From NCBI GenBank assembly GCA_964636985.1, contig CAZWSX010000003.1, positions 361,627-425,626 of the forward strand: 64,000 nt of DNA, read 5' to 3'. The notes under the pieces are model-generated. The model did not search any database. It saw only the letters and a list, made by a program, of their open reading frames with translations, and was not told where the DNA came from. Positions within the stretch are counted from its first letter, which is position 1; the number at the start of each line of letters is the position of its first letter. This DNA is from an uncultured Pirellulaceae bacterium (GTDB taxonomy: Bacteria; Planctomycetota; Planctomycetia; Pirellulales; Pirellulaceae). Both the position numbers and the translations under genes were made by a program. Shown piece after piece: positions 1 to 64,000 of this stretch.

Positions 1-13
1 CGCGTGTAACAAA

Positions 14-775
14 ATGTATCGCGGCGGCAAGACCGACTTGGAAAAAGCGCTCGATACGTTGCTGCAAGTCGTTCCGCAGCGGGTCTTCAACGATCGCTGC
101 ATTCAGACCACGTTCGCGTTGTTCTGGGGGATGTTCTTACTGAGCGCCTTTCTGGCATACAACCGTTCGCTATGGCCCGACTACGTGAAAACAGTAGTCG
201 GCGACGACGAGATCCACAGCGTCGAGGAAATGTACGACAAGCCGATCGATGGGACGCGCCGATCGGAAGATCAGAATGCCTTCATGGGCGGCTTCTACGT
301 TTGGAATAACGCCGGCATCGGCTTGCGCAGTTTCGCCGGCGGAACGATCGTCCTGCCGGGGCTCCTGACCCTCGCCTACAACGCGATTCTGCTGGGGGCA
401 ATCTTCGGCCACATGGCGCGGCCCGAAGTCGTCCAAGGCGAGAACTTCTTTCACTTCGTCACGGCGCACGGCCCCTTTGAGCTTACTGCCATTGCGCTAG
501 CGGCCGGCGCGGGGCTGCGCGTCGGGCTGGGATGGCTGGCCCCTGGCGATCTCAAGCGGAGCGACTCGCTCAGACAAGCCGCCAGCGACATGCTGCCGGT
601 CGTCGGCGTCGCCACCATTTTGTTCTGCCTCGCCGCCATGATTGAAGGATTCATCTCCCCTTCGTGGCTACCTTATATCGTCAAAGCACTGGTAGCCGGG
701 TTTTCGAGCATGTTGCTCACCTGGTATTTCGTCGTTTTGGGCTGGCCCCGTGGAGGCATAGGTGCAGCTCGATAA
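14..775 (+). CDS. DUF95/SpoIIM-like integral membrane protein; N-terminus may extend upstream of the window
   Basis: Multi-TM protein with the glycine-rich helix motif FELTAIALAAGAGL. No in-frame stop between the window edge and the ATG at 14. It is the first gene of a recognisable DUF95-DUF4129-DUF4350-MoxR-DUF58 neighbourhood. Confidence 0.55.
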   Translation: MYRGGKTDLEKALDTLLQVVPQRVFNDRCIQTTFALFWGMFLLSAFLAYNRSLWPDYVKTVVGDDEIHSVEEMYDKPIDGTRRSEDQNAFMGGFYVWNNAGIGLRSFAGGTIVLPGLLTLAYNAILLGAIFGHMARPEVVQGENFFHFVTAHGPFELTAIALAAGAGLRVGLGWLAPGDLKRSDSLRQAASDMLPVVGVATILFCLAAMIEGFISPSWLPYIVKALVAGFSSMLLTWYFVVLGWPRGGIGAAR

Positions 776-1712
776 AACGCGAATTGTCATTCGCGAGCGG
801 GACTTGCCCGATACGCTCGACCTCACGCTGCAAGTCATCCGACGATTCGCTGGCGGCTTGATCATACCCATGCTGCTGGGGATCGTTCCCTTTGCGCTGC
901 TCAACTACGTCTTGATCGGCTGGATGTCTCCCCTCGCGGTCGAAGCCGCTCGGGAACAAATCGCGCAAATGCAAGGCAGCCCCTTTGAAAGCAACGTTTC
1001 GGCAGCCTTCACCGAGGAAGGCCTCCGCTACGTTTGGGCTATGTTTCTGCTCGTCTTCTGGCAGGGGCCGGCCGCGACCGCCATTGCAACCGCCTGGCTG
1101 GGCGGCGCGGTGTTCCAGCGCGATCAATCCTGGGTCGAGGTTCTCCGCGATGTCGGAAAGCTCTTCCATCGCCTGCTGTGGACCCAGTTTGTCCTCCGCG
1201 GCGTCATCGTCGGGACATGCTTGCCGCTTTTGTTCACCGAGAACTTTCAATTCGGCTGGGAACTCGGAGTGCCGATTCTGCTCTTGATCTACGTCGGCCT
1301 GCTTCGCATGCTTCGTCCGTACATGAACGAAATCGTCTTGCTCGAGCGCAATCCCCTGCTCGCGAAGACCGAGAACACCATGACCATCGGCCGCCGCAGC
1401 AACTTTTTGCACAGTCCCAGTTCGTCCGATTTGATTCTCCGCGCCATCGTGGCCGCGGTCGTCGGAGGCACCCTTTGCGTGACCATTGTCAGCTCTCTTT
1501 ACTCGGTGGGCTGGTATCTCCTCAACGAGCGTTGGTGGATCAGCCGGGTGGGGCTCGACATCATTATCCCCTTCGCCATGTGGTCCGTAGTCGCCTTCAT
1601 GGCCGTGTTTCGATTTCTCAGTTATCTGGATCTCAGAATCCGATATGAAGGATGGGAAGTCGAATTACTCATGCGGGCGGAAGCCGAACGGCTCGCCAAA
1701 CAGTTTCACTAG
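762..1712 (+). CDS. hypothetical polytopic membrane protein
   Basis: 316-aa ORF with several hydrophobic segments. Overlaps the upstream gene by 14 nt and sits 16 nt before the next gene, which suggests an operon. Confidence 0.5.
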   Translation: MQLDKTRIVIRERDLPDTLDLTLQVIRRFAGGLIIPMLLGIVPFALLNYVLIGWMSPLAVEAAREQIAQMQGSPFESNVSAAFTEEGLRYVWAMFLLVFWQGPAATAIATAWLGGAVFQRDQSWVEVLRDVGKLFHRLLWTQFVLRGVIVGTCLPLLFTENFQFGWELGVPILLLIYVGLLRMLRPYMNEIVLLERNPLLAKTENTMTIGRRSNFLHSPSSSDLILRAIVAAVVGGTLCVTIVSSLYSVGWYLLNERWWISRVGLDIIIPFAMWSVVAFMAVFRFLSYLDLRIRYEGWEVELLMRAEAERLAKQFH

Positions 1713-1727
1713 TTCCGGATCGTTTGC

Positions 1728-2687
1728 GTGTCGATGCCCCTCAACAACACGAGCAACCCATATAGCACGCCCGTCATGCGCACGCTGGCTGGCCGTGCCA
1801 TTTCACGCCGCCTGATGGTCGCGGTGCTGTGTTGCGTCTGCGGGGGGTATACGGCGAACTTGCCCCGCCCCGCATCGGCGTTCGAGGTGTACGACGAAGA
1901 AGACGATGAACCGGTATCGCAAAAGTGGAACACGCCGGTTGCCAAATCGGCTCCCGAGGTATCGAATTCGGAAGCTGAATCAAACGGTCGCGATGCGCTC
2001 CGATCCTTGAAGAAAGCACCCTGGTACGATGCCGAAGCCGATGGACTCAAGTCGATCGACCCGCCCACGGTCGTCGAAGACAAAGGTAGCCGCGGCACCT
2101 GGGAAGGCAAACTGGACGATCCGCAGACCAAAACCACAACCACGGCAGGAACGTGGGATTTTTCGCTCTGGAATATCTTGGGTTGGATCTTGCGCGGGTT
2201 TATCTTCCTGATCATCGCCGCCATACTCGGCACGATTGGCTTCGTTCTATTTCGCTACTTCAATCTGGCCAGCTATTTTGACGACGGCACATTAGGCGAC
2301 TCGACACTCGACGAAAAAATCCCCGAAACACCCGCCGACAAGATCGAGGAACTCCCCTTCGACGTCCGAGCGGTCCGCGGCAATCTGCTCGACGAAGCCC
2401 GCGCCTGCTACGAGCAAGGCGATTTCAACCGCGCCGTGGTTTACCTGTACGGGTACCAGCTGGTTCAACTCGACAAGCGGCAGCAAATCGAACTCGCCAA
2501 GGGAAAAACGAATCGGCAGTATCTGTGGGAACTCCGCAGCCGCCGCGAAATGAAGAACTTGATCGAACCGACCGTGGTCGCATTCGAGGATGCTTTCTTC
2601 GGCGAACACGATCTCGATCGCTCGCGCTTCGAGCCCCTCTGGAAAAACGTCGATCGCTTTCATCAACTTTTGGAGCAGCCGGTATGA
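1728..2687 (+). CDS. membrane protein with cytoplasmic C-terminal domain (DUF4129-like by operon position)
   Basis: N-terminal hydrophobic segment, an acidic region, a TM helix (FIFLIIAAILGTIGFVLF), then a ~130-aa soluble tail. The stop overlaps the next start as ATGA at 2684-2687. Confidence 0.45.
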   Translation: MSMPLNNTSNPYSTPVMRTLAGRAISRRLMVAVLCCVCGGYTANLPRPASAFEVYDEEDDEPVSQKWNTPVAKSAPEVSNSEAESNGRDALRSLKKAPWYDAEADGLKSIDPPTVVEDKGSRGTWEGKLDDPQTKTTTTAGTWDFSLWNILGWILRGFIFLIIAAILGTIGFVLFRYFNLASYFDDGTLGDSTLDEKIPETPADKIEELPFDVRAVRGNLLDEARACYEQGDFNRAVVYLYGYQLVQLDKRQQIELAKGKTNRQYLWELRSRREMKNLIEPTVVAFEDAFFGEHDLDRSRFEPLWKNVDRFHQLLEQPV

Positions 2688-4153
2688 TTTGCTTGCAGCT
2701 CCGCTACTTAATGGCTGCGCTCGCTGTCACCATCCTCGCTACGGTTGGCTGCGGAAAGAGCGAGTTGCCGGTCGAGTACGGCAAACGCCAGGCCTCGCCG
2801 GCGGGGCAAAGCGTTTCCGGAACGGCGGCTCTCGAAAAACTGTTCGAACTGAACGGCTCCACGGTCCAAGGCTCCGCCAAGTTGTCGGACCGCTTGGAAA
2901 AAGCGCAAATCCTGGTATGGACGCCCGATTCCTTTAAAGGCCCCTCCAGCGCGGAACGCAAGTTCCTGGAAAAGTGGCTCTATAACAATGGCAACGGCGG
3001 GCGAACGCTGATCTACATCGGCCGCGACTTCGACCCCGCCGAACGTTATTGGGAATTGATCGCCGCCAACAGTAAATCGACCGAGTCGTTCGAACGCAAA
3101 CGTCGCTGGGCCGACGTCAAATCGAAGAACGAGGCCGAGCGCGCCGCCATCCCCGCACGTCAATCGTACGAGTGGTTCGACATGCTCGGCGGCATGGGCG
3201 AACGCAAAATCGATTCGCTCGACGGCCCCTGGGCCGAGGGCATCGATCCCGCGAAGGCCGACCTGTGGTTGAATACCCGGCTCGATCTTCCCTTTGGCAA
3301 GGTTGCCCCCGCCATCCCAACGCCGGTGTTTTTGCCGCCGTGGGCCAAAAAGCAAGCGCGGAGGCCCGTGGCGCCCAGTGTTCAACTGGGCACTGGGAAC
3401 AGCGAGATCCTGTTGCAAAGCGAGAATGATATTCTCGCGTTCCGCCAAACGTGGGATGCCGCGCCCAATTCGCAACTGATCGTGGTTGCCAACGGATCGT
3501 TTAGCCTCAACATGCCGTTGGCCAATGCCGAGCATCGCAAGCTTGCCATGCGAATGGTTCGATCGTGCCCCAGCAAGGGGAACGTCGTCTTTCTCGAAAG
3601 CGGAGAGAATGGCCTTCCCGTTAAAGAGCAGTCCGATGGAGAGCGGGGTAACGCGTGGCGCCTGATGATGTCGTGGCCGCTGGGAGTGATTGTGCTTCAC
3701 TTCTCGGCGTTAGGGCTGGCGTTCCTCATTGCCCGCTTCATCCCGTTCGGCCGCGCCCGATCGATTCCCAAAACCAAACTGGCCGACTTCGGCAAGCACG
3801 TCGAAGCCCTGGGGCACTTGATGGCGCGAACCAAAGACTACGGCTACGCGACCAGCAATCTACAGCAATACCGGCTGAAAGCTCGCCGCGCCTCCGGCGT
3901 TCGCCACGATCAGGCGCGTGTTTTGGAAGTCGCCCCCGGAGCGATTCACGACGTCAAGCTCAAGGCCTCTCCGATCGAATTGAAACTTCCCTCGCGCATC
4001 CCCACAGCCGGGACAAGTGCATCTGGCGGCGCGACAGCGGCCACGATCCTCGCCGAGCCTCCTGCGGAACCCCATGCTGTGGCGGAAAGCCCGGCTGCCA
4101 CCCACGAAGCAAAGCCGGAGCCAGCACCTCCGCCAGATGGTGCTGCCACCTAG
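2684..4153 (+). CDS. DUF4350-like lipoprotein (ATG at 2684 is more likely than the ORF-track start at 2525)
   Basis: MICLQLRYLMAALAVTILATVGC looks like a lipoprotein signal peptide with a lipobox Cys. The ATG overlaps the upstream stop (ATGA). There is a TM-like segment near the C-terminus and a P/A-rich tail. Confidence 0.5.
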   Translation: MICLQLRYLMAALAVTILATVGCGKSELPVEYGKRQASPAGQSVSGTAALEKLFELNGSTVQGSAKLSDRLEKAQILVWTPDSFKGPSSAERKFLEKWLYNNGNGGRTLIYIGRDFDPAERYWELIAANSKSTESFERKRRWADVKSKNEAERAAIPARQSYEWFDMLGGMGERKIDSLDGPWAEGIDPAKADLWLNTRLDLPFGKVAPAIPTPVFLPPWAKKQARRPVAPSVQLGTGNSEILLQSENDILAFRQTWDAAPNSQLIVVANGSFSLNMPLANAEHRKLAMRMVRSCPSKGNVVFLESGENGLPVKEQSDGERGNAWRLMMSWPLGVIVLHFSALGLAFLIARFIPFGRARSIPKTKLADFGKHVEALGHLMARTKDYGYATSNLQQYRLKARRASGVRHDQARVLEVAPGAIHDVKLKASPIELKLPSRIPTAGTSASGGATAATILAEPPAEPHAVAESPAATHEAKPEPAPPPDGAAT

Positions 4154-4251
4154 CATCGCCGCAGCGTTAGAATCATCACCATTCGCAAAAAACCGCAATA
4201 CTCTTCAACCCAGCACTCTTTAATCGACGCCAGTTGATCCAACAATAATCC

Positions 4252-5739
4252 ATGAGCACGACACCCTTTGGCACAAGCGGCTCGGCCGCCGCTGGCGTTG
4301 AGTTTCCTTGTTCGGGCTGCAGCCGAATGTTGAAAGTCCCCGCCACCGCGGTGGGCAAACAGGCCAAGTGCCCCCAATGCGGCGTGGTCCAAACCATCCC
4401 CGGTCAGTCCAGTGTCGCGCAAACCATTCCCGGGCTGGCGACGATGCAAGGCCCCGCCCCGCAGACGCCTCCCTCGTTCGGCCATGCGCCCAACTTTGGC
4501 CAGCCTGCTGCTCCTCAGTCGAACTTCGTCCCTCAGTCCAACTATGGTTCGCAGCCAGGTTACGGATCGCAGCCGGGCTTTGGGCAGCAACCTGCTTACG
4601 GTCAACAATCGGCTCATCCCCCGGCGCCGCCGCGGCCGATCCCGCAAATGTCCTTTCAGCCGCCAGCCGCCGCACCACCGGCACCTGGTCCCATGCACCT
4701 GACTCCGGCACCCGCCCAACAGCCACAGCCGTCCGCGGCGCCGATGGGGCACGGGCAAAGTGGTTTCGCCGCCACGCCGGCCCGCGAAACACCAACGAAA
4801 CTTTTGTTCGACAAGATCGCCAGCGAGATCGCCAAGATCTATGTCGGGCAAGACGAACTCGTTCTCGGCTCACTGGTGGCTTTGTTTTCCAACGGCCACG
4901 TCTTGATCGAAAGCGTCCCAGGGTTAGGCAAGACTCTCTTCGTCCGCACGCTCGGCCGCGTGCTCGGTTTGCCCTTCGGCCGCATCCAGTTCACGGCCGA
5001 CTTGATGCCCAGCGATATCACGGGCGCACCGATCTTCGATATGAAGACGCAGGAGTTCCGCTTCCGGCCGGGCCCCGTTTTCACGCAGCTTCTGCTGGCG
5101 GACGAAATCAATCGCTCGCCGGCCAAAACCCACGCGGCTCTTTTGGAAACCATGCAGGAATACCGCGTCACCATCGACGGCAAGAGCCATCCGCTGGAAC
5201 GCCCGTTCTTGGTCTTGGCAACGCAAAACCCCATCGAGTCGGAAGGGACCTACAACCTTCCTGAAGCGCAGCTCGACCGTTTCATGTTCAAGCTCGTCGC
5301 CAACTACCCCAAGGAAAACGAGGAACAAGACATCCTCAAAATGCACAGCCGTCAGGAGGACGTCAATTTGCAGCTGAACGACAAGCTCGAGCAGGTCACC
5401 AACTGCCAAGAGATCCAAAAGATCATCCAGGAAAATGCCCAGGTCCATATCGACGACCGGCTAGTCGACTACATCACCAAGATCGTCCGGCTCACGCGCC
5501 AGTGGCGCGAACTCCACATGGGGGCGTCGCCTCGTGCCGGGATCGCGCTCATGCAGGCCGCCCGCACGCTGGCCGCCTTTAGCGGCCGCGACTATGCCGT
5601 GCCCGACGACGTGGTCCAACTTTCGCTTCCGATTCTGCGCCATCGCGTGGTGCTCACTGCGGAGGCCGAAGTGGAAGGAAAGAAAGTCGACGACGTCCTG
5701 GTTGAAATGATCCGTTCCGTGGAGGTCCCACGCTTTTGA
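4252..5739 (+). CDS. MoxR-family AAA+ ATPase with N-terminal CxxC...CxxC zinc ribbon and a P/Q/G/Y-rich low-complexity linker
   Basis: The N-terminus has CSGCSRMLKV...CPQCG. A ~170-aa linker follows with repeats such as SQPGYGSQPGFGQQPAYGQQ. The ATPase core has Walker A (VPGLGKT), Walker B (LLADEIN) and an LVLATQNP sensor region. Confidence 0.85.
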   Translation: MSTTPFGTSGSAAAGVEFPCSGCSRMLKVPATAVGKQAKCPQCGVVQTIPGQSSVAQTIPGLATMQGPAPQTPPSFGHAPNFGQPAAPQSNFVPQSNYGSQPGYGSQPGFGQQPAYGQQSAHPPAPPRPIPQMSFQPPAAAPPAPGPMHLTPAPAQQPQPSAAPMGHGQSGFAATPARETPTKLLFDKIASEIAKIYVGQDELVLGSLVALFSNGHVLIESVPGLGKTLFVRTLGRVLGLPFGRIQFTADLMPSDITGAPIFDMKTQEFRFRPGPVFTQLLLADEINRSPAKTHAALLETMQEYRVTIDGKSHPLERPFLVLATQNPIESEGTYNLPEAQLDRFMFKLVANYPKENEEQDILKMHSRQEDVNLQLNDKLEQVTNCQEIQKIIQENAQVHIDDRLVDYITKIVRLTRQWRELHMGASPRAGIALMQAARTLAAFSGRDYAVPDDVVQLSLPILRHRVVLTAEAEVEGKKVDDVLVEMIRSVEVPRF

Positions 5740-7160
5740 ACGACTTCTTCGAGCGACTGTACAAGCTCGGTCCCTTGCTGACCGAATACCCGATCATCAC
5801 GTTGATCGCGTTCGCGTCTCCGTTTGTCGTCCTGGCGGCGGTCAAGCGGATTCGTCCCAGCAACCTGCTTTTGCTGGGCATGCTGGCCGCCAGCTTGTTC
5901 AATTTCTCGATCCTGATTTCCAACGACGCCCTGCCGTTCATCTTGGTGGTCGACGTCGTCCTCGGCATCCTGGCCGCGATCGACGCCTTTACGCTTCCCA
6001 GCCGCAAGGCGCTCGCCTGCCAGCGACAGGCGTTGCGAGTGGTCTCGCTGCAAAAGCCGCATCGCGTCACGCTGCAAATCGTCAACCAATCGAATCGTCC
6101 CATCCGCTTGCGCATCCGCGACGACGCGCCGCAGGGGTTCGCGGCCACGCCCGACGAGTTCGCCCGCGTCCTGGCACCTCGCAGCCGCACGTCGCTGCAA
6201 TACGATTTCTCAGCCTCGCGGCGCGGCGCGTTCGAAATGAACCGCGTCTACGTCGAATGCCAAAGCCGCTGGCGATTGTGGACGCGGTTGATGGAATACC
6301 CCGTCAACAGCGTCTTCCACGTCTATCCCGATATGCGGCAATTGGCCCAGTACGCCGTGATGGCGCGGACCAATCGCCTGAGCCTGCTCGGCGTCCGCCG
6401 CACGCGCCGGATCGGAACCGATAACGATTTCGAACGGCTCCGCGACTACACCTTCGACGACAACTACAAGCACCTCGACTGGCGCAGCACCGCTCGCCGC
6501 AACAAGCTGACCGTCAAGGATTTTCAAACCAGCCAAAGCCAGCGGTTGATCTTCATGATCGACTGCGGCCGCATGATGACCAACGAGTCGGGCGGCATCA
6601 GCTTGCTCGACCACGCGCTCAACGCAATGCTGATGCTCGCATGGGTGGCGCTCAAGCAAGGGGACTCCGTCGGGCTGATGCTCTTCTCCGATCGGATCCT
6701 GGCCTACGTTCCGCCCAGCAGTGGCATGGGGCACATGAACCAACTGCTGCACGCTTCATTCGACAAGTTTCCCGAAGTCGTCGAATCTCGCTACGACCTG
6801 GCGTTCTTGCACCTGAACCGCTACTGCCGCAAGCGCTCGCTGGTGGTCTTGGCCACCAACGTGATCGACGAGGTCAACGCACACCAGATCCACAGTTACC
6901 TGCTCAACCTGGTCGGCAAACACTTGCCGATGGCCGTGCTGATGCGAGACCACTCGCTTTTCGACATCGCCGACGGTCCGACTAACACCGCCGAAGCTCT
7001 CTACCGCGCCGGCGCTGCCGCCGAAATCTTGAACTGGCGGCACCAGGTTCTCACCGACCTGGAACACGCGGGCGTCCTGATGCTCGACACCTTCCCCGAA
7101 GACATGACCGCGCCGCTGATCAATCAGTACCTGGCCGTTAAAGCGCGGAACATGCTGTAG
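5736..7160 (+). CDS. DUF58 (vWA-like) domain protein, the usual MoxR partner
   Basis: Putative TTG start overlapping the MoxR stop (TTGA). Two N-terminal TM helices. DUF58 signature region FERLRDYTFDDNYKHLDWRSTARRNKLTVKDFQ...LIFMIDCGRMM. Confidence 0.8.
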   Translation: MNDFFERLYKLGPLLTEYPIITLIAFASPFVVLAAVKRIRPSNLLLLGMLAASLFNFSILISNDALPFILVVDVVLGILAAIDAFTLPSRKALACQRQALRVVSLQKPHRVTLQIVNQSNRPIRLRIRDDAPQGFAATPDEFARVLAPRSRTSLQYDFSASRRGAFEMNRVYVECQSRWRLWTRLMEYPVNSVFHVYPDMRQLAQYAVMARTNRLSLLGVRRTRRIGTDNDFERLRDYTFDDNYKHLDWRSTARRNKLTVKDFQTSQSQRLIFMIDCGRMMTNESGGISLLDHALNAMLMLAWVALKQGDSVGLMLFSDRILAYVPPSSGMGHMNQLLHASFDKFPEVVESRYDLAFLHLNRYCRKRSLVVLATNVIDEVNAHQIHSYLLNLVGKHLPMAVLMRDHSLFDIADGPTNTAEALYRAGAAAEILNWRHQVLTDLEHAGVLMLDTFPEDMTAPLINQYLAVKARNML

Positions 7161-7170
7161 ACCGTGCGCA

Positions 7171-8142
7171 GTGCAGACGCGAGGGCGCGAGGCGGTGGCG
7201 AAGTATCAAGAAGATATGCCGCTCGGAGAACTCGCCGAGGAAGTGTCGCGGCACCTTCGAAAGCCGTGCCATCTCCGCAAAATCAGCGGCTATCTCAACC
7301 GCACCGAAGTCTTCACGGTGAATGCCGATGAAGCGGTCGTAAAAGCGTACCACCACGCCGCGGATTCCAAATTCGCTCGCGAAGTCTCGGCGTACCGCGC
7401 TCTCGAAGGAACTCCTCTTCCGGTCGCAACGCTCTTAACAGCGAACAAGCTCAAGGATGGCACGCCATGGATTTGTCTGAGCTACCTGCACGGCGATCCC
7501 GCCGACCACATGCTGCCGAAGCTCACGCTGGACCACGATGCTCAACTGTTGAGAGGCATCGGGGCCGTCACGCAACAGTTGCACGAAATCCGCTTCGACC
7601 CCGCGCAAACGCTCGACGAGAGAGTCCGCCCCACAAACACGATGGAAAGCCAGATCGTGGAACGCTATCGACGTTTCCGTGACGTTGTCCTGGAACGGAA
7701 CGACCCTTGCCGCGACGTTCAGTCGGCGGCATCAACGTCATTCGAATCGGCAGTTGCGGCGACATCTTTTATCACCGGCCAGATCCAGCCGTGTCTTGTT
7801 CACGGCGATTTGTCGACCAGGAACTTCCTCGCCTTATGTTCGTCAGATATCCAGATTTCCGGAATGCTCGATTTCGAACGCAGCACATTCGGCGACCCAG
7901 CCCAGGACCTGGCGATGATTTGGATCAAGGACCTGCAAGGCAGGCCGCCGCGCGAAACGGCCTTTCAGCAAGGCTACGGGCAACTCTCCGTGGACATCCG
8001 CCAGCGCGTGCGAGTCCACGCGATCGGGCAGCTATTCGAAATTGCGAGTTGGTCCTGGGAAATGGATCGTCCGTTTTTCGAGTTTGCGATGGCAACACTC
8101 CCGCGGTTGATCTCAAGCGATCGCGAACTTTTTTCGGCATAG
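7171..8142 (+). CDS. phosphotransferase-family protein (aminoglycoside/choline-kinase-like fold)
   Basis: Brenner-like catalytic motif LVHGDLSTRNFL and a downstream MLDFERSTFGDPAQDLA (DxD) motif typical of APH-family kinases. Confidence 0.6.
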   Translation: MQTRGREAVAKYQEDMPLGELAEEVSRHLRKPCHLRKISGYLNRTEVFTVNADEAVVKAYHHAADSKFAREVSAYRALEGTPLPVATLLTANKLKDGTPWICLSYLHGDPADHMLPKLTLDHDAQLLRGIGAVTQQLHEIRFDPAQTLDERVRPTNTMESQIVERYRRFRDVVLERNDPCRDVQSAASTSFESAVAATSFITGQIQPCLVHGDLSTRNFLALCSSDIQISGMLDFERSTFGDPAQDLAMIWIKDLQGRPPRETAFQQGYGQLSVDIRQRVRVHAIGQLFEIASWSWEMDRPFFEFAMATLPRLISSDRELFSA

Positions 8143-8173
8143 CCGCAGTATCGCAAGCCAATTCCGTGAACCA

Positions 8174-8956
8174 TTACCAAGCAGGCGCCTCGCCGCCGTT
8201 GGGAGTGACGATCGTCCAAAAGACTTGCACGTCAATTTGCGGACTAATCACGCGTACCGAGCTATCGTGCATCGCCGCCAGCAACCCGCCCCGCTGCAGC
8301 GCCTGCGGAATGGTGGAGTCGCACTCCGTTTCTTTCGGCATGACCTGGAACTTCTTGTTGCGAACCGATGGATACGTGACCCGGTTGTCGGTGATGGGGA
8401 CGACGTCGTTCCATCTGGCGCCCGCGAACGTGTTGGGCCGCGGCTGATCGGCAGGCGGTGCCACCCGCTCCATATCGTCGTCCACGTCCTGTAGCTGACT
8501 CAACGTAACCATCGTGCCGTCGACCATGAAGATAAACCGGCCGCACACCGAGTAGTGCTCGGTGTACAACAACGTATTGCTCTTGCCATCTTCAATGTCG
8601 GGCCGCCGCGCATTTCGCAGCCGATTGCGATACTCCAAAAAATCGTTTTCGCAGTAGCTAACCGCGTTAGGCCAGGCCACCGACGACGTAGGATCGTTGG
8701 GACTACGCAGGACTGTGGGATTGCCTTCGCGCGCCTCTCTTCGCCATTGCGCCAAGTGATTTGTGTTTGATTCCGATGCCATGTCGTCGGCCAGCGCTAG
8801 CTGGCGGAGGTTGCTTTTACTCAGCGTCGTCCTGGCGGCAGCCCGCGCCGATTGGACACCAGTTAGCGTCAGCGCAACCAACACGCCGATGATGGCCATA
8901 ACTACCAGAAGCTCAACGAGTGAAAGGCCCGCACGAACGCGAGAAGACGAGATCAT
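8174..8956 (-). CDS. DUF1559 protein with prepilin-type N-terminal cleavage/methylation domain
   Basis: GLSLVELLVVMAIIGVLVALTLTGVQSARAAAR matches a type IV pilin-like N-terminus, and the C-terminal AMHDSSVRVIS resembles the DUF1559 H-x-DG tail. The internal ATG at 8956 is preferred over the ORF-track start at 9139, which overlaps the neighbouring gene. Confidence 0.7.
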   Translation of the reverse strand: MISSSRVRAGLSLVELLVVMAIIGVLVALTLTGVQSARAAARTTLSKSNLRQLALADDMASESNTNHLAQWRREAREGNPTVLRSPNDPTSSVAWPNAVSYCENDFLEYRNRLRNARRPDIEDGKSNTLLYTEHYSVCGRFIFMVDGTMVTLSQLQDVDDDMERVAPPADQPRPNTFAGARWNDVVPITDNRVTYPSVRNKKFQVMPKETECDSTIPQALQRGGLLAAMHDSSVRVISPQIDVQVFWTIVTPNGGEAPAW

Positions 8957-9053
8957 AGAAATTTGCCCGAGGGAACCGTGGAAGAGGAGAGAACGGCCTC
9001 GAATCGACAAGCGCAATCGTATGCTATTCCAAGCCACAAGCAATAGTTTTTTG

Positions 9054-9935
9054 CTATTGGCTTGCTTGATTGGGCGCGGAAAGCAAATAGACGTCGAACT
9101 GCCCGTCCCGCTCGCAAATCGCAGCCAGGCTCTTTCCATCAGGATGCCAGGCCGGGTAATCGTCGCGTTCAGGGTTCTCCGTCCATCGCTGAACGTTTTT
9201 CCCGTCGCGGTCCATCACATAAATTTCCGCGTTGCCATCGCGATGGCTGACAAAAGCGATCCGTTTCCCGTCGGGCGAGAACCGTGGACGAATATCCTGC
9301 AGCGGCGAATCGGTCAGCCGCGTCGCGAGGCCGCCTTCAGCCGGCATCACGTAGATTTCGAAATTGCCGTCGCGGGTCGAGCTGAAAACAAGCTCTGTGC
9401 CGTCAGGCGAGAAGTCGGGCCAGTTGTTGAAGCTGCTGGCGTCGGCCAGCTCCTTGCGGTCGCGCCCATCAGCGCCGATCGAGATCAATCGCTGCCCGCC
9501 GCCATCGGGAAAGTTAAACGCGATCCGCTTGCCGTCGCTCGAAATCGCCGGGCTACGAAGCCCCGAAAATCCGGCCGCCGGCGGAATCTCCACTTCCTCG
9601 TCGCGCTCGGAATTGCGAACGCCGATGGCCACGCTCAAGGGACCTTTGAGTCGCAAGAAAACATAGTGCGGACTGTTGCGCGCCCAATGCGGTTCGAACT
9701 CGCTGGTCGATGCCTTCGGATGCAGCGGCTCGGCTTTCTTCGTCTCCAGATCAAGCCGCATCAATCGCAACAGCGTCGGCTTCTCGAGTTCCGCATACAG
9801 AATCGATTTCTGCTTCCAATCGAACGTAGGGCTGAACTTGAGCCGCCCATCCTCGGTAAGGCGAATCGGCTCGGCGGACGACGCTACGCTCGCCAAAGCA
9901 AGAGTAACCAGGACCAATAGTCCTATCCGCGCCAT
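9054..9935 (-). CDS. TolB-like periplasmic beta-propeller protein (PD40/WD40-like repeats)
   Basis: N-terminal signal peptide (MARIGLLVLVTLALASVASSA). Repeated F/SPDGKRIAF....DG..EIYVM units are typical of TolB-type propeller blades. Confidence 0.7.
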   Translation of the reverse strand: MARIGLLVLVTLALASVASSAEPIRLTEDGRLKFSPTFDWKQKSILYAELEKPTLLRLMRLDLETKKAEPLHPKASTSEFEPHWARNSPHYVFLRLKGPLSVAIGVRNSERDEEVEIPPAAGFSGLRSPAISSDGKRIAFNFPDGGGQRLISIGADGRDRKELADASSFNNWPDFSPDGTELVFSSTRDGNFEIYVMPAEGGLATRLTDSPLQDIRPRFSPDGKRIAFVSHRDGNAEIYVMDRDGKNVQRWTENPERDDYPAWHPDGKSLAAICERDGQFDVYLLSAPNQASQ

Positions 9936-9947
9936 AAGGCCTCCCGC

Positions 9948-11309
9948 TCAAACCAGCCCAGGAATAACGCGACCATTCGCTAGCACGCGCATCTCCGCGC
10001 GGGCTTCGGAATTGACGCCTGCCAGCTCGGCAATCGTCGTACCAACGTGCAGCGGCGAATAGGGCTCGGTCTTGGGGTATTCCCCGCGAGCATCGCTCTC
10101 GCCGATCACGCGCCCGGGTTCGACTCCCGCGCCCGACCAGAGCGAGAAGTAGCAAGGCGGCCAGTGGTCCCGCGCCGCCCGTGCGCTAATGCGGGGCGTT
10201 CGTCCGAATTCCCCCATGCACACCACCAAGGTCTGATCGATCAACCCGCGGTCGTACAAGTCGTCCAATAGCGCCGAGTAAACGCGATCGAGAATCGGGC
10301 AGTGCCAGTCTTGCAACAACTCGAAGTTGTAGATGTGCGTATCCCAACCGAACTCGAAGCCGGGATTGATCGCCTCGACGTGCCGACTGTAGTTCAGTTG
10401 GATATAAGGAACACCTGCCTCGGCTAAGCGCCGCGCAAGCAGCGCGCTTTGCCCAAAAACGGTCCAGCCATAGCGATCACGGGTCTTCTTGGATTCTTGC
10501 GTCAGATCGAAAGCAGCCTTCGCCGGGCCATTGGTCAACAAATCGAAAGCCCGGCTCGTCGCACGATTCCATGGCCCGCCAAGATCGTGTGCCGCAGCCA
10601 CCCGATCGAGCCGCTGCGACAGCTGCCGCCGATCGACTATCCGCGCGGGGTTGATATCGTCGAGCCACTGCAAGCCCGGCAGATTGATTTCCCCTTGCTG
10701 GTCGCAACCAATCAAAAACGGATCGTGTGCTCGGCCCAGCGTCCCGCCGCCAAAGCCTTCGATGCGGCGAGCACCGTCCATCACAACGCCGCTCGCGATC
10801 GAAAAGAACGGCGGCAAAACGTCGTCATGCCCGCGATGCTTGGCGATGATCGAGCCAAAGTTCGGCTGCACCGGCTGCGGCAGCTCCTCGAAGCCCGTGA
10901 GCGCCACCGTTCCCGCATCAGGGTGTCCCGGCGCCGTCGTCGCGTGCGACCTTACCAGCGTGAAGCGATCGCTCCGTTTAGCCATCTGCGGCAAGAGTTC
11001 GGTGAAGTGCACGCCCGGCGTTCGTGTGGGAATCACGCCAAACGGTCCACGAAACTCCGCCGGCGCGTTGGGCTTGGGGTCGCACGTATCGAGATGACTG
11101 GGAGCGCCCCACAAGAAGACAAAGATCACCGACTTCGCCCGTGCGCGCTTCGCGCTCTCCGCAGCAAGAGCCGAGGCGCCCATCCCCGAGATACCACTCA
11201 AGCTGGCGCCCAACGGGAGTGCCGTTGCCAGCCGCAACATCGAACGACGCGAGACGCCGCCGCAGGTGCGGGCGTCAAAGGCGCCGATATCGATGATGCG
11301 ATCGTCCAC
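9948..11309 (-). CDS. DUF1501 family protein (sulfatase-like, Tat-type signal)
   Basis: RRSMLRLATALPLGASL twin-arginine-like leader, then SVIFVFLWGAPSHLDTCDPKP, the characteristic DUF1501 N-terminal block. Confidence 0.8.
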   Translation of the reverse strand: MDDRIIDIGAFDARTCGGVSRRSMLRLATALPLGASLSGISGMGASALAAESAKRARAKSVIFVFLWGAPSHLDTCDPKPNAPAEFRGPFGVIPTRTPGVHFTELLPQMAKRSDRFTLVRSHATTAPGHPDAGTVALTGFEELPQPVQPNFGSIIAKHRGHDDVLPPFFSIASGVVMDGARRIEGFGGGTLGRAHDPFLIGCDQQGEINLPGLQWLDDINPARIVDRRQLSQRLDRVAAAHDLGGPWNRATSRAFDLLTNGPAKAAFDLTQESKKTRDRYGWTVFGQSALLARRLAEAGVPYIQLNYSRHVEAINPGFEFGWDTHIYNFELLQDWHCPILDRVYSALLDDLYDRGLIDQTLVVCMGEFGRTPRISARAARDHWPPCYFSLWSGAGVEPGRVIGESDARGEYPKTEPYSPLHVGTTIAELAGVNSEARAEMRVLANGRVIPGLV

Positions 11310-11520
11310 CTTCGGGCTCCGAAACGATCCTGGTCACAAGAGAATACCAAGGCGACTAACAAACTCGTAATCGTTCGATCGAAAAGTAATTCGCGCCGGC
11401 TTTACATCGGGTCGCGAATCTCAGTTGCTTAACTACTTCACCTTCTAGCATACGCTCCCGAACAACTGCGACGCGACCAGGTAAGTCACAGCAAACGTGC
11501 CTTCGCGTCGTTGAACTCCC

Positions 11521-11688
11521 CTATGACATCTTATCGTCTTGGCCTGGCCACCATGCTCCTCGTTTCGGGGGCCTGCGGGCTTGTTTTTCAAACCACTTGG
11601 TTGCGCGCAACGCCGCGAAACATACCGCGCAACAAACGACCCGCTCGCGGCGCAGGCGGAACGCGATCTGAGAAGCTTCCGCGCTAAC
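11521..11688 (+). pseudogene. orphan 5' fragment, a ~90-nt divergent duplicate of the start of the downstream MFS/spermidine-synthase gene, running into unrelated sequence and a stop
   Basis: ATGACATCTTATCGTCTTGGCCTGGCC...GTTTTTCAAACCACTTGGTTGCGC aligns with ATGACTTCTTATCGCCTCAAACTAGCC...GTCTTTCAAACCACTTGGCTGCGT at 11903. Most differences fall in third codon positions. Confidence 0.4.
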
Positions 11689-11902
11689 GCTCGGTAGCAA
11701 AGTTTTCGCAAAAAACCACCGCGGCCGCAACGAATCGTCAAGCTGCCGCTATCTAAGACCTGCGCTCGGTATAAAGTAGCTGAGACGAGGTGAGCGAACC
11801 CGTTCACCAGGCTTTCCGACGCTGAGAACCGCGACGCAACTGGGCACGTACCAGCCAAAGTGCTTTCGCACCCTTTGGCTTTTCGCCCAGTGGACCCTCG
11901 AC

Positions 11903-14900
11903 ATGACTTCTTATCGCCTCAAACTAGCCCTGATGCTGCTCGTTTCGGGAGCATGCGGGCTCGTCTTTCAAACCACTTGGCTGCGTGAATTCCGCCTGAT
12001 CTTTGGTGGATCGACCCCCGCCACAGCCGCCGTGCTCGCCGTTTTTATGGGCGGGCTGGGAATTGGCAACGCTCTCTTCGGCAGCTTCGCCGAACGATCT
12101 AAAAACCCGCTTCGGCTCTACGGCTTGCTCGAAGGTGGAATTGCCCTCAGCGCCATGCTCAGCCCATTTGCTCTCAAGCTGGCGATGTCGATCTACACGC
12201 AACTAGGCGGACAGTCGGCCCTGGGGCCTCTCGGCGCCACGCTGGTGCGGCTTGGGCTCGCCACCGTGGTGATGGGCATTCCCACCATCCTGATGGGTGG
12301 AACTTTGCCCGCCGTCGCAAAAGCGGTCACCACTCATTCCGATGTCCAACGCCGATGGCTGGCCGCCTTCTACGGACTGAACACACTCGGCGCCGTCCTG
12401 GGCACTCTGTTGGCAACCTTTGTGCTGCTGGAAAGCCTCGGCCACACGGCAACGCTATTCGCTGCATGCGCTGCCAACTTGCTTTTGGCCGTGACCGCGT
12501 GGTTCATCTCGTCGAAGCCCGCGCCCGTCGAAGCCCTGCCAAAGAAAACCAAGCGCGAGCGAAAAAAAGAACACGACGTCAACCACATCGACGCGGAACG
12601 GCCCGCAAAGCCGACGGAAGAACTCGCGTTGCCGATGTGGAGCATCTATCTGACGGCCGCCCTTTGTGGATGCATCTTCTTCCTGATGGAGTTGATCTGG
12701 GACCGCATGTTGACGCCGCTCCTGGGCGGATCGACGTTCACCTTCGCCGTGATTCTGGCGACGGTCCTGTTGGGTATAGGGATCGGCGGTTTGCTTTACC
12801 CGGTGATCGCTCGAAGGTTTGGCGTTACCCCCGCGCTCTTGGCAATCATGTGCGCGGCACAGGCGCTGACGATTGCGATTCCCTTAGCCTTAGGTGATCA
12901 AGTGGCTGTCTTCACAGCTTGGGTCCGCTCTCACCACGTCTCGAATTTCGCCACCCTCGTCCGCAGCTGGTTCATGATCACGACGATTGTTGTCTTCCCC
13001 ACATCGTTGATCGCGGGCATGCAGTTCCCCATTCTCGCCGCTTTGCTCGGCCGCGGCGATACCAATGTCAGTCGGCAGTACGGTTGGCTCGTCTTCTGGA
13101 ACACGTGCGGCTCGATCCTCGGTGCGCTGGCCGGAGGCTTCGGGCTGATTCCATTGCTCACCGCCACGGGCGCGTGGCGTATCTCGGCAGCCGTACTGGC
13201 CGTGCTGGCCATCGTGTGGGCGATCGTCGCGATTTGCGCCACCACCAAGCGAATCGGCGCCGCGGCGGCATTTGCCATTACTGCTGTTGCCGTGGTCTGT
13301 CTCTTCGCCATGGGTCCCACACCCTTCTGGCGGCACAGCGGCATCGGGGCGGGACGCGTCCGGCTCGCCAAATGGGGAGCGAACGACGTCAAGAATACAC
13401 TCCTGCAATATCGTTCCACGACCATCTGGGAGGCGGATGGCGTCGAGTCGTCCGTAGCCATCCAATTGACCGATGGCCTCTCGCTCTTGGTAAACGGCAA
13501 GTCGGACGGCAGCGCCATCACCGATCGCGATACGCAAATCATGCTCGGCCTCCTGGCGCCGCTTCTCCGCGAAAAACTCAGCGACGCCCTCGTCGTCGGA
13601 CTCGGAACAGGCGAAACGGCCGGTTGGCTCGCCGAGTGTCCCGATACCAAGCGCGTCGACGTTATCGAACTCGAGCCCGCTGTCGGCGAAATGGGCCGCC
13701 GCTGCGGCGAGCTCAACTTCAACGTCATGAACCACCCCAAAGTCAATCTGATCTACAACGACGCGCGAGAAGTACTTCTTACCACGCCCAATCAATACGA
13801 CCTGGTCGTCTCCGAGCCCTCCAATCCCTACCGGGCAGGCGTGGCCAGCCTCTTCACCGACGAGTACTACGCCGCCGCGAAGAAGCGCCTTCGGCCGCGC
13901 GGTGTCTTTGTGCAATGGCTCCAAGGCTACGAAGTCGATGTGCTCACCGTGCAAACCGTCTTCGCAACGCTGCTGCGGCAGTTCAAACACGTTGAGGTGT
14001 GGAGCGGGATCGCCAACGATTTGATCCTGGTCTGCCGCGACGATGACGAGCCTTACGACTGGGAAAACATCGGCTCGCGGCTGGGCCAACATCCCTTTCA
14101 GCAAGGAGTGCGGGCGGCATGGAACATGTACGACATCGAGGGCGTCGCCGCGCACTACGTGGCCGGAGTCAAAACGGTGCGCGGCCAGGCCGAGATCGCC
14201 GGCTTCTTCAACAGCGACGATCAAAACTCTTTGGAATACGCATTCGCTCGCTCCGTGGCCTCCTGGCAAGGTCAATCGACCGTCCAGGACGCAACGCTCT
14301 TTAGCATGATCGACCTGCGGAAAAAGGCGCTGCAAGACTCCGACGGCGAGCCACCAGCAAAGGACCTTGCCCCCGATCCCGAACGGACACGCGAACGTCG
14401 TATCTCAATGCTCGCTCGGCATCATGAGTCGCTGTTTGTCGAGGGCGAAGATTCAGCCAGGGAAGCTCGCCGCCTGTCGCTTCAACAGGCCGGAGAACGC
14501 GAAATCGAGAAGTCGCTGTACATTTGGGGCACGCAGACCGACGATCCTCACGACGCCATCCAATGCTGCTTGATGGCGCCGATCTTTGGTTTGAAAGACC
14601 CACCCAGGATGAAAGCCACCATCGATCGCCTGGCGAAATGGTCGCCCAACGACACCGCCGTGTTGGAACCGTACTACTACTATGTGATTCAAGACTTCGC
14701 CACTTGCGATAACAAGGTTTTTGAGGCGTTCGATCGATTGCGCTCGGACCCGTGGATCGACCACCACGTCGTGTTTTTCTTTTTCCGAGCGGTTGTTGCG
14801 CGAGGCCACGACGACAAGGAATTCCGGCGAAAGGCCTACGAGGCGCTGAAACAACCGTTTCCTGGATTCGCGGCCGACTTGGAACGCCGTTCCACCCTGA

Positions 14901-15079
14901 TGGAACTTGCGGTAATGCTCGATCCAAAGACGGCCGCGGAGGCGTTCCGCGCGCACGAGCGCTACCTCGACTGGAGCGAACAGTACCTAAAACCCAGAGC
15001 AAACGCCTACCGCGCGGTCAACGATCCCATGACTGAACAAGCACTGCGCGACTTGGCCAACTTCCGCGCGAATAAGTAG
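11903..15079 (+). CDS. fused MFS-type transporter / spermidine-synthase-like (class I SAM-fold aminopropyltransferase) protein with a C-terminal TPR-like helical domain
   Basis: About 12 N-terminal TM helices. Spermidine-synthase-like core at VVGLGTGETAGWLAE...VDVIELEPAV...IYNDAREVL...YDLVVSEPSNPY...SLFTDEYY...GVFVQW. Helical tail of ~350 aa. Confidence 0.75.
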   Translation: MTSYRLKLALMLLVSGACGLVFQTTWLREFRLIFGGSTPATAAVLAVFMGGLGIGNALFGSFAERSKNPLRLYGLLEGGIALSAMLSPFALKLAMSIYTQLGGQSALGPLGATLVRLGLATVVMGIPTILMGGTLPAVAKAVTTHSDVQRRWLAAFYGLNTLGAVLGTLLATFVLLESLGHTATLFAACAANLLLAVTAWFISSKPAPVEALPKKTKRERKKEHDVNHIDAERPAKPTEELALPMWSIYLTAALCGCIFFLMELIWDRMLTPLLGGSTFTFAVILATVLLGIGIGGLLYPVIARRFGVTPALLAIMCAAQALTIAIPLALGDQVAVFTAWVRSHHVSNFATLVRSWFMITTIVVFPTSLIAGMQFPILAALLGRGDTNVSRQYGWLVFWNTCGSILGALAGGFGLIPLLTATGAWRISAAVLAVLAIVWAIVAICATTKRIGAAAAFAITAVAVVCLFAMGPTPFWRHSGIGAGRVRLAKWGANDVKNTLLQYRSTTIWEADGVESSVAIQLTDGLSLLVNGKSDGSAITDRDTQIMLGLLAPLLREKLSDALVVGLGTGETAGWLAECPDTKRVDVIELEPAVGEMGRRCGELNFNVMNHPKVNLIYNDAREVLLTTPNQYDLVVSEPSNPYRAGVASLFTDEYYAAAKKRLRPRGVFVQWLQGYEVDVLTVQTVFATLLRQFKHVEVWSGIANDLILVCRDDDEPYDWENIGSRLGQHPFQQGVRAAWNMYDIEGVAAHYVAGVKTVRGQAEIAGFFNSDDQNSLEYAFARSVASWQGQSTVQDATLFSMIDLRKKALQDSDGEPPAKDLAPDPERTRERRISMLARHHESLFVEGEDSAREARRLSLQQAGEREIEKSLYIWGTQTDDPHDAIQCCLMAPIFGLKDPPRMKATIDRLAKWSPNDTAVLEPYYYYVIQDFATCDNKVFEAFDRLRSDPWIDHHVVFFFFRAVVARGHDDKEFRRKAYEALKQPFPGFAADLERRSTLMELAVMLDPKTAAEAFRAHERYLDWSEQYLKPRANAYRAVNDPMTEQALRDLANFRANK

Positions 15080-15118
15080 CGCAATGAATTCTATTTACAT
15101 CCCACAACGAGTTTCACG

Positions 15119-16528
15119 ATGAATCGTTTTGCCGTTGCCTGCCTCTTTGCGGTTTCTGTCGTTCTTACCAGAAACGGCCTCGCCGACGACGTCTTGAAAG
15201 TCGGCGTCGCCAAAACCGACATCACGCCGCCTGTTGGCTGTCGAATGTGCGGGTACTTCAACGAGCGATTCAACACCGGGACCAAAGATCCCCTGCATGC
15301 CAAGGCCATCGCCTGGATTCAAGGCGAGACCAAGGTCGTCTTCGTCGCCTGCGATCTCATTGGACTCTCGGCCTCGATCACCGCCGATGCACGGAAGCAA
15401 ATCGAAGCTCGGACCAGCACGCCGGCCGATCACGTTATCGTCCATGGAACGCACTCGCACACCGGGCCGCTCTACGGCGGCGCGATGCGGAACTACTTCC
15501 ATCGTCTGGCCATCGAGCGCGACGGCAAGGACGCCGCCGAGCCCATCGATTACCCCAAGTTCCTCGCCGCGAAAATCGCCGAGGCCGCCGAAACAGCAAT
15601 CAACAATGTCCGCCCCGCCACGCTAGAAACGGGCATCGGCGAAGAGACGGAACTCTCGTTCAATCGCCGCTGGCATCTGACCGATGGAACCGTTCAATTC
15701 AATCCAGGCCGCGGCAATCCCAAACTAGTTCGCCCAGCGGGTCCAATCGATCCCGATCTCGGCATCGTGCTGGTCCGCGACGCCGAAACCAAACAGCCGA
15801 CCGCGAGCCTCACCTCCTTCGCACTCCACTTAGACACCGTCGGCGGAACGCTCTACGCAGCCGACTATCCCTACTACCTGGAAAAGGGGCTGCAAAGCAA
15901 GTTCGGCGAGAACTTCCTCAGCATCTTCGGCACCGGAACCTGCGGCGACATAAACCACGTCGACTTCCATCTCAAGGAGGCCCCCAAGCACGACAAGATC
16001 GAGTCTGACCGGATCGGCTCAGCCCTCGCTGAACGCGTGCTGGAAACCCTCCCGCGTCTGGAGCGGCAAACTCGCCCCATCCTGGCAGTGAAACGGACCG
16101 CGTTCGAGGCTCCCAAGCAGCAGTATCCACCCGAGCGCGTCGCAATCGCCAAACGCGACATGGCCAAAGTGGGAACCAACCAGGCCACGTTCCTGGAACA
16201 AGTCGAAACGGTCAAGATCGTCGAGTTAAGCGAACACGAGCCGGACACCGTTCAAATCGAAGTCCAGGCAATTCGCCTCACCAGCGACACAGCGATCATC
16301 GCCATTCCCGGTGAAGTCTTCGTGCAACTAGGCCTGGGGATCAAGCTCAACTCCCCTTTCAAAACGACGCTCGTGATCGAACTCTGCAACAACAGCCCGG
16401 CCTACATCCCGACCAAGCGAGCCTTCGTTGAAGGAAGCTACGAAACCATCAATAGCCGCACCGTCCCCGGCACCGGCGAGAAAATGGTCGCCGCAGCCAT
16501 CGACTTGCTGGAGTCGCTCAAGCCGTAG
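15119..16528 (+). CDS. neutral/alkaline ceramidase N-terminal-domain-like secreted hydrolase
   Basis: Signal peptide, then LKVGVAKTDITPPVGCRMCGY...VVFVACDLIGLS..., which resembles the conserved N-terminal block of non-lysosomal ceramidases. Confidence 0.55.
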   Translation: MNRFAVACLFAVSVVLTRNGLADDVLKVGVAKTDITPPVGCRMCGYFNERFNTGTKDPLHAKAIAWIQGETKVVFVACDLIGLSASITADARKQIEARTSTPADHVIVHGTHSHTGPLYGGAMRNYFHRLAIERDGKDAAEPIDYPKFLAAKIAEAAETAINNVRPATLETGIGEETELSFNRRWHLTDGTVQFNPGRGNPKLVRPAGPIDPDLGIVLVRDAETKQPTASLTSFALHLDTVGGTLYAADYPYYLEKGLQSKFGENFLSIFGTGTCGDINHVDFHLKEAPKHDKIESDRIGSALAERVLETLPRLERQTRPILAVKRTAFEAPKQQYPPERVAIAKRDMAKVGTNQATFLEQVETVKIVELSEHEPDTVQIEVQAIRLTSDTAIIAIPGEVFVQLGLGIKLNSPFKTTLVIELCNNSPAYIPTKRAFVEGSYETINSRTVPGTGEKMVAAAIDLLESLKP

Positions 16529-16621
16529 AATGGTGCATGCGAAGGTTGGTCGAGCGAAGTATAACGGTAGGTATTCTGAGTAAACGATTTTGTACGCTAG
16601 AACACCCAGGAGTTTTCGTCC

Positions 16622-17083
16622 GTGAGCGCAGACGCAAATTTGGCCGCACTAAATGTCACCTTGCCCCCGCCCCCCAAGCCCGCCGGCGTTTATAAGCCGG
16701 TGATCGTCGTCGGCAACCTTGCCTACGTCTCGGGGCACGGACCATTGATGCCCGACGGAAGTTTGATGACGGGCCGCGTCGGGGCCCAGGTCGATCAACA
16801 AGCCGGCTACAACGCCGCCAGGCAAACCGGCCTGGCCATCCTGGCCACGCTCAAGAACCACTTCGGCAGCCTCGACAAAATCAAGCGCGTCATCAAGACG
16901 CTCGGGATGGTCAATTGCACGCCCGAGTTCGCCAACCACCCGGCGGTGATCAACGGCTTTAGCGAACTCTGCGCCCAGATTTGGGGCCCCGACCACGGCG
17001 TGGGCGCACGCAGCGCTGTCGGCATGGGTTCGCTTCCCACGAACATCACGGTCGAAATCGAAGTCATCTTCGAATTGGCTTAA
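16622..17083 (+). CDS. RidA/YjgF/L-PSP family protein
   Basis: 153 aa with the typical AGVYKPVIVVGNLAYVSGHGP...RSAVGMGSLPTNITVEIEVIFEL fold signature. Confidence 0.8.
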   Translation: MSADANLAALNVTLPPPPKPAGVYKPVIVVGNLAYVSGHGPLMPDGSLMTGRVGAQVDQQAGYNAARQTGLAILATLKNHFGSLDKIKRVIKTLGMVNCTPEFANHPAVINGFSELCAQIWGPDHGVGARSAVGMGSLPTNITVEIEVIFELA

Positions 17084-17098
17084 AGCCGGAGAACTGAC

Positions 17099-17578
17099 GT
17101 GTCGGCGGCGGTTTCGGATACGGTAGTGGACATTGCACCCCGGCGTGCCAGCGGGATGGACTATCTATTCCACCTGGCCTTGTTCACCACCTGCTTTGTC
17201 GTCCTGTTTCTCGCGCTCGTATTCCGAGTGCGTGAACCCGACAAAATCATCGTCCCGATTTTCAACGAGCCGCTGCCGCCATCCTGCACGATGAAAACGC
17301 TAACGGGCTACGATTGCCCCGGCTGCGGGCTCACTCGATCATTTGTGAGCCTCGCCCACGGCAACATCGTCCGCGCGTTCACGTTCAACTTCGCCGGTCC
17401 GCTTCTCTTTTCGCTGATGGCCTTTCAGCTGGTCTACCGGCCCTGGCAACTGTGGCGAATCCGCAACGGCCAGCGCGAGTTCGACCTCACCACGCCAGGC
17501 GGACTGGCACTCGGCGCCATCGCGATCGTCCTAGTCCTGCAATGGGCAATCCGAGCCGGGCTATCGATGTCGGCGTAG
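17099..17578 (+). CDS. DUF2752-like small membrane protein with CPGCG motif
   Basis: GYDCPGCGLTRSFVSLAHGN motif between hydrophobic helices. Confidence 0.55.
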   Translation: MSAAVSDTVVDIAPRRASGMDYLFHLALFTTCFVVLFLALVFRVREPDKIIVPIFNEPLPPSCTMKTLTGYDCPGCGLTRSFVSLAHGNIVRAFTFNFAGPLLFSLMAFQLVYRPWQLWRIRNGQREFDLTTPGGLALGAIAIVLVLQWAIRAGLSMSA

Positions 17579-17592
17579 CAAGACACCCGTAG

Positions 17593-17612
17593 CCGCGTTC
17601 GCCAGAACGCGG
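17593..17612. repeat. GCCA-loop hairpin element, copy 1 (3' of the DUF2752 gene)
   Basis: CCGCGTTC-GCCA-GAACGCGG in the context CCGTAGC...GTGAAG. Confidence 0.6.
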
Positions 17613-17626
17613 TGAAGCTCCAACCG

Positions 17627-18670
17627 CTACCGCTCCCACCGAAAAATCTTTAGCGCCACCGCAAACGACCCCACGCCCCAAGCCAGCAACATCAGCGCCG
17701 GCTTCCAAAGCGTAATCAGCGATTCTCCCTCCAGCATGATCCCGCGCAAAATGTTCACCAGGCACGTCAGCGGCAACGCCTGAATGAATGGCTGAAAGAA
17801 AGCCGGGAAACGGTCGGCCGAAAAGAAGACGCCCGACCCAATCCACATCGGTAGCATGATCAAGTTCATCAGCCCGCTGATGGCGTCGATCGTATTCGCC
17901 CGCGAAGCGATCAAGAGTCCAAGTCCGGCGAAACTCGCTCCGCCGAGCAACATCGCAATCGCCAGTTCCAGGTAGTTTCCTTGGCAAGTCACGCCGAACG
18001 CAAGCCAACCGAACAGCAGCAAAAAGGTCATGTCGAACACGGTGAAGATCAACCGCGATAGCATCACGCTCAACAGAAAATCCCCCTTCCGCATCGGCGT
18101 CGCCATCATCCGCTTCAGTAGCTTGCGCATCCGCATGTCGACCAGCACGAAGCCGATCCCCCACATGCCGCCACCCATCAGATTCATGCCAATCAGGCCA
18201 GGCAACAAAAAGTCGATGTAGCGGCTCCCTTTCTCTTCCAGTCGCATTTCCGACACCGCCGGTGCCTGGCTTCCAAGCTGATCTCGCAGAAACACATTCT
18301 CCACCGCCTGACGGGCCAGCACGCTCTCCGCGCGCCGCGGCTCGAACCAATAGTCAGGCGATTCCTTGCTCGTATCGACCACCAGATTCGTCTTGCCCGA
18401 TTGCAGTCGCTTCTTCCAATCCTTGTCGGTCGAGTTGGCCACGACAAATCGCTTGTCGCTCTTCAGTTTTTCTACGAATATTTCAGCCTTCGGCCCGATC
18501 ACGTCGACCAGGTGCGTTTCCTTGGGCTCGCCCCGAAAGGCCAGCCCAAGCGCCGTCAGCATGAGTAGTGGGAACGCGTACGTCCAAAAAACAGCCTCCG
18601 GCTCGCGGAGGAATTGCTTCACCCGCGCCGTGATCAGTTGCACTAGCGCCGACCCGCGTCCGCCACTCAT
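17627..18670 (-). CDS. ABC-2 type transporter permease
   Basis: 347-aa protein with an N-terminal soluble part followed by six hydrophobic helices. The stop abuts the ATPase gene. Confidence 0.75.
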   Translation of the reverse strand: MSGGRGSALVQLITARVKQFLREPEAVFWTYAFPLLMLTALGLAFRGEPKETHLVDVIGPKAEIFVEKLKSDKRFVVANSTDKDWKKRLQSGKTNLVVDTSKESPDYWFEPRRAESVLARQAVENVFLRDQLGSQAPAVSEMRLEEKGSRYIDFLLPGLIGMNLMGGGMWGIGFVLVDMRMRKLLKRMMATPMRKGDFLLSVMLSRLIFTVFDMTFLLLFGWLAFGVTCQGNYLELAIAMLLGGASFAGLGLLIASRANTIDAISGLMNLIMLPMWIGSGVFFSADRFPAFFQPFIQALPLTCLVNILRGIMLEGESLITLWKPALMLLAWGVGSFAVALKIFRWER

Positions 18671-19627
18671 CTAGTTTTCTCCCCCGTCGCGCAAGTGTCG
18701 CCCGGTCAGCGAAATGAAGACGTCTTCCAGCGTCGCATGCCGCGTGGTCAACGTAGCGAACGATCGGCCACTGCTCTGCAAATGATTCATCAACGCCGGC
18801 AACGCAATATGCGGCTCGTCGACCGAAAGGCTGTAGGCGCCGTCCTCGTGCCGGACCGCCCGCACCGACGGCAAGTTCTGAAACTCGGCATCCGTCGCCT
18901 TCATTCCGTTTTCTTCAAGCGAGAAGTCAACAATGTGTTGCCCGCCCAAGTTCGCAATCAATTCCGCAGGCGTTCCCAGCGCGATAATGTTTCCATGATC
19001 CACCACGGCGACGCGGTCGCACAATCGCTCGGCCTCGTCCATGTAGTGCGTGGTGACGAACACGGTTTTGCCCGCATCGCGAAACGACCGGATGATCTCC
19101 CACAACTGCCGCCGCGATTGCGGATCGAGCCCCGTCGTCGGCTCGTCCAGAAAAAGAATGTCAGGCGACCCAACAATCGCACAAGCGACAGCCAAGCGCT
19201 GCTTTTGTCCGCCCGAGAGTTTCTCGACATAAGCGCCGGTTTTCTCTTGCAGCGAAACCTTCGCGATGGCTTCCTCTGCCGAAACGCCGCTTGCATAAAA
19301 CGATCGAAAAAGATGGACCGTTTCGCCGACGGTCAGCTTATCGGCCAAGCGCGTCTCCTGCAGCGAGATGCCAATCCGTTCGCGAATCGCTTGATCGTCG
19401 TGCCCCCACCGCAGGCCCAGCACTTCGATTTCGCCCGAGGTCGGCGCCAGCAGCCCCTCGATCATTTCCATGGTGGTCGTTTTGCCAGCACCGTTGGGCC
19501 CCAGCAAACCAAAGCACTCGCCACTGGCCACCTCCAAATCGATGCTGCGAACGGCCTCGACAGGCGGCTTGGCCGCATACGTTTTGACTAACTGCCGGCA
19601 CCGAATCGCCATCTTGGGAGGGTTCAT
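18671..19627 (-). CDS. ABC transporter ATP-binding protein (start 19627 or 19612 is more likely than the ORF-track start at 19831)
   Basis: Walker A GPNGAGKTT, ABC signature LSGGQKQRL, Walker B ILFLDEPT. ATG at 19627 (MNPPK) or 19612 (MAIRC). Confidence 0.85.
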   Translation of the reverse strand: MNPPKMAIRCRQLVKTYAAKPPVEAVRSIDLEVASGECFGLLGPNGAGKTTTMEMIEGLLAPTSGEIEVLGLRWGHDDQAIRERIGISLQETRLADKLTVGETVHLFRSFYASGVSAEEAIAKVSLQEKTGAYVEKLSGGQKQRLAVACAIVGSPDILFLDEPTTGLDPQSRRQLWEIIRSFRDAGKTVFVTTHYMDEAERLCDRVAVVDHGNIIALGTPAELIANLGGQHIVDFSLEENGMKATDAEFQNLPSVRAVRHEDGAYSLSVDEPHIALPALMNHLQSSGRSFATLTTRHATLEDVFISLTGRHLRDGGEN

Positions 19628-19877
19628 GCGTGAAATGATACTCGGCGGCGCCGGTACCGGCCACAAAGGGTAGGGAAGATCACGAAGCGTTGAAGGCCGG
19701 TCGACTGTGTAGCAATTCAAAGGCGGTCGAAGCGACACGATGAGAAAAGAAGAGGTTCGCGCTGATTTCTGATTAATCTGGTTCTCGCGCCAACCGCACA
19801 ATCTGGTGCCAATAGGAACCCGATTCTTCACAAGCGGCTCACCCTAGTTCCTTCTATACTCTGCGAACGTACGCCTC

Positions 19878-20735
19878 TCACTGAAAGCAATTTGATGTGT
19901 CAAACGAAATCTTAAATGGCTTACCTTCTCTTTCTCTTCTCACGATATCCATCAATTCGAAGAATCGCTCGCAACCATTTACGGGAACTGGCATAAACGC
20001 GCCCAGATGACTTACGGTTTCCCTTTTCACGGTGACAACAACAAGAAAAAACTCAACGTCGTTGACTTTGCCCGGTACAACGAAGTGCGGTTCGTCGATC
20101 GGGAGATCGTTGCTTTCCAAGCCAATGATCAGAGATTTGAGGTCCGGATGTGCCATAGTTGGGTCCTGAATCCGCCGTCTAATCGCTTGAACAATTTCGG
20201 CCGCTGCATATTCGTATCCATAGCACTTAAACAAAGCGAGATAAGCAGCACGCAGGATAGCTGTGTGAAAGACGTTTTTTGAATAGTTTGTGTAAGACAC
20301 GTTGAACCCAGAGACTTCGCCGGCCTTCATCACACGCACAACGTGTTGGAGCGCCTTTGGGTCAGTGGCACGGCCCACAACCCGAAAGTTCTTGGTTTCC
20401 GTTCCGCACGCCAGATCAGCAGCAATCCGTTGACCGTTAACATCGAGCATAGTCCTGAGCGTTCCAAAACCACGAAAGACATCTGACAGTTCCTGAAACC
20501 TGACGAGGTGCGAGTCGAGGGAACTGCCTTGTTCGTTATTGCATCTTGTACACGTCAACACGACTGCCTTGCCGCCCACCGCGCCGGGAACTACGTGGTC
20601 TATCGATAATCCGTCAAAGTGAGTTTGCTGCCAACAAAGTGGGCATATGAGTGCATCATCCGTGGTTGAAAGTTGTGCCGCGCGCTGGCTGGACGCATAG
20701 TGCTCAAACATTCTCCGATTTGTTCTCGCATTCAT
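19878..20735 (-). CDS. HNH-motif nuclease-like protein with ~200-aa C-terminal domain of unknown function
   Basis: CPLCWQQ...SIDHVVPGAVGG...LTCTRCNNEQG fits the CxxC...DH..P...CxxCN HNH signature. Spot counts give ~50% GC here against ~60-65% in the flanks. Confidence 0.55.
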   Translation of the reverse strand: MNARTNRRMFEHYASSQRAAQLSTTDDALICPLCWQQTHFDGLSIDHVVPGAVGGKAVVLTCTRCNNEQGSSLDSHLVRFQELSDVFRGFGTLRTMLDVNGQRIAADLACGTETKNFRVVGRATDPKALQHVVRVMKAGEVSGFNVSYTNYSKNVFHTAILRAAYLALFKCYGYEYAAAEIVQAIRRRIQDPTMAHPDLKSLIIGLESNDLPIDEPHFVVPGKVNDVEFFLVVVTVKRETVSHLGAFMPVPVNGCERFFELMDIVRREREGKPFKISFDTSNCFQ

Positions 20736-20777
20736 GTTCTTTGTCTCGAATAGAAATACCGGCGTAGGACATTCGGC

Positions 20778-21296
20778 TCAAAGTGAAGTCGCGGTCCGGG
20801 CTAACTCGCCAGCATTGAACAGCAATCTTTCAGGTCGCCCAGCGGCCACACAATTTGATTGTTGCAGATCGACCGTCACGTGTTGCGGCGTCAACTCCTG
20901 AGGATCGTTAACTTCGCAGACCGTGCCGATGATTTTATCAGCAGATGCGATGTCTCCTTCCGAACGAATGAGTACCGAGGCAAGCGTCTCCGTAACATCA
21001 TGCCACTTATCGGCGAGAAACTCCGTAGGTGACTGCAAAGCCGCTACGATGCCCTTCCAACTTGGGCTATCGCGGTCGGCAGCTTCGAACACGAATCCTT
21101 CATTTTGTCTGGCGCGCATCCACTCGCCGACGCCCTCCACAGGCAACAACTCCAAGAAGCTCACCGGAACATAGGGGCCGCAAGCCTGATAGAGCCGAAA
21201 GCTCGCGACGTCGACTCCAATGGCCTGGGGAACACGGCCAACGACGTAATGATTTCCATCCGTGTCGCAGATCATGATCAGTTTGAAACGCCACAT
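20778..21296 (-). CDS. hypothetical protein; co-oriented 42 nt upstream of the HNH-motif gene
   Basis: 172-aa ORF in the same lower-GC block with no recognisable motif. Likely co-transcribed with 19878..20735. Confidence 0.4.
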   Translation of the reverse strand: MWRFKLIMICDTDGNHYVVGRVPQAIGVDVASFRLYQACGPYVPVSFLELLPVEGVGEWMRARQNEGFVFEAADRDSPSWKGIVAALQSPTEFLADKWHDVTETLASVLIRSEGDIASADKIIGTVCEVNDPQELTPQHVTVDLQQSNCVAAGRPERLLFNAGELARTATSL

Positions 21297-21647
21297 GTTT
21301 GTTCTGCCTTGTCAATTTCCAATCGACCTCGATCATTCACGTCGGAATTCTAGAGACCGAGCGACAGGGATAAGCCGACTTTGACAGAACTTTGATACGG
21401 CCGCGTTTTGTTTTTGCGCAACCCATGCGCCAGCGGCCTGCAGAACATCCAAGAGCCCGTGCCATTGCCCCCTTACTAGCCACGCCCAAACAGGGCATTC
21501 CGAGGCTATCGCCAAATCCCCCGGGCGTTTCATGAAAAAATTCCGCCAACTGTTGCGCCGCCATCGGGGTTGCGGTTGACCTTCAGAGCCCTATTCCGAG
21601 GGCCTGGCCGCTAAAGTGCGCCCCTGTTTGATAACGGAGAATTAGCG

Positions 21648-21761
21648 ATGGTGGGATTGGGCAATCCGTTCGCAATAGCGATCGAACTCTTAGGCGTGAC
21701 CGCGATGGCGATCATTGTGATACTGCTTGCGACAGGCCGACGAGAGTTCGACCGCCGCTAA
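21648..21761 (+). CDS. candidate 37-aa hydrophobic small protein (below the ORF-track cutoff)
   Basis: ATG preceded by GGAGAA 8-13 nt upstream. Translation MVGLGNPFAIAIELLGVTAMAIIVILLATGRREFDRR is one TM helix with a basic tail. Stop TAA at 21759-21761. Confidence 0.2.
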   Translation: MVGLGNPFAIAIELLGVTAMAIIVILLATGRREFDRR

Positions 21762-21788
21762 GAATCGCCCCCCCTTCGATGCCGCCAA

Positions 21789-21861
21789 GTATCCCTGTCA
21801 GGAGTCGAACCTGAACTACGACCTTCGCAGGGTCGCGTGCGAATCCTTAACACTTCAGGGA
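21789..21861 (-). tRNA. tRNA-Arg (anticodon GCG)
   Basis: 73-nt cloverleaf on the minus strand. Acceptor GTCCCTG/CAGGGAT, D-stem GTGT/GCAC, AC stem CGACC/GGTCG with loop CTGCGAA, T-arm TCAGG-TTCGACT-CCTGA. No encoded CCA. Confidence 0.65.
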
Positions 21862-21869
21862 CAGAAAAA

Positions 21870-21942
21870 ATCGCCAGTTCAGGAATCGAACCTGATCTTC
21901 CAGCTTCGGAGGCTGACGTGCGTATCCAGCACACCCACCGGC
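21870..21942 (-). tRNA. tRNA-Arg (anticodon CCG)
   Basis: 73 nt. Acceptor CGCCGGT/ACTGGCG, AC loop CTCCGAA, T-arm TCAGG-TTCGATT-CCTGA. A paralog of the preceding gene, with the same D- and T-arms. Confidence 0.7.
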
Positions 21943-22008
21943 GTTTCTTGCGTTCAATGGTTTTTGCCACAGAGGGCTCAAAGGTTGAGAATCGAAGGGG
22001 AGAAGGGG

Positions 22009-22047
22009 TGAGTGGGAGGTAGGGAGCAAAAGATTTTCACTCCCACT
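22009..22047. repeat. inverted repeat within a CT/GA-rich spacer of the tRNA array
   Basis: GAGTGGGAG ... CTCCCACTC, a 9-bp stem with a 21-nt loop, embedded in polypyrimidine tracts (ctccttcaacaccccatctcacattcttctcc). Confidence 0.4.
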
Positions 22048-22115
22048 CTCCTTCAACACCCCATCTCACATTCTTCTCCATGTCCTCCGTGCTCTCTGTG
22101 TTTAAACAAACCGAA

Positions 22116-22186
22116 GCACGAGCGCGAGGAGTCGAACCCCGTCCAACAGTTTTGGAGGCTGTCTGCTCACCCAGGAGCGTCACTCG
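22116..22186 (-). tRNA. tRNA-Trp (anticodon CCA) probable; the 31-39 pair is a C-A mismatch
   Basis: Acceptor ACGAGTG/CGCTCGT, D-arm GCTC-CTGGGTGA-GAGC, AC region GACAGC-CTCCAAA-ACTGTT (the loop matches the classical Trp CUCCAAA), T-arm CGGGG-TTCGACT-CCTCG. Confidence 0.5.
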
Positions 22187-22263
22187 TAAATTTTTACTTC
22201 CCCTCTTCTCCGTTCCCTCCGTGTCTCCGTGGTGAAACTCTCTCCACGCTCTGCGGCAAACAA

Positions 22264-22349
22264 GCGGAAGGCGAGGGAGTCGAACCCACATCGCCGTGAA
22301 GCGAACCACGTTAGCACCGTGGCCCAGCCAACCGTATCTGGCTGCCTTC
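22264..22349 (-). tRNA. tRNA-Ser (anticodon GCT), class II with long variable arm
   Basis: 86 nt. Acceptor GGAAGGC/GCCTTCC, D-stem CCAG/CTGG, AC stem CCACG/CGTGG with loop GTGCTAA, long extra arm, T-loop TTCGACT. Confidence 0.75.
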
Positions 22350-22360
22350 CTCAAGGATCA

Positions 22361-22434
22361 ATAGCCGAAGTGGGAGTCGAACCCACAAGCACCAGACTCT
22401 CGATCTGGCCGCTTTGCCAATTTGCGTACTCGGC
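22361..22434 (-). tRNA. aberrant tRNA: anticodon GAG (Leu) in a short-variable-arm class I body with C33
   Basis: Acceptor AGCCGAG/TTCGGCT, AC stem CCAGA/TCTGG with loop TCGAGAG, T-arm GTGGG-TTCGACT-CCCAC. Only 74 nt, so there is no long variable arm. Confidence 0.45.
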
Positions 22435-22527
22435 TATGTGTGATTTGCCACAGCGAGAATCGCTCCCCATCTCCCATTCTCCCTCTCCCCCATTCTCCTC
22501 CCCCGACTCTTTGGCAAAATCCCGAAC

Positions 22528-22600
22528 ATGACTCGTGCGGGAATCGAACCCGCGTTCTCAGCGTGAGAGGCTGAAGTCCTGTACCGTTAGACGAACGAGC
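22528..22600 (-). tRNA. tRNA-Glu (anticodon CTC)
   Basis: 73 nt. Acceptor GGCTCGT/ACGAGTC, D-arm GTCT-AACGGTACA-GGAC (Glu-like), AC stem TCAGC/GCTGA with loop CTCTCAC, T-arm GCGGG-TTCGATT-CCCGC. Confidence 0.75.
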
Positions 22601-22610
22601 CAAAAGAAGA

Positions 22611-22691
22611 GTGCGCCGGGCAGGAGTTGAACCCGCAATGCCAAAGCGAGTGGTTTACAGCCACCTGGACTTGCCCATGTTCCAACCGACG
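22611..22691 (-). tRNA. tRNA-Tyr (anticodon GTA), class II
   Basis: 81 nt. Acceptor GCGTCGG/CCGGCGC, AC stem GGTGG/CCACT with loop CTGTAAA, extra arm, T-loop TTCAACT. Confidence 0.7.
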
Positions 22692-22724
22692 CATGCTTGC
22701 CTTGAAACACTGTGTTTTGCGATG

Positions 22725-22798
22725 ATGGCCCGAGTGGGATTCGAACCCACAGCATCTTCGGGTTTAAGCCAAAGTGGTCTGCCGGTTGCCTACCGAGC
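22725..22798 (-). tRNA. aberrant tRNA: anticodon TAA (Leu/UUA reader) in a class I body
   Basis: 74 nt. Acceptor GGCTCGG/TCGGGCC, AC stem TTTGG/CCGAA with loop CTTAAAC, T-arm GTGGG-TTCGAAT-CCCAC. The D-arm is poorly paired and there is no long variable arm. Confidence 0.45.
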
Positions 22799-22816
22799 CG
22801 CGGCGAAGCTCACCAA

Positions 22817-22887
22817 ATAGTCTCGGATGGAATCGAACCATCGTTTTCGGCGTGTCATACCGGCGCCCTGCCATTGGACGACGAGAC
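22817..22887 (-). tRNA. tRNA-Val (anticodon GAC)
   Basis: 71 nt. Acceptor AGTCTCG/CGAGACT (perfect), D-arm GTCC-AATGGCA-GGGC, AC loop ATGACAC, T-arm GATGG-TTCGATT-CCATC. Confidence 0.7.
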
Positions 22888-22907
22888 TGCATTCAGACCC
22901 CTTGAAA

Positions 22908-22977
22908 ATTGCAGGCCCCGGATTCGAACCGGGCAGCGCGGCCTTATGAGGGCCGCCCAGGCGCCAGCCAAACCTGC
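22908..22977 (-). tRNA. tRNA-Met or tRNA-Ile(lysidine) (anticodon CAT); short, poorly paired D-arm
   Basis: 70 nt. Acceptor TGCAGGT/GCCTGCA, AC stem CGGCC/GGCCG with loop CTCATAA, T-arm CCCGG-TTCGAAT-CCGGG. Confidence 0.55.
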
Positions 22978-23012
22978 ATAGCGTGTGGTTCGATCAAGGA
23001 TCGAACCCCTAA

Positions 23013-23094
23013 GTCGTCGAGGGGAGAGTCGAACTCCCATGCCTAACGGCGTTCCGTTCTGAGCGGAGTGTGTCTGCCAGTTTCACCACTCGAC
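23013..23094 (-). tRNA. tRNA-Leu (anticodon CAG), class II
   Basis: 82 nt. Acceptor CGTCGAG/CTCGACG (perfect), 3-bp D-stem with an 11-nt loop, AC loop CTCAGAA, extra arm GCC..GGC, T-arm GGGAG-TTCGACT-CTCCC. Confidence 0.7.
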
Positions 23095-23226
23095 GAGTGA
23101 CAAGAGAGGAGGAACGAGACATTGACCCGCTGAAGGTTCGCGCGGCATGCAAGAGAACATTTCGCGAAGCCTCAACCGGTCCAACTTATCGCTGCCCTCT
23201 CTCCCTTGGCGGCGTTGCTAGCGCCA

Positions 23227-23298
23227 GCGACTCATGTGGGATTCGAACCCACCTACTCGGATTGAAAGTCCGATGACCTCACCAGAAGTCAAATGAGC
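23227..23298 (-). tRNA. tRNA-Glu (anticodon TTC)
   Basis: 72 nt. Acceptor GGCTCAT/ATGAGTC, D-arm GACT-TCTGGTGA-GGTC, AC stem TCGGA/TCCGA with loop CTTTCAA, T-arm GTGGG-TTCGAAT-CCCAC. Confidence 0.8.
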
Positions 23299-23339
23299 CA
23301 TGTCTTCTCTACTGTCTACTGCTCTCCTATCTACTGTCT

Positions 23340-23365
23340 ATTTTTGGACGCCAGAGCGTCCAAAA
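23340..23365. terminator. bidirectional intrinsic terminator hairpin downstream of tRNA-Asp
   Basis: TTTTGGACGC-CAGA-GCGTCCAAAA: 10-bp stem flanked by T and A runs. It is preceded by tctactgtct-type direct repeats. Confidence 0.6.
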
Positions 23366-23369
23366 ATCA

Positions 23370-23444
23370 GCGTCCCTGGCGGGATTTGAACCCGCGGTCT
23401 CCACCGTGACAGGGTGGTGAGTACTCCTGGCTACTCTGCAAGGA
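23370..23444 (-). tRNA. tRNA-Asp (anticodon GTC)
   Basis: 75 nt. Acceptor GTCCTTG/CAGGGAC, D-stem GAGT/ACTC, AC stem CCACC/GGTGG with loop CTGTCAC, T-arm GCGGG-TTCAAAT-CCCGC. Confidence 0.8.
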
Positions 23445-23464
23445 CATGTGTCAACAAAACTAAG

Positions 23465-23535
23465 GTGGAGCCATCGGGAGTTGCACCCGAATCTCCGGTT
23501 TGCAAGACCGGCGTCTTCCTGTTGGACGATAGTCC
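23465..23535 (-). tRNA. tRNA-Ala (anticodon TGC), degenerate: G3:U70 present but an A4·C69 mismatch and an atypical T-loop TGCAACT
   Basis: Acceptor GGGACTA/TGGCTCC, AC stem CCGGT/ACCGG with loop CTTGCAA, T-arm TCGGG-TGCAACT-CCCGA. 3' trailer ACCT. Confidence 0.5.
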
Positions 23536-23652
23536 CATGTTTTGAGCAGTGGATCAGGAGATCAGTAGACCGAGTTGAGTAGCCGAAGAGTCATTGCATT
23601 CAACGTCCTCTCTGCTCTTGCTGCTTTCTCTACTGTCTCATCTCAACTCTCT

Positions 23653-23678
23653 ATTTTTGGTCGCAAGAGCGACCAAAA
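23653..23678. terminator. bidirectional intrinsic terminator hairpin downstream of tRNA-Ser(CGA); covarying paralog of the 23340 hairpin
   Basis: TTTTGGTCGC-AAGA-GCGACCAAAA. The A>T change in the stem is compensated on the other arm, and the same tctactgtct prefix is present. Confidence 0.6.
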
Positions 23679-23680
23679 AT

Positions 23681-23768
23681 GCGGGAGCCGTGGGACTCGA
23701 ACCCACAAGCCAGCATTAACCAGCCGCCTGTTTTCGAGACAGGTTCCTCATCCGATCCGGATGACTCC
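23681..23768 (-). tRNA. tRNA-Ser (anticodon CGA), class II
   Basis: 88 nt. Acceptor GGGAGTC/GGCTCCC, AC stem CCTGT/ACAGG with loop CTCGAAA, long extra arm, T-arm GTGGG-TTCGAGT-CCCAC. Confidence 0.75.
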
Positions 23769-23859
23769 CGTGAAAAGCGATTTCGTGCGGCCACACATTG
23801 CGAGGGAAGGCCTGCCCCCAAACCTTCGCCCGCAACACGTTGAACGCACTGCCATCGCA

Positions 23860-23934
23860 GTTGCGAAGACTGGAATTGAACCAGTGACAACCTGATTCAA
23901 AGTCAGGCATCGGTACCAACACCGAATCCTTCGC
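23860..23934 (-). tRNA. tRNA-Gln (anticodon TTG) probable
   Basis: 75 nt. Acceptor TGCGAAG/CTTCGCA (U1-A72, as in bacterial Gln), AC stem CCTGA/TCAGG with loop CTTTGAA, T-arm ACTGG-TTCAATT-CCAGT. Confidence 0.6.
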
Positions 23935-23950
23935 AATAATTACCGACCCA

Positions 23951-24023
23951 GCTGCGAGGGCTGGAATTGAACCAGCGTCACGGCGGTTAACAGCCCCCAG
24001 TCCTTACCAACAAGGAACCTCGC
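23951..24023 (-). tRNA. tRNA-Asn (anticodon GTT) probable; G·G mismatch in AC stem and extra nucleotides between the D- and AC-arms
   Basis: Acceptor TGCGAGG/CCTCGCA, D-stem CCTT/AAGG, AC GGGGG-CTGTTAA-CCGCC (the classical Asn loop), T-arm GCTGG-TTCAATT-CCAGC. Closely related to the neighbouring Gln gene. Confidence 0.5.
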
Positions 24024-24039
24024 AAGAATCTTGTTCTCA

Positions 24040-24110
24040 AAGCGTCTAGCGGGAATTGAACCCACGCCTCCGACTTGGCACGCCAGCGCGCTACCTCTAC
24101 GCCATAGACG
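24040..24110 (-). tRNA. tRNA-Gly (anticodon GCC)
   Basis: 71 nt. Acceptor GCGTCTA/TAGACGC (perfect), D-arm GCGT-AGAGGTA-GCGC, AC stem CTGGC/GTCGG with loop GTGCCAA, T-loop TTCAATT. Confidence 0.65.
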
Positions 24111-24149
24111 CATTTGCTACATCGACCGAATTGTCAAACATCGCTTTCA

Positions 24150-24221
24150 GAGCACCGGGTGGGAGTCGAACCCACGTACCTGCATTACGGGTGCAGAGTC
24201 CTAGCCGCTAAACGACCAGTG
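24150..24221 (-). tRNA. tRNA-Thr (anticodon CGT) with unusual C33
   Basis: 72 nt. Acceptor GCACTGG/CCGGTGC, D-stem GTTT/GGAC, AC stem CTGCA/TGCAG with loop CCCGTAA, T-arm GTGGG-TTCGACT-CCCAC. Confidence 0.55.
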
Positions 24222-24234
24222 CATTTGTTCGGTG

Positions 24235-24270
24235 ACCCGTCGAGCGCAAGCTTTTGACCGCGCTCGACGG
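24235..24270. terminator. strong hairpin between tRNA-Lys and tRNA-Thr (12-bp stem)
   Basis: CCCGTCGAGCGC-aagcttttgacc-GCGCTCGACGGG is a perfect inverted repeat. Confidence 0.45.
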
Positions 24271-24302
24271 GGACTGTATTTCCGTGCCTCAAAATCTTCA
24301 CA

Positions 24303-24375
24303 GTGGGACTCGACGGACTTGAACCGCCACCGACTCGGTTAAAAGCCGAGCATGCTGCCGCTAACACCTGAATCC
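24303..24375 (-). tRNA. tRNA-Lys (anticodon TTT)
   Basis: 73 nt. Acceptor GGGATTC/GAGTCCC, AC stem CTCGG/CCGAG with loop CTTTTAA, T-arm GGCGG-TTCAAGT-CCGTC. Confidence 0.7.
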
Positions 24376-24398
24376 CATTGGTTTCGTTCATGCTGTCA

Positions 24399-24470
24399 GT
24401 GGTCTGGGAGGCGCTCGAATCCTCGTATCCTGTTCTTCAGACAGGCGCTACACCGTCTCAGCTACCAGAC
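24399..24470 (-). tRNA. tRNA-Phe (anticodon GAA) with a non-canonical T-arm (4-bp stem, loop ATTCGAGCG)
   Basis: Acceptor GGTCTGG/CCAGACC (perfect), D-arm TAGCTGAGACGGTGTAGC, AC stem CCTGT/ACAGG with loop CTGAAGA. Confidence 0.6.
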
Positions 24471-24873
24471 CGTTTCGTTTCAAACCTTCCCTCCGCGCAC
24501 GAAAAAAGCCCGACATCCTGCGGACGCCGGGCTTGGCGAGGGAACTCGCTGCCAAGCAGACGTCACGTGATAAGTCGTAGTTCAAACTGTTCGGACCAAC
24601 CCAGCAGGTTGCTTCGCTCGCCTAAAGCGAGCGCGCTATCTAATTGGCTTTGATAGGCCAACTGTTTGCCGGATTGATTACTGGAACGTTTCATGACTTG
24701 GTCTCCCTGCTTTGGCTCAGCGAAAAACTCCGCCAGCACGCGACAGGGGATTTTTTGATTTGGGGAACCACTCGAAAGGGGTTTTTCACCGTCCTACGAC
24801 GGCGTCTTACTAATACGATGCTGCGAACCCAAGATTTGTTCGCGCGCCGGAGAAAAAAAGTTTGGGTGGCACT

Positions 24874-24890
24874 GGCGTCGTTTGGACGCC
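24874..24890. repeat. GGCGTC-N5-GACGCC palindrome copy
   Basis: GGCGTC-GTTTG-GACGCC nested in TTGGAC...GTCCAA. Confidence 0.5.
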
Positions 24891-25337
24891 AGTCCAACCC
24901 CCCCGGATGAGCCCGCCGCACAACGCAGCACTTACAGGCCCCACCGACGTTCTTGCCTCGAAACCACTTCCCATTTAGGAAACTATTCGATCGGCCACGC
25001 TTCCACGTCTGCGCACTTTTCCCATCCGCACGAGATGCGTTGGCCCGTCGCGCGTGTCACATCACCGCTGCGCGCGGAACGCTTCCACGGCTTCGGACCC
25101 TGTGCACCTCCGAAGCTGAGCCAGCAATCCAAAGCAGCCCGTTCATTGACAATCTGGTTGAACGATTAGATCTGCCCCGGTCTCGCGATGGCCTAGCCTC
25201 GCCGCGCGAGACCGGGCCCGGGCCATGCTTTGTCCCTACTTCTCTCTCTACTGTCTACTTTCCACTTTCTACTGTCTGGCTCCCGGGGTTGGCGCCAGCG
25301 TCCCTCAGACGCCAGTTGCGCAAAGGTTCCTCTCCCT

Positions 25338-25354
25338 GGCGTCTTTGGGACGCC
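25338..25354. repeat. GGCGTC-N5-GACGCC palindrome copy
   Basis: GGCGTC-TTTGG-GACGCC; an imperfect copy lies 40 nt upstream (CAGCGTC-CCTCA-GACGCCAG). Confidence 0.5.
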
Positions 25355-25384
25355 GCATGCGCAGAGATTCCTCCACCCAAGCGA

Positions 25385-27466
25385 TTAGACGAAGCAAGCC
25401 GCGCCGGCCATGACTGGCTCCACGCTGTTGCTCGGTTTGCGATAGCTCAAGAGTTTCTCGAGCGATTCCTGAATCTGTGTTGCCTCGGCGACAATCGCCG
25501 AAGTGACGAATTGTTCGTCGCAGCTCAAGCTGCGAATCCTCGCCAATCGGGCCACCGCCGATTCCAATTCCCCAACGAAAAGATCCTGTCCCGCGGCCGG
25601 CGGATCGACCAAGTCCTGTTCTGGCGCAGGGTTCCGACTCAAGGTGTTATTCAAAAGCCAGCGGAGAAGGGTGCGACGGCTTACCAGGCCCACCGGAATT
25701 CCGTCCCGCGTGACCACGACCCGCTGCACCGAAGTCCTGCAGAAGAAGTTGGCGACTTCGCCTGCCTCCACGGTCTCTTCGAAGACGGCCGCGGTATTCA
25801 GACGGCTGCTAACGATGTTTTTTGAGTCGCTGGAATGAATCATTCCCGTCAGCAAGTCCTGGGCTGTGATGAAGCCCGTCAAACTTCCTTCGCCGTCGAC
25901 CACGGGGACGGCATCGACGTTCATGTCAACCATCAGCTGGGCCGTACGCGATACCGAGGCTTGCGGGCCGACATGCACCACCAGCGGAGCCATGATGTCG
26001 CGAATCCGCAGGCCTTGCAGAGGACGGCGCGTGAGCATCGTCAAATCGCCATCTTCGATGGAAGATGCGACGACAATCTTGTTGCGGCCCGTTTGTTTGG
26101 CTACGAGGAGTGCGGAATCAGCACAGTCGATCAACCGCTGGATGCCCGAATCGCCCGAACGCCATTCGGCAACGCCACCGCTCGTTGTGACGTCGATTCG
26201 CAAACCTTCCGCCAGGAACGGCTCTGCAGCGATGACCGTTCGGAGTCGCTCGGCAACAATGCTGGCGCTCAATTCGCCGAGATCGGGAAATACAACGCAA
26301 AACTCCTCGCCACCGATCCGGCCGATAATGTCCGCCGCTCGGCAAACGCTCTTCAAAAGAACGGCGAACCGGCAAAGCACGGTATCGCCCACCCGGTGCC
26401 CGTGAAGATCGTTAATCTTCTTGAAGAAATCGATATCGAGCACCAAGCAAGCCAAACGTCGTTCCGTCCGCTGAGTTCGTGCGAGTTCCTGCTCGCAGCG
26501 ATCAAGGAATCCACGGCGATTCAACAGTCCCGTCAGCGCGTCTCGTTCCGAAGCTTGGCGAAAGACCTTGGCGGACTCTTCTGCCGCCTGATGCTGGCAA
26601 TCAACCTGGTCGACCAGTCGAGACCAGCCGACCACCGAGACCATCCAAAAGGCCCCGGTCAACACAACGAAAAAAGTCAGGCCCGTTTGACTGCCGAACA
26701 ATCCGATGGCTCGCCCAAAGCAACAAAGCAAGCTAATCCCGATCGGAACACCGAGAACCCACAGGAGCTGTCCCCGGGCAATCCTGCTCCCCATGCCGCC
26801 CCCGCAAAGTACCGTCACCAACGACGAATCGGTGCGCGACAACAGGAGCCCGACCGAAGCCACAGCCAACGTAATAGTTGAATTCAACGCGATGACGGTC
26901 GATTGGTTCAGCTCGTAGAACGCCGGCGCTCCCAAAAGGAAAGCGACTAAGGCCCTCGCAACCATGAGCGATGGGACCGCCACACATATTAGTACGCCCC
27001 ACCGCGCCGCGAGGCTCGACGGGCGGGGAAAGAGCATCGCGAGCGTCATCAGGATGAAGGCGATGACCGCAACAGGCGACATCCTTCCAGGTGGAAAGAA
27101 TTGGCTCTCGGTCTCTGCGTCCCGAAACAGCAGTTCGTCGATGCCCAAGTTGCAGTCGTAGGCATACTCGGCCAGGGTGGCAAACGAAAGCGCCAACAAT
27201 AAGATGGCCGAGCAAATCGCGACGGCACGTCGTACCGGTCGATTCTCCAGATGAAAAAATAGCACAAGGCTGAGCAGCACGAACCCAACGGCGGTGTTGG
27301 GTTTCATCGCGCTGTATCCCGGAACCATTCGCTTAAGAAGGGAGATATCCAGCGCCCATCCCATGAGGACGGCGACGCCCACGGCCATGCAGAACGTCCC
27401 GGAAACCCCGATGGCCCAGGCCCGCAAACGCGTGGAGAATCCCGTCCTCAAGTTCGAATCGGACAC
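25385..27466 (-). CDS. membrane-anchored diguanylate cyclase (GGDEF) with C-terminal CBS-domain pair
   Basis: N-terminal ~8 TM helices. GGDEF core has RRGFLDRCEQEL...LVLDIDFFKKINDLHGH..GD..L...A..L......IGRIGGEEF. Two CBS-like modules follow (IMAPLVVHVGPQAS..., VQRVVVTRDGIPVGLVSRRTLL). Confidence 0.8.
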   Translation of the reverse strand: MSDSNLRTGFSTRLRAWAIGVSGTFCMAVGVAVLMGWALDISLLKRMVPGYSAMKPNTAVGFVLLSLVLFFHLENRPVRRAVAICSAILLLALSFATLAEYAYDCNLGIDELLFRDAETESQFFPPGRMSPVAVIAFILMTLAMLFPRPSSLAARWGVLICVAVPSLMVARALVAFLLGAPAFYELNQSTVIALNSTITLAVASVGLLLSRTDSSLVTVLCGGGMGSRIARGQLLWVLGVPIGISLLCCFGRAIGLFGSQTGLTFFVVLTGAFWMVSVVGWSRLVDQVDCQHQAAEESAKVFRQASERDALTGLLNRRGFLDRCEQELARTQRTERRLACLVLDIDFFKKINDLHGHRVGDTVLCRFAVLLKSVCRAADIIGRIGGEEFCVVFPDLGELSASIVAERLRTVIAAEPFLAEGLRIDVTTSGGVAEWRSGDSGIQRLIDCADSALLVAKQTGRNKIVVASSIEDGDLTMLTRRPLQGLRIRDIMAPLVVHVGPQASVSRTAQLMVDMNVDAVPVVDGEGSLTGFITAQDLLTGMIHSSDSKNIVSSRLNTAAVFEETVEAGEVANFFCRTSVQRVVVTRDGIPVGLVSRRTLLRWLLNNTLSRNPAPEQDLVDPPAAGQDLFVGELESAVARLARIRSLSCDEQFVTSAIVAEATQIQESLEKLLSYRKPSNSVEPVMAGAACFV

Positions 27467-27668
27467 CCTTTTCTCCCGATGCTCCGTTGGTGCGATGTTA
27501 CATCCTCTGCAAAGACAATAGGTCTGTGCACAGTTCCTGCGCGCTCGTGGGATGGAAACCAGGGGAAGGTCAGCAACCTACGCGTGAACGAGCCCCAACA
27601 ACCGTTACCACAGTGCCAAGGTGCCCCTTCTCGAGTTTTCGACCCACGTCGTGTGAAAACTTAACGCC

Positions 27669-27693
27669 AAAACCACCCGCAAGGGTGGGTTTG
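27669..27693 (+). promoter_or_regulatory. terminator-like hairpin in the 5' leader of ilvB (possible attenuator)
   Basis: AAACCACCC-GCAA-GGGTGGGTTT followed by GGCTTG, ~175 nt upstream of the ilvB ATG, on the same strand. Confidence 0.3.
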
Positions 27694-27869
27694 GCTTGAA
27701 TTCCCGGCATTTCGTCTCTAAGTTGAAAGGCTCGACAGAGGCTGCCGACAATGTCCTTATTGCGTCCCGGTCGGGACTCACGGCCTCTATCGGCGAAGAA
27801 CTCGGGTTTGCCCACTTATTAGGGCAACACCGGTTCTGTAATCGGTTTCTCAGTAAAGGTGTTGGTGGA

Positions 27870-29636
27870 ATGGCTACTGTTGAAAAGTCTCGTGCTACGC
27901 AAGTGATGAGCGGTGCTGACATCCTCGTGAAGTCGCTGGTCGACCACGATGTCGATGTCGTCTTCGCCTATCCAGGCGGGGCGAGCATGCCCATGCACCA
28001 GGCCCTCACCCGCTTCAAGCACAAGCTCCGAACGATTCTTCCCCGTCACGAACAAGGGGGCAGCTTCGCCGCCCAAGGTTACGCCCGCGCCACCGGCAAA
28101 GTCGGCGTCTGTATGGCCACCAGCGGCCCCGGCGCGACGAACCTCGTTACCGCCATCGCCGATGCCAAGCTCGACAGCGTCCCGCTGATCGCCATCACCG
28201 GCCAGGTGCCAACCAAGGTGATGGGGACCGATGCCTTCCAAGAAACGCCCATCGTCGAAGTCTGCCGCGGCATCACCAAGCATCACTACTTGGTGACCAA
28301 GGTCGAAGACATCGCCCGCGTGATGAAGGAAGCCTTCCACATCGCGCAAACAGGGCGTCCTGGCCCGGTTCTGATCGACATGCCCAAGGACGTCCAAAAC
28401 GGCTCGTGCATCCCCGACTTCGATGTCGAGATGAACCTGCCCGGCTATCGCATCAAGGTTCGCAAAGCGTTGCCCGAGCAAATCCGCCAGGCAGCCGCCG
28501 CCATCAAGTTAGCACGCCGTCCGATGATCTACGCCGGCGGTGGGGTTATCTCAGGCGAAGCCAGCGAAGAGCTCCGCGCGTTCATCAAGAAGACCGGCAT
28601 CCCCGTTGCGATGACCGTGATGGGCCTCGGTGCCGTCTCGGCCGACGAGCCTCTCTGCATGGACATGCTCGGCATGCACGGCGCCGTCTACGCCAACTAT
28701 GCCGTCCGCGATTGCGATTTGCTGATCGCCCTCGGCGTCCGTTTCGACGACCGCGTGACCGGCCGGCTCGACGCCTTCGCCAAACACGCGAAGATCATCC
28801 ACGTCGACATCGACCCCTCGGAACTCAACAAGAACAAGACCGCCCACATTCCGATTGTGAGCGACACCAAGAGTTTTCTTACGGATCTCAATAAGATCGT
28901 GGAGGCTCCGGCTGATCTTTCGCCATGGACCAAGCAATTGGCCGAGTGGAAGGCGAAGTTCCCGTTCAAGTACCGCCAGGACTTCGATGGCATCCTGCAA
29001 CAGCACGCCATCGCGGAACTGTCGAAGCTGATCGGCAAGCGCAACACGTACGTGACGGTGGGCGTCGGCCAGCACCAAATGTGGGCCGCCCAGTTCTTCA
29101 AGTTCCACAAGCCGCGAACGTGGATGTCGAGCTCCGGGTTAGGGACGATGGGCTTCGGCCTCCCTGCCGCAATGGGCGTGCAAGCCGCTTATCCCGATGC
29201 TCTCGTGGTCGACATCGACGGCGACGGCAGCTTCCAGATGAACATTCAGGAACTGGCCACGCTGTACTGCGAAAAGCTCCCCGTGAAGGTGCTGCTGCTC
29301 AACAACCAGCACTTGGGAATGGTGACGCAGTGGGAAGACCGCTTCCACGCCGGCAATCGCGCCCACACCTACATGGGCCCGATCGACCACGCCGAAGCCA
29401 TCGGCAAGGGCAAAGAGATCTACGCCGTCGACCGCTACCCCGACTTCGTCCAGATCGCCAAAGGCTACGGCTGCGGTGCCGCGACCGTAAAAAAGAAGAG
29501 CGAACTCTCAGCGGCCTACGAAGAAATGCTGGCCTACCCCGGCCCGTACGTCCTCGACGTCGAAGTCCCCTACCAAGAACACGTCCTCCCCATGATCCCC
29601 GCCGGTATGACGGTGGACGACATCATTATCGAGTAA
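27870..29636 (+). CDS. ilvB: acetolactate synthase (acetohydroxy-acid synthase) large subunit, thiamine-diphosphate-dependent
   Basis: [47 protein letters not shown]-terminus. ThDP motif [18 protein letters not shown]...[11 protein letters not shown]. The start at 27870 is preferred over the ORF-track 27696 extension. Confidence 0.85.
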
Positions 29637-29656
29637 GTGCCTTGCATCCCGTGTAG

Positions 29657-29676
29657 CTGCGTTCGCCAGAACGCAG
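29657..29676. repeat. GCCA-loop hairpin element, copy 2 (3' of ilvB)
   Basis: CTGCGTTC-GCCA-GAACGCAG in the context CCGTGTAGC...GTAAG. The stem change is compensated relative to copy 1. Confidence 0.6.
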
Positions 29677-29778
29677 TAAGAGCGGCATCCACGTGCAGGC
29701 CACCGCACTCTTGGCAAGTGCAGCTACGAACACGCACTGGCGGCCGACTTGGCCGCCAGTTGTTTTTCTTGCCACCGC

Positions 29779-31017
29779 TCATTGCCTGGTGCGGCGGGGA
29801 CCTTGTCTTCGAAGGAACGGATACTTCGCCTTGAGCGCTCGTTGCTCGTCGCGTGATGAATCGGGCAGCTGACACCATAGTTCGCGAAGGAAAGGCAAGC
29901 CTTTGAAGTGCTCGAAGTCTTCGGGGTCAAGTCTCATAGGCGCCAATCCAACGACCTCTAGCGATTTGATTTTACATAGCAGCGGCACAATTTCTTTGCC
30001 GAGCTGAGGCTCATTGATCTGCAGGCGCCGAAGGCGATGCATGCCTTGTAGCTGTGCAATTCCTTCCGTGGTGATGTCGGTATTCGACAGACTCACATAC
30101 GTTGGGTTGGTTTTTCTTGCAAGTTCTTGAAGACGGTGATCGGTACTATCGGTCCCTTGGAGCCTGACATGACCCAGGTCGGCTATGGCTCGGTCGAAAC
30201 TCTCTTTTTCCTCAGGCATCCAGAAAGGTAAGGTGATCGCTCTCCTGCGTCGCTTGACGATTCTCCTTAAAGTAGGAGGAGGCGCCGAACGCTGCATGAG
30301 AGTCTTAAAAGAACCCTCGATCACATCGAGGTCTTCCGTAGTCAGCTGCATGATGTTGGGCATCTGCCGCAGCGTGGCGACGTTGCCGGGCGTGAGATCT
30401 TCGGTAACCAGATCGAGTTGCCGAAGACTCGGATAGTCCTTGAGTAAAGCGAAGGCCGTTTCCGAGATGGCCCCGCGCGGTACGTCCCCCGGCGCAAGCC
30501 ATGTCGAATAGCTCCGTCCCACGTTGAGCGTTTGCAGGCGTGGCAATTCCCTCAGATAGGTCAAGCTCTTGTCGGTGACGTTTGTCCCCCGGATGCCAAG
30601 TTCTTCGAGCGACCGCATAGTGATCAGCTTTTCAACACCGGCATCGGTGATCGGCGTATTGTTCACCAACAGCTTCTTCAAATTCGGAAGATGTGACAGT
30701 TGAGCCAGGGTTTCGTCGGTGATCGATGTGCCACTCAAGTCCAAAGAGGTCAACGTCCTGAGGGCCGCCAGTTGCGGCGCCACGTGATCTGTCACCTTGG
30801 TGCGGGCAAGCGAAAGTTCCTCGATCGCACCATAGTTCGCCAGAAATTCCAGATCATCATCCGAACTAGACGTGTCGGCTAACGACAAGGAGAAGCCGTC
30901 ACGCCGATCAAAAGCGTCCGCAAGCTGAAACGCGGCACCAGCCAATGCACCCAACGGCGCGAAGATCGCCGTCCCTCCCCAAGATCCGACATCGCTACCC
31001 CTCCATGACGGTCTCAA
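29779..31017 (-). CDS. leucine-rich-repeat protein with N-terminal hydrophobic leader; true start uncertain (TTG 31017 proposed)
   Basis: Repeats of L..L..L.L..T.ITD (for example LTSLDLSGTSITDETLAQLSHLPNLKKLLVNNTPITDAGV). The first ~170 codons of the ORF-track frame overlap the upstream DUF1501 gene and are not believed. Confidence 0.5.
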   Translation of the reverse strand: MRPSWRGSDVGSWGGTAIFAPLGALAGAAFQLADAFDRRDGFSLSLADTSSSDDDLEFLANYGAIEELSLARTKVTDHVAPQLAALRTLTSLDLSGTSITDETLAQLSHLPNLKKLLVNNTPITDAGVEKLITMRSLEELGIRGTNVTDKSLTYLRELPRLQTLNVGRSYSTWLAPGDVPRGAISETAFALLKDYPSLRQLDLVTEDLTPGNVATLRQMPNIMQLTTEDLDVIEGSFKTLMQRSAPPPTLRRIVKRRRRAITLPFWMPEEKESFDRAIADLGHVRLQGTDSTDHRLQELARKTNPTYVSLSNTDITTEGIAQLQGMHRLRRLQINEPQLGKEIVPLLCKIKSLEVVGLAPMRLDPEDFEHFKGLPFLRELWCQLPDSSRDEQRALKAKYPFLRRQGPRRTRQ

Positions 31018-31021
31018 TAAA

Positions 31022-32440
31022 CTAGAACAAGGCTTCGATCGCACTCCCTTCGGCCAACAGGTTGTAGGGCCGGCCTTGATTGTCGTGGGCTTCCAAGTTG
31101 TTGATGCCCATCGCGTGAAAGACGGTCTTGGCGATGTCGGCGGGCGTGACTGGATTGATCGCGGGGTATTCGCCGTAGCGGTCGCTGGCGCCGTAGGTTT
31201 GCCCGCCGCGAATGCCGCCTCCGGCGAGCACGTCGGTGAGGCAGTGGGTCCAGTGGTCGCGCCCGGCGCCGTTGACTCCGCCACTGCGCGGGTCGCCGAT
31301 TTTGGGCTTGCGGCCCATCTCGCTGGTGACAAGAAGCAACGTCTCATCGAGCTTGCCGCGCTGAGCCAGGTCTTCGATGAGCGCGGAGAAGCCGCGATCG
31401 AACTCGGGCAACAGGTCTTCCTTGAGACAGTTGAAGTTATTGCCGTGCGTGTCCCAACCGCCGCCGCTGGAGCACTTTTTGTCGAGCCGTTCGGGATCGC
31501 CGCGCCAGAAGACCGTGATGAAGGGTACACCCGCTTCTGCCAATCGCCGGGCGGCGAGCAAACTCATGCCGTTGACCGTCTCACCATAACGCTGGCGGAT
31601 CTCGGGCGGCTCCTTCGAGACATCGAACGCTTCGGTCGTACTCGACGAGAGGAGCAGCGACAGAGCCCGGTTCTGTTGGGCATTCCAAGTCCGCGATGCG
31701 GCAAAGGCGTCCAACTCGCGACGCGCTCCATCAAGTTCCTGAAGCAATTCGGTGCGATTGGTCAGACGCGCGGCGGAGGTTCCCTCTTGCAACATCAACG
31801 CGGGGACTTGGAACTTGAGAGGGTTCTTCGCATCGCCATCGACGTAGAGCGGTTCGAACTCGAGTCCCAATCGGGCGGCGAATTGCCCTGGACGCGTGTA
31901 GGCCGGCGCGCCTTCTTTGTGCGGCAGCGTGATGAAGTTGGGCAGGTGAGAATGCGGTGGACGCTTGGCCCCGACGACGGCTCCCATGCAGGGCCAATCG
32001 CTGGGATAAGGCGTGCGGTTGTTGCCGAGCGAGAGAAACGTCGGGTCGGGGACGTGCCCCGTCAGGTTGTAATAGTAGCCGGCGTGATGGTCGTTGGTGC
32101 TGACGGTCCCGCTGATGCTGTTGACGAGCGCCAAGTGGTGCGCCTGTTTGGCGAGCATGGGCAGGTGTTCGCACAACATCACGCCAGGAGCAGTGGTGGC
32201 GATAGGCTGGAACTGCCCGCGGTATTCGAGTGGGGCCTTGGGCTTCATGTCCCAAGTATCGAGGTGGGAAACGCCGCCGCTGAGGAAGAAGAGGATCGTC
32301 GATTTCGCTTTGCCGCTGCCGGTTTGAGACTTCGCGTTCTCCGCGGCATTCATCAAGCGCGGGGGCAAAAACGAAAGACCGGCCAGGCCTACGGTGGACG
32401 CGAATAGGAACGTCCGGCGGGATGCGTGCGCGACGTTCAT
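31022..32440 (-). CDS. DUF1501 family protein (second paralog)
   Basis: RRTFLFASTVGLAGLSFL Tat-like leader and the STILFFLSGGVSHLDTWDMKPKAP block, parallel to the gene at 9948..11309. Confidence 0.8.
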   Translation of the reverse strand: MNVAHASRRTFLFASTVGLAGLSFLPPRLMNAAENAKSQTGSGKAKSTILFFLSGGVSHLDTWDMKPKAPLEYRGQFQPIATTAPGVMLCEHLPMLAKQAHHLALVNSISGTVSTNDHHAGYYYNLTGHVPDPTFLSLGNNRTPYPSDWPCMGAVVGAKRPPHSHLPNFITLPHKEGAPAYTRPGQFAARLGLEFEPLYVDGDAKNPLKFQVPALMLQEGTSAARLTNRTELLQELDGARRELDAFAASRTWNAQQNRALSLLLSSSTTEAFDVSKEPPEIRQRYGETVNGMSLLAARRLAEAGVPFITVFWRGDPERLDKKCSSGGGWDTHGNNFNCLKEDLLPEFDRGFSALIEDLAQRGKLDETLLLVTSEMGRKPKIGDPRSGGVNGAGRDHWTHCLTDVLAGGGIRGGQTYGASDRYGEYPAINPVTPADIAKTVFHAMGINNLEAHDNQGRPYNLLAEGSAIEALF

Positions 32441-32590
32441 CGTGATTCACTCCCCGTCAATCGCTGAAATACCAGCGGCATGGCAAATGCCCGGCTGCTC
32501 ACGGTTATAGGGTATCCGGAATGGGAGCGAGAAGCGAGTCGCTGGGCCAGAGAGAGCTACCAGCGATTGTTGATAGCCAAGTTGCTTATT

Positions 32591-32612
32591 GGACGGACAG
32601 GATTGTCCGTCC
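32591..32612. repeat. AGGATT-loop palindromic element, copy 1
   Basis: GGACGGAC-AGGATT-GTCCGTCC followed by TAC, immediately 3' of the epimerase gene. Confidence 0.7.
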
Positions 32613-32618
32613 TACGGG

Positions 32619-33710
32619 CTACAGCCACTTGTTTTCGAAGTACCAGGCGATGGTTTCGGCCATGCGTTCTTGGAGCGACTTGGGTTCGTGCAGGCCTAGA
32701 TCACGACGGGCCTTTTCGCCGCTGGCTGCCCAACAGGTGGCCGTGGCCTCGCGGATCTTATCACGGTTCAAAAGTCCAGGGCGACTGTAAAACGAGCTGA
32801 GCCCTTCGTTCGCCCAAGCAACGAGCCACGCAATAGGTTTGGGAATGGGAAAGTTGGGCGCGAAGGGTCGGCGAAGCATTGGCTTAACCATTTCGCCCCA
32901 GTCGGCGTAGGTAACGAACTCGCTTCCCGAGGCGAAATAAACGCCGGTTCCGGCAGCCAAGCGGTCGCCCGACGAAGCGGGGACGCGCTCGCCGCGATCG
33001 GCTACCGCCAAGAGCAAGTCGACGAGATCGTCGACGTAGATCATCGAGAGCAGGGGCGTGCGCCAACCGACAATCGCGTGGCACCGCGATTTGCGAATGC
33101 CCTGGAAGATGACGCATTGATCGTGGCAGCCGGGACCGAACACGATGCCCGGACGAACGATTGAAAGAGGAACGCGATCGGCGTAACTCGCCGCGGCACG
33201 TTCGCCCGCGAGTTTCGTGCGGCCGTACAGCGACACGGGCGCGGGGAGGTCGGATTCGACGCGGACCGCTCCACGAGCGACGGGGCCCGCGGCGGCGATC
33301 GAAGAAACATAGACGAGGACCGGCGGCTTAGGCTGCCGCGCGCAGGCTTCGGCGACGTTGCGAGTTCCCTGCTCGTTGACGCGCATCATTCGCGCTTTGT
33401 CGAGAGCGGCGGTCTCGGCCGCCAGATGAACCACGATCGAGGCGCCCTCGAAGGCTTTGGTGAGCGAGTCGACGTCGTCGAGCGAGGTGATGGCCGCTTC
33501 GGCCTTTGCACCGGTAACGGCCGCCGCCGCGCGGTCGCTACGAACGATTCCGCGCGCCCGGTATGCGCCATTGGAGACCAGTTGGGCGATCAGGCGACTA
33601 CCGATGAACCCATTGGCACCGGTGACTGCCACTACCTTGGTGGCCGACGGCTTGCCGGTGACGACAGGAGAGTTTTCGACAACGTTAGGGTTGCTCTGCA
33701 ACGATTTCAT
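32619..33710 (-). CDS. NAD-dependent epimerase/dehydratase family (extended SDR) protein
   Basis: Rossmann motif VTGANGFIGSRL near the N-terminus; 363 aa. Confidence 0.75.
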   Translation of the reverse strand: MKSLQSNPNVVENSPVVTGKPSATKVVAVTGANGFIGSRLIAQLVSNGAYRARGIVRSDRAAAAVTGAKAEAAITSLDDVDSLTKAFEGASIVVHLAAETAALDKARMMRVNEQGTRNVAEACARQPKPPVLVYVSSIAAAGPVARGAVRVESDLPAPVSLYGRTKLAGERAAASYADRVPLSIVRPGIVFGPGCHDQCVIFQGIRKSRCHAIVGWRTPLLSMIYVDDLVDLLLAVADRGERVPASSGDRLAAGTGVYFASGSEFVTYADWGEMVKPMLRRPFAPNFPIPKPIAWLVAWANEGLSSFYSRPGLLNRDKIREATATCWAASGEKARRDLGLHEPKSLQERMAETIAWYFENKWL

Positions 33711-33947
33711 CTGAGCTAGCCTTCTAGCGATTCACGAACCGCGATTTCTTGCCATATCGGCAAATGGACCCACGAGAGTTCGCCGAGCAACACGCCAGCG
33801 AAAATCCGGCTCGACCCAAAAACCCGGACTCATTTGGCCGGGTTTCGTATTCCTAAAAGCAGGTCTACTGCGAATGGCGCGCCATTTTTGGTGGTCGAAA
33901 AGAGAGCGCGCAGTCTTTGCGCGCGTACACCGTTGGAGCTACGAAGA

Positions 33948-36900
33948 CTACTTCTTAGCGGCCGGCTTTATCTTGGGCTTTTTGCCTGGCTTGCCGGCGT
34001 CACCTGCGGGAAGAGGTTCGCCCACCACAGCGTCCTCGCCCGGTAGCGCTCCGACCTTCGACTTCTTGCCTGCGGGATCAGGCTTTTCGGCAGGCAACTT
34101 TTCGCCAGCGGGCATTTTTTCGCCCACTTTGCCTGCTGGTTTTTTTCCTCCCTTGTCGGCAGGCGGATCGTCACGGTCTTCTTTTGCAGCCTTGGCAGCA
34201 GCCGGCTTGAGCGCGTCCTCAGGGATGTCGACCGCCGGTAGGGGCTCTTGGCCGGGAATCGATCCACGATCGACCAGGCAGTAGGCCGCCCAGAAGAATG
34301 GATGGGTCGCCTTCGGAGCAGAATCCTTGACGTCGCTCTTGATGCGTGGTTCGTCCTTGTACGCAACGGGCGAATCCATGGCTAATAAAACGCTGCGTTG
34401 CCAGGCCGCGTCGGCCGGCATGTTCGGCTGCTCCTGGACGAACTCGCGGACCAGGTCGACGGCGGTTTTGCCGCCGGGCCGCCAGCGCGAGATCAACAAG
34501 GTCTGCGTCCCTGACGACATCAAAGCACAAGCCGAAAGGAAGACATCGTCACCAGCGGCGGGCTTTTTGATGGAGGCCTCGGCTGCCGTGTGGAACCCAG
34601 GGAGCACAACCAGATTGGGGCCGGCCATGGGGAGCGCCATCCAGTCGGTGAGGTCGGCTCCCTTGCGGGCCTTGTCGATCGGCAACGGCGACCAGGCGTA
34701 CGGGTTCTTGCTGGGTTCTTCGATATCTTGGAAGACCACCACACGATCGCAGATCGAGGCGTAAACCGGCGCCGGGATCGAAATCGGCTGCGCGATGCGT
34801 TCCGCTTGCGCGGTTGCCTTGGAAAGATCTTCGAAGGCAGTCGCTGCGACGCTGACATCATCGCGCGGAAATAGTTTTCCGGTCACCACGGCAGTGCGGC
34901 CTTCGCCCCGGTGGCCAATGGCATCGGGCAACGACAATCCCAGGGTCGGGGCGTAACGAACGCGCGTTTGAGCAATGAGCGGAGGAGCATCGGACCCGTC
35001 GCCTGCGACGAGGCACTCGAACGGCAGGTACCACAGGGCCCCGTCGGGGACCACGATTACTTCTTCGTACTTCGACCAACTATCGTCTTTGGCGTTGTTG
35101 GAGAGCGTTTTGAGCAGTCCCTTGGCGATGGCCTTCCAGTTGTTGCCGGCGATCGTTTCCGCTGGAACGTTGCCGTTCTTATCGAGATTGCCCATGTCTT
35201 TGAGCAATTTGGCGACCTCGGCCTTGAGCTTCGTCGGCGTTCCGACTTGAAAGGCGGACAGCTTATCCTTAGTCAACGCGAAGCCGTGCGTGGCGGTGCT
35301 GGTCGACGCGTAGTAAAGCATCAACTGCCGGCTGTTCATGCGTTTGCGAACTTCGGCGAGCGTGACCGCCGGCGGCATGATGAAGTCGGCCGCTTCGCGA
35401 CGGACCGCCATGTTCCGGAGAATCGTTTCCTGTTCTTCGGAAACCTTGGTCAGCTCCTGCAACAGCTTGGTCTGCTGTTCTTTTTGGGCGCGATCCTCGG
35501 GCATCAAAGGCAATGCGTGTAACGCCCCGCGGATCTCGTCGGCCTTGGTCATCAAGGGCTGGTAGCCAGGATAGTTTTGCAACAGCAAAGTGCGCTGCGT
35601 TTGCGTTCGGGGCGAGAGGGCGGTCACAGGCGATTCGAGAACTGCCCGCAGCGCCGGCAGACGTCCTCCCAAGGGAAGCGAGGCATAGAATCGGTGCCGC
35701 TTCATGCGATCGGCGACTTCGAGCGCGCGATCGTAGTCTTTGCGAGTAATCAGCACTTCCATCCACTTCTGGTAAGCCGCCGTGTAATCGCTCGACGAAA
35801 CGGCCAGCGTGTCGAACGGATGAATCGCCCAATCGGCGCCCGTAGGGTCGCGCAGCAATTGGGAGTACATCATGTCGACCGCGCGGTCGGAAAAGGCCTT
35901 GTCGGTGTGGTACTTGGTGGCCATGGTGATCTGAAAGAGCCATGGCGACGAGGATTGCTGAAACTTGAGGGCCGGCGTCAGGGCCGAGACGCCCGCGACC
36001 TGATTTCCCGACGCGAAGGCCAGACGAGCTTGCTCCAACTGGAGCCGCGCGTTGAACTTCGAGGGGGTCATGTCCTTGATCTCTTTTTGCGCCTGCTGAA
36101 GAATCGCGTCGGCTTCGGCGGTGCGTCCCAAGAGATTCAGGTTTTCCCCCGCTAACAAAAGAAGCGACGCGTGCAGCGCGCGGTACTCCGATTTTTTGGC
36201 CCAAGTGCCGGCCGGCACGAGCGGGGCAAACGGCTCACCGGTTCCCGCGAGGAGCCAGGCCAGTTGAGCACCACGGAAAGCCTCCTCCATTTCCTCGGCG
36301 ATGCCAAACTGCGCCGCGACGTAGGTAGCTTCCATAAAGCAGGTGCCGGCCTGGTCGTACTTCCCCTCTTCCAGCGCAAGTTGACCCAACTCGTTGAAAG
36401 CCGTGGCCGTGAGGGGGTGGTAGTAAACGTCGTTCGACTTGAGCGACTTGGTCAGCTCGCCGACGGCTTGCGCGGGCTTTCCCAAGGCGGCATAGGCACA
36501 GCCAAGTTGGACCTCGATCCAGCACTGCGACCAGTGATTCGGCGGCGCAGGTCGGGCCTTGAGAGCATTGACCAGCCGGTCGATGTTCGGATCGTGTTCG
36601 CTCAAGGGTCCTAAGATCTGACGGCGATGGCGAATGGCCGTGCACATGGCGCGGACGATTTCGGCGCAGCGGATAGGGATCGCTTGGCGCTGGGCCATCA
36701 AGAAGTTGTTGCCGTTGCCTAACCCGGGCCCCTGCATGCCTACGCTGTCGTAGATCATGTTGTAACGCTCGGCAAAGCGGCCGGGAATCACCGCTTCGAC
36801 CGGCGCTCCCCACGGTGTCGCCACGCCTGCGACAGGCGCGGGCTCGATGAGCACCGGAAAATCGATCTTCAACATCCAGTTGGAGTTGTCGTTGAACAGC

Positions 36901-37259
36901 TTGATGGCGGCATCGAAACTCTGAAGTGCTTTCGGCAAATTGCCTTGCTGATAGTGGCACTCGCCAATCATCGCGAGGAACGCGGCGGAATCGACCCACC
37001 GCGAATCAGCACCTCGAATCGCGCCTTTGAGGCCATCTTCGTACGATTCGAGGGCCCCTTCGTAGTTGCCTGCCAGCATGGCCGTTCGACCAGACTGAAA
37101 CTGCAGGTTGGGGACTTGGCCGATATTTGTTTGCGCGAGCGCAGGGCGAGTCGATGCCAGGCAGATTGCCGCGACCCCCAAAACCAATGCCGATGCGGAG
37201 CGAAACCAAACGCGGCTCAAAGCGGGCGTCATCTTATAACTCTCCGGCAAGAAACGCAT
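33948..37259 (-). CDS. secreted TPR-repeat / CHAT-domain-like protein with Lys/Pro/Ala-rich C-terminal tail
   Basis: Signal peptide, multiple TPR-like helical repeats, then a region with VIVVPDGALWYLPFECL ... LSACALMSSG that resembles the CHAT protease His/Cys blocks. The last ~120 aa are low-complexity K/P/A/G. Confidence 0.55.
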   Translation of the reverse strand: MRFLPESYKMTPALSRVWFRSASALVLGVAAICLASTRPALAQTNIGQVPNLQFQSGRTAMLAGNYEGALESYEDGLKGAIRGADSRWVDSAAFLAMIGECHYQQGNLPKALQSFDAAIKLFNDNSNWMLKIDFPVLIEPAPVAGVATPWGAPVEAVIPGRFAERYNMIYDSVGMQGPGLGNGNNFLMAQRQAIPIRCAEIVRAMCTAIRHRRQILGPLSEHDPNIDRLVNALKARPAPPNHWSQCWIEVQLGCAYAALGKPAQAVGELTKSLKSNDVYYHPLTATAFNELGQLALEEGKYDQAGTCFMEATYVAAQFGIAEEMEEAFRGAQLAWLLAGTGEPFAPLVPAGTWAKKSEYRALHASLLLLAGENLNLLGRTAEADAILQQAQKEIKDMTPSKFNARLQLEQARLAFASGNQVAGVSALTPALKFQQSSSPWLFQITMATKYHTDKAFSDRAVDMMYSQLLRDPTGADWAIHPFDTLAVSSSDYTAAYQKWMEVLITRKDYDRALEVADRMKRHRFYASLPLGGRLPALRAVLESPVTALSPRTQTQRTLLLQNYPGYQPLMTKADEIRGALHALPLMPEDRAQKEQQTKLLQELTKVSEEQETILRNMAVRREAADFIMPPAVTLAEVRKRMNSRQLMLYYASTSTATHGFALTKDKLSAFQVGTPTKLKAEVAKLLKDMGNLDKNGNVPAETIAGNNWKAIAKGLLKTLSNNAKDDSWSKYEEVIVVPDGALWYLPFECLVAGDGSDAPPLIAQTRVRYAPTLGLSLPDAIGHRGEGRTAVVTGKLFPRDDVSVAATAFEDLSKATAQAERIAQPISIPAPVYASICDRVVVFQDIEEPSKNPYAWSPLPIDKARKGADLTDWMALPMAGPNLVVLPGFHTAAEASIKKPAAGDDVFLSACALMSSGTQTLLISRWRPGGKTAVDLVREFVQEQPNMPADAAWQRSVLLAMDSPVAYKDEPRIKSDVKDSAPKATHPFFWAAYCLVDRGSIPGQEPLPAVDIPEDALKPAAAKAAKEDRDDPPADKGGKKPAGKVGEKMPAGEKLPAEKPDPAGKKSKVGALPGEDAVVGEPLPAGDAGKPGKKPKIKPAAKK

Positions 37260-37438
37260 TTGGCGAGGGAGGAAGATCCAAGATCACTCGCCTTGATGCG
37301 TTAGCGCACGGTAAACCCCTGGCCGGGCGCACTTCCATCATATCGCTTGTTGCACTTAGGTGCGCTGGGGAAAACCATCCTAAAGCGGGGGTGCCTGGTA
37401 AAGGTGCATACCTAAAGTGCTGGGCCAAAAGCGCCGGA

Positions 37439-38548
37439 TCACATCCCGCTCAATGTAAAACTAGTCTTGAACAAGTTTTTCATCGTTTCGCCGGCTAACC
37501 AGACACCTTGGCGAAGCTTGGCCGAGAGTTTGGGTGCGGAGATTCGCAAGCTGACGTTGGGGCGAGGCACGGCATTCCAGCGGCTGGCCTCGATGGTGTG
37601 AGCGTGCAGCAAATCGACGGCAAAGCGGCCCTGCTCAAGGGCTTGTTTCAAGAGGAACCAGGGGAGAATCGATTCCAATTCGGGATCGTCCATCAGTGGA
37701 TCGACCACGCTGCCGTAGGCGAAGGTCACGCCCGCGGAACAGGGACGATGCTCGACGGCGACCGTGCGGCCGTCGATTTCGAGCCACGTCATCTGGAGGC
37801 GCCCTTCGGTCATCCAGCGACGGCTGAGATCGCGGAGAAAATAGACGGCTTGGTCGCCGGCAAAGACGGGCAGCGTCTTGCCATACTCGCGCGGCGTTTG
37901 CCCGAAGTCGACCAGGGATCGCCAGGCGTGCTCGAAGTCTTCGTCGCTCGTGACAGCGCGGACCTTGGCGCGGCCGGTGTTCAAGTACTTCTCTTCCACG
38001 GCCTCGATCACTTGGCGCTGCGCCTTGTCGAGCGATGCCAGGTAATCCTCGACAGACGAAGGCAGCTCGATCCGCCAATAGGGCTGGCTGGTCTGCCGCA
38101 GCACGTTGCAGTGTTCGTCCGAGAGACGACCGGCCAGCTTGGCAACCGCGCGATCGCTGGCAGCGATGCCGTCGAAGGCGAGCAAGTTCCATCCGTATTG
38201 CGCGGAGTCGGCGCAAGAGACTAGCCAAGCCGAAAGGGCATCAGCGGCGGCGCCTTCGTGCTCGACGGTCGACAGGATCGAGCGATAGTGTCCTGGCGCA
38301 TCGATACCGCCCCACAGGTGGAGCGATGCGCCAAGGGCTGCGCTTGTTTCGCGGTAGAACGGCGCCAAGCCAACCAGTTCGCCTGAATCGTCGAGCACGC
38401 CCGCGATGACGCTTTGTCGATTGGCTCCGAAGGCCTTCCACCAGGCATCGTGCCAGGTCCAACTGCGAAAGGGAACGCCGCGTGCGACGCAGTCCCATCG
38501 TGCCGCCAGTGATCCGAATTCGCTGATATCGAAGATGCGAACAAGCAT
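37439..38548 (-). CDS. GNAT-fold acyltransferase-like protein (FemAB/CelD-like)
   Basis: 369 aa. The C-terminal half has the acyl-CoA N-acyltransferase-like pattern TWLEIDGRTVAVEH...FAYGSV. Assignment is by resemblance only. Confidence 0.45.
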   Translation of the reverse strand: MLVRIFDISEFGSLAARWDCVARGVPFRSWTWHDAWWKAFGANRQSVIAGVLDDSGELVGLAPFYRETSAALGASLHLWGGIDAPGHYRSILSTVEHEGAAADALSAWLVSCADSAQYGWNLLAFDGIAASDRAVAKLAGRLSDEHCNVLRQTSQPYWRIELPSSVEDYLASLDKAQRQVIEAVEEKYLNTGRAKVRAVTSDEDFEHAWRSLVDFGQTPREYGKTLPVFAGDQAVYFLRDLSRRWMTEGRLQMTWLEIDGRTVAVEHRPCSAGVTFAYGSVVDPLMDDPELESILPWFLLKQALEQGRFAVDLLHAHTIEASRWNAVPRPNVSLRISAPKLSAKLRQGVWLAGETMKNLFKTSFTLSGM

Positions 38549-38858
38549 GATTCGTCTCGCGGGGAGGACTTCGCACCGAAGTGCGAAGCGAGTTTAAAGA
38601 GGCGAGGGGGATGAAGCGGACGCAACGACGTATCTCAATCTTGACCCCTGTAATGTGCGGCGGCATGTGCAAAGGCGATCCGCGAGGTGTTACTTCGTGC
38701 CATCGCGCGGCACCATCGGCATAGCCGCTACATCCCGACGGAGGGCTGCGGGATGTCTCGCCATCGCGACGGCGGGTGACCGCCTGCCACTGGATCGCGA
38801 ACTACCCTTTCTGCGCCCACGAATTTGGCTGCTCCAACGAGAAGGGCGAGGAAAGAAC

Positions 38859-39647
38859 ATGTCGCGGCGAATCGAATTGTTTGGAATCCGCATCGACGCC
38901 ATGCGTCTGCGCGAAGCGGTCACAAAGTTGTCGCAGTGGCTCGACGAGGAACAACGAAGCTGCCGTTACGTGGTGACGCCCAATGTCGATCACGTGGTGA
39001 TGTTTCAGGAGCGCGCTGACTTGCGCGCGGTGTATCGCGAGGCCTCGATGGTGCTGGCCGATGGCGCGCCGGTGGTGTGGTCGTCGCGGCTGCTAGGCAA
39101 ACCGGTTCCGGAACGCGTGGCTGGCTCCGATCTGACGCCGGCGATTTTTCAAAGCATGGTCGCAACCCGGAAGCTGCGGACGTTCTTACTAGGTGCTGGG
39201 CCCGGTGTTGCCGAACGAGCGGCGGATAACATTCACAAGCAGTGGCCGGGTGTCGAGGTCGTTGGATGCTACAGCCCGCCGATGGGCTTTGAAAAGAACG
39301 AAGCCGAGAATGCCAAGATCATCCAGCTGGTGAACGAGGCCGATACCGAGCTACTTGTGGTTGGCCTGGGCGCACCGAAGCAAGAGTTGTGGATTCACAA
39401 GCACGCCCGTCAGCTGCGCGTTCGTGTGGCCCTGTGTGTGGGAGCGACGATCGATTTCCTGGCTGGCGAAAAACCGCGGGCACCAAGATGGATGCAAAAG
39501 GTGGGGCTGGAATGGCTTCACCGCGTCGCTTCCGAGCCGCGCCGCCTTTTCAAACGCTACGCACGCGATGCGATGATCTTTCCGCAACTAGTGTGGCGGC
39601 AATGGCGGTCGCCGAAGGCTTTCGCTGGTTTGCGTCGCTGGAAATAG
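38859..39647 (+). CDS. WecB/TagA/CpsF-family glycosyltransferase
   Basis: MSRRIELFGIRIDAMRL...YVVTPNVDHVVM...LADGAPVVW...LLGAGPGVAE...VGLGAPKQELW matches the family block order. GAGGAAAG RBS before the ATG at 38859. Confidence 0.75.
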   Translation: MSRRIELFGIRIDAMRLREAVTKLSQWLDEEQRSCRYVVTPNVDHVVMFQERADLRAVYREASMVLADGAPVVWSSRLLGKPVPERVAGSDLTPAIFQSMVATRKLRTFLLGAGPGVAERAADNIHKQWPGVEVVGCYSPPMGFEKNEAENAKIIQLVNEADTELLVVGLGAPKQELWIHKHARQLRVRVALCVGATIDFLAGEKPRAPRWMQKVGLEWLHRVASEPRRLFKRYARDAMIFPQLVWRQWRSPKAFAGLRRWK

Positions 39648-39725
39648 CGAACCTTGTCTCGACTCGCGCTGTCGCTTCCGTCAAACTAAATGGCACTTCA
39701 CGTGTCCCAGACGGAGTAGAAGGCG

Positions 39726-40301
39726 ATGTTTATCCCGATCGATAACGAAACCTTCTACCGAACCCGCGCCGAGCTTGAAGCCGGTCTCGATCACATCCGC
39801 GAGTCGCCGCGCGATCTGGGGCGGTTGGAGATGATTGTCGTTCGTCCTAAGAAGAACAAGCGATTGCAGCTTGGGTGGTGCGAGGTCTCGCCTGAGGGTG
39901 GCCTCGAAGGAGACAACTGGGCCTTCGATTGTTGGAAGACGTTGCCTGACGGAACATCCGATCCGAGCGTGCAAGTGACGCTGATGAACTCGCGTCTGGC
40001 GCAGCTGGTGGCCGTCGAGCGATCGCGCTGGCCGCTGGCAGGCGATCAGCTCTATGTCGACCTCGACATCAGCTACGAGAATTTTCCCGTGGGCCAACGA
40101 TTCACCATTGGCGCGGCCGAGTTCGAGATCACGAGCGAGTTGCACACCGGCTGCAAGAAGTTCATCGCGCGCTATGGCGTTGATGCCATGCAGTTCGTGA
40201 ACAAGGGAGAAGGGAAGCGGCTGAATCTCCGAGGCACCTACGCCCGCGTTGTCCGCGCGGGGACGATTCGCTGCGGCGATGTGGTGCGAAAAAGATCGTA
40301 A
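39726..40301 (+). CDS. MOSC-domain protein (YiiM-like)
   Basis: 191 aa with GDNWAFDCW..., ...LYVDLDIS...GQRFTIGAAEFEITSELHTGCKKF...GTYARVVRAGTIRCGD, typical of the MOSC beta-barrel with a conserved Cys. Confidence 0.65.
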   Translation: MFIPIDNETFYRTRAELEAGLDHIRESPRDLGRLEMIVVRPKKNKRLQLGWCEVSPEGGLEGDNWAFDCWKTLPDGTSDPSVQVTLMNSRLAQLVAVERSRWPLAGDQLYVDLDISYENFPVGQRFTIGAAEFEITSELHTGCKKFIARYGVDAMQFVNKGEGKRLNLRGTYARVVRAGTIRCGDVVRKRS

Positions 40302-40386
40302 AGATTCTGTCTGAAAGAGTTTTTCCTTCTCACGAAAAACGCCACGCCGCCCCATCGCTGGTCGTCGCAGTTGTCGTATTGAACCT

Positions 40387-41448
40387 TTAGGGCCTCTTCT
40401 CAGGATGCCCGACGATCCACGCGTGAACCGCGAGCACGAGCGCGATGGCAGAGTGTCGACAACTATCCACCAACTGCGCGCTTATCTTTCCGCTGAGTGG
40501 AAAGTTGTCGCCAATGGTGACGGCGGGTAAATCGGGGATTCCCGCTGTCTGCTTTAAGAACTCTTGATCGACGATACCACGCTTATGCACCAATAAATTG
40601 CGAACCGCAGCCGCACATCTCAAGCGAGGACGTTTTAGAATGTCGACGATCGCCGACCCCTGCTTGGAGAATGCCACGGAATAGGCATCCTGAATATCTG
40701 CAAGTGCGCGAAACGACACGTCCTTTTTCTTGTCCTTCAAGATCGTCCCCATTTTTTTACCGACATCAAATCCATTTTTCAGTAAGTCGTCGAACGAAAT
40801 CGTGGTCTTTCCCCCGAGCGCCGCCAATGTTGTGGGGTGTGCGTTAAGCGCCGATTCCCACAGATCCTCGCTAAGCGTTTCAAACACGATCCAGCCATGA
40901 ATAACGAGCGATGAGAAATAGCCGTCTAATTGGCGCTGTCGACGGGGATACTCTCTTCCCGCGTAGGCGGCAACCTCCCCAGTCTCGATTAAGCCAACGC
41001 TCACTGGCATATCTTCAATTCCGAGAGCCCATCGCTGAAGGGAATCGCCGACCACTCGGGCGGTTTCCAGCGTTTCCTCAGTGACTTCGCCGACGAATTC
41101 ACCAGTTGATGTATTTGGGTTTCGATTGAGCGGGGCACAGATGAGAGCGTAGGCTTGCTGATACAGCCTGCCAAAATCAAAAATGGATTGAGGCGTTCGA
41201 GCGTATTCCCAAAGCCGCTCCTGATTCTGGTGGAATGCTTTGGCAACATCCTCTAGGCCGCTTAGTCGAAACGACCCGTTGTCCAGTGCTTCCTGGAAAC
41301 GTTTCCCGTTCAATTCCAGACCGTCGTCTTCGATCGTAAACCCAGTTCCTCCATAGATCGCAGCGCGAAAGTCTTTGACTCTGTCATGTCGCCGCTGCAC
41401 ATCGGCGGGCGTTACGTGGGCCTTCTCTTCCATAGCTTCGCTCCCCAC
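40387..41448 (-). CDS. hypothetical protein with C-terminal Rx4H (HEPN-like) motif; possibly abortive-infection (AbiD/F-like) in a lower-GC block
   Basis: 353 aa. C-terminus has ...RCAAAVRNLLVHKRGIV... (R-N-x3-H). Spot counts give ~40-50% GC against ~60-65% in the flanks. No other motif recognised. Confidence 0.35.
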   Translation of the reverse strand: MGSEAMEEKAHVTPADVQRRHDRVKDFRAAIYGGTGFTIEDDGLELNGKRFQEALDNGSFRLSGLEDVAKAFHQNQERLWEYARTPQSIFDFGRLYQQAYALICAPLNRNPNTSTGEFVGEVTEETLETARVVGDSLQRWALGIEDMPVSVGLIETGEVAAYAGREYPRRQRQLDGYFSSLVIHGWIVFETLSEDLWESALNAHPTTLAALGGKTTISFDDLLKNGFDVGKKMGTILKDKKKDVSFRALADIQDAYSVAFSKQGSAIVDILKRPRLRCAAAVRNLLVHKRGIVDQEFLKQTAGIPDLPAVTIGDNFPLSGKISAQLVDSCRHSAIALVLAVHAWIVGHPEKRP

Positions 41449-41756
41449 AGACGTGCAAAGCCGCCATGATAGGTGTAGCCATAGCGAAAAGCACCAGTGG
41501 CAAGTTCGGTGCGAATCAACACGCGAAACCTGCTGCCACGAAGAGGAGATGTGCTTGTAGCGGCGCTCTTTTTCGAATCGTAGATTGCGGCCGGAGGCTC
41601 ATTCACTTTAGGGAAAAAATGTAAGCGTCTTCCCCTCTCTCCTGCCTTACGACATAATGTCGTAAATCATCCGCCCGCGATTTCTGGCGCGGATCTGCAT
41701 TGGTCCTCTGGTGAATTGTTCCTGGTGAATTGTCCTTGGTGCGTGGGGGACGTCGC

Positions 41757-42617
41757 ATGAACGTGGCACTTTCGATCGCCGTGGCGTTAGCGCTCGGGCA
41801 AGCGGGCGGGGACGACACTAGCAAAGACGACATCGGCAACGGGGAACAGAAGCGGCTGCAAGAGGCCGGACTGGCTTTCGTGAAGCAATCGGCGGCGAAG
41901 TACGAGTTCACGCAGCGGGGCAAGAAGGTGAAGCTGATCGAGACGCCGCTCTTGCGCTGGAACAACACCGTTGTCGAAGAGCAAGACGCACTTCTGTTTA
42001 TGTGGACGCTCGATGGACGCCCAGTGGCTGCGGCGCAGTTCTTTGCTCAGAAGCAGCGGTGGCTCCATGAGTTCCAATCGATGACGTTCGGCGACAAAGA
42101 GGGAGCCTTCGCCGGGCGGTATGACGGGACCGAATTCTGGTCGCCGAAAAAGGGAGGGCAGTCCGAGATTGCGTTGCCGCCGATCAAACCGGCGGATAGC
42201 ACCGCGCGGCGATTGCAGCAAATGAAGGAGATCGCCGATTCCTTCACCGGCGACGATCACGTGGTGACCGAAGGGGGAGCGAAAACAACCTACGCCCTGA
42301 GAGTTTTACCGCGGCCGATCTATCGATACCGCGATGTTCCGAACTTTCTCGATGGTGCTATCTTCGCGATGGTGCAAGACAACAACCCGGAAATCCTGAT
42401 CACAATCGAATGCCCCGCGGGAGACGATGCGAAATACCGCGTCGGCCTGACGCGGATGACATCGTACGAGATCGAGATCCAGCGCGATGGCAAAGAAGTC
42501 TTGCGGCTGGCGCGGGAGGTTTTTCCGTCGAGCGATCGATCGCATACGTACTTCATGCGATCGGTCGATCGGAACGCGGCGTTAGAAATGCTGGCGCGGC
42601 CGCGACGGGGCGAGTAG
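41757..42617 (+). CDS. secreted hypothetical protein
   Basis: GGGGGA RBS 8 nt before the ATG at 41757. Signal peptide MNVALSIAVALALGQAGG; no recognised domain. Confidence 0.5.
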   Translation: MNVALSIAVALALGQAGGDDTSKDDIGNGEQKRLQEAGLAFVKQSAAKYEFTQRGKKVKLIETPLLRWNNTVVEEQDALLFMWTLDGRPVAAAQFFAQKQRWLHEFQSMTFGDKEGAFAGRYDGTEFWSPKKGGQSEIALPPIKPADSTARRLQQMKEIADSFTGDDHVVTEGGAKTTYALRVLPRPIYRYRDVPNFLDGAIFAMVQDNNPEILITIECPAGDDAKYRVGLTRMTSYEIEIQRDGKEVLRLAREVFPSSDRSHTYFMRSVDRNAALEMLARPRRGE

Positions 42618-42780
42618 CGAGGTGAGTTTGGGTCGCCCTGGGAGGGCTTGGATCACGGATGGATCGATCAGTGAGCTAAACGAGCCGGCCAACCGATAAA
42701 TGTGCTTGCCCAAATATAAATTTTTGCAGATGGCGGGTTCACCACTGAAGTCTCCGCGAATCCCAAGCGGCATCGTTCGG

Positions 42781-44127
42781 TCATTCAGGCACGAAGATGA
42801 ATTCAGGATTGAAATACTCTTTCGCGTTTGCCGGCGTAAATCGCATCGGGCATTTTTTCTCAAAGAGCTGCAGGTTCTCTTGCCGGCGTTTTTGCTTGTA
42901 TGCCGGCGCTTTGTCGAGTGCACTCTTCTGATATCGTATCGCATCGTCCCATTCGCCCACCTCGGCATGCGCCGTGGCTAGCGCAGCGATCGCCGAATCG
43001 TTCTGCCACTCAGTCATCTCGCAAGCTTTGGTCGCCAACTCGATTGCTCTCTTTCCGTCGCGCATGCCGTCGTCCGGACTGGCCGCGAGAAAAAATGCCA
43101 TTTCTACAATCGGCCTTGGATCGCCGGGGAACAATTGGCAACACGTTTCGTGCTCGTGAATCGCCTTGCGATAGTTACGTTGCCGCTCGTAGATATGGGC
43201 TCGTATCTGGTACGACCCAAGAATGTTTGGGTTCAACTCGATCGATTGAGAGATGTCCTTCAGCGCATTGTCGAGGCCTTCCTTCTCAATCCAACAAGCG
43301 GCCCGTGCATGGTAGGCTGAATCTGATCGCGGGTTGATTCGAATCGCTTGATCTGTATCGCGCAGGGCTTTGTCGAGGTTCCTCAATTGGAACCAACAGA
43401 ACGCGCGAGTGCGGAAGGCTCCGTCGTTTTGAGGATGAATTCGAATGGCTTCGCTTAGGTCGTCAATTGCCGACTTGTAATTGCCACGCTTAAACGAAAT
43501 ATCTCCCCGGTTTTTGAACGCTTGGTCACACTGAGGATCGAGTTCAATAGCCCGGTCATAGTCTTGAACTGCTTCGTCCAGTTCTTGGTTGAGCGCCTTG
43601 TAATATCCGCGGCGTAAGTAGACAAACGGGTCGGTCGGATCGAGACGGATCGCTTGCGTGAGATCCTCGTAGGATGAAAGGAATTCTCCTCTCATCGCTC
43701 TTGCAATCGCCCGATCGACAAAGGCCTCCGAAAATGTCGGGGCGAGCCGAATCGCTTCGTTCAGACTATAAATGCCCTTAAGCGATTCTCTCTTGCCAAG
43801 CCAAGCTAGCCCGCGAAGTCGCCACGCCTTCGCATTCGTTGGATCAGTTTTGATCTGCTCGTCGGATAATGCCAGGGCCTCGTCCATGTCCATGAGGTCG
43901 GCTTTTTTCACCCACGCGCGTTGACACCACACGCGGTCGTTTTGCACGACCTCGACTTTGTCCGGACGGCTCAGGTAGCGAACGTCTACAGGTAAACCGT
44001 TGTGCGTTGGGACGACGCCAGGTTTGAGAAGAACCATTTTGCCAATCCAAGGATCGAGTTCCTCGGCCGAGGCAATGAGAGGAGCGAGAGCGATCGCGAG
44101 CAAGAGTCCATAGCGCAGCACGGCCAT
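42781..44127 (-). CDS. secreted TPR-repeat protein
   Basis: Signal peptide MAVLRYGLLLAIALAPLIASA, then more than eight 34-aa repeats with the W-LG-Y / A-F-A-P pattern (for example AIRLDPTDPFVYLRRGYYKALNQELDEAVQDYDRAIELDPQ). Confidence 0.7.
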   Translation of the reverse strand: MAVLRYGLLLAIALAPLIASAEELDPWIGKMVLLKPGVVPTHNGLPVDVRYLSRPDKVEVVQNDRVWCQRAWVKKADLMDMDEALALSDEQIKTDPTNAKAWRLRGLAWLGKRESLKGIYSLNEAIRLAPTFSEAFVDRAIARAMRGEFLSSYEDLTQAIRLDPTDPFVYLRRGYYKALNQELDEAVQDYDRAIELDPQCDQAFKNRGDISFKRGNYKSAIDDLSEAIRIHPQNDGAFRTRAFCWFQLRNLDKALRDTDQAIRINPRSDSAYHARAACWIEKEGLDNALKDISQSIELNPNILGSYQIRAHIYERQRNYRKAIHEHETCCQLFPGDPRPIVEMAFFLAASPDDGMRDGKRAIELATKACEMTEWQNDSAIAALATAHAEVGEWDDAIRYQKSALDKAPAYKQKRRQENLQLFEKKCPMRFTPANAKEYFNPEFIFVPE

Positions 44128-44219
44128 TCCCTCCTGGAACTGGTTCGGTGGGCCGCAAGCTTATTCGAACAGCTACCAATGCGAGAAGATCAGAAAGCGG
44201 GTTGTGTCACGCTCCCACT

Positions 44220-44236
44220 GGCGTCTGGGGGACGCC
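44220..44236. repeat. GGCGTC-N5-GACGCC palindrome copy
   Basis: GGCGTC-TGGGG-GACGCC; the same arms occur at 24874 and 25338. Confidence 0.5.
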
Positions 44237-44372
44237 AGTGCCACCCAGGCTGTCGCTGCACTCGCGAAGAGTGCGGTGGCCCCGGGGTTTTCACCGGGGG
44301 CTGTTTGAAGATTGATGTCGCTTTGCAGGGCTCCGTGTTCTGGTGAACGCGGCTACGGGTAGGCTTGCGAAA

Positions 44373-45554
44373 TTATTTTGCGGCGGCTTCGCCGGACATC
44401 ATTTCGCGGAATTGGCGGAACAGGTAGCGGCTGTCGTGTGGGCCGCTGCTTGATTCGGGGTGGTACTGCACGCTGAAGGCGGGCAAGTCGCGGTGGCGGA
44501 GGCCGGCGATCGTATTGTCGTTCAGATTGCGGTGCGTGACTTCCAGGAACGAAGGGAGCGTTTCTTCCTCGACCGCGAAGCCGTGGTTCTGCGCTGTGAT
44601 CTCGATGGCGCCGGTCAGCAGGTTCTGGACAGGCTGGTTGGCGCCACGATGTCCAAACTTGAGTTTGAAGGTTTTCGCGCCGCAGGCAAGGCCGAACAGT
44701 TGATGCCCGAGGCAGATGCCGAAGACCGGCTTCTTTCCCAGTACGCCGCGAATGCACTCTTGGGCGTATTCGAGAGGTTCGGGGTCGCCGGGGCCGTTCG
44801 ACAAAAAGACGCCGTCGGGATTGTGTGATAGCACCTCTTCCGCGGTAGCAATTCCGGGCAGCACAGTGACGCGGCAGCCTTCGTCGAATAAGTGCCGGGC
44901 GATATTCCACTTCATGCCGTAGTCGAGAGCGACGACGTGGAACTCGGCCGCGGTGTCGGCGGCACGCAGCGATTCGGTCGGCAGCTTCGCCAGGCTTTCC
45001 AATCCGCTTTTCCATTCGCGAGGCTCGGTGGGGATGACTTCCCGCACCAAGTCGCGGCCGACCAATCCAGGGCTGGCCTTGGCTTTGGCGACGAGCGAGG
45101 CGTCGTTGAGGTCGACCGTCGACAGCACTCCTTTCATGGCACCAAAGTTGCGCAAGCGGCGCACCAGCGCACGGGTATCGATGCCCGCGATGCCGACAAT
45201 GCCATAACGACGAAGATAGTCGCCGAGCATCCCTTCGGAGCGGAAGTTGCTATCGATGCGGCTGACTTCGCGGACGACAAAGCCGGCCAGGTGCGGCTTC
45301 TGGCTTTCGACATCGCTGGCGTTGACGCCGTAGTTGCCGATTTCGGGATAGGTCATCGCCACAATCTGTCCGCGATAACTGGGGTCGGTAAGGATTTCCT
45401 GGTAGCCCGTCATCGACGTGTTGAAGCAAACTTCGCCGTCGACTTCACCGGTCGCCCCGAAAGACTCTCCGACGAAAACCGATCCATCTTCCAAGGCGAG
45501 TTTGGCAATTTGAGGCTGGGCGTTTTGGGAGGATGGCGAATGCGTGTGGGTCAT
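44373..45554 (-). CDS. carA: carbamoyl-phosphate synthase small (glutamine amidotransferase) subunit
   Basis: N-terminal CPSase small-chain domain (LALEDGSVFVGESFGA...GEVCFNTSMTGYQEILTDPSYRGQIV) and a class I GATase triad region GICLGHQL...HRGANQPV. Confidence 0.9.
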   Translation of the reverse strand: MTHTHSPSSQNAQPQIAKLALEDGSVFVGESFGATGEVDGEVCFNTSMTGYQEILTDPSYRGQIVAMTYPEIGNYGVNASDVESQKPHLAGFVVREVSRIDSNFRSEGMLGDYLRRYGIVGIAGIDTRALVRRLRNFGAMKGVLSTVDLNDASLVAKAKASPGLVGRDLVREVIPTEPREWKSGLESLAKLPTESLRAADTAAEFHVVALDYGMKWNIARHLFDEGCRVTVLPGIATAEEVLSHNPDGVFLSNGPGDPEPLEYAQECIRGVLGKKPVFGICLGHQLFGLACGAKTFKLKFGHRGANQPVQNLLTGAIEITAQNHGFAVEEETLPSFLEVTHRNLNDNTIAGLRHRDLPAFSVQYHPESSSGPHDSRYLFRQFREMMSGEAAAK

Positions 45555-45682
45555 AGCTCGTTGGGTAGTTGGTTTCCGAAAGGACGGGATGCTTTTGGGT
45601 ATGGGGTTCTTTAGGCAATTTGTTTCAGGCGGGTGAGCGCCTCAAAGTCGTTCGGCGTTGGCCAAATCCCTTCCATCTCCTG

Positions 45683-45710
45683 GTACCAACACACGCACCG
45701 CGGTTGGTAC
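45683..45710. promoter_or_regulatory. palindromic operator-like site in the carA/rhomboid divergent intergenic region
   Basis: GTACCAAC-N12-GTTGGTAC is a perfect 8-bp inverted repeat ~130 nt upstream of the carA start. Confidence 0.3.
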
Positions 45711-46077
45711 GCAATCACCGGAGTAGGCAATGCCTAGCCTTTGCCGGTGACTATTGCGGGCAAGTCTTCACAGTCTAAAGTCGCTTGACCGCGTCCCCCG
45801 ATAAGGCTCATACGGCTGTGGGTCTTCGATTCCAAGCGCAAGCAAGGCATCGGACAGCCTATCCCGGAGGGGGTCCGCTGCGGCGAGTGGGCCCCCTCTT
45901 TTGTTTCTTGAGCGAAGGTGGACGAACCAAGCAAATTCGGCGAATTATACGATGCTGTCGCCCTCTTTGGTATGTGGCACAGCGGCCTAAACTTTACGGA
46001 TGCCGCATACCTTACCAAGTCACCGGGTATAGAATCGAAATGCGGAAATCGCCCCCGTTAGCTATCTCATTTCGTGG

Positions 46078-47418
46078 GTGAAGTCGTCGCTGCCACGTTG
46101 TGCCAAGTTGAGCCTTTTTGGGGACGCGTCGTTGGAATCTCTGTATTGCCGTTATTGCGGCGCTCGTCTCGACCGCAACTCCCGCGATTGCCCCCAGTGC
46201 GGGCGTCATGCCGACCATCCCGCCCATCACCCCGACGCCCATCATCCTGATGCCCAACGCGCTGAATCGATCGACCCCCACATGGAGGCCTTTCGCTGGC
46301 GGATCCATCAAGCGACGCCGCGCATTTGGATGACTTACGTTCTGATGGGCTTGGTGTGCGTCGGCTACGTTTGGCAGATTATTGTCACGCGCTCTTTGCT
46401 GTCGTTCGATGTTCCCGGGCTGATCGCGGCCGGCGCGAACGACGGCTCTAGGACTTTGAACGGCGAGTGGTGGCGATTGCTCTCGTGCGTGTTCTTGCAC
46501 GGGTCGTTGATCCACTTTGCCATGAACATGTATTGCTTCTACAGCCTGGGGCCGCTGGTAGAACGGTTGCTCGGCAACTGGAGCATGGGCGTTCTTTTCA
46601 TCGTGTCGGGGCTCTGCGGGTCGATTGCAAGCGTTAACTGGAATCCAGACGCCGTCTCCATCGGCGCTTCGGGGGCGGTCTTCGGCGTCGCCGGCGCGCT
46701 GTTGGGTTACTTGCTGCATCAACGCCGCAACATTCCATCCGCTCTCTTTTCCGAGTTGGCCAATGGCGCAACCACGTTCGTCGTGCTGAACATCGTCTTG
46801 GCGGCGTCGATCAAGCATGTCGACCAGGCTGCCCACATCGGCGGCCTGGTGGGTGGATTTATCGTGGGGCTGATTCAAGCGTCGGATTCCTCGCCGACGG
46901 CCGTGGCGTGGCGGCCTCTCCGTAATGCACTGGCGGCACTCGTGGGGGTGATTGCCGTGGCGACCGTGACTCAGTTCCATCGCGCGCCGGGAAGGGTCAT
47001 GCCAGTTGCTGTCAAAGCAACTATCAACGCGGAATTCTTGGCTCTCCAGCAACAGGCGGCTGAAATCGAAAAAACGGCTCGCACTATCACATCGCAAGCA
47101 GAGCCGGATGCGGCTAACGAATCGAACCTGGAGCGCATGGAACGAGACGTCTTGAAGCCGTGGCAAAACGTTCGAACGAAACTCGAGACGATTCGGGGCG
47201 TTTCCAACGGATTTCATACCGCTCTTGCCGGCCTGGCCGACCACTATGCCAAGCGGGAAGCAAGCTGGCGGTTGTTTGTCGAGTATTTGAAAACGCACGA
47301 CGAGAAGAAGCTGGCGCAGTTCGACGTCGCGAACGAAGCGGTCAATCGAGAGTCTGCAGAAATCTTCGGGCCGGCCGATGACGAGCCTTCCGCAGAAGAT
47401 GCTCCCAAAGAACCGTAG
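46078..47418 (+). CDS. rhomboid-family intramembrane serine protease with N-terminal zinc ribbon and C-terminal soluble extension
   Basis: CAKL...CRYCG...CPQCG zinc ribbon. Rhomboid motifs GASGAVFGVAGALLGY (catalytic Ser) and AHIGGLVGGFIVGL (catalytic His). ~130-aa helical C-terminal tail. Confidence 0.8.
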   Translation: MKSSLPRCAKLSLFGDASLESLYCRYCGARLDRNSRDCPQCGRHADHPAHHPDAHHPDAQRAESIDPHMEAFRWRIHQATPRIWMTYVLMGLVCVGYVWQIIVTRSLLSFDVPGLIAAGANDGSRTLNGEWWRLLSCVFLHGSLIHFAMNMYCFYSLGPLVERLLGNWSMGVLFIVSGLCGSIASVNWNPDAVSIGASGAVFGVAGALLGYLLHQRRNIPSALFSELANGATTFVVLNIVLAASIKHVDQAAHIGGLVGGFIVGLIQASDSSPTAVAWRPLRNALAALVGVIAVATVTQFHRAPGRVMPVAVKATINAEFLALQQQAAEIEKTARTITSQAEPDAANESNLERMERDVLKPWQNVRTKLETIRGVSNGFHTALAGLADHYAKREASWRLFVEYLKTHDEKKLAQFDVANEAVNRESAEIFGPADDEPSAEDAPKEP

Positions 47419-47457
47419 CGGATTGCGAGAACACCTTTTCAGAAGTCACTCGTCGTT

Positions 47458-48075
47458 ATGGATGAACCTATGACGAACCACAACGCGAGTGACGGAACCG
47501 GCTCGGTCACCTACTTCTTTGGGCAATTGCAGGCCGGCGATCCTCATGCCGCCGAGCAGATTTGGATCCGCTTCTTTCCGCGATTGGCATCGCTGGCCCG
47601 CAAGTCGCTGGCCGGGAGGCCACAGCAAATGGCCGATGCCGACGATGCGGCGCAGAGCGCCTTTGCCTCGTTTTGCCAACGCGTGCGGGGCGGGGAGTTT
47701 TCGATCGCCGACCGCGATGATCTGTGGAACTTGCTCGGTCTGATCACCAAGCGAAAGGCCCGCGCTCAGGTGCGCAGGGAACTGGCCGAGAAACGGGGCG
47801 GTGGAAAGGTGATGGGGGAAGGGGCGCTCACTAAGCCCGACGGATCGCCACTGCCGCTCGATGAAGCAGCTGGCGAGTTGGCACCGCCCGAATTCGATGC
47901 TCACGTCGAGGAGCTGCTCGATCAGCTTGAGCCCGCCGTGCGCGAGATTGCCGTGCTGCGGCTTTTGGGTTATCGCAATCGCGAGATCGCGGAGCGGCTC
48001 GACTGCACCGAACGGAAAGTCGAGCGGAAGCTGCAACTGATTCGCCTGGCGTGGGAAGCAGCTTGGCCGCAGTAG
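47458..48075 (+). CDS. ECF-type sigma factor (planctomycete Sigma70_ECF subfamily)
   Basis: 205 aa; AQSAFASFCQRVRGGEF...LWNLLGLITKRKA region 2-like and a C-terminal helix-turn-helix (IAVLRLLGYRNREIAERLDCTERKVERKLQLIR). Confidence 0.7.
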   Translation: MDEPMTNHNASDGTGSVTYFFGQLQAGDPHAAEQIWIRFFPRLASLARKSLAGRPQQMADADDAAQSAFASFCQRVRGGEFSIADRDDLWNLLGLITKRKARAQVRRELAEKRGGGKVMGEGALTKPDGSPLPLDEAAGELAPPEFDAHVEELLDQLEPAVREIAVLRLLGYRNREIAERLDCTERKVERKLQLIRLAWEAAWPQ

Positions 48076-48214
48076 GACCGTTCTCTCACGCTTGGCAAGG
48101 CAGGGATTTTAAAACACAGAGGGAGAGTAGTTCGCGTTGTGGACTGAGCATCTATCCATGATGAAAGATGCTCTCTTTGTAGATCCATATTTGCTTGCCA
48201 AAATCACGCCCTGC

Positions 48215-48236
48215 GCACAGACAGGATTGTCTGTGC
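48215..48236. repeat. AGGATT-loop palindromic element, copy 3 (with T-run, terminator-like)
   Basis: GCACAGAC-AGGATT-GTCTGTGC followed by CACTTTTT, between the convergent sigma-factor and HEAT-repeat genes. Confidence 0.7.
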
Positions 48237-48245
48237 CACTTTTTG

Positions 48246-49379
48246 TCAATTGACTTGCACTGCGATAATCTTTTCGCCCTTGAATTGCGGCTTCACTTTG
48301 GCGCCGGTTCGGAGTGCGTTCATTATCGCGCGACCGTCGCGGATGGGCTTGGCGTCGGCATCGAAGACGACGGTTCGGTCGGACGTCGGTCGAATGGTTG
48401 CTTCGCGATCGCCGTTTTTGAGCGAGATCGTCCCGGCTTTGTTGACGGCGACGACTTCCCAGGTTTCTCCTTCGCCGGGGGCTTCGACGGCTGCGGCTTG
48501 CTCGATCGCGTCGATGGCTTGTTTCACGTAGCCTCGAATTTGCTCGCTCGGATGATTGCGAAGCCTTCGCAAGTCGGGCAAGACATTTTTTGCGGCTGCG
48601 CCTAGTTCTACCAGAGACTTGATCGCACCCCTCTCGTCGCGATTGTTCTTGGCTTGATTCTGAATCATCACCATGCACCCGGCAGCGACCTTGGCTGGAT
48701 CGGCGCGGCCATCGAGCGCTCGCTTGGTGAGGATGGGCAACGCTCCATAACGGTTCGTGCCTCCTTGCAGGGCGGCGAACAACGCGCTGTTGATTTCGTC
48801 GTCCTTGAGATTCCGCTCAGCGATGAGGCGGACGGCGGTGACTCGGCAGTGGCTGCCTAGCAGGACCTTATCCAAGTCTCCCCTGGCGGCGAGCATGATC
48901 AGGCGGCTCACTTCGGCATCGCTGGGGCCAGTCGCGTGGAGCGCCTCTAGCAGCGCTGCTTGTTTGTAGTTGTTGGTAGGTTCGCTCCAAAGCCTCTTGA
49001 GCACGGGCAGTGCTGCTTGGCCTTGCTCGGCTTGCTCAGCGATGGCAACCGCAGCTCCAAGCCGTGCCTGCCCACGCTTATCGCCATTGAGCAGGATCGT
49101 CAGGACGTGCGGGTGAACCTCAGGGGCGACTTTTTCCAAGGCGTCCGACGCCGCCTGCCAGACATCGCTGGCCTGCTTTTCCGTGACCAGGAGTTCGCAA
49201 AGGGCATTGCCGGCCGGTAGGCCTCGCTTTTCCATCGCTGCAATTTCTTCGCAGGCGGCGATTTTGGTTACGGGATTGTGACCGGAAAGCTGCTTGATCA
49301 GGCCGTCTAGATCGGCAGCCACAGCCACTGCTGGCCAAAACGCAATGACGGCGATAACGAGCAAACGAACAGGGTTCAT
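48246..49379 (-). CDS. secreted HEAT/armadillo-like repeat protein
   Basis: Signal peptide MNPVRLLVIAVIAFWPAVAVA. Repeated helical pairs with conserved small residues (for example ...DVWQAASDALEKVAPEVHPHVLTILLNGDKRGQARLGAAVAIAEQAE...). Confidence 0.55.
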   Translation of the reverse strand: MNPVRLLVIAVIAFWPAVAVAADLDGLIKQLSGHNPVTKIAACEEIAAMEKRGLPAGNALCELLVTEKQASDVWQAASDALEKVAPEVHPHVLTILLNGDKRGQARLGAAVAIAEQAEQGQAALPVLKRLWSEPTNNYKQAALLEALHATGPSDAEVSRLIMLAARGDLDKVLLGSHCRVTAVRLIAERNLKDDEINSALFAALQGGTNRYGALPILTKRALDGRADPAKVAAGCMVMIQNQAKNNRDERGAIKSLVELGAAAKNVLPDLRRLRNHPSEQIRGYVKQAIDAIEQAAAVEAPGEGETWEVVAVNKAGTISLKNGDREATIRPTSDRTVVFDADAKPIRDGRAIMNALRTGAKVKPQFKGEKIIAVQVN

Positions 49380-49642
49380 GGCGATCGACTCCCAGGGGGG
49401 GTTACCAGGCGATCAAACGTCGCCGACTGGCTTGTTCATGGCCGGCAAACCCTGGTTCCCGACAGTCAATCCGCCAAAATCCTGAGAAATTTAGACTCCG
49501 ATTTTTTTCGATTTTCGTGTCGGGCACCGCCATCAGCCGGCCATGAACGGTCTGACACCGCGTGGCACTTTGCCCAGGAAAGCATTCATTAAAAGTTGCC
49601 TGCTGCGCAGAATAGTAGCAGTCGCGTTCTGCCCTAGCTGAA

Positions 49643-52600
49643 TTGGTTCCCGCCATGACCGACGCCGAAGCCGCACTCCTGCGAGCGCGCCGCATTGACC
49701 AGGCCTGCGATCAGTTCGAGTCCGCGTTCAAAGCGGGCGAGTCGCCTGACGTGGACGAAGTCGTCGCGCAAGCCCCCGCCGAAGACCAAGAGTCTCTGCG
49801 TGCGGCTTTGAAAGGCATCGAACAGGAGCTGCGCCAGCGGAGCATCGCCGATACCTCAGTGACGCGCAGCAGCCTGGCTTCGCCTGCGCCTTTGAACCCC
49901 GATGCGACGGCGCTGCATAAGTCCCAGAGCGCTCCCCTGCCAAAGCGAATCGGCAGGTTCGAAATCGTTGGCGTCTTGGGAGCGGGTGCGTTTGGCCGCG
50001 TCTACCGGGCCCGCGACCCGCAGTTGGGGCGCGAAGTCGCGATCAAGATGCCTTTGACGACGGCGATGTCGGCGGGAGAGAAGGAACGATTCCTGCGCGA
50101 AGCGAAGTCGGCCGCGACCATCAATCATCCGAACGTCTGCCAGATCTTCGAAAGCGGGGAACACGAAGGCCGGCCGTATATCGTGATGGCGATTGTCCCC
50201 GGACATTCGCTAGCTGATGTGTTGAAGCAACGCAAAGAGCCGTTGCCTGGCAAACAAGTGGCGCAGGTCGTGCGCAAGATCGCGCTGGCACTCGCCGCCG
50301 CGCACGATCGGGGGATCGTCCATCGCGATTTGAAGCCAGGCAACGTGATGTTCGATCGGGAGCGGAAGGACGTCGTTGTGATGGACTTCGGGCTCGCTCG
50401 CGGGCCGCAGATGGGCGATGCGCGGGCCACGCAGTCGGGCGTGATCATGGGGACGCCGGCTTACATGTCACCGGAGCAGGCGCGGGGAGACTCGAAGGAG
50501 GTTGGGCCGGTCGGGGACATCTACGCGCTGGGCGTGATCTTGTATGAGTTGCTCACCGGCACGCGACCGTTCTCCGGCACGGCCACGGAGGTCATCGGGC
50601 AAATCTTGCATGTCGAGCCCGAGGCGCCGTCCAAAAGACATAGCAGCGTCGATCCCGCACTGGAAGCGATCTGCCTGAAGGCGATGGCCAAAGCCCCGCC
50701 GCAGCGATACGGCTCGATGAAGGAACTCGCGAAGGCTCTCGACGCGCTAGCGCGGCCAGGCAGCGCGCCGACGTCGCCATCGGGAGATACCGCCCGCGCG
50801 AGCGATACCAAGGACGAAGCGGAAAAATCGAGCGGACCTCAGCTGACGGAAGTCTTCGCCGCGCTGTCGGCCGACCGCAAGGCGCATCACGCGGTCGTCG
50901 AAGCCGCCATCAAGGGATCGCGAACACCGCCGTGGGTTTGGGCAGCAATCGTACTTACGATGCTGGGCGGCTTCATCGCCTTAGGTGGAATTGTCTTTTT
51001 CAATCAGAGCCATGGCGTACGGGTCACGATTCAAATCGACGGTGTCGATCTTAAGGACCCAACCCAGAGTTTCTTATTGGATAAGAGGCCGATTACCGCG
51101 AGAGAATTGGAAGGCGAAATCGAGCTTTCGATCGGCGAGCACGAATTGGTCGTCAAGCAAGGCGACATCATCATCAAGAAGATGAAGATAGTCGTGAAAG
51201 GGAAACAGGATCGTGTCATCAAAGTGAAGGATATCACGCTGGAAACCCAGGTTGCGCCGGTTGCTCTCGATCATCGGGCGTTGGCCGAGTGGACGCTGAG
51301 TGTCGGTGGCCAGGTTCGCGTCGCTCCCCCGGGATCGTTGCCTACCACCTGGAACGAGTACGGTGCCTTACCGTTGTTGTCCAAGGGGGCCACGCTTCCT
51401 GACGGAGACTTCAAGATGGTGGGGCTGGGTCTCAACAACGCCTTCGCGAGCGACGCGGAACTGGAAAGGTTTCGCAGAATCGATTCGCTGTTTCTGCTGT
51501 GGCTCAGCTCGTCTCCAACCACCGTCAAAGGACTGAGCAACTTCGCCGCCTGCAAGAACCTAGGCGATTGCATGCTCTTGGACACTCAAAATCTCGGCGA
51601 CGACGCCGTGCCGATTTTGACGAAGTTCAAAAACCTCGAAAAGTTGCAAATCGACTCCAAACTGCTGACCGATGACGGTCTGGCCGAACTTGCATCGCTC
51701 ACGAAGCTGCAATGGCTCGCCTGTGGACCGGAGATCACCGGCAAGGGGCTCTCCGCACTTCAATCCTTACCGGCGCTACGGACACTCGACATCAAGGGGC
51801 AAGGACCGACTGACGCCGGCATGGCAATCCTGGCGAACTTTCGCGGAATTGAATGGCTTTCGATCCAACGGGCGGATGGACTCAGCGACACGACGCTCGC
51901 GACGATTGGCAAACTTCCACAACTAACGACGTTGGAAATCGGCTCGAAGCGCTACACCAACGACGGCGTTGCGCACCTGGGGAAATTGACGCGGCTCACG
52001 CTACTCCGGCTGATGCATAGCCCGTCCGTCACGGACGAAGGGATCAAGCACCTCAGCCCACTGTGGCGGCTGACGCACCTCGATTTGGGAGGCTGTGAAG
52101 TTTCGGGGACCTGCTTGAAAGAGCTTCACACCATGCCGGAGCTTCATGCTCTCCATCTCCATAGCTGTCCGATTACGAACGAGGCGATTGCAGACATTCC
52201 ACGCCACGACAAATTGTTAGAGCTCGGCCTGGCGAACTCGCGCGTCACCGAGGCAGCCGTGGAACAACTTGAGAAGTTCAAAGCCCTTCGACAATTGAAC
52301 GTAGAGGGGACGACGATCAGCAACGACGGATTGCTACGGCTGAAGAAGGCGTTGCCCCAGTGCCACATCTTGCCTGAGCCCAAAGACGATCGGCAGGCCG
52401 CCGAGTATGCGCTGGGCTTGAAGACCAATTCGATCAACGTCAACGGAAATCCTCGACCTGTGGCAACAAAAGCGAATCTCCCAGCCGGTGTGATTCGGAT
52501 CACGACACTTAATCTTGACGGCAAGAAGGGACTCACCAACAACGACTTCGAGATGTTCAAGGATTGCACCGAAATACGGCACTTACTGCTCGATCGCACG

Positions 52601-53170
52601 GGGATCAACGACGTCGGCTTTGGATACTTTCGCAAGAACACCAAGCTGGAGGACCTTAATCTGATTTCCGCGCGGGTGACAAATGCGGGGTTCGAACAGC
52701 TGAAGGACTGCCCCAACCTGAAGGCGTTGTGGGCCATGGGAACAGCAATCGGCGACGAGGGGGTTGCCCATTTGGCCAACTGCAAAAAGCTGGAACTGCT
52801 CGACTTATCTGACACTAGGGTTACGCGAGCGGGAATGGTCCATTTTCGCGACTGCCATCAACTGCACACGCTGGGATTATCGTGGACGAGGGTCGACGAT
52901 GCAGGCCTACGTTACTTCGACCGCTGCGCGAAGCTCCGCGTCGTCAATCTAACCAATACGCCTGTGGGGGATTTCGGCGTCGCCACCTTTAATGGCTGCC
53001 ATCAAATGACCAACATGAATCTGGACGGAACCAAAGTCACCGATGATGTCTTCAAAACTTTGCGAACGATGCCAAACCTGAAGTCGGTGAATCTCAAGAG
53101 AACCAACGTCAGCCAGGCAGCGATCGACAGTTTTAAAGCTGAGAAGCCGGGTTGCAAGGTCGAGAGATAA
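49643..53170 (+). CDS. membrane-spanning Ser/Thr protein kinase with large C-terminal leucine-rich-repeat ectodomain
   Basis: Hanks kinase motifs GAGAFGRVYRA, VAIK, HRDLKPGNVM, DFGLAR, GTPAYMSPEQ. One TM helix (WVWAAIVLTMLGGFIALGGIVFF), then ~700 aa of L..L.L..T.VTD-type LRRs. Confidence 0.85.
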   Translation: MVPAMTDAEAALLRARRIDQACDQFESAFKAGESPDVDEVVAQAPAEDQESLRAALKGIEQELRQRSIADTSVTRSSLASPAPLNPDATALHKSQSAPLPKRIGRFEIVGVLGAGAFGRVYRARDPQLGREVAIKMPLTTAMSAGEKERFLREAKSAATINHPNVCQIFESGEHEGRPYIVMAIVPGHSLADVLKQRKEPLPGKQVAQVVRKIALALAAAHDRGIVHRDLKPGNVMFDRERKDVVVMDFGLARGPQMGDARATQSGVIMGTPAYMSPEQARGDSKEVGPVGDIYALGVILYELLTGTRPFSGTATEVIGQILHVEPEAPSKRHSSVDPALEAICLKAMAKAPPQRYGSMKELAKALDALARPGSAPTSPSGDTARASDTKDEAEKSSGPQLTEVFAALSADRKAHHAVVEAAIKGSRTPPWVWAAIVLTMLGGFIALGGIVFFNQSHGVRVTIQIDGVDLKDPTQSFLLDKRPITARELEGEIELSIGEHELVVKQGDIIIKKMKIVVKGKQDRVIKVKDITLETQVAPVALDHRALAEWTLSVGGQVRVAPPGSLPTTWNEYGALPLLSKGATLPDGDFKMVGLGLNNAFASDAELERFRRIDSLFLLWLSSSPTTVKGLSNFAACKNLGDCMLLDTQNLGDDAVPILTKFKNLEKLQIDSKLLTDDGLAELASLTKLQWLACGPEITGKGLSALQSLPALRTLDIKGQGPTDAGMAILANFRGIEWLSIQRADGLSDTTLATIGKLPQLTTLEIGSKRYTNDGVAHLGKLTRLTLLRLMHSPSVTDEGIKHLSPLWRLTHLDLGGCEVSGTCLKELHTMPELHALHLHSCPITNEAIADIPRHDKLLELGLANSRVTEAAVEQLEKFKALRQLNVEGTTISNDGLLRLKKALPQCHILPEPKDDRQAAEYALGLKTNSINVNGNPRPVATKANLPAGVIRITTLNLDGKKGLTNNDFEMFKDCTEIRHLLLDRTGINDVGFGYFRKNTKLEDLNLISARVTNAGFEQLKDCPNLKALWAMGTAIGDEGVAHLANCKKLELLDLSDTRVTRAGMVHFRDCHQLHTLGLSWTRVDDAGLRYFDRCAKLRVVNLTNTPVGDFGVATFNGCHQMTNMNLDGTKVTDDVFKTLRTMPNLKSVNLKRTNVSQAAIDSFKAEKPGCKVER

Positions 53171-53178
53171 AACGGCGA

Positions 53179-55188
53179 CTAAACTGCCGCCGCGGTGAAC
53201 TGCTTCACCAGTTCCGCGTAGCCGCCGCTGGCTTGCATTAGTTCGTCGTGCGTGCCGCGTTCGACGATGTGGCCGTTCTCAAGAACCAGTACCAGGTCGG
53301 CGTTGCGGATGGTGCTGAGGCGGTGGGCGACGATGAAGCTGGTTCGCCCGGCCAGGAGTTTGGCGAGCGCGTTTTGCAGGCGCAGTTCGGTGAGCGTGTC
53401 GATGCTGCTGGTGGCTTCGTCGAGAATTACGATTCGTGGATTGACGATCATCGCTCGCACGAAGCAGACGAGTTGCCGTTGCCCCAACGAAAGCTGCGCG
53501 CCCCGTTCGCCGACTTGCGTTTCCAGTCCGTCGGGCAAGGCCTCGAGCAGGTCGAGGCAATCGAGCTGCAGAGCCGCCGCGCGGATTTCTTCATCGGTTG
53601 CGTCTGGTTTGCCGAGGCGAATGTTGTCGGCAATGGAACCGGTAAACAGAAAGTTGTTTTGCAGCACCAGGCCCATCTGGTGGTGGAGCGAATCGGCGGT
53701 GATTCCTCGAAGATCGTGGCCATCGATGGAGACGGTTCCGGAGCTGGCTAGATAGAACCGCGAAATCAGGTTGATGATCGATGATTTGCCGCTGCCGGTT
53801 CGGCCGACCAGTGCGACGCTTTGGCCTGGCTGGGCGGTGAACGAAATATCGTGCAGCACCGTGCGATCGGGAACATAGGCGAACGAGACGTGGTCGAATG
53901 CGACGCGCCCCACAATCAGTGGCAGCAGTTGAGCGTCGGGAGCGTCTTGCCACTCGGGCTTGGTATCAAGGAACTTGAAGACCCGCTCGGCACCCGCCAT
54001 GGCGGTGAGCGATTGGTTGTACATGTTGCCGATGTGCTGGATCGGGCTGAAGAAGCTACTGGCCAGAAAGAAGAAGTAGATCAGTCTGCCCGCATCGATA
54101 TCGGTAGTGGAACTGAGAACTCGCCAGCCACCCACTAGCAGGAGCGCGACCAAAAAGGATTGGCTGCTGAACTCTAACAGCGGCATGAGCAGGCCTTCGA
54201 CCCGCACCGCTTTGTAGACGTTATTACCATGCTCGGTCATCTGGTCGACAAAGAGTTCGGAGTTCACATCTTCGCGCACGTAGCCTTGAATCACCCGGAT
54301 GCCGTTGATCGATTCGGCCAAGGTCGCTGTCACGCCGCTGAAGCTCTCTTGAATTCGCCGGTGCGCGCGGGAAAGCCTTGCACGGAAGAGCTGATTGAGC
54401 GCATAAATCACAGGACTGATGCCCGCGATCACCAGGAACAAGACCCAGTCGCAGTAGGCCATCATCAGTGCCGAGACGACCATCTGGCCAAGACCGACGA
54501 GCCCGACGAATAGAACATCCTGCACCCCGACGCGGAGCGCTTCGGCATCGCTGGTGAAGCGGCTGATGATTCGGCCGATCTTGTTCTTGTTGAAGAAGCC
54601 CATCGGCATCGATTGCAAGTGCCTGAAGATCTGTTGCCGCAGATCGTGAATGACGGCTTCGCCGAGTTCGAGCGCGAGCCGCTGTCGGAAGTGGAACGTG
54701 AACTGCGTGAACAAGGCGATGCCCGCGACGCCGGCTGCGCCGAGCAGGATTTGTTGAAACTGCGACTGGCGAACGAGAGGCCACTCGATGATGGCGCCGA
54801 TGGACTGTGCAACTTGTTCCAGGCCGATCGATTGAAAGTAGACTCGCATCCCCAGCAAGCTGTGGTAGAGCAGCGAGGGGTTCTTGATCGGGCCATTGAT
54901 CACCGCGGCGATCGACCACGCAATCAAGGGGAGCTGTATGGCCCGCAAGACGACGCACAGCCCCAGCCAATTCCGTTTCGCCGCATAAGGGGCCGTGTAG
55001 GCAAACAGCCGGCGAATGAGACTCCATTCGAGCGGACGGCGCTCGGTCTCGTGGTCGTCGTGCTTCCGAACGGTGAGCCGAACCTGTCGTTTACGCACGG
55101 CTCGTGTCGCGCCGGCTTCGCCGCGATCGCGAGTATCGTGTGGGACTGGCTTGGCTTCGGCAATCATTTTCGTCGACATGGTCACCAT
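53179..55188 (-). CDS. ABC exporter, fused permease/ATPase (type I, MsbA-like), partner 1
   Basis: Six-helix TMD, then Walker A GRTGSGKSS, signature LSLGQRQL, Walker B IVILDEATS. Confidence 0.85.
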   Translation of the reverse strand: MVTMSTKMIAEAKPVPHDTRDRGEAGATRAVRKRQVRLTVRKHDDHETERRPLEWSLIRRLFAYTAPYAAKRNWLGLCVVLRAIQLPLIAWSIAAVINGPIKNPSLLYHSLLGMRVYFQSIGLEQVAQSIGAIIEWPLVRQSQFQQILLGAAGVAGIALFTQFTFHFRQRLALELGEAVIHDLRQQIFRHLQSMPMGFFNKNKIGRIISRFTSDAEALRVGVQDVLFVGLVGLGQMVVSALMMAYCDWVLFLVIAGISPVIYALNQLFRARLSRAHRRIQESFSGVTATLAESINGIRVIQGYVREDVNSELFVDQMTEHGNNVYKAVRVEGLLMPLLEFSSQSFLVALLLVGGWRVLSSTTDIDAGRLIYFFFLASSFFSPIQHIGNMYNQSLTAMAGAERVFKFLDTKPEWQDAPDAQLLPLIVGRVAFDHVSFAYVPDRTVLHDISFTAQPGQSVALVGRTGSGKSSIINLISRFYLASSGTVSIDGHDLRGITADSLHHQMGLVLQNNFLFTGSIADNIRLGKPDATDEEIRAAALQLDCLDLLEALPDGLETQVGERGAQLSLGQRQLVCFVRAMIVNPRIVILDEATSSIDTLTELRLQNALAKLLAGRTSFIVAHRLSTIRNADLVLVLENGHIVERGTHDELMQASGGYAELVKQFTAAAV

Positions 55189-55199
55189 CGACGGACAGG

Positions 55200-55219
55200 A
55201 TTGTCCGTCCTACCCGAAA
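55200..55219. repeat. AGGATT-loop palindromic element, copy 2
   Basis: GACGGAC-AGGATT-GTCCGTC followed by CTAC, in the 35-nt spacer between the two ABC exporter genes. Confidence 0.7.
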
Positions 55220-55223
55220 CTGT

Positions 55224-57164
55224 CTACTTGTCTTCGTCCCCAGCGGCAACTGGCGTCGCGCCAAGCGATTGCACGGCGCCCCACTGAGCCTCGGCGGCAT
55301 CACGGAAATGCCCTTCCTGAGTGAGCAATTCGGCGTGCGTGCCTGCCTGAACGATCCGTCCTTCTTCCAGCACGATGACGCGATCAACTCGGCGGAGCGT
55401 GCTCAACCGGTGCGCGATGATCAGTGTGGTTCGCCCGGCCATGGCACCATCGATGGCCGAGAGGATTTCTTCTTCGGTATGCGGATCGACCGAGGCAGCG
55501 GGATCGTCCATCAACAGCACGGCCGGATCGAGCAGCACCGCGCGGGCAATGGCTAAACGCTGCCGCTGGCCGCCTGAGAGATCGAGGCCGGACTCGCCGA
55601 GGATGGTGTCGTACCCGTCGGGCAACTCTTTGATGAACGGATGGGCGGCGGCGATCTTGCAGGCCGTTTCCACTTGTTCCTGCGTTGCTTCGGGGTGGCC
55701 AAACGCGATATTCGCTGAAACGGTGTTGCTAAAGAGGAAGGTCTCCTGGAACACCAGGCCGATCGACCGGCGGACGTCGTCGAGGTTCAGTTCGCGGAGG
55801 TCGATTCCATCGAGCGTGATGCGGCCCGCCGTCGGATCGTAGAACCGACAGATCAAAGCGAAGAGTGTGCTCTTGCCGGACCCTGTCGGCCCGAGAATCG
55901 CCAGCGATTCGCCCATGTCCATCGTGAACGAGATGTCCTTGAGCACCAGCGGCCCATCGCCGTAGGCGAACGAGACGTTTTCGAAAACGAGTCGCCCGCC
56001 AGCATGCGGCAGACGCTGAGCATCGGCTTTCGATTGGACCTCGGTGGGAGCATCGAGGATTTCGAAGACGCGTTTCGCACCGGACAAGCTTTGCTGGATG
56101 CTGTTGGTGATGTTGGTGATATTCGCCACCTGGCTGGAGAACTGCTGCAAATAACCAGCGAAAACAATGAGGCCGGCACCGATGGTGAGAGTCCCCGTCG
56201 AAACCAGCCAGCCACCGTATATCAGCAGAATGACGATGTTCAACTGCGTCATGAAGCCGACCGTCGGCGTGAAGATGCTCACCAGCCAAAAGATGCCTTG
56301 CTGCTGGTCGCGGACGGCATCGTTGCGATTGGCAAATTTGCCGATTTCCTCCGACTCGCGGCCAAACCCTTTGAGCACCTGGGCGCCCTGAATGTTTTCC
56401 GAGAGCCGCAGGATCAAGTCATCGACCAGGTCGCGGTTCTTGTCGTATTGGGGACGGACACGCCGGGAAAACAACTGAGTCGCGATGGCCATCAATGGCG
56501 TCGTCGCCAAGCAGGCAAGCGTGAGCCACGCATGAATCTGCACCATTGCCACGATGTAAAACACAAAGCTGATGGCCAGAACCGCGAGTTGAATCAGCAC
56601 GGCATCGATGAATGCACGTACTGATTGAGCGTCGCTAGTAACGCGATTGATGATCGAGCCGGTGGCGTTAGCGTCGAAAAAGCGGAAGCTCAACCGCTGC
56701 ATCTTGTCGTACAGCATCGATCGCAGATACGGAACGATGCGCGTATGGATGACCCGCCCCGAACTGCGGAGGAAGATGAAATTCAGCGATGCTCGAATTA
56801 TCTCGATCGCCAAAAGCAAAAGGGCGATTCGCACTACCTGCGTCATCGGCGGCGGGGTGGGATTGGGATCGAGAATCGAATAGGGAACCACTCTTGCTTT
56901 GGCCGAGTGATGGATGACATCGATTCCCAAACCGAGCAATTGCAGCGCGGTGATCGTGAGGAACTGGAGAACCGTTTGGAGGCTGAGCATCCACAGGCAT
57001 TGCCAGCGGTAGCGCCAAGTGAACCCGAGCATCCGCCACATCAGATAGGCGCTGCTGGGTTCCGCTGATTTCTCAGGGGCTGATTTCTCAGCGCCCACTT
57101 TCTCAGGGACTGGGATGGCAGCTTTGACGGGGCCGTTCACGCGTGTGGCAGGGTGCGGGGACAA
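55224..57164 (-). CDS. ABC exporter, fused permease/ATPase, partner 2 (likely heterodimer with 53179..55188)
   Basis: TMD plus Walker A GPTGSGKST, signature LSGGQRQRL, Walker B VLLMDDPAS. Confidence 0.85.
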   Translation of the reverse strand: MSPHPATRVNGPVKAAIPVPEKVGAEKSAPEKSAEPSSAYLMWRMLGFTWRYRWQCLWMLSLQTVLQFLTITALQLLGLGIDVIHHSAKARVVPYSILDPNPTPPPMTQVVRIALLLLAIEIIRASLNFIFLRSSGRVIHTRIVPYLRSMLYDKMQRLSFRFFDANATGSIINRVTSDAQSVRAFIDAVLIQLAVLAISFVFYIVAMVQIHAWLTLACLATTPLMAIATQLFSRRVRPQYDKNRDLVDDLILRLSENIQGAQVLKGFGRESEEIGKFANRNDAVRDQQQGIFWLVSIFTPTVGFMTQLNIVILLIYGGWLVSTGTLTIGAGLIVFAGYLQQFSSQVANITNITNSIQQSLSGAKRVFEILDAPTEVQSKADAQRLPHAGGRLVFENVSFAYGDGPLVLKDISFTMDMGESLAILGPTGSGKSTLFALICRFYDPTAGRITLDGIDLRELNLDDVRRSIGLVFQETFLFSNTVSANIAFGHPEATQEQVETACKIAAAHPFIKELPDGYDTILGESGLDLSGGQRQRLAIARAVLLDPAVLLMDDPAASVDPHTEEEILSAIDGAMAGRTTLIIAHRLSTLRRVDRVIVLEEGRIVQAGTHAELLTQEGHFRDAAEAQWGAVQSLGATPVAAGDEDK

Positions 57165-57814
57165 CGAAGTCGGTTCCTTCCACGTGCAATCTAGACGGCG
57201 AGTCGAACTGCGAAAAGGCTGCGACGGCTGCTAGCCCCCTCGAAGTGCGGAAAACACGGAATTCACGGCAAATATCAATAATCCGTCGCTGTGCGAGGGG
57301 CTCCCTTTCCAAAAAAATCCGAGTTCCCTAACTGTCCATCGCAGCGAGAGTTGCAACTTAACAAATGCCTAGTTGGAGGGGTGTGCGGATGGTCCCAAAC
57401 CAAGAGTCGACTTGCGGAAACGATATAATTACAGCCAGTGCTCCCCAAGATGCGGCGAGTCGCAGTTAGGTTCGCCGAGTTTTGGGAAGCTTACGAGAGC
57501 GCACCGCTCTAACGTATTGGTCTCGTGAGTATTCGAGGCCAGCCCAGTGGACCGCCTTCGTTTGGAAATTGATTCCAGCCGAAGGTAATAGTCCGCGTCT
57601 CTCACCATTTCGATTTGCCCCCTAGGTGCGTGGCGGCAAGTTGCAGGCGCTTCCGCCGTCCGGCGAAGCGACACATCTAGCGCGAAGCGATTTCGCCTCC
57701 CGTTTTGAGTTCTCGTCCGCCTTTTGTGCGCGGTCGCCGTGGGAATCCCTATACCCACAGCGTCCCAAACACTTCGGCGAGCGAATACCTCAGCAGCGGA
57801 ACCGGTGCGCGCGA

Positions 57815-57820
57815 AAGGAG
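57815..57820 (+). promoter_or_regulatory. Shine-Dalgarno AAGGAG for the flotillin gene (GTG start 7 nt downstream)
   Basis: gcgAAAGGAGacacacgGTG. Confidence 0.5.
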
Positions 57821-57827
57821 ACACACG

Positions 57828-59789
57828 GTGATATTCATTCTGGAAGTGACTTTGGGGGTCGTTGTTGCTTTGGCGTTACTCGCCATTTTCGTGAGCTTGC
57901 GCTACATCCCCAACAACAAGATCGGGATCGTTGAAAAACTCTGGTCGGCCGCCGGTTCGCTCGGCGAAGGCCAGATTGTCGCCCTCTCGGGCGAAGCCGG
58001 TTACCAAGCCGACATCCTGCGTGGTGGCATTCACCTGGGCTTTTGGCGGTGGCAATTCGCCGTCCACAAACGGCCGCTGGTGATCGTCAAGCAAGGGAAG
58101 ATCGGTTACGTGTTTGCCCGTGGTGGCAAGCCGTTGACGCCTAGCCAGACGCTGGGACAAGTCGTCGATAGCAACTATTACCAAGACGCGCGGATGTTCC
58201 TGAATCAAGGTGGCCAACGTGGTCGCCAACGGGCCATCCTGCGTGAAGGGGTTTATGCCGTGAACCTGGCTTTGTTCAACGTGATCACTGAAGACGGGGT
58301 GTATGCCCTGGAGTGGACGCGCGACCTTGCCGAGTGGCAAGAGACCCTGCAAGCGATTCACGGTTTCGATCCGGTGGTAGTCGGCGCCAGGAAGATCGGC
58401 GAACACGACGACATCGGGATTGTGACCGTGCACGAAGGTCCGGCCCTGCCGCAAGGCGAAATCATCGCCCCGGCGGTCGGTATGGACCCGCTCGAAAAGC
58501 ATTGCCACAACAACTACCAGGACGTGGAAGCGTTCCTGGCGGCTGGTGGCCGTCGCGGTTTGCAGTACGCGCCGCTGATTGACGGGACGTATTTCATTAA
58601 CCGCTGGTTTGCCACGATCGAGTTCATTCCGAAGGAAGTTGTGCCGATCGGCTGCGTAGGGGTCGTCGTTTCGTACTGCGGCCGCCAAGGCGCCGATACC
58701 TCGGGCGTGACCTTCCGACACGGTGAACGCGTTCACGAAGGGGAGCGCGGCGTGTGGGAAAACACGCTCGGCCCCGGCAAGTATCCGTTCAACCGCTATG
58801 CCGGCCAGATCATCCACGTGCCGACCACGAACTTCGTGCTGCACTGGATCACGGGCCGAACGGAGGACCACCGCTTTGACGACAGCCTCAAGAGTATCGA
58901 GCTCATTACCCGCGACGCCTATGAACCAAACCTGCCTCTCTCGGTGGTCGTGCACATCGACTACCAGAAGGCGCCGAACGTGATTCAACGTTTCGGTGAC
59001 GTGAAACAGCTCATTACGCAAACGCTCGACCCATTACTCTCGGCTTACTTCCGAGATATTGCGCACCGTAAGAGCATGCTCGAGCTGATCCACGACCGCG
59101 ACCTGATTCAATCCCAGGCCCGCGACGAACTGCGGGCGAAGTTCACGCTGTTCGACATCGAATGTGTCGACGTGCTGATAGGTAAGCCCGAGGCCGTGAA
59201 AGGAGACAACTCGATCGAAAACTTGCTCGAACAGCTGCGTCAACGGCAATACGCCGTCGAGCAGATGGAAACGTTCGCCAAGCAGGAAGCTGCCGCGGCG
59301 CACGAGAAGACGCTCAACGAAGCGAAGGCCAAAGCTGCTTTGCAGCCGAAGCTGACGCAGTCGAAGATCCAAATCGAAATGGCGGCCAACGAAGCCGACG
59401 CCGAGTTGACTCGTGCCCGCAAGAAGGCCGAGCAGACCATCGTGTTGGCCGAGGCCAACTCGCGGCAGGCCGTGTTGGAGGGTAAAGGTGAGGCCGAAAA
59501 GATCGGCCAGGTGGGTGCCGCCGAAGCCGACGTATTGCGGCAAAAAGTAGCCAGCTTTGGCGACCCCCGTTATTACGCCTTGAGCGTGATCGCGGACCAA
59601 CTTGCCAACAGCAAACAACCGCTGGTGCCGAGCCAAATGTTCGTCACTGGGGGTTCAGGCGGCGAGGCCAGCGGCAATATGCTGTCGGCCCTCGTCGGCC
59701 TGATGACGGCCGACCGACTGGGCTTCGATTACAAACCGATCGTCGCCCGGGAGGTGATGCCGCCGGTCGAATCGAAGAACGGTGCCTAA
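57828..59789 (+). CDS. flotillin-like SPFH/band-7 protein (GTG start preferred over the ORF-track TTG at 57705)
   Basis: N-terminal TM helix (VIFILEVTLGVVVALALLAIFV), then IPNNKIGIVEKLWS...GEAGYQADILRGG, an SPFH domain, and a C-terminal coiled-coil rich in A/E/K/Q (flotillin EA-repeat region). Confidence 0.8.
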   Translation: MIFILEVTLGVVVALALLAIFVSLRYIPNNKIGIVEKLWSAAGSLGEGQIVALSGEAGYQADILRGGIHLGFWRWQFAVHKRPLVIVKQGKIGYVFARGGKPLTPSQTLGQVVDSNYYQDARMFLNQGGQRGRQRAILREGVYAVNLALFNVITEDGVYALEWTRDLAEWQETLQAIHGFDPVVVGARKIGEHDDIGIVTVHEGPALPQGEIIAPAVGMDPLEKHCHNNYQDVEAFLAAGGRRGLQYAPLIDGTYFINRWFATIEFIPKEVVPIGCVGVVVSYCGRQGADTSGVTFRHGERVHEGERGVWENTLGPGKYPFNRYAGQIIHVPTTNFVLHWITGRTEDHRFDDSLKSIELITRDAYEPNLPLSVVVHIDYQKAPNVIQRFGDVKQLITQTLDPLLSAYFRDIAHRKSMLELIHDRDLIQSQARDELRAKFTLFDIECVDVLIGKPEAVKGDNSIENLLEQLRQRQYAVEQMETFAKQEAAAAHEKTLNEAKAKAALQPKLTQSKIQIEMAANEADAELTRARKKAEQTIVLAEANSRQAVLEGKGEAEKIGQVGAAEADVLRQKVASFGDPRYYALSVIADQLANSKQPLVPSQMFVTGGSGGEASGNMLSALVGLMTADRLGFDYKPIVAREVMPPVESKNGA

Positions 59790-59885
59790 CGTAGGTCCGG
59801 TCTCCCGACCGGACGCTGAGCAATGGCAAGCGCCGGCGTTTTGAAAAGCGCCGGCGCCCCACGACTTCGCAACAGGATCAAGAGA

Positions 59886-60215
59886 ATGGAGTTATTTTGC
59901 CAGCGCTGTGGAATGCCCACGAATCTCCCCACGCGAGGGGCGTACATCGTCCGTTGCCACATATGTGGTCATACGATTTACCATGACACGGCGAACGGCC
60001 ACAACGCTTCGATTCATTTTCCCGTCCGCGACTACTTCGCCGATTGGCTGTCGTCGGCACACGAGACCATGTCTAATTTTCTTAATGACACCTACAACCA
60101 CGTCGGGACATTTTTCTCGTACGGCCCCGTCTGGACGGAGTCGGAACAGCACTTCGAAAACAATCCCAACAACTCGCCGCCTGAGGCCCGAGCGCGGTTT
60201 CCGCGTTGGAGGTAA
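59886..60215 (+). CDS. small zinc-ribbon protein (start uncertain; 59823 is the alternative)
   Basis: CQRCGMPTN...RCHICGH is a four-Cys ribbon, directly downstream of the flotillin gene. Confidence 0.3.
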   Translation: MELFCQRCGMPTNLPTRGAYIVRCHICGHTIYHDTANGHNASIHFPVRDYFADWLSSAHETMSNFLNDTYNHVGTFFSYGPVWTESEQHFENNPNNSPPEARARFPRWR

Positions 60216-60227
60216 ACAGCAGAGCGG

Positions 60228-60833
60228 CTAGCCCCAGATGGTGGCCAATTTCAAGACGAAGCCCGGCAGGACAGGATCGCCGCTGACGCTTTCGGGATTG
60301 TCGAGTTGCGTTGGCTCCATGCCGGGCTGGTAGGTCCAGAGCGTTTTGGAATCGGGATCGATGAGCCAGCCGAGACGGACGCCGGCGTCGATGTACTCGC
60401 GCATTTTGGCGTGCAGTGGCGTGAGTGAATCGGATGGTAAACGCAACTCGATGACAAAGTCAGGAGCAAGAGGAAGAAACTTTCGCCTGTGTTCTTTTGA
60501 AAGCTGTTCTACGCGATCACGCAAAACCCAGGACGCATCGGGCGAAAGAACAGCCCCTGTGCGCAACGTAAATCCACCGGATGAGTCGTAGACCTTTCCT
60601 AGGTTTTGAATTCGATTCCAAATCCCGAGTTCCAGATTGAGAAGAGCGTTCATACCGGAGGAATCGGCACCTGCTGGGGGCATAATGACGATGTCTCCAT
60701 TCGCGGCTCGCTCGATACGAACGTCGCGATTGCGTTGGCAGAAGTCGAAGAACTCGTCGTCCGACATGACTTTCCAGCTGGGTCCGAATTGGACAATCAG
60801 CGGAATCTCTGAATCGAAGTGTACTGTCGCCAT
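60228..60833 (-). CDS. Uma2-family (DUF820) PD-(D/E)xK-like endonuclease
   Basis: 201 aa; ...RIERAANGDIVIMPPAG...LAPDFVIELRLPSDS... matches the characteristic Uma2 catalytic-core spacing. Confidence 0.7.
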   Translation of the reverse strand: MATVHFDSEIPLIVQFGPSWKVMSDDEFFDFCQRNRDVRIERAANGDIVIMPPAGADSSGMNALLNLELGIWNRIQNLGKVYDSSGGFTLRTGAVLSPDASWVLRDRVEQLSKEHRRKFLPLAPDFVIELRLPSDSLTPLHAKMREYIDAGVRLGWLIDPDSKTLWTYQPGMEPTQLDNPESVSGDPVLPGFVLKLATIWG

Positions 60834-60922
60834 GGCGATCTCACTGGCAGAACTCGAAAGCTATTAACTTCAAGTATACCTCTGGCAGCTGCGCCGGAAA
60901 AAGCGATTTAGCGGCGAAACCG

Positions 60923-61192
60923 CTAACTCCCTTTCTTCGCACTCACATACAACATTCGCATCTCGTGTAGCACGGCGGTGAGCATGCCGTGTTCGTCGGT
61001 GGAGAGGTTGTTCTTCGTCTTCTGCTCGATGACGTCGAGCAGGTCGATGAAGTGCTTGGCGAGGTCGAAGTTGGGTTCGACTTTCTCTTGGCCGGGGACT
61101 GGCATTTTGCCCATGGCCACCATCGACTGGGTGGCCAAAAGTTGGACCAAGGTCGACATCGACGCGGGCGGGATTTGTTGTTGCTCGGCCAT
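60923..61192 (-). CDS. DUF1844-like small protein
   Basis: MAEQQQIPPASMSTLVQLLATQSMVAMGKMP...HFIDLLDVIEQKTKNNLSTDE...LHEMRMLYV pattern. Confidence 0.5.
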   Translation of the reverse strand: MAEQQQIPPASMSTLVQLLATQSMVAMGKMPVPGQEKVEPNFDLAKHFIDLLDVIEQKTKNNLSTDEHGMLTAVLHEMRMLYVSAKKGS

Positions 61193-61263
61193 ATTGCTCG
61201 TCCTCACTTCACACTACCAATGCTCTTCGCTACAGCGCGTTTCGAATCGGCAAATTCCACCGC

Positions 61264-61291
61264 GCACAGACAGGATTAGGATTGTCTGTGC
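61264..61291. repeat. AGGATT-loop palindromic element, copy 4 (loop duplicated, followed by T-run)
   Basis: GCACAGAC-AGGATTAGGATT-GTCTGTGC-TACTTTTT, 3' of pyrG. Confidence 0.7.
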
Positions 61292-61297
61292 TACTTT

Positions 61298-62929
61298 TTA
61301 GGAAGCTTCGATCATTCGCTCGCCGCGTTGGCTGCGGCGTTCGACGGCCGCGGCCACGAAGCCCGCGAACAAGGGATGAGGCTTGGTCGGCTTGCTCTTG
61401 AACTCGGGGTGGAACTGTACGGCCAGGAACCAGGGGTGGTCGGGGAGCTCGACGATCTCGACGAGCGTGCCGTCGAGATTCGTGCCGGTGAACCGCATGC
61501 CGTGAGCCATGAATTGCTGGCGGTAGATGTTGTTGAACTCGTAGCGGTGGCGATGGCGCTCGGGGACGGTTTCAGTCGCGTAGCAATCGCGAGCCTTGGA
61601 ACCCGCTGCCAGGACGGCCGTTTGCGCGCCTAGTCGCATGGTGCCGCCTTTGTAGGTGATGTTCTTTTGCTCGTCGAGCAAACAGATCACGGGGTGCTTG
61701 GTGTCTTTGCTGAATTCGGTCGAGTGGGCACCTTCCAGGCCGACCACGTTGCGGCCGAACTCGATGACGGCCGTCTGCATCCCCAAGCAGATGCCGAAAA
61801 AGGGGATGCCTTTGGTTCGCGCGAATTGGATGGCCTCGATCTTTCCTTCGATGCCGCGTTCGCCGAATCCGCCGGGGACCAGGATGCCGTCGTAACCGGC
61901 GAGCAGAGGCGCCGCTCCTTCGCGTTCGACTTCTTCGCTGTGGATGCGGCCGACGCGGATTTGCACGCCGTGCAGGATCCCGGCGTGGTCGATCGATTCG
62001 TAGATCGATTTGTACGCATCCTTGTGCTCGGCGTATTTGCCGACCACGGCAATGCTGATTTCCCCCTTGGGATTGCGCAGCGTGTGGAGAAGCTGGCGCC
62101 AGTCGTCCATTTGTAGCCGGCCGGCGTTGAGCCCGAGCTTTTTCACGATGATCTGGTCGAGCGAGTTGTTCACCAGACTGAGCGGCACTTCGTAGATCGA
62201 GAAGTCCTTGTCCCGCTCCTCGATGACGGCCTCGATCGGCACGTTGCAAAAGAGGGCGATCTTCTCGCGGTCGTCGCGGCTGATTTCGCGTTCGGTCCGG
62301 CAAATCAAAATGTCGGGCTGAATACCGATCTGCCGGAGCAAACCGACCGAGTGCTGGGTCGGTTTGGTTTTCAGCTCGCCTGCAGCTTTCAAATACGGGA
62401 CCAGCGTGAGATGGATGTAGAGGCAGTTCTCTTTGCCGACATCGAGCGCATATTGGCGGATGGCTTCGAGGAAGGGCTGACTTTCGATGTCGCCGACGGT
62501 GCCGCCGATTTCGGTAATCACCACGTCGACATCGTCGTCGCCTAACTTGGCGATCACGCTTTTGATTTCGTTGGTGATGTGCGGGATCACCTGGACTGTT
62601 TTGCCGAGAAACTCGCCGCGGCGTTCTTTTTCGATCACCGAGAGGTAGATTTGCCCGGTGGTGTAGTTGCTGTCGCGGGTGAGATCGCTGTGGGTAAAGC
62701 GTTCGTAGTGGCCGAGGTCGAGATCGGTCTCGCTGCCGTCGTCGAGCACGTAGACTTCGCCGTGCTGGTAGGGGCTCATGGTCCCGGGGTCGACGTTGAT
62801 GTACGGGTCGAGTTTCTGCATCCGGACCTTAAGGCCGCGGCGTTCCAGAAGCATCCCGATCGAGGCGCTGGTGAGTCCTTTGCCGAGGCTGCTCACAACG
62901 CCGCCCGTCACAAAAATGTGCTTTGCCAT
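61298..62929 (-). CDS. pyrG: CTP synthase
   Basis: [36 protein letters not shown]-terminus, and a C-terminal class I GATase region GICLGMQ...HRHRYEFNN. Confidence 0.95.
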
Positions 62930-63060
62930 GAGAATCCTTGAGGGGATGCCGCAAGATCACCCCGCAAGGACGGGGCGTTTGGCGGAGTTCCTTTGACGAA
63001 CCCGGCTCGGCACAAGCTTCCCTAGGGTCGCCTCTGCCGTCCCGGACCAAACGGACGATT

Positions 63061-63861
63061 TTATCGTCCTTGGTGCCGCGCGACAAACGCCGCATAATCA
63101 CTTGGCGTATCGATGCCGATGGTGGGTTCGTCGATGACCCCCACGGCAATGGCATGGCCAAAATGCAACACTCGCAGTTGCTCGAGATTCTCGACCACTT
63201 CCAGCGGGCTGCGGGGAAGCGCCGCGATCGACAGAAGAAAATCGCGACGGTACGCGTAGAGCCCTAAATGCTGCAAGAAGGTGGGCGGCTCGCTCGTCAG
63301 CAACTGGTCGTCCCACTCGCGGGCGTGGGGAATGGCAGCCCGGCTGAAATAAAGGGCCTGGCCTTGCCCGTTCATGACGACTTTGACGCACGAGGGATCG
63401 TTCAGTTTTTCTCGGGTGCGAATCGGAGTCGCGAGCGTCGACATGACGGCCGTGGGCTGCTCGACCAGAAGTTCGACCGCGCGATCGATCGCGGCGGGGG
63501 AGATTTCCGGTTCATCGCCTTGCACGTTGACGAAGATATCGACTTCGGGCATTTTTCGGGCGACTTCGGCCACCCGATCGGTCCCGCTGGCGCAGCTGGG
63601 GCTGGTCATGACGACGTGGCCGCCGAAGCTGCGGACGGTGGAAGCGATTTCCTCGTGGTCGGCGGCGACGCATAGGCCTGTCGGCAAGGTCGCCTTGGAA
63701 GCTGCCTCGTAGGTGTGCTGGATCAGAGGGCGGCCCGTCTCGGCCAGTAGCAACTTGCGAGGCAAGCGAGTCGAAGCCAATCGCGCCGGGATCACAATCG
63801 TGCTTTGAGGACGATCAAATCGACGTTCCATCGAGGCCGCTTCCTTGCGAGGAGAATCCAT
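63061..63861 (-). CDS. kdsB: 3-deoxy-manno-octulosonate cytidylyltransferase (CMP-KDO synthetase); alternative start at 63831
   Basis: VIPARLASTRLPRKLL N-terminal motif and VQGDEP... mid motif typical of KdsB. Confidence 0.85.
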   Translation of the reverse strand: MDSPRKEAASMERRFDRPQSTIVIPARLASTRLPRKLLLAETGRPLIQHTYEAASKATLPTGLCVAADHEEIASTVRSFGGHVVMTSPSCASGTDRVAEVARKMPEVDIFVNVQGDEPEISPAAIDRAVELLVEQPTAVMSTLATPIRTREKLNDPSCVKVVMNGQGQALYFSRAAIPHAREWDDQLLTSEPPTFLQHLGLYAYRRDFLLSIAALPRSPLEVVENLEQLRVLHFGHAIAVGVIDEPTIGIDTPSDYAAFVARHQGR

Positions 63862-64000
63862 TTCGCACTGCCGCAGCTATCCGTTCTAGCTGCGGCGGTA
63901 AGTGTAAACGGAGCGGGGCGATCGAGTCGCCCCCAGTTTTGGGGTATCTAGCAGCCCGTTGAATTAAGCCTGTTTTTAACCGGCGAGCGCCAGGCGCTCC

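Follow-up and report, generated by a model that had tools for sequence, protein, structure and literature searches.

The partial copy of an MFS/spermidine-synthase gene at 11464-11697 of the window (the whole 64,000-nucleotide stretch of DNA analysed here) is very probably a non-functional pseudogene relic of an upstream tandem paralogue, which stems from an old duplication and was gutted by an internal deletion of about 3.02 kb. It consists of a head and a tail that are both homologous to the gene downstream of it, it lies in a syntenic position where relatives have an intact orthologue, and its junction is found again in a second strain. The parts of the locus, all on the plus strand, are as follows.

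11464 to 11522, plus strand: 5' flank that survives from the lost upstream paralogue (presumably its 5' UTR or promoter-proximal sequence), duplicated along with the gene
11523 to 11606, plus strand: relic head, ATG and codons 1-28 of the upstream MFS/spermidine-synthase paralogue, which encode its first transmembrane helix
11523 to 11687, plus strand: frame open from the ATG, 54 codons and TAA (11685-11687), made of the head peptide and then an out-of-frame basic tail
11605 to 11616, plus strand: deletion junction, TTGCG[CG]CAACGCCG|CGAAAC
11611 to 11697, plus strand: relic tail, the last 28 codons with the original stop (TAG, 11695-11697), one base out of frame with the head
11698 to 11902, plus strand: original spacer between the tandem paralogues, 205 nt (same length in L002, 13169-13373, at 96.1% identity)
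11903 to 15079, plus strand: surviving paralogue downstream, still intact and coding for a fused MFS/spermidine synthase of 1058 aa (NF037959)

The ATG of the relic (11523) stands 380 nt upstream of the ATG of the neighbour gene (11903), on the same strand. As the original prediction had it, the fragment duplicates the first ~28 codons of that gene, with 26 of 28 residues identical (tblastn within the window, E=6.7e-10), although the predicted start at 11521 has to be moved to the ATG at 11523. The head peptide of the relic and the neighbour reads MTSYRL(G/K)LA(T/L)MLLVSGACGLVFQTTWLR. At the DNA level, the match to the neighbour gene begins at 11502, 21 nt before the ATG, and extends over 104 nt at 75% identity (blastn, E=2.4e-18), and a further 43 nt of the 5' flank (11464-11506) are homologous to 11827-11869 at 74% (blastn, within the window). 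We counted 17 differences over the 84 nt of the head, the number predicted. Eleven codons carry a single synonymous change, again as expected, but only 10 of these changes are at position 3, the other one being TTG/CTG, and two codons are replaced (G7K and T10L) where about three amino-acid changes had been announced. The predicted synonymous bias holds in a proper alignment of the 28 codons, with Sd 12.2, Nd 4.8, dS 0.94, dN 0.083 and omega 0.088 (Nei-Gojobori).

The sequence that follows the head had been described as unrelated; it is in fact the 3' end of the same gene read out of frame. The tail translates as RRETYRATNDPLAAQAERDLRSFRANAR followed by the stop, and its positions 11611-11688 match residues 1032-1057 of the 1058-aa protein at 16 of 26 residues (61.5%, tblastn within the window, E=2.7e-4), the aligned C-terminus of the neighbour protein being ...RANAYRAVNDPMTEQALRDLANFRANK and stop. 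The frame opened by the ATG does end about where predicted, 54 codons and a TAA corresponding to the stop after 55 codons. Past the original stop of the relic, the spacer holds a GC-rich palindrome with GCGGCCGC (11716-11733), preceded on the plus strand by an A-run, that scores as terminator-like on the minus strand only and may mark where the terminator of the upstream copy used to be. Searching the 64-kb window with the 1058-aa protein (tblastn) revealed no family copies other than the gene and the relic, and the 23-nt head sequence had 0 matches in metagenome contigs.

The downstream protein was then compared with protein databases, which returned P0002 and P0004 (77% and 70% identical, both on one JGI contig) and P0003 (74%, on a Logan contig). 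Three syntenic loci carry two full-length tandem genes of the family, flanked by a minus-strand DUF1501 gene on one side and a ceramidase-like gene on the other.

L001, JGI 3300060284: upstream copy of 1068 aa, downstream copy of 1054 aa; a more distant relative
L002, SRR22388345: upstream copy of 1065 aa from the true ATG, downstream copy of 1058 aa
L085, SRR29476908: upstream copy of 1069 aa, downstream copy of 1058 aa

Gene order at these loci is that of the window (DUF1559/PD40/DUF1501 on the minus strand, gene, gene, ceramidase-like), and the flanks of L002 and L085 are about 95-96% identical to those of the window. Window 5000-11607 corresponds to L002 3439-10055 at 96.2%, and window 11616-17603 to L002 13087-19074 at 95.2%. 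The sole break in this collinearity is the replacement of ~3.03 kb of L002 (10056-13086) by 8 nt. The region 5' of the intact L002 gene is collinear with 11310-11522 at 96.7% identity, the start of that gene (MTSYRLGLAIMLL...) is identical to the relic head at 83 of 85 nt (97.6%), and its 3' end is identical to the tail at 78 of 82 nt (95.1%). The last 26 residues of the tail translation are the C-terminus of P0003, the L002 upstream protein, which ends ...ETYRATNDPLAAQAERDLRSFRANAR. The upstream copy in the window thus lacks codons 29 to ~1036. From the ATG to the original stop there are 175 nt in the window and 3198 in L002, a net loss of 3023 nt; since this is no multiple of 3, the head and the tail are in different frames. 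The gene call for P0003 in L002 begins at an internal Met (MLLVSG..., region 9971-10000); the true ATG lies 30 nt upstream (MTSYRLGLAIMLLVSG...), which gives a protein of 1065 aa and not 1055 aa.

A protein tree groups the downstream copies from the window, L002 and L001 in one clade that excludes the upstream copies, and P0005, the nearest single-copy homologue, has an unrelated gene context. The tandem duplication is therefore old, the two-copy state ancestral and the state of the window a derived loss, a polarity also given by the two full-length genes of L001 as the outgroup. Over their full length, the upstream and downstream paralogues of L002 have a dS of 1.34 and an omega of 0.13, close to the 0.088 of the head. 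The synonymous-biased differences in the head exist because the upstream and downstream copies were long functional side by side under purifying selection, as the original prediction had proposed for both copies. Between L002 and L085, omega is 0.30 for the upstream copies (21 non-synonymous and 23 synonymous changes) and 0.10-0.15 for downstream copies at similar or greater divergence, a hint that constraint is relaxed on the copy missing from other strains.

Taken together, these comparisons suggest an ancestor with two tandem, long-diverged paralogues of ~1060 aa each between the DUF1501 and ceramidase-like genes. In the lineage of the window, an illegitimate deletion of ~3.02 kb, with microhomology of at most 2-4 nt, would have removed codons 29 to ~1036 and left the upstream copy with 28 codons from its start joined to ~28 from its end, the net loss of 3023 nt producing the frameshift. 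The 5' flank, the start codon, the codons of the first transmembrane helix, the C-terminal codons with the original stop and the 205-nt spacer would have been left behind, and the downstream paralogue would have remained untouched under continuing purifying selection. A single deletion event is what we infer here from the sequence.

Left homology to L002 stops at 11607 and unambiguous right homology starts at 11616. The window junction reads ...TGGTTGCGCGCAACGCCGCGAAACATACCGCGC..., to be compared with ...TGGTTGCGCG|AGTTTCG... at the left and ...TATCTCGCAACCAGGGCCGAAACCTACCGCGC... at the right of the segment in L002; the junction-spanning sequence of the deletion allele is TTGCGCGCAACGCCGCGAAAC. 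Two readings of this junction are possible. The break may lie at CG/CAAC (CGCAAC), with a 2-nt microhomology and an in-frame deletion of 3021 nt (3 x 1007), a reading that needs a further 2-nt indel and three mismatches at 11610-11622. Alternatively, an ungapped alignment may be adopted, with a 4-nt CGCG microhomology and a single deletion of 3023 nt; this keeps the family-invariant Arg1032 codon and requires that the parental allele differed from L002 at 8 of 12 positions. Under both readings alike, the junction is one of illegitimate recombination with minimal homology and not of recombination between the paralogues. The uneven alignment to L002, which calls for either a 2-nt indel with three mismatches or a filler of 8 nt, leaves room for an event that was not a single simple deletion.

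The same junction was found in two further assemblies. L003 (SRR12808457), an independent assembly, matches the window at 100% over 16.4 kb, and L084 (SRR12808456) is 94% identical over 14.7 kb and has the identical junction, including the odd CAACGCCG. Three sites beside the relic (11691, 11707 and 11717) set both deletion alleles apart from both intact ones, a pattern consistent with a single origin of the deletion.

Two explanations that would dispense with a deletion in place have next to no chance of being right. The apparent deletion might be an assembly artefact in which tandem paralogues were mis-joined or collapsed, as short-read assemblers can be confused by such arrays and the window genome and L003 may come from the same reads. 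However, the junction unites the head and the tail of one and the same copy, the upstream one, at non-homologous positions, whereas a collapse would join equivalent positions, and the paralogues are only ~73% identical in DNA. The identical junction in L084, which comes from a different run and a different strain, excludes an artefact. The second explanation, favoured by the original prediction, is that the 5' segment came as a copy from a functional paralogue at another place in the genome, through ectopic recombination or duplicative insertion. The synonymous-biased divergence does show a functional source gene, and paralogues could exist outside the 64 kb of the genome that the comparison covered, yet L002, L085 and L001 all have an intact source gene in precisely this syntenic place. 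Moreover, both flanks are collinear and the fragment includes the gene's own 3' end, stop and downstream spacer, so that no insertion is required. The paralogue was thus not elsewhere; it sat here as the upstream tandem member, and the fragment is what its deletion left in place. The recombination scar suspected by the original prediction is real as the scar of this deletion, and synteny with L002, L085 and L001 refutes an imported copy.

Whether the relic does anything was addressed through its second allele and its surroundings. The relic could have been co-opted as an upstream small ORF, a leader or an extra promoter for the downstream paralogue, or as a small membrane peptide, although we regard this as very unlikely. 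In its favour are the intact and conserved 5' flank, ATG and head (2 of 84 nt differ between the window and L084, against ~5.8% overall), the distance of only 205 nt to the paralogue, which follows on the same strand, and the third-position bias of variants in the original frames described below, which could mean residual constraint. The head conservation, however, is statistically indistinguishable from background, the contrast between the head (2/84) and the tail (8/87) not being significant. In L084 the closing TAA of the 54-codon frame has become GAA and the original TAG has become GAG; because of the first change, the ORF from the ATG is 85 aa long there and 54 aa in the window, so ORF length is not kept. 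Within the open frame, six differences separate the tails of the window and L084, and 6/6 are at position 1 or 2, which argues against a conserved small ORF; the 26-aa tail shows five amino-acid changes. Gene callers placed no gene within the relic interval in either Logan assembly. Between 11250 and 12000 there was no Rfam match at E<=1 and no match to a sigma-70-like promoter. No plus-strand terminator-like site lies between the relic and the downstream gene, the sole plus-strand site (11569-11582) being inside the head. Finally, one copy of the duplicated 5' region belongs to the downstream gene itself. The regulatory small ORF of the original prediction is thus unsupported. As far as the two alleles allow us to judge, the deletion most likely opened the 54-codon frame by accident, as a by-product that has no function.

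The polymorphism of the relic has a coding-like appearance. Among four alleles (window, L084, L002 and L085), 9 of the 12 sites that vary within the relic were third codon positions in the frames before the deletion (binomial p=0.004). The relic differs by 5.7% between the window and L084, close to the ~5.9% estimated for constrained coding DNA from the rates of the downstream gene (dS 0.167, dN 0.023), so it does not look neutrally diverged. Such a third-position bias is not predicted for a long-neutral relic and needs either recombination with intact alleles or a young deletion. L002 and L085 are 100% identical over the equivalents of window 11310-11522 and 11698-11902 and 99.4% identical across the relic region between them; they are 99.8% identical over 13500-15079 and only 93.4% over 11903-13500. 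This mosaic identity among the four strains (window 5000-17603 compared with L002, L084 and L085) points to frequent homologous recombination in the population. The identity of the window and L084 falls to 87.8% over 7000-9000, in the region of a DUF1559-type gene. The simplest reading, on small numbers, is that most polymorphisms of the relic go back to intact alleles, from which recombination carried them to the deletion haplotype. An equivalent view, based on the same small numbers, is that a fairly young deletion may have spread by homologous recombination between strains ~5% apart. A bolder reading, which sets out from the identical junction in two strains about 5-6% diverged and from the coding-like polymorphism, appears unlikely to us: the deletion allele would be more than a decaying remnant, and either a young deletion would have spread by homologous recombination between diverged strains, loss of the upstream paralogue being advantageous, or the relic (head peptide or tail frame) would still be expressed and constrained as a small membrane peptide or leader acting on the surviving paralogue.

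The surviving gene scores 138 bits against NCBIfam NF037959 (cut-off 40). Of the Pfam models, Spermine_synth reaches 38 bits (cut-off 22.9), and MFS_1 stays at 28.7 bits, under its cut-off of 33.4. Its omega of 0.10-0.15 between strains (four strains) shows that it is under purifying selection. Its closest named homologues are in Pirellulaceae/Pirellulales MAGs, and these, along with the DUF1501, DUF1559 and PD40 neighbours, point to a planctomycete-like bacterium. A family-alignment scan of genome contigs found the family to be widespread in Planctomycetota, Myxococcota, Acidobacteriota and Verrucomicrobiota, the relatives among the matches listed being at <=50% identity. Tandem arrays were seen elsewhere, with three head-to-tail copies in a Thermoanaerobaculia MAG (L061, 4920-13894) and two copies in a Lacipirellulaceae MAG (L014, 1332-7619); tandem amplification of the MFS/spermidine-synthase gene is therefore recurrent. 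A literature search by family name yielded no papers on the fused MFS/spermidine synthase family, its biochemical role included. The locus documents a presence/absence polymorphism of one tandem MFS/spermidine-synthase paralogue among closely related, recombining planctomycete-like strains, which suggests that the tandem copies are at least partly redundant.

Compared with the NF037959 family, the head and the tail of the relic derive from a member, and both the downstream neighbour and the intact L002 orthologue (132 bits against the cut-off of 40) pass the family threshold. The relic itself, however, keeps ~56 of ~1065 codons with no domain left, and its 54-aa ORF matches no NCBIfam model, NF037959 included; it is derived from a member without being one. 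The relic resembles upstream ORFs and leader peptides in that it is a short ORF that has a start codon and precedes a same-strand gene by 205-380 nt. Unlike them, it differs in ORF length and tail sequence between its two strains, no associated RNA structure or family was found for it, and its origin as a deletion product is documented. Bacterial genomes reportedly have a deletional bias, and gene remnants in bacteria are said to arise via internal deletion. The relic is like such internal-deletion pseudogenes: it has a homologous functional gene and an intact syntenic orthologue in close relatives, most of its coding sequence is gone, its frame is broken, a redundant paralogue adjoins it, and its stop codons drift in the second strain (L084). 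It differs from a typical bacterial pseudogene in its unusually tidy head-plus-tail structure with start, original stop and spacer, which makes it resemble a small ORF, and in its coding-like allele polymorphism; otherwise there is no essential difference. Positions 11464-11697 should consequently be annotated as a pseudogene remnant and not as a small ORF. The relic is an ordinary gene-loss remnant, a kind of feature that is already known, and shows neatly how what a deletion leaves of a head and a tail can be mistaken for an upstream ORF.

Follow-up and report, generated by a model that had tools for sequence, protein, structure and literature searches.

A solitary, probably horizontally acquired HNH_5 nuclease gene inserted at the end of a resident small gene near a tRNA array

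In the classification of Jablonska et al. 2017 (PMC5714182), HNH_5 takes in group 1 of the His-Me finger superfamily together with the unannotated 'group 8', and stands without a function. HNH enzymes are an established homing-endonuclease family, of which the T4 Mob enzymes are an example (PMC2790892). Homing enzymes of the HNH or GIY-YIG type have also been linked to tRNA arrays in published work; in Anabaena, an HNH gene is linked to a long array, and homing has been proposed (PMC8421152). Two further described nucleases invite comparison: EcoKMcrA, a type IV, modification-dependent HNH restriction enzyme, and PtuB, a tRNA cutter that forms the HNH subunit of the Septu (PtuA-PtuB) defence system.

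The window, which is the whole 64-kb stretch of DNA analysed here, contains a gene for an HNH_5 protein whose relatives bear no database name other than 'HNH endonuclease' or 'HNH endonuclease 5 domain-containing protein'. An earlier note had joined this gene with the small ORF upstream of it, and its description of two co-oriented frames on the minus strand, 172 and 285 aa in length and 42 nt apart, is exact in coordinates, strand, and gap (Table 1). On one side of the HNH gene lie the small ORF and, at a distance of about 1 kb, an array of 19-21 tRNA genes; the first of these is at 21789, 492 nt from the small ORF start. On the other side lie ABC-2 transporter genes. The analysis points to a reading different from a two-gene cassette: the HNH gene is probably a lone, horizontally acquired, stand-alone nuclease gene, accessory to its host and most likely employed in restriction-like defence.

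Table 1. Features of the HNH locus; positions are those of the window.
Feature	Coordinates	Strand	Remarks
Inserted segment	19789..20935	.	~1.15 kb; edges +/-15 bp; from blastn and pairwise alignments against L004; holds the HNH gene, ~200 bp upstream, and ~90 bp downstream
HNH_5-family endonuclease gene, intact, 285 aa	19878..20735	-	ORF and Pfam HNH_5 match
C-terminal domain, family-specific	19881..20480	-	residues 86-285; conserved, confidently folded
HNH / beta-beta-alpha-metal domain with CxxC...CxxC zinc site	20499..20645	-	residues 31-79; D74/H76 just past the core
Breakpoint of L022/L023 inside the HNH gene	20507..20508	.	after codon 76
Spacer between the ORFs	20736..20777		42 nt
Small ORF, 172 aa	20778..21296	-	co-oriented with the HNH gene
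Small ORF, read-through tail (codons ~121-172)	20778..20935	-	encoded by inserted DNA
Small ORF, resident part (codons 1 to ~120)	20936..21296	-	backbone gene kept in HNH-less L004

The syntenic relative L004 provides an empty-type site (...GACATCGCACTTGTTGAAGTGAGGGAGAATGG...). Its gene order is GGDEF-CBS, a 21-tRNA array, a 118-aa ORF, ABC_tran, and ABC2; the HNH gene is absent, no remnant of it was found, and only ~4-27 bp occupy the position of the insert. Because the HNH gene is missing from this otherwise shared order of tRNA array, small ORF, and ABC transporter, the segment 19789-20935 is read as an insertion. The alignments show that the HNH gene apparently came with ~1.15 kb of DNA that was inserted at the 3' end of the resident small gene, upstream of the ABC-2 operon; the polarity of the event (insertion here versus deletion in L004) is drawn from this one relative together with base composition.

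Composition sets the same segment apart. The GC fraction of the 1147-bp insert is 0.503, against a window mean of 0.588 (sd 0.024, equal-size windows); this is the lowest value in the 64 kb, in the 0.4% tail. Third-position GC (GC3) is 0.517 in the HNH gene against 0.70-0.76 in the flanking genes. The earlier note had placed both ORFs in one low-GC block. The dip itself stands, as the lowest in the window and non-random, although it is a property of the HNH segment; in the small ORF, the resident part is only mildly low (0.554). Insertion relative to a syntenic relative, combined with strongly deviant GC and GC3, supports a foreign, horizontally acquired origin for the ~1.15-kb block. Since GC3 deviates strongly and without amelioration, the acquisition would be recent, rather than old and decaying.

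The small ORF divides into two parts. The resident part shares 77% amino acid identity with the L004 118-aa ORF in equal synteny, and homology to L004 ends at about 20936, where the L004 ORF stops. The dN/dS of 0.14 denotes purifying selection and is similar to that of the neighbouring DUF2752 gene. The tail has no homologue at any other locus. These alignments show an evidently chimeric ORF: a resident gene of ~118 aa plus a read-through tail of ~52 aa. The tail exists because the insertion displaced the original stop codon, and is a by-product of that event; the 42-nt spacing arises because translation running on into the insert happens to meet its first in-frame stop there. As the earlier note had described it, the 172-aa protein is free of motifs, with no match in Pfam, NCBIfam, PADLOC, or PHROG. 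Two homologues are known, both from the same lineage, and two metagenome scans found no more alleles of the small-ORF site. The resident small gene is a poorly conserved, lineage-specific backbone gene.

The 285-aa protein carries the HNH signature (CxxC...DH...CxxCNN) that had been recognised in it previously, and matches Pfam HNH_5 (PF14279) above the curated cut-off (39.9 bits versus 27.5; E=4e-10; residues 31-79); 85 of 85 sampled relatives match as well. The protein has the beta-beta-alpha fold with its catalytic His, structural/metal Asn, and four zinc-binding Cys, and the zinc and catalytic residues, all intact here, are conserved across the 26 closest homologues (full-length proteins, 33-52% identical). 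An AlphaFold2 model (pLDDT 88, pTM 0.86) resembles the HNH domains of Cas9, GVE2, and McrA. These features support the prediction of a true HNH (His-Me finger) nuclease. Because the protein is full length, keeps its catalytic and zinc residues, matches HNH_5, and is structurally like known HNH domains, it is likely to be an active enzyme.

The C-terminal ~200 aa, in which no recognisable motif had been seen, indeed match no Pfam, NCBIfam, PADLOC, or PHROG family and have no counterpart among solved structures (PDB), yet they are conserved, with the motifs LRAAYL..F..GYEY and IRRRI, and confidently folded. Instead of recognising DNA, this domain could be sensory or regulatory.

Relatives of the HNH protein are numerous: 3,077 cluster representatives at E≤1e-3, 1,746 at ≤1e-10, and 139 at ≤1e-30. 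Most of the best 150 matches align over most of their length (~270-335 aa), the rest being shorter partial sequences; a genome-collection scan with a narrower alignment gave five loci. By these counts the family is real, large, and unnamed. Its length and motifs are kept across thousands of clusters, so selection presumably acts on the protein.

At 11 of 12 other loci the HNH gene has a lower GC than the DNA around it, and the contexts are all different: an IS3 transposase; a Y1 transposase and PemK; an integrase/tRNA-Val island with a KAP NTPase; a type I restriction-modification system; the lutABC operon; and plain housekeeping genes. About four of 14 look like defence or mobile islands. None of the 13 other HNH loci has a tRNA array; they have no conserved methyltransferase neighbour (L007 alone adjoins an unrelated type I system), nor is the DNA that flanks them conserved. 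All-against-all blastp of the neighbours at 12 loci revealed no common family. Because the 172-aa protein is absent elsewhere, the 12 loci are without a common neighbour, and the contexts differ wholly, the HNH gene is, on present comparisons, a solitary gene without a conserved partner.

Relatives and sibling strains present the locus in three states: empty (L004); intact (near-identical strains, such as L005); and interrupted (L022 and L023). The two interrupted copies, from separate samples, leave the HNH gene after codon 76 for unrelated DNA, with the same junction and the same next 29 nt. Because empty, intact, and interrupted copies occur among relatives, these alleles show a gene that is apparently accessory and mobile at the population level. 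The species is present in samples ERR10900138, SRR31912326, and SRR32392773. L005 is 99.2% identical overall, with ~15 mismatches per kb in the ABC genes and three in the 2.54 kb that span the insert and its flanks (permutation P<5e-5); L022 repeats this pattern. This near-identical 2.5-kb tract takes in the insert, reaches ~550-830 bp beyond it in either direction, and stops at the edge of the tRNA array; further out, the strains differ by ~1.5%. Such a tract is what any recent event, whether homologous recombination or a gene-specific sweep, would leave. Homing accounts for the low-diversity tract no less well than defence does.

Several familiar vehicles were considered and rejected. The earlier note had regarded the site as an integration hotspot. 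The foreign insertion bears this out in part, and the stretch from the tRNA array to the ABC operon is supported as variable; the integrase, and the att-like repeat of a tRNA 3' end, are both lacking. A tRNA-targeted island is contradicted by the absence of a tRNA-Arg 3'-end repeat and of any integrase in the stretch that separates the tRNA array from the ABC transporter genes. A transposon or IS is contradicted by insert ends that have neither inverted nor direct terminal repeats, by the single HNH copy in the 64-kb window, and by the lack of conserved flanking DNA among HNH loci. For an intron-encoded gene or an integron cassette, Rfam offered no family in the insert or up to the tRNA array (19400-21780, E≤1; only a chance-level lncRNA match outside the insert, at 19462-19515, E=0.62), and there was no attC-like hairpin, the 116 nt downstream folding no better than shuffles (z=-0.53). 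Phage or plasmid origin was set aside on finding no relative by tblastn in phage and plasmid collections, or in IMG/VR.

Known defence systems fared similarly. For an anti-phage system, PADLOC-DB 2.0 gives only a marginal type II restriction-enzyme match (E=0.001) over the motif, with no partner; the defence architecture proposed in the earlier note thus finds no PADLOC system behind it, and the lack of a model match beyond the generic HNH motif counts against the reading favoured here. NCBIfam gives no match, and relatives show only sub-threshold IscB motif matches. Type II restriction-modification was rejected for want of a methyltransferase gene adjoining the nuclease gene.

By inserting at the 3' end of the resident gene, the segment evidently removed its stop codon and gave rise to the 172-aa chimera. 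In the mechanism we propose, DNA would be cut by the zinc-stabilised beta-beta-alpha-metal site at the N-terminus (D46-H47, N66, and D74/H76; C31/C34/C62/C65), and the conserved ~200-aa C-terminal domain may serve target recognition, dimerisation, or both. The HNH gene is probably read from the upstream host gene; a promoter of its own is not detectable beyond chance. Its product would act as a single-gene accessory nuclease that needs neither methyltransferase nor immunity partner. The most likely role is that of a restriction-like defence nuclease, type IV-like or otherwise self-sparing, with a homing-type selfish nuclease as a close rival.

A free-standing homing endonuclease would cut the empty allele at or near the junction of small ORF and ABC operon, whereupon recombinational repair would copy the gene together with flanking DNA. 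Much about the locus is in keeping with this: a lone gene, cleanly inserted, without terminal repeats or target duplication; a single site that is occupied in the window and L005 and empty in L004, with no transposon ends; a 2.5-kb tract that resembles a co-conversion tract, although recombination or a sweep would leave the same; and homologues of ~50% identity, each at a different chromosomal site. Free-standing homing genes, however, are known to thrive in phage, plasmid, and viral-contig settings, where this family has no relatives in the collections searched. Moreover, the gene targeted here is small, lineage-specific, and poorly conserved, not a conserved sequence, and sibling strains carry an interrupted copy of the HNH gene. 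Homing is a possible but doubtful account of this gene. That same interruption, after codon 76 in two sibling-strain contigs, would suit a functionless passenger or the decaying remnant of a past transfer, a gene neither expressed nor used, as would the lack of a detectable promoter and the patchy distribution. Such a fate is unlikely, given that the window ORF has the full 285 aa usual among its homologues, with every conserved residue intact, that length and motifs persist across the family, and that unameliorated GC3 indicates recent acquisition.

Two readings tie the nuclease to its neighbours. A link to the adjacent tRNA array, whether as an array spreader like all8564 or SegB, or as a tRNA cutter like PtuB, is suggested by proximity to the 19-21 tRNA genes, by the published associations of homing enzymes with such arrays, and by the fact that the Anabaena array-linked protein likewise matches HNH_5. 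It is very improbable, for L004 keeps the array without the HNH gene; the 13 other loci have no array; the Anabaena protein is alike only over a 51-aa motif; the low-diversity tract ends at the array edge; and a partner ATPase of the PtuA kind is absent. The two-gene module of the earlier note, a defence, toxin-immunity, or homing pair in which the small protein is partner or immunity factor, draws on the co-orientation, the 42-nt gap, and the presence of both ORFs in three near-identical strains. These strains are the only place where the two genes occur together: the 172-aa protein had no tblastn match at any other HNH locus, its two homologues are confined to this lineage, and neighbours are not conserved across the 12 loci. 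Two thirds of the small ORF, its first ~120 codons, is resident DNA that L004 holds without the HNH gene and that is under purifying selection, and the spacing is merely the first in-frame stop after read-through. The module is largely refuted by these comparisons, and is scarcely credible. The note had allowed that the pair might prove to be frameshifted remnants that never co-occur elsewhere; co-occurrence is indeed lacking elsewhere, but the HNH gene here is intact and full length.

As it stands, the locus holds an ordinary accessory nuclease gene, and its interest is modest. It does correct a plausible misreading: a neat pair of co-oriented ORFs looks modular, but one of them owes its added length to the insertion and is otherwise a resident gene. 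The restriction-like nuclease favoured here belongs to an HNH subfamily that is large and unnamed, carries a conserved domain with no counterpart among solved folds, and is patchy in distribution and repeatedly foreign in composition. Tentatively, and with considerable doubt, this HNH_5 plus C-terminal-domain family (at least ~1,700 clusters at 50% identity) may consist of chromosomal free-standing homing endonucleases, or of single-gene, restriction-like defence enzymes whose domain reads DNA sequence or modification. If either were true, this locus in a planctomycete-like lineage would catch the family in action, through its empty, filled, and disrupted alleles and a tract resembling co-conversion; these natural alleles offer a test bed for homing in a bacterial chromosome. 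Should the enzyme prove specific for a site or a modification, a new specificity domain would join those known from restriction or homing endonucleases.

With Pfam HNH_5 as a whole, the window protein shares the CxxC...CxxC zinc site, the D/E-H...N core, and an above-threshold match; the Pfam model spans ~50 residues, whereas this subfamily adds a C-terminal domain of ~200 aa that lacks any Pfam, NCBIfam, or PDB counterpart. EcoKMcrA differs in domain order, which is reversed in the window protein (HNH at the N-terminus), and the second domain has no similarity to the McrA N-terminal domain or to any solved modified-base reader. PtuB is the nearest PADLOC model for four of the 85 sampled family members (E ~1e-4); the window protein has no PtuB match at E≤1, and no PtuA-type ATPase adjoins it, the adjacent ABC ATPase being an ABC-2 transporter subunit that is conserved without the HNH gene.

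The all8564 type of Anabaena (PMC8421152) is alike in placing an HNH_5-matching gene, for which homing has been proposed, beside a long array of atypical tRNA genes. It differs in length (178 aa), in its C-terminal HNH, in its position upstream of the array, and in that similarity is confined to the 51-aa motif; in the present lineage an array is present where the HNH gene is missing, and members of the HNH family occur where there is no array. Whole-protein homology and a conserved array linkage were rejected on these grounds: motif-only similarity, a different architecture, and a linkage not conserved across 13 loci. Relative to T4 MobA-E (PMC2790892), the window gene is bacterial-chromosomal, has no phage or plasmid relatives, and carries another accessory domain; it resembles them as a solitary HNH gene between host genes, with no terminal repeats, a site that is occupied or empty depending on the relative, and near-identical, co-conversion-like flanks.

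Two co-oriented ORFs, 42 nt apart, were described in the earlier note as a lower-GC cassette comprising an HNH nuclease and an unknown partner. Both ORFs and their spacing were confirmed, and the lower GC content of the block is real: the 1147-bp segment 19789-20935, at GC 0.503 (window mean 0.588, sd 0.024), is the GC minimum for its size across the 64 kb. GC3 is 0.517 in the HNH gene versus 0.70-0.76 in the flanking genes.

Features in and around the insertion (window coordinates)
Feature	Position	Strand	Remarks
ABC ATPase ORF	18671-19831	minus	386 aa as mechanically called
HNH gene	19878..20735	minus	285 aa
Small ORF	20778..21296	minus	172 aa
Conserved non-coding stretch	21297-21430		upstream of small ORF
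37-aa ORF	21648-21761	plus	MVGLGNPFAIAIELLGVTAMAIIVILLATGRREFDRR; GGAGAA ribosome-binding-like motif ahead
tRNA array	21789-24471	minus	19 genes by ARAGORN; Rfam adds two (23228-23299, 23466-23536)
45-nt repeat	23323-23367 and 23636-23680		copies 84% identical

The 172-aa protein has two database relatives only and, as previously noted, no motif: no curated family matches above threshold, and PADLOC gives a single sub-threshold match (E=0.035). One relative, P0028 (118 aa), lies on L004, a 285-kb metagenomic contig that shares with the window a GGDEF-CBS gene, the 21-gene tRNA array, the 118-aa ORF, ABC_tran, ABC2_membrane, DUF2752, and a YjgF-like gene (75-84% identity by DNA alignment over flanking protein-coding stretches). 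The HNH gene is absent from L004, which has few bases opposite window ~19789-20935 and no HNH remnant detectable by tblastn. Homology on the tRNA side stops exactly at the stop codon of the L004 ORF; in the window, this frame continues for ~52 codons into the inserted DNA and stops 42 nt ahead of the HNH start codon. Relative to L004, dN/dS for the first 118 codons is 0.14, the same as for the neighbouring DUF2752 gene, which marks the small ORF as a genuine resident. By these sequence comparisons, the "172-aa protein" is a resident gene plus an accidental tail, not a partner that arrived with the nuclease.

Conservation with L004 is strong in the non-coding stretch ahead of the small ORF, where 30 consecutive nucleotides are identical (GGCCGTATCAAAGTTCTGTCAAAGTCGGCT). 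This stretch probably serves as promoter or operator for the small ORF and ABC transporter operon, and would now drive the HNH gene as well. On the other side, the 5' end of the ABC ATPase ORF is probably over-extended: the L004 orthologue (313 aa) fits the window ATG at 19612, a start separated from the HNH stop codon by a 265-nt spacer.

The HNH protein (...ICPLCW...DHVVPGAVGG...CTRCNNEQGSSLDSH...) bears out its proposed signature, matching Pfam HNH_5 over residues 31-79 (39.9 bits, E=4e-10; curated threshold, 27.5 bits). NCBIfam provides no match, and the suggested check for a defence system failed to reveal one: PADLOC, like PHROGs, returns generic HNH motif matches only. The 26 closest homologues are 33-52% identical and nearly all 283-297 aa long. 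Among them, C31, C34, C62, C65, N66, and D74 are invariant and H47 nearly so; in the carboxyl-terminal part, conservation is strong in the motifs LRAAYL..F..GYEY and IRRRI. Exhaustive profile searching recovered 3,077 cluster representatives at E<=1e-3, of which 1,746 reach <=1e-10 and 139 reach <=1e-30. Among the top 150, the majority are ~270-335 aa long and align over most of their length, the rest being shorter partial sequences. All 85 sampled family members contain HNH_5 and no other Pfam domain; relatives, where named, are called "hypothetical protein," "HNH endonuclease," or, automatically, "McrA." The gene belongs to a large uncharacterised HNH_5 subfamily; a 2017 classification of His-Me finger proteins lists an HNH_5-only group with no function assigned (PMC5714182). 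The AlphaFold2 model is confident (pLDDT 88, pTM 0.86), and Foldseek finds nothing in the PDB at E<=1e-3. As modelled, then, the protein joins a canonical zinc-finger HNH nuclease to a conserved domain that resembles no solved structure.

Further loci were drawn from named genomes (Thalassoglobus polymorphus, Rosistilla ulvae, Adhaeretor mobilis) and from metagenomic contigs, some annotated as Planctomycetota, Thermomicrobiaceae, or Bdellovibrionales. The proposed gene pair does not recur: among all collected HNH loci, the 172-aa protein is found elsewhere only in L005, a 99.2%-identical strain. Nor does another partner emerge: when all ORFs up to 3.5 kb from the HNH gene were compared all against all, the 12 loci examined had no neighbour family in common, and flanking DNA is not conserved between loci. 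The contexts are unrelated and include an IS3 transposase; Y1 transposase with PemK; a tRNA-Val/integrase island with a KAP NTPase; a type I R-M system; a lutABC operon with an orphan antitoxin; IS66; PIN or NucS-like genes; and ordinary housekeeping genes. In 11 of 12 other loci, GC is lower in the HNH gene than around it, sometimes markedly (0.485 vs 0.654 and 0.417 vs 0.579). The HNH gene behaves as a lone accessory gene that has been transferred repeatedly.

The gene directly upstream is co-oriented in ~12-13 of 14 loci, generally at a distance of 40-250 nt, a count that includes L002, L003, L006, L007, L009, L016, L018-L021, and the window and is not statistically compelling. This suggests that these HNH genes tend to occupy the tail of a host transcription unit.

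Three allelic states occur among relatives: empty (L004), intact (the window and L005), and interrupted (L022 and L023, from two other samples). The interrupted contigs track the window almost perfectly up to 20508, after codon 76 of the HNH gene, then switch at the identical base into the same unrelated sequence (L022 2034-2062 and L023 1004-1180: AGAGGTGGACCCCGCGCGTGAGACAGTTTACCGG...), which includes the 3' end of an opposite-strand ORF. The simplest account is that a further element has landed in the HNH gene; it is probably an insertion sequence and would inactivate the nuclease. Both contigs stop shortly past the junction, as happens at repeats.

The window and L005 differ at ~15 sites/kb in the ABC genes and at only three sites across 19230-21769 (2.54 kb), which spans the insert and ~550-830 bp on either side (Fisher's exact test, P=9e-10). 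In 20,000 permutations, the longest stretch with three or fewer mismatches never exceeded 1,988 bp (P<5e-5), and L022 repeats the pattern on its side. Sharing of this segment between strains is therefore more recent than that of the DNA around it, indicating recent recombination. A further accessory-gene difference lies nearby: the PARG_cat_microb (poly-ADP-ribose glycohydrolase-like) gene at L004 11738-12580, between YjgF-like and ceramidase-like genes, is absent from the window (~16529-16605).

Familiar vehicles were considered and rejected. The insert lacks the terminal inverted or direct repeats of an insertion sequence or transposon, and the window holds no second copy; the 3' end of tRNA-Arg has no att-like repeat, and the insert contains neither an intron or any other Rfam family nor an attC-like hairpin.

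The adjacent array packs ~21 tRNAs into 2.7 kb. None encodes its CCA end, many score low in the Rfam tRNA model (35-60 bits), and two "Leu" tRNAs, with anticodons GAG and TAA, measure just 74-76 nt and lack the long variable arm. The L004 array, also of 21 tRNAs, gains Lys-CTT, Glu-TTC, Leu-CAA, and Ile-GAT and lacks Thr-CGT and Val-GAC. The 45-nt repeats, which directly follow tRNA-Asp and tRNA-Ser(CGA) on the minus strand, each contain a hairpin between A and T runs (TTTTTGGACGC-CAGA-GCGTCCAAAAA); related repeats follow several L004 tRNAs (around 4837-4900, 5110-5175, 5332-5396, and 5549-5616). They are terminator-like or processing elements within the array. The 37-aa ORF, likewise predicted as a gene in L005 and L022, encodes one hydrophobic helix and a basic tail, and could be a small membrane peptide or type I toxin-like gene. 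It occupies a ~350-bp segment (~21431-21782) without an L004 counterpart, a second indel in the variable stretch that holds the insert.

The analysis establishes the insertion of a single gene that is foreign in composition, retains its catalytic site, lacks a partner, and is accessory. A solitary accessory nuclease is the probable reading of both structure and general role, leaning toward self-sparing, restriction-like defence without a methyltransferase. The beta-beta-alpha-metal site would cut DNA, and the carboxyl-terminal domain would supply specificity, dimerisation, or both. Transcription would come from the upstream host gene, since promoter scans found sites no commoner than chance and the upstream neighbour is so often co-oriented. 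A free-standing homing endonuclease is less likely and ranks second. The recently shared tract fits homing with co-conversion, but equally fits any recent recombinational import or gene-specific sweep. That the gene is a mere passenger or decaying seems improbable. Least probable is the two-gene module; the foreign origin and HNH nuclease of the proposed cassette stand, but its partner does not. The solitary nuclease would become more interesting if it turned out to be a homing endonuclease of the chromosome or to provide single-gene defence with a new specificity domain.

In cyanobacteria, an HNH gene is reported to be conserved upstream of long, horizontally transferred tRNA arrays and is proposed to spread them (PMC8421152). 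A comparable array-linked role is very improbable here: in this lineage L004 has the array without the HNH gene, and all 13 other HNH loci lack an array. Moreover, the 178-aa HNH_5 protein adjacent to the 24 tRNA genes of Anabaena pCC7120delta resembles the window protein only over a 51-residue motif and has the opposite domain order. The best reading of the pairing is that one variable region holds two features, each mobile or variable, that do not form a functional unit. The array itself, whose short Leu tRNAs recur in the Anabaena plasmid, looks like a horizontally derived "L-array" of the cyanobacterial kind.

Follow-up and report, generated by a model that had tools for sequence, protein, structure and literature searches.

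A dense array of 21 non-canonical tRNA genes on the chromosome of a Pirellulaceae bacterium, collinear with an array in a related species

The window, a stretch of 64,000 nucleotides from an uncultured Pirellulaceae bacterium, contains a dense array of tRNA genes on the minus strand, as are all other features for which coordinates are given here. ARAGORN at default settings found 19 tRNA genes at 21789-24471 and none elsewhere in the 64-kb window, and Rfam model RF00005 recovered two more above its gathering score (23228-23299 and 23466-23536). The array thus comprises 21 genes on one strand in 2,683 bp (7.8 per kb), with spacers of 8-172 nt as computed from the coordinates. This confirms the 21 minus-strand genes proposed in an initial sequence-only reading, which had also called all 19 of its listed anticodons correctly. 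Its description of a dense, near-complete, same-strand array stands, but its estimate of about 18 amino acid specificities was too high, as the standard members cover 16.

The flanks of the array are ordinary chromosomal genes, with a GGDEF-CBS gene on one side and an ABC transporter on the other. Directly downstream lies a conserved neighbor encoding a 172-aa protein (20778-21296), for which only two homolog clusters were found among 5.8 billion proteins. One of these led to a syntenic locus from a related metagenomic species, L085, in which a collinear, 23-gene array occupies the same site between the same two neighbors.

Except where noted, the members described below were predicted by ARAGORN, bit scores are from Rfam, and identities refer to the L085 counterparts. 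The first gene in the direction of transcription is tRNA-Phe(GAA) (24399-24471; 55.2 bits; 73/73 positions identical), followed by tRNA-Lys(UUU) (24303-24376; 46.2 bits; 94.6%), which has A8 instead of U8 and a compensatory T-stem change relative to L085. tRNA-Thr(CGU) (24150-24222; 48.8 bits) carries C33 in the loop CCCGUAA, and its L085 counterpart is only 74% identical, with broken stems. The best score of the array, 60.1 bits, belongs to tRNA-Gly(GCC) (24041-24111), in which pairing is kept in all five stem changes relative to L085. tRNA-Asn(GUU) (23951-24024; 35.8 bits) has a G.G mismatch in the anticodon stem and differs from L085 by pairing-preserving changes, two of them two-sided and three one-sided, and tRNA-Gln(UUG) (23860-23935; 36 bits) shows a compensatory acceptor-stem change. 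tRNA-Ser(CGA) (23681-23769; 91%) has a long variable arm and was matched in Rfam only as tRNA-Sec, at a subthreshold 35 bits. tRNA-Ala(UGC) (23466-23536; 50 bits; 93%), detected by ARAGORN at a relaxed threshold only, retains G3:U70 but is mismatched at 4:69 (A.C), and its T loop, UGCAACU, is aberrant. Next are tRNA-Asp(GUC) (23370-23445; 35.9 bits from a partial model match; 98.7%), which has C8, and tRNA-Glu(UUC) (23228-23299; Rfam only, 52.3 bits; 88.9%). In the aligned sequences of the latter, an acceptor-stem T-to-C/A-to-G change keeps the pair, whereas the automated count gave zero two-sided changes.

The remaining standard members begin with an ordinary tRNA-Leu(CAG) with a long variable arm (23013-23095; 44.2 bits; 98.8%) and a tRNA(CAU) with a weak D arm (22909-22978; 98.6%) that would read Met or, after lysidine modification, act as Ile2; Rfam did not report the latter, even at an E value of ≤1. 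tRNA-Val(GAC) (22818-22888; 54 bits) occurs in the window only and is 71% identical to the tRNA-Ile(GAU) of L085. The next standard members are tRNA-Tyr(GUA) (22611-22692; 38.4 bits; 93.9%), tRNA-Glu(CUC) (22528-22602; 58.9 bits; 94.7%), and tRNA-Ser(GCU) (22264-22350; 97.7%), which has a long variable arm and is found too in Logan contig L084 (99.2% identical). tRNA-Trp(CCA) (22116-22187; 97.2%) has a C.A mismatch in the anticodon stem and gave just a weak tRNA-Sec match in Rfam (26 bits). The array ends with tRNA-Arg(CCG) (21871-21943; 40.7 bits; 94.5%) and tRNA-Arg(GCG) (21789-21862; 48.2 bits; 74/74 positions identical), the last of which is also common to arrays L098, L099, L100, and L103.

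Two members had been singled out as aberrant, and both indeed combine a leucine anticodon with a short variable arm. The first (22361-22436; ARAGORN; 49.3 bits; 74/74 positions identical to L085) has anticodon GAG in the loop UCGAGAG, with C33, and A73. Members of its family are present at 10 metagenome loci and 2 loci on IMG/VR contigs of the viral collection, and it is a hallmark common to arrays from unrelated metagenomes. Covariation is strong: in an alignment of 10 sequences, all pairs form and 11 of 20 pairs show a compensatory change, values that 0 of 500 shuffles reached. The second (22726-22799; ARAGORN; 38.5 bits; 94.6% identical to L085) has anticodon UAA and A73, and a homolog with compensatory changes lies on an IMG/VR contig (L092).

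Could this be an ordinary housekeeping operon that holds the sole copies of its tRNAs and is merely more clustered than usual? Its location at the same chromosomal site in the related species, the strong conservation of the tRNA bodies, and the lack of other tRNA genes in the window would fit, as would the anticodons, which in the case of Asp, Glu, Phe, Gly, Leu, Asn, Arg, Ser, Val, and Tyr correspond to the codon used most. However, the 21 genes include no His, Pro, or Cys anticodon, Ile is missing unless the CAU tRNA is Ile2, and many codons in use (e.g., GGG, GGA, CCN, ACC, GCC, and AAG) have no Watson-Crick partner among the array anticodons, so other tRNA genes must exist in the genome. 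Members score 35.8 to 60.1 bits in Rfam, well below the 74.2 bits of a stand-alone planctomycete tRNA-Val; several lack U8, two have C33, one (Ala) has an aberrant T loop, and stems contain mismatches. Moreover, whole genes have been gained or lost between the sister species, and planctomycete housekeeping tRNAs are canonical and located elsewhere, with the usual single tRNA-Trp adjoining an elongation factor gene named ef1a (EF-Tu) (Kim et al. 2016, PMC4807772). We therefore consider a housekeeping operon very improbable. The initial reading had named, as evidence against it, related genomes with the same genes at the same place as canonical housekeeping tRNAs; L085 does share the genes and their placement, but the tRNAs are non-canonical. 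The set consists of non-canonical extra tRNAs, not canonical housekeeping tRNAs, and the 21 genes most likely supplement housekeeping tRNAs dispersed through the genome and do not substitute for them, a redundancy that we infer.

Comparison with L085 bears on whether these genes are maintained. The tRNA bodies are 93.9% identical (1,427/1,520), compared with 41% (611/1,496) for the array spacers and 75 to 85% for flanking coding DNA, in a two-species comparison with the only diverged relative found to carry the array. Pairing is preserved in two-thirds of stem changes, with 25 changes that keep pairing, 6 of them two-sided. Judged by this comparison, the tRNA bodies are under purifying selection and not decaying, while the spacers drift freely. 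Because the bodies are selected while the spacers drift, most members probably yield working RNAs, although some look impaired, namely, Asn and Trp with their mismatched anticodon stems, Ala with its aberrant T loop, and, in L085, the decayed copy of Thr. Gene content also differs, with Val found only in the window and Lys-CUU, Leu-CAA, and Ile-GAU only in L085.

The low covariance model scores, the many non-canonical features, and the clear decay of the L085 Thr copy could instead indicate that a tRNA cluster of prophage or horizontally acquired origin is decaying here and now consists of pseudogenes without present function. Kim et al. (PMC4807772) described such planctomycete clusters as “partially degraded” and possibly dispensable, and a strong hairpin with a U run directly upstream of the array would also fit. 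Decay is nonetheless unlikely given the identity of the bodies relative to spacers and neighboring protein genes, the preserved pairing, and the complete conservation in both species of the oddest member (GAG, C33), which covaries across ten diverged copies.

A lower-G+C HNH cassette had been noted next to the array. The cassette is real: an HNH_5 endonuclease gene (Pfam; 19878-20735; GC3, 0.52) lies in a region with a G+C content of 0.512 versus about 0.59. It does not belong to the array, however, as it is missing from L085, where 74 bp replace window positions 19770-20978, and homologs in three other contexts (Thalassoglobus and two metagenome contigs) have no tRNA array nearby and instead adjoin IS3 or IS200 transposases or an integrase. 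Its absence from the sister locus and the lack of tRNA genes beside its homologs imply a separate insertion; to judge from sequence, the HNH gene is an unrelated later arrival of lower G+C. This bears on the idea that a prophage or an element still mobile today carries the array, with the HNH enzyme moving it as a homing endonuclease. HNH endonuclease genes are the commonest coding genes with tRNA arrays in Mycobacterium (PMC5966550 and PMC12803027) and Anabaena (all8564; PMC8421152), and both aberrant tRNAs have homologs on contigs classified as viral in IMG/VR. Yet tblastn turned up no relative among phages or plasmids, no integrase, transposase, or phage genes occur within about 20 kb, and a blastn search with the array as query gave only single-tRNA matches among 50,697 phages and 72,556 plasmids. 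With a syntenic sister array lacking the HNH gene, we regard current mobility as very improbable. The mobile-element or phage-derived setting proposed at first is thus not borne out, given the chromosomal flanks and the collinear array at the same site in L085.

Upstream of tRNA-Phe, a conserved small open reading frame (ORF) of 43 codons plus stop, MKRSSNQSGKQLAYQSQLDSALALGERSNLLGWSEQFELRLIT (24563-24694), is preceded by a Shine-Dalgarno-like GGGAGA 8 nt upstream. It has no Pfam match. The L085 ortholog has 44 codons and an in-frame 3-nt indel, and the C-terminal SEQFELRLIT is invariant despite three third-position changes. Farther upstream, a non-coding block (24700-24860; alignment columns about 540 to 700), nearly invariant between the two species, is a candidate for the unit's promoter and 5' leader. 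Between the ORF and the array lies a terminator-like hairpin of 13 pairs with a U run (24498-24534), ending 34 nt before tRNA-Phe. It is kept in L085, with changes only in the upper stem and loop, whereas the 34 to 45 nt that follow are not conserved. The hairpin was present in every constrained fold tried and no competing structure was found, so that sequence alone gives no support for regulated read-through.

Within the array, a spacer module between tRNA-Asp and tRNA-Glu(UUC) (23300-23369) consists of an 11-bp perfect hairpin, UUUUUGGACGC-loop-GCGUCCAAAAA, with AGTAGAN heptad repeats after it. A second copy follows tRNA-Ser(CGA) (23617-23680), at least five copies occur in the L085 array, and related hairpins with heptad repeats occupy a stretch that immediately follows the GGDEF-CBS gene and precedes the array unit (25230-25353). 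The motif AGTAGACAGTAGAGA has 8 matches versus 0.37 expected in 64 kb, confined to these three places. The “unit-like terminator modules” reported earlier are these hairpins, in which the U run is paired with the A run; they are not canonical intrinsic terminators.

Contrary to the initial suggestion that such arrays had not been described in planctomycete-like genomes, Kim et al. 2016 (PMC4807772, S2 Text) reported “degenerate tRNA gene clusters” of 2 to 28 genes in many planctomycete genomes, and Tran et al. 2016 (PMC4758250) and Santamaria-Gomez et al. 2021 (PMC8421152) included Planctomycetes among the phyla with arrays. The array reported here is the same kind of element as the clusters of Kim et al. 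tRNA arrays are supernumerary and spread by horizontal transfer (PMC8421152), and the initial view of a rare kind of array, one that the literature links to such transfer, is supported, as are the non-canonical tRNAs and the adjacent HNH gene.

Overall, the evidence favors, with good though incomplete confidence, a chromosomal tRNA array unit (“L-array”), that is, a conserved extra set at a fixed site, vertically inherited and not currently mobile or phage borne. The common ancestor of the two species would have acquired or assembled the array, which would since have descended vertically without leaving its site between the GGDEF-CBS gene and the ABC transporter operon. The differences in Val, Lys-CUU, Leu-CAA, and Ile-GAU would reflect the gain and loss of single genes. 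The genes are probably cotranscribed, with the promoter in the conserved block that precedes the small, presumably translated ORF. Transcription would have to pass the strong hairpin and U run, which may keep basal expression low. RNase P and 3' nucleases would then process the transcript, and the CCA-adding enzyme would complete the tRNAs, as CCA is not encoded in any of the genes. In Anabaena, the array stays silent until translation is under stress, and 23 of the 26 tRNAs are charged (PMC8421152). By analogy with this trn operon and with phage tRNA sets, the planctomycete array may be a reserve tRNA pool matching the most-used codons of its host. Such a pool would help under impaired translation or during an attack on housekeeping tRNAs, and the altered anticodon loops (C33) are consistent with this idea.

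ARAGORN at default settings predicted 19 tRNA genes at 21789-24471, all on the minus strand, and zero others in the 64-kb window. Two more genes scored over the gathering threshold of the Rfam tRNA model (RF00005), Glu-UUC at 23228-23299 and Ala-UGC at 23466-23536, the latter also recovered by ARAGORN at a relaxed threshold (cloverleaves printed). These 19 and 2 genes bear out the dense, same-strand array of 21 tRNA genes described in the sequence-only reading; all of the anticodons listed there were right, and its spacer range agrees with the 8 to 172 nt computed here. The array packs its 21 genes into 2,683 bp (7.8 per kb), its anticodon order has no repeating unit, and the only direct-repeat families are shared T arms and a spacer module. 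About 18 amino acid specificities had been claimed, but the standard members cover 16; none serves His, Pro, or Cys, and Ile is served only if the CAU tRNA is Ile2.

The array tRNA genes are real but non-canonical. RF00005 scores range from 35.8 to 60.1 bits across 17 members, lower than the 74.2 bits of the single reference tRNA, a stand-alone planctomycete tRNA-Val from another locus. Ser(CGA), Ser(GCU), and Trp were matched only weakly, via the Rfam tRNA-Sec model, and the CAU tRNA was not reported at all. By inspection of the sequence, none of the 21 genes encodes the 3' CCA. The array departs from the canonical cloverleaves of a housekeeping operon (U8, U33, T-Psi-C): at least six members lack U8, and C33 replaces U33 in two, Thr(CGU) (24150-24222) and a tRNA with a GAG anticodon. 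The Ala tRNA retains G3:U70 but has an A.C mismatch and a T loop reading UGCAACU, and the anticodon stems of Asn and Trp contain G.G and C.A mismatches, respectively.

We compared the array anticodons with codon usage over 33 window open reading frames (ORFs) (15,656 codons). They are Watson-Crick partners of the top codon for Asp, Glu, Phe, Gly, Asn, Val, and Tyr, as well as for Leu (CUG and CUC), Arg (CGC and CGG), and Ser (UCG and AGC), and the Thr anticodon pairs with the second most-used Thr codon. The array thus looks tuned to the frequent codons of its host and not to rare ones. The well-used codons GCC, ACC, AAG, GGG/GGA, and CCN have no Watson-Crick partner in it; with these and His, Pro, and Cys uncovered, other tRNA genes must be present elsewhere in the genome. 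From these gaps in decoding, we infer that the array is supernumerary to a complete housekeeping set.

Pfam annotation of 20 flanking proteins showed that the array is flanked by ordinary chromosomal genes. On one side are ceramidase-like, YjgF-family, DUF2752, ABC-2 permease, and ABC ATPase genes, and on the other are genes for a GGDEF-CBS protein and acetolactate synthase; farther out lie CTP synthase, two DUF1501 proteins, a Ser/Thr kinase with LRR repeats, and TPR/CHAT proteins. The sequence-only reading had linked such arrays to mobile elements or phage-derived regions, a setting that these flanks contradict: no integrase, transposase, or phage structural or replication gene was found among the 20 proteins within ∼20 kb of the array, where the only mobile-type gene encodes an HNH_5 endonuclease. 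This gene (19878-20735, minus strand) lies in a lower-G+C stretch between the array and the ABC operon, together with a gene for a 172-amino-acid protein of no known function that has just two homologue clusters in a collection of 5.8 billion proteins. A 37-codon ORF on the plus strand (21648-21761) runs toward the 3' end of the array and encodes MVGLGNPFAIAIELLGVTAMAIIVILLATGRREFDRR, a small hydrophobic peptide. It is called as a gene on L084, a Logan contig (run ERR10900138) that is 99.2% identical to 4.7 kb of the window (17684-22371) and ends inside the array. Elsewhere in the window, cumulative GC skew reaches a minimum at ∼30000-31000, where the predominant coding strand apparently switches; the position may be that of a replication origin or terminus or only the point at which gene orientation changes.

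One of the two homologues of the 172-amino-acid protein is on L085, a 285-kb JGI metagenome contig from a related species (Ga0590114_0000157) with an array at the same site. The gene order on L085 is acetolactate synthase, GGDEF-CBS, a 4.4-kb gap, the 172-amino-acid homologue, ABC ATPase, ABC-2 permease, DUF2752, YjgF, one extra gene, and ceramidase. The gap contains 21 tRNA genes predicted by ARAGORN and 2 detected only by Rfam, collinear with those of the window. Three genes, Lys(CUU), Leu(CAA), and Ile(GAU), are unique to L085, and Val(GAC) is unique to the window. No tRNA genes adjoin the GGDEF-CBS orthologues that share 56% and 46% identity, but synteny is broken there, so they do not date the array; the best GGDEF-CBS matches in a genome-contig search, which was swamped by the conserved GGDEF peptide pattern, were 35% identical. 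Between the GGDEF-CBS gene and its array, L085 also has two matches to the Rfam Acido-Lenti-1 RNA motif (5581-5626, minus strand, and 5731-5777, plus strand). Three further copies occur on L082 (10950-10995, 12202-12247, and 19033-19077), which is, like L085, a planctomycete-like locus. Four of the five copies score over the gathering threshold and one just under it; the window has no match at threshold.

The lower-GC HNH cassette noted beside the array is indeed present, but it does not belong to the array. It is absent from L085, where 74 bp replace ∼1.2 kb of the window (19770-20978). The only named relative of the protein is from the planctomycete Thalassoglobus polymorphus (50% identity), and homologues in three other contexts lie beside IS3 or IS200 transposases or within an integrase-bearing island. 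The sole tRNA gene near these homologues is one tRNA-Val by an integrase gene in one of the loci (L083), and none has an array. In Thalassoglobus polymorphus (L081, 7754-8109), IS3-family transposase genes separate the homologue from the tmRNA gene ∼1.9 kb away, a setting typical of island insertion. We found no match to the HNH protein in phage and plasmid collections (tblastn). Its absence at L085, its homologues without arrays, and the lack of a match in the phage and plasmid collections led us to reject the HNH gene as the mobilizer of the array. The gene is independent of the array and is a separate, recent insertion.

The comparison with L085 also bears on whether the array is a cluster of pseudogenes. 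The 20 shared tRNA bodies are 93.9% identical (1427/1520 positions), versus 41% (611/1496, with large indels) for spacers between the same neighboring tRNAs and 75 to 85% for flanking coding DNA. Phe and Arg(GCG) are unchanged between the species, and so is the GAG tRNA over the 74/74 positions aligned. Where stem pairs differ, standard pairing survives in 19 with a change on one side and in 6 with changes on both, and one change mends a mismatch. Thirteen changes disrupt pairing; a decaying L085 Thr copy accounts for 4 of these and the Ser(CGA) variable arm, which carries indels, for 3, and some of the 13 are artifacts that arose because ARAGORN drew one terminal pair too many. The conservation of bodies relative to spacers and the pairing-preserving stem changes indicate that selection maintains the bodies while the spacers drift. 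As judged from these two species, the comparison shows purifying selection on the array tRNA bodies, which a pseudogene cluster would not show, though single members are being lost.

The window Val(GAC) tRNA (22818-22888) and the L085 Ile(GAU) tRNA (8970-9042) are 71% identical and have acceptor and T arms in common, although they occupy different array positions, which suggests anticodon switching among array paralogues. On L085, Lys(CUU) and Lys(UUU) are tandem neighbors and 86% identical.

Two members, GAG (22361-22436) and UAA (22726-22799), have leucine anticodons, a length of 74 to 76 nt, a variable region of 4 to 5 nt, and A73. With these type I tRNALeu features, they are short-arm (“type I”) tRNALeu-like genes, and they coexist in the array with an ordinary long-arm tRNALeu(CAG). 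In Streptomyces coelicolor, the type I tRNALeu(CAA) is charged by its own LeuRS but not by that of E. coli (PMC6614811). Some bacterial LeuRS enzymes can charge tRNAs with short variable loops, and the only precedents for such charging are the Streptomyces and human mitochondrial LeuRS (PMC6614811). The window tRNAs resemble the Streptomyces molecule in combining a leucine anticodon with a short variable region beside a long-arm tRNALeu. They differ from it in their anticodons (GAG and UAA), in the C33 of the GAG tRNA, and in being encoded in arrays, not by stand-alone genes.

We scanned public collections with a pattern built from the anticodon arm and the start of the T arm of the GAG tRNA and recovered 2 loci in IMG/VR and 10 in JGI metagenomes. 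Seven of the 10 metagenome matches sit in dense clusters of 5 to 24 tRNA genes, and the other three (L094, L096, and L102) have 1 to 3 nearby tRNAs within the sequence examined. The metagenome arrays also contain short-arm tRNAs with CAG, CAA, and UAG anticodons, plus Arg(GCG), and the Thr(CGU)-Gly(GCC) adjacency of the window recurs in some of them. L101 is closest overall to the window array, with six tRNAs at 77 to 86% identity. In the distribution seen here, a single related species has the array at the shared site, and individual tRNAs are common to unrelated metagenome arrays. When ten diverged members of the GAG family were aligned, a standard pair was found in every cell, and 11 of 20 pairs included a compensatory change; 0 of 500 shuffles reached the observed values. 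The loop UCGAGAG is invariant, C33 included. Invariance of the anticodon arm is partly by construction, the pattern having fixed it, but no such effect applies to the covariation of the remaining three stems. The GAG/C33 short-arm tRNA provides a sequence signature by which related arrays in different phyla can be located, with CCAGATCGAGAGTCTGG as the array-family pattern. Directly after the three-tRNA cluster with the GAG/C33 tRNA on L102, we detected a cobalamin riboswitch (348-568; 88 bits).

C33 is also found in further isoacceptors of the metagenome arrays L095-L103 (one to five per array), namely, Val-CAC, Gly-GCC, Asp-GUC, Ala-UGC, and Glu-CUC; examples are Val-CAC at 2034-2107 and Gly-GCC at 1536-1607 of L100 and Asp-GUC at 1383-1456 of L099. 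A homologue of the UAA tRNA with compensatory changes occurs on IMG/VR contigs. Patterns for tRNA-Phe and the UAA tRNA gave 0 matches in the viral collection, and similarity of the array to phages and plasmids consisted only of single-tRNA matches, mostly to tRNA-Asp. On two contigs classed as viral by IMG/VR (L092 and L093; UViG_3300007523_000006 and UViG_3300032462_001516; 117 and 99 kb) and on the 462-kb metagenome contig L096 (Ga0209284_10000002), an ordinary bacterial-type EF-Tu gene is closely preceded by short-arm GAG and UAA tRNAs and a long-arm Leu(CAA) (L092, 4051-5666). Near this gene are AlkB-like and SbcD-like genes and a third short-arm tRNA (UAG), and the G+C content is 45 to 48%.

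Roles against anticodon nucleases have been proposed for phage and plasmid arrays, and for phage tRNA clusters in particular the proposal is resistance to anticodon nucleases of the host (van den Berg et al. 2023, PMC10264068). The anticodon loops of phage clusters differ from those of the host at nuclease-recognized positions, and the window array has C33 in Thr(CGU) and the GAG tRNA. A dedicated class of nuclease-resistant or otherwise specialized decoders traveling with the arrays would fit the C33 and GAG tRNAs. Unlike the phage clusters, the window array is in a cellular chromosome, and we identified no nuclease or defense gene beside it.

Part of the region upstream of the array is conserved as well. 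From the GGDEF-CBS stop codon to tRNA-Phe is ∼900 bp, of which the last ∼390 bp are well conserved in L085 and comprise, in order, a near-invariant block, a 43-codon ORF (24563-24694, minus strand), a small hairpin, and a 13-pair hairpin (24498-24534). The ORF has a GGGAGA Shine-Dalgarno-like site 8 nt before its ATG. Its L085 counterpart has 44 codons and differs by a 3-nt indel that keeps the frame and by twelve replacements; of six silent changes, three fall within the invariant C-terminal SEQFELRLIT. The larger hairpin is followed by UUUUUU and ends 34 nt before tRNA-Phe. Upstream of the array, then, is the layout of a leader-peptide attenuator, an ORF followed by a terminator-like hairpin. 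The 34 to 45 nt from the hairpin to the first tRNA are not conserved between the window and L085, and a promoter there is unlikely, so the array transcript probably has to read past the hairpin and its U run. The hairpin probably keeps array expression low.

A similar layout occurs in a second, unrelated array lineage (L100, 1-304, and L103, 4900-5186). There, a 50-codon ORF with a good ribosome-binding site precedes the first tRNA, the two ORFs differ by silent and replacement changes, and a strong hairpin with a U run lies 15 to 20 nt ahead of the first tRNA. Directly downstream of the L100 array (3464-8549) are genes for a 937-amino-acid ClpB-like AAA+ protein fused to a PCRF (release-factor) domain, for RNase J, and for a DUF520 protein; mycobacterial arrays have been reported to carry a gene with an RF-1 domain (PMC5966550, PMC12803027). 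A classical attenuator, in which the position of the ribosome decides which hairpin forms, is not supported: in constrained RNAfold predictions for the window, L085, and L100, the terminator hairpin persisted whichever part of the ORF was masked, and none of the three loci had a competing antiterminator. The ORF and hairpin may merely keep expression low or act in another way. Their recurrence suggests that the state of translation could gate array transcription through a leader-ORF device, unlike the repressor control of the array of Anabaena. That both halves of this picture hold, a specialized GAG/C33 decoder class traveling with arrays and leader-ORF translation gating in two array lineages, we consider rather doubtful. 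A targeted look at the literature on arrays, tRNALeu, and phage tRNAs found no description of a GAG/C33 short-arm tRNA or of an ORF-hairpin leader, and both may be previously undescribed.

No riboswitch, T-box, or other known RNA was detected in the leader or spacers with Rfam at a permissive threshold. In two array spacers, AGTAGAN heptad repeats follow a perfect hairpin of 11 bp, with a related copy just after the GGDEF-CBS gene, and the motif is confined to these three places in the window (8 matches versus 0.37 expected). L085 has at least five copies of the module, each after a different tRNA. These had been described as terminator modules, but they are not canonical intrinsic terminators; the U and A runs belong to the stem, and no U run lies beyond it in either direction.

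Arrays of this kind had been thought undescribed in planctomycetes, an idea refuted by Kim et al. 2016 (PMC4807772, S2 Text) and by two array surveys that list Planctomycetes among array-bearing phyla (Tran et al. 2016, PMC4758250; Santamaria-Gomez et al. 2021, PMC8421152). Kim et al. described degenerate tRNA gene clusters of 2 to 28 genes in many planctomycete genomes, with low covariance scores versus canonical tRNAs and rapid content turnover, and proposed an origin by horizontal transfer (PMC4807772). The window array shares the phylum-level setting, the low scores, and the change in content between relatives (Val versus Lys/Leu/Ile). It differs in that neither the window nor L085 has a UAU anticodon; canonical tRNA-Ile(UAU) is reported in the clusters of “several,” not all, genomes (PMC4807772). 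Kim et al. stress the degradation and dispensability of the clusters (PMC4807772), whereas the comparison of the window with L085 shows purifying selection on the tRNA bodies. They place the canonical housekeeping tRNAs of planctomycetes outside such clusters, among them a Trp-EF-Tu-Thr-Gly-Tyr-Thr cluster, whose EF-Tu gene they name ef1a (PMC4807772).

With 21 genes at 7.8 per kb, the array falls within the definition of a tRNA array unit (≥20 genes, ≥2 per kb) and, like other such units, favors redundancy of core isoacceptors (Tran et al. 2016, PMC4758250). Unlike the Acidithiobacillus ferrooxidans array (PMC4758250), it has no integrative-conjugative-element context visible in the window. 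It also has the single orientation and non-periodic order of an L-array (Santamaria-Gomez et al. 2021, PMC8421152), and its maximum spacer of 172 nt is compatible with cotranscription.

The trn operon of Anabaena sp. PCC 7120 likewise has >20 co-oriented, non-periodic, non-housekeeping-like tRNAs adjoining an HNH gene (PMC8421152; Puerto-Galan and Vioque 2012), and its low basal expression is probably matched here. It is silent until translation is impaired, when 23 of its 26 tRNAs are made and charged (PMC8421152). The Anabaena array is on a megaplasmid, whereas that of the window is chromosomal; control in Anabaena is by repressor-bound 9-nt direct repeats at the promoter, whereas the window has the small ORF and hairpin/U run upstream; and the two HNH proteins have no detectable similarity (tblastn against plasmids). 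Mycobacterial arrays comprise 26 to 37 tRNA genes for 19 to 20 amino acids, are redundant with chromosomal tRNAs, and occur on chromosomes, phages, and giant linear plasmids, with a proposed antidefense role (PMC5966550, PMC12803027). Where their tRNAs differ, they do so mostly in the D, anticodon, and variable arms (Morgado and Vicente 2018, PMC5966550; Yano et al. 2026, PMC12803027). In Mycobacterium and Anabaena, arrays are accompanied by HNH genes more often than by any others (PMC5966550, PMC12803027, PMC8421152), and the window array likewise has one nearby. The mycobacterial arrays are on mobile replicons at variable sites, whereas that of the window is fixed in a conserved chromosomal neighborhood and covers only 16 amino acids.

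We conclude that the array is a genuine, selected genetic element of a kind already reported in Planctomycetes. The evidence best supports a tRNA set that is supernumerary and inherited vertically, with purifying selection acting on it and genes turning over; by analogy with the known systems, its physiological role would be that of a reserve. As one more example of a known array class, it corrects the idea that Planctomycetes are without such arrays. The window and L085 form a clean natural experiment, in which the same array has stayed at the same site with its odd tRNAs kept and its spacers lost, and the selection seen on these odd tRNAs argues against the common view of “degenerate” clusters as junk. 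If the small ORF and terminator do act as a translation-sensing switch, they would provide a simple way to hold a reserve tRNA set silent until it is needed.
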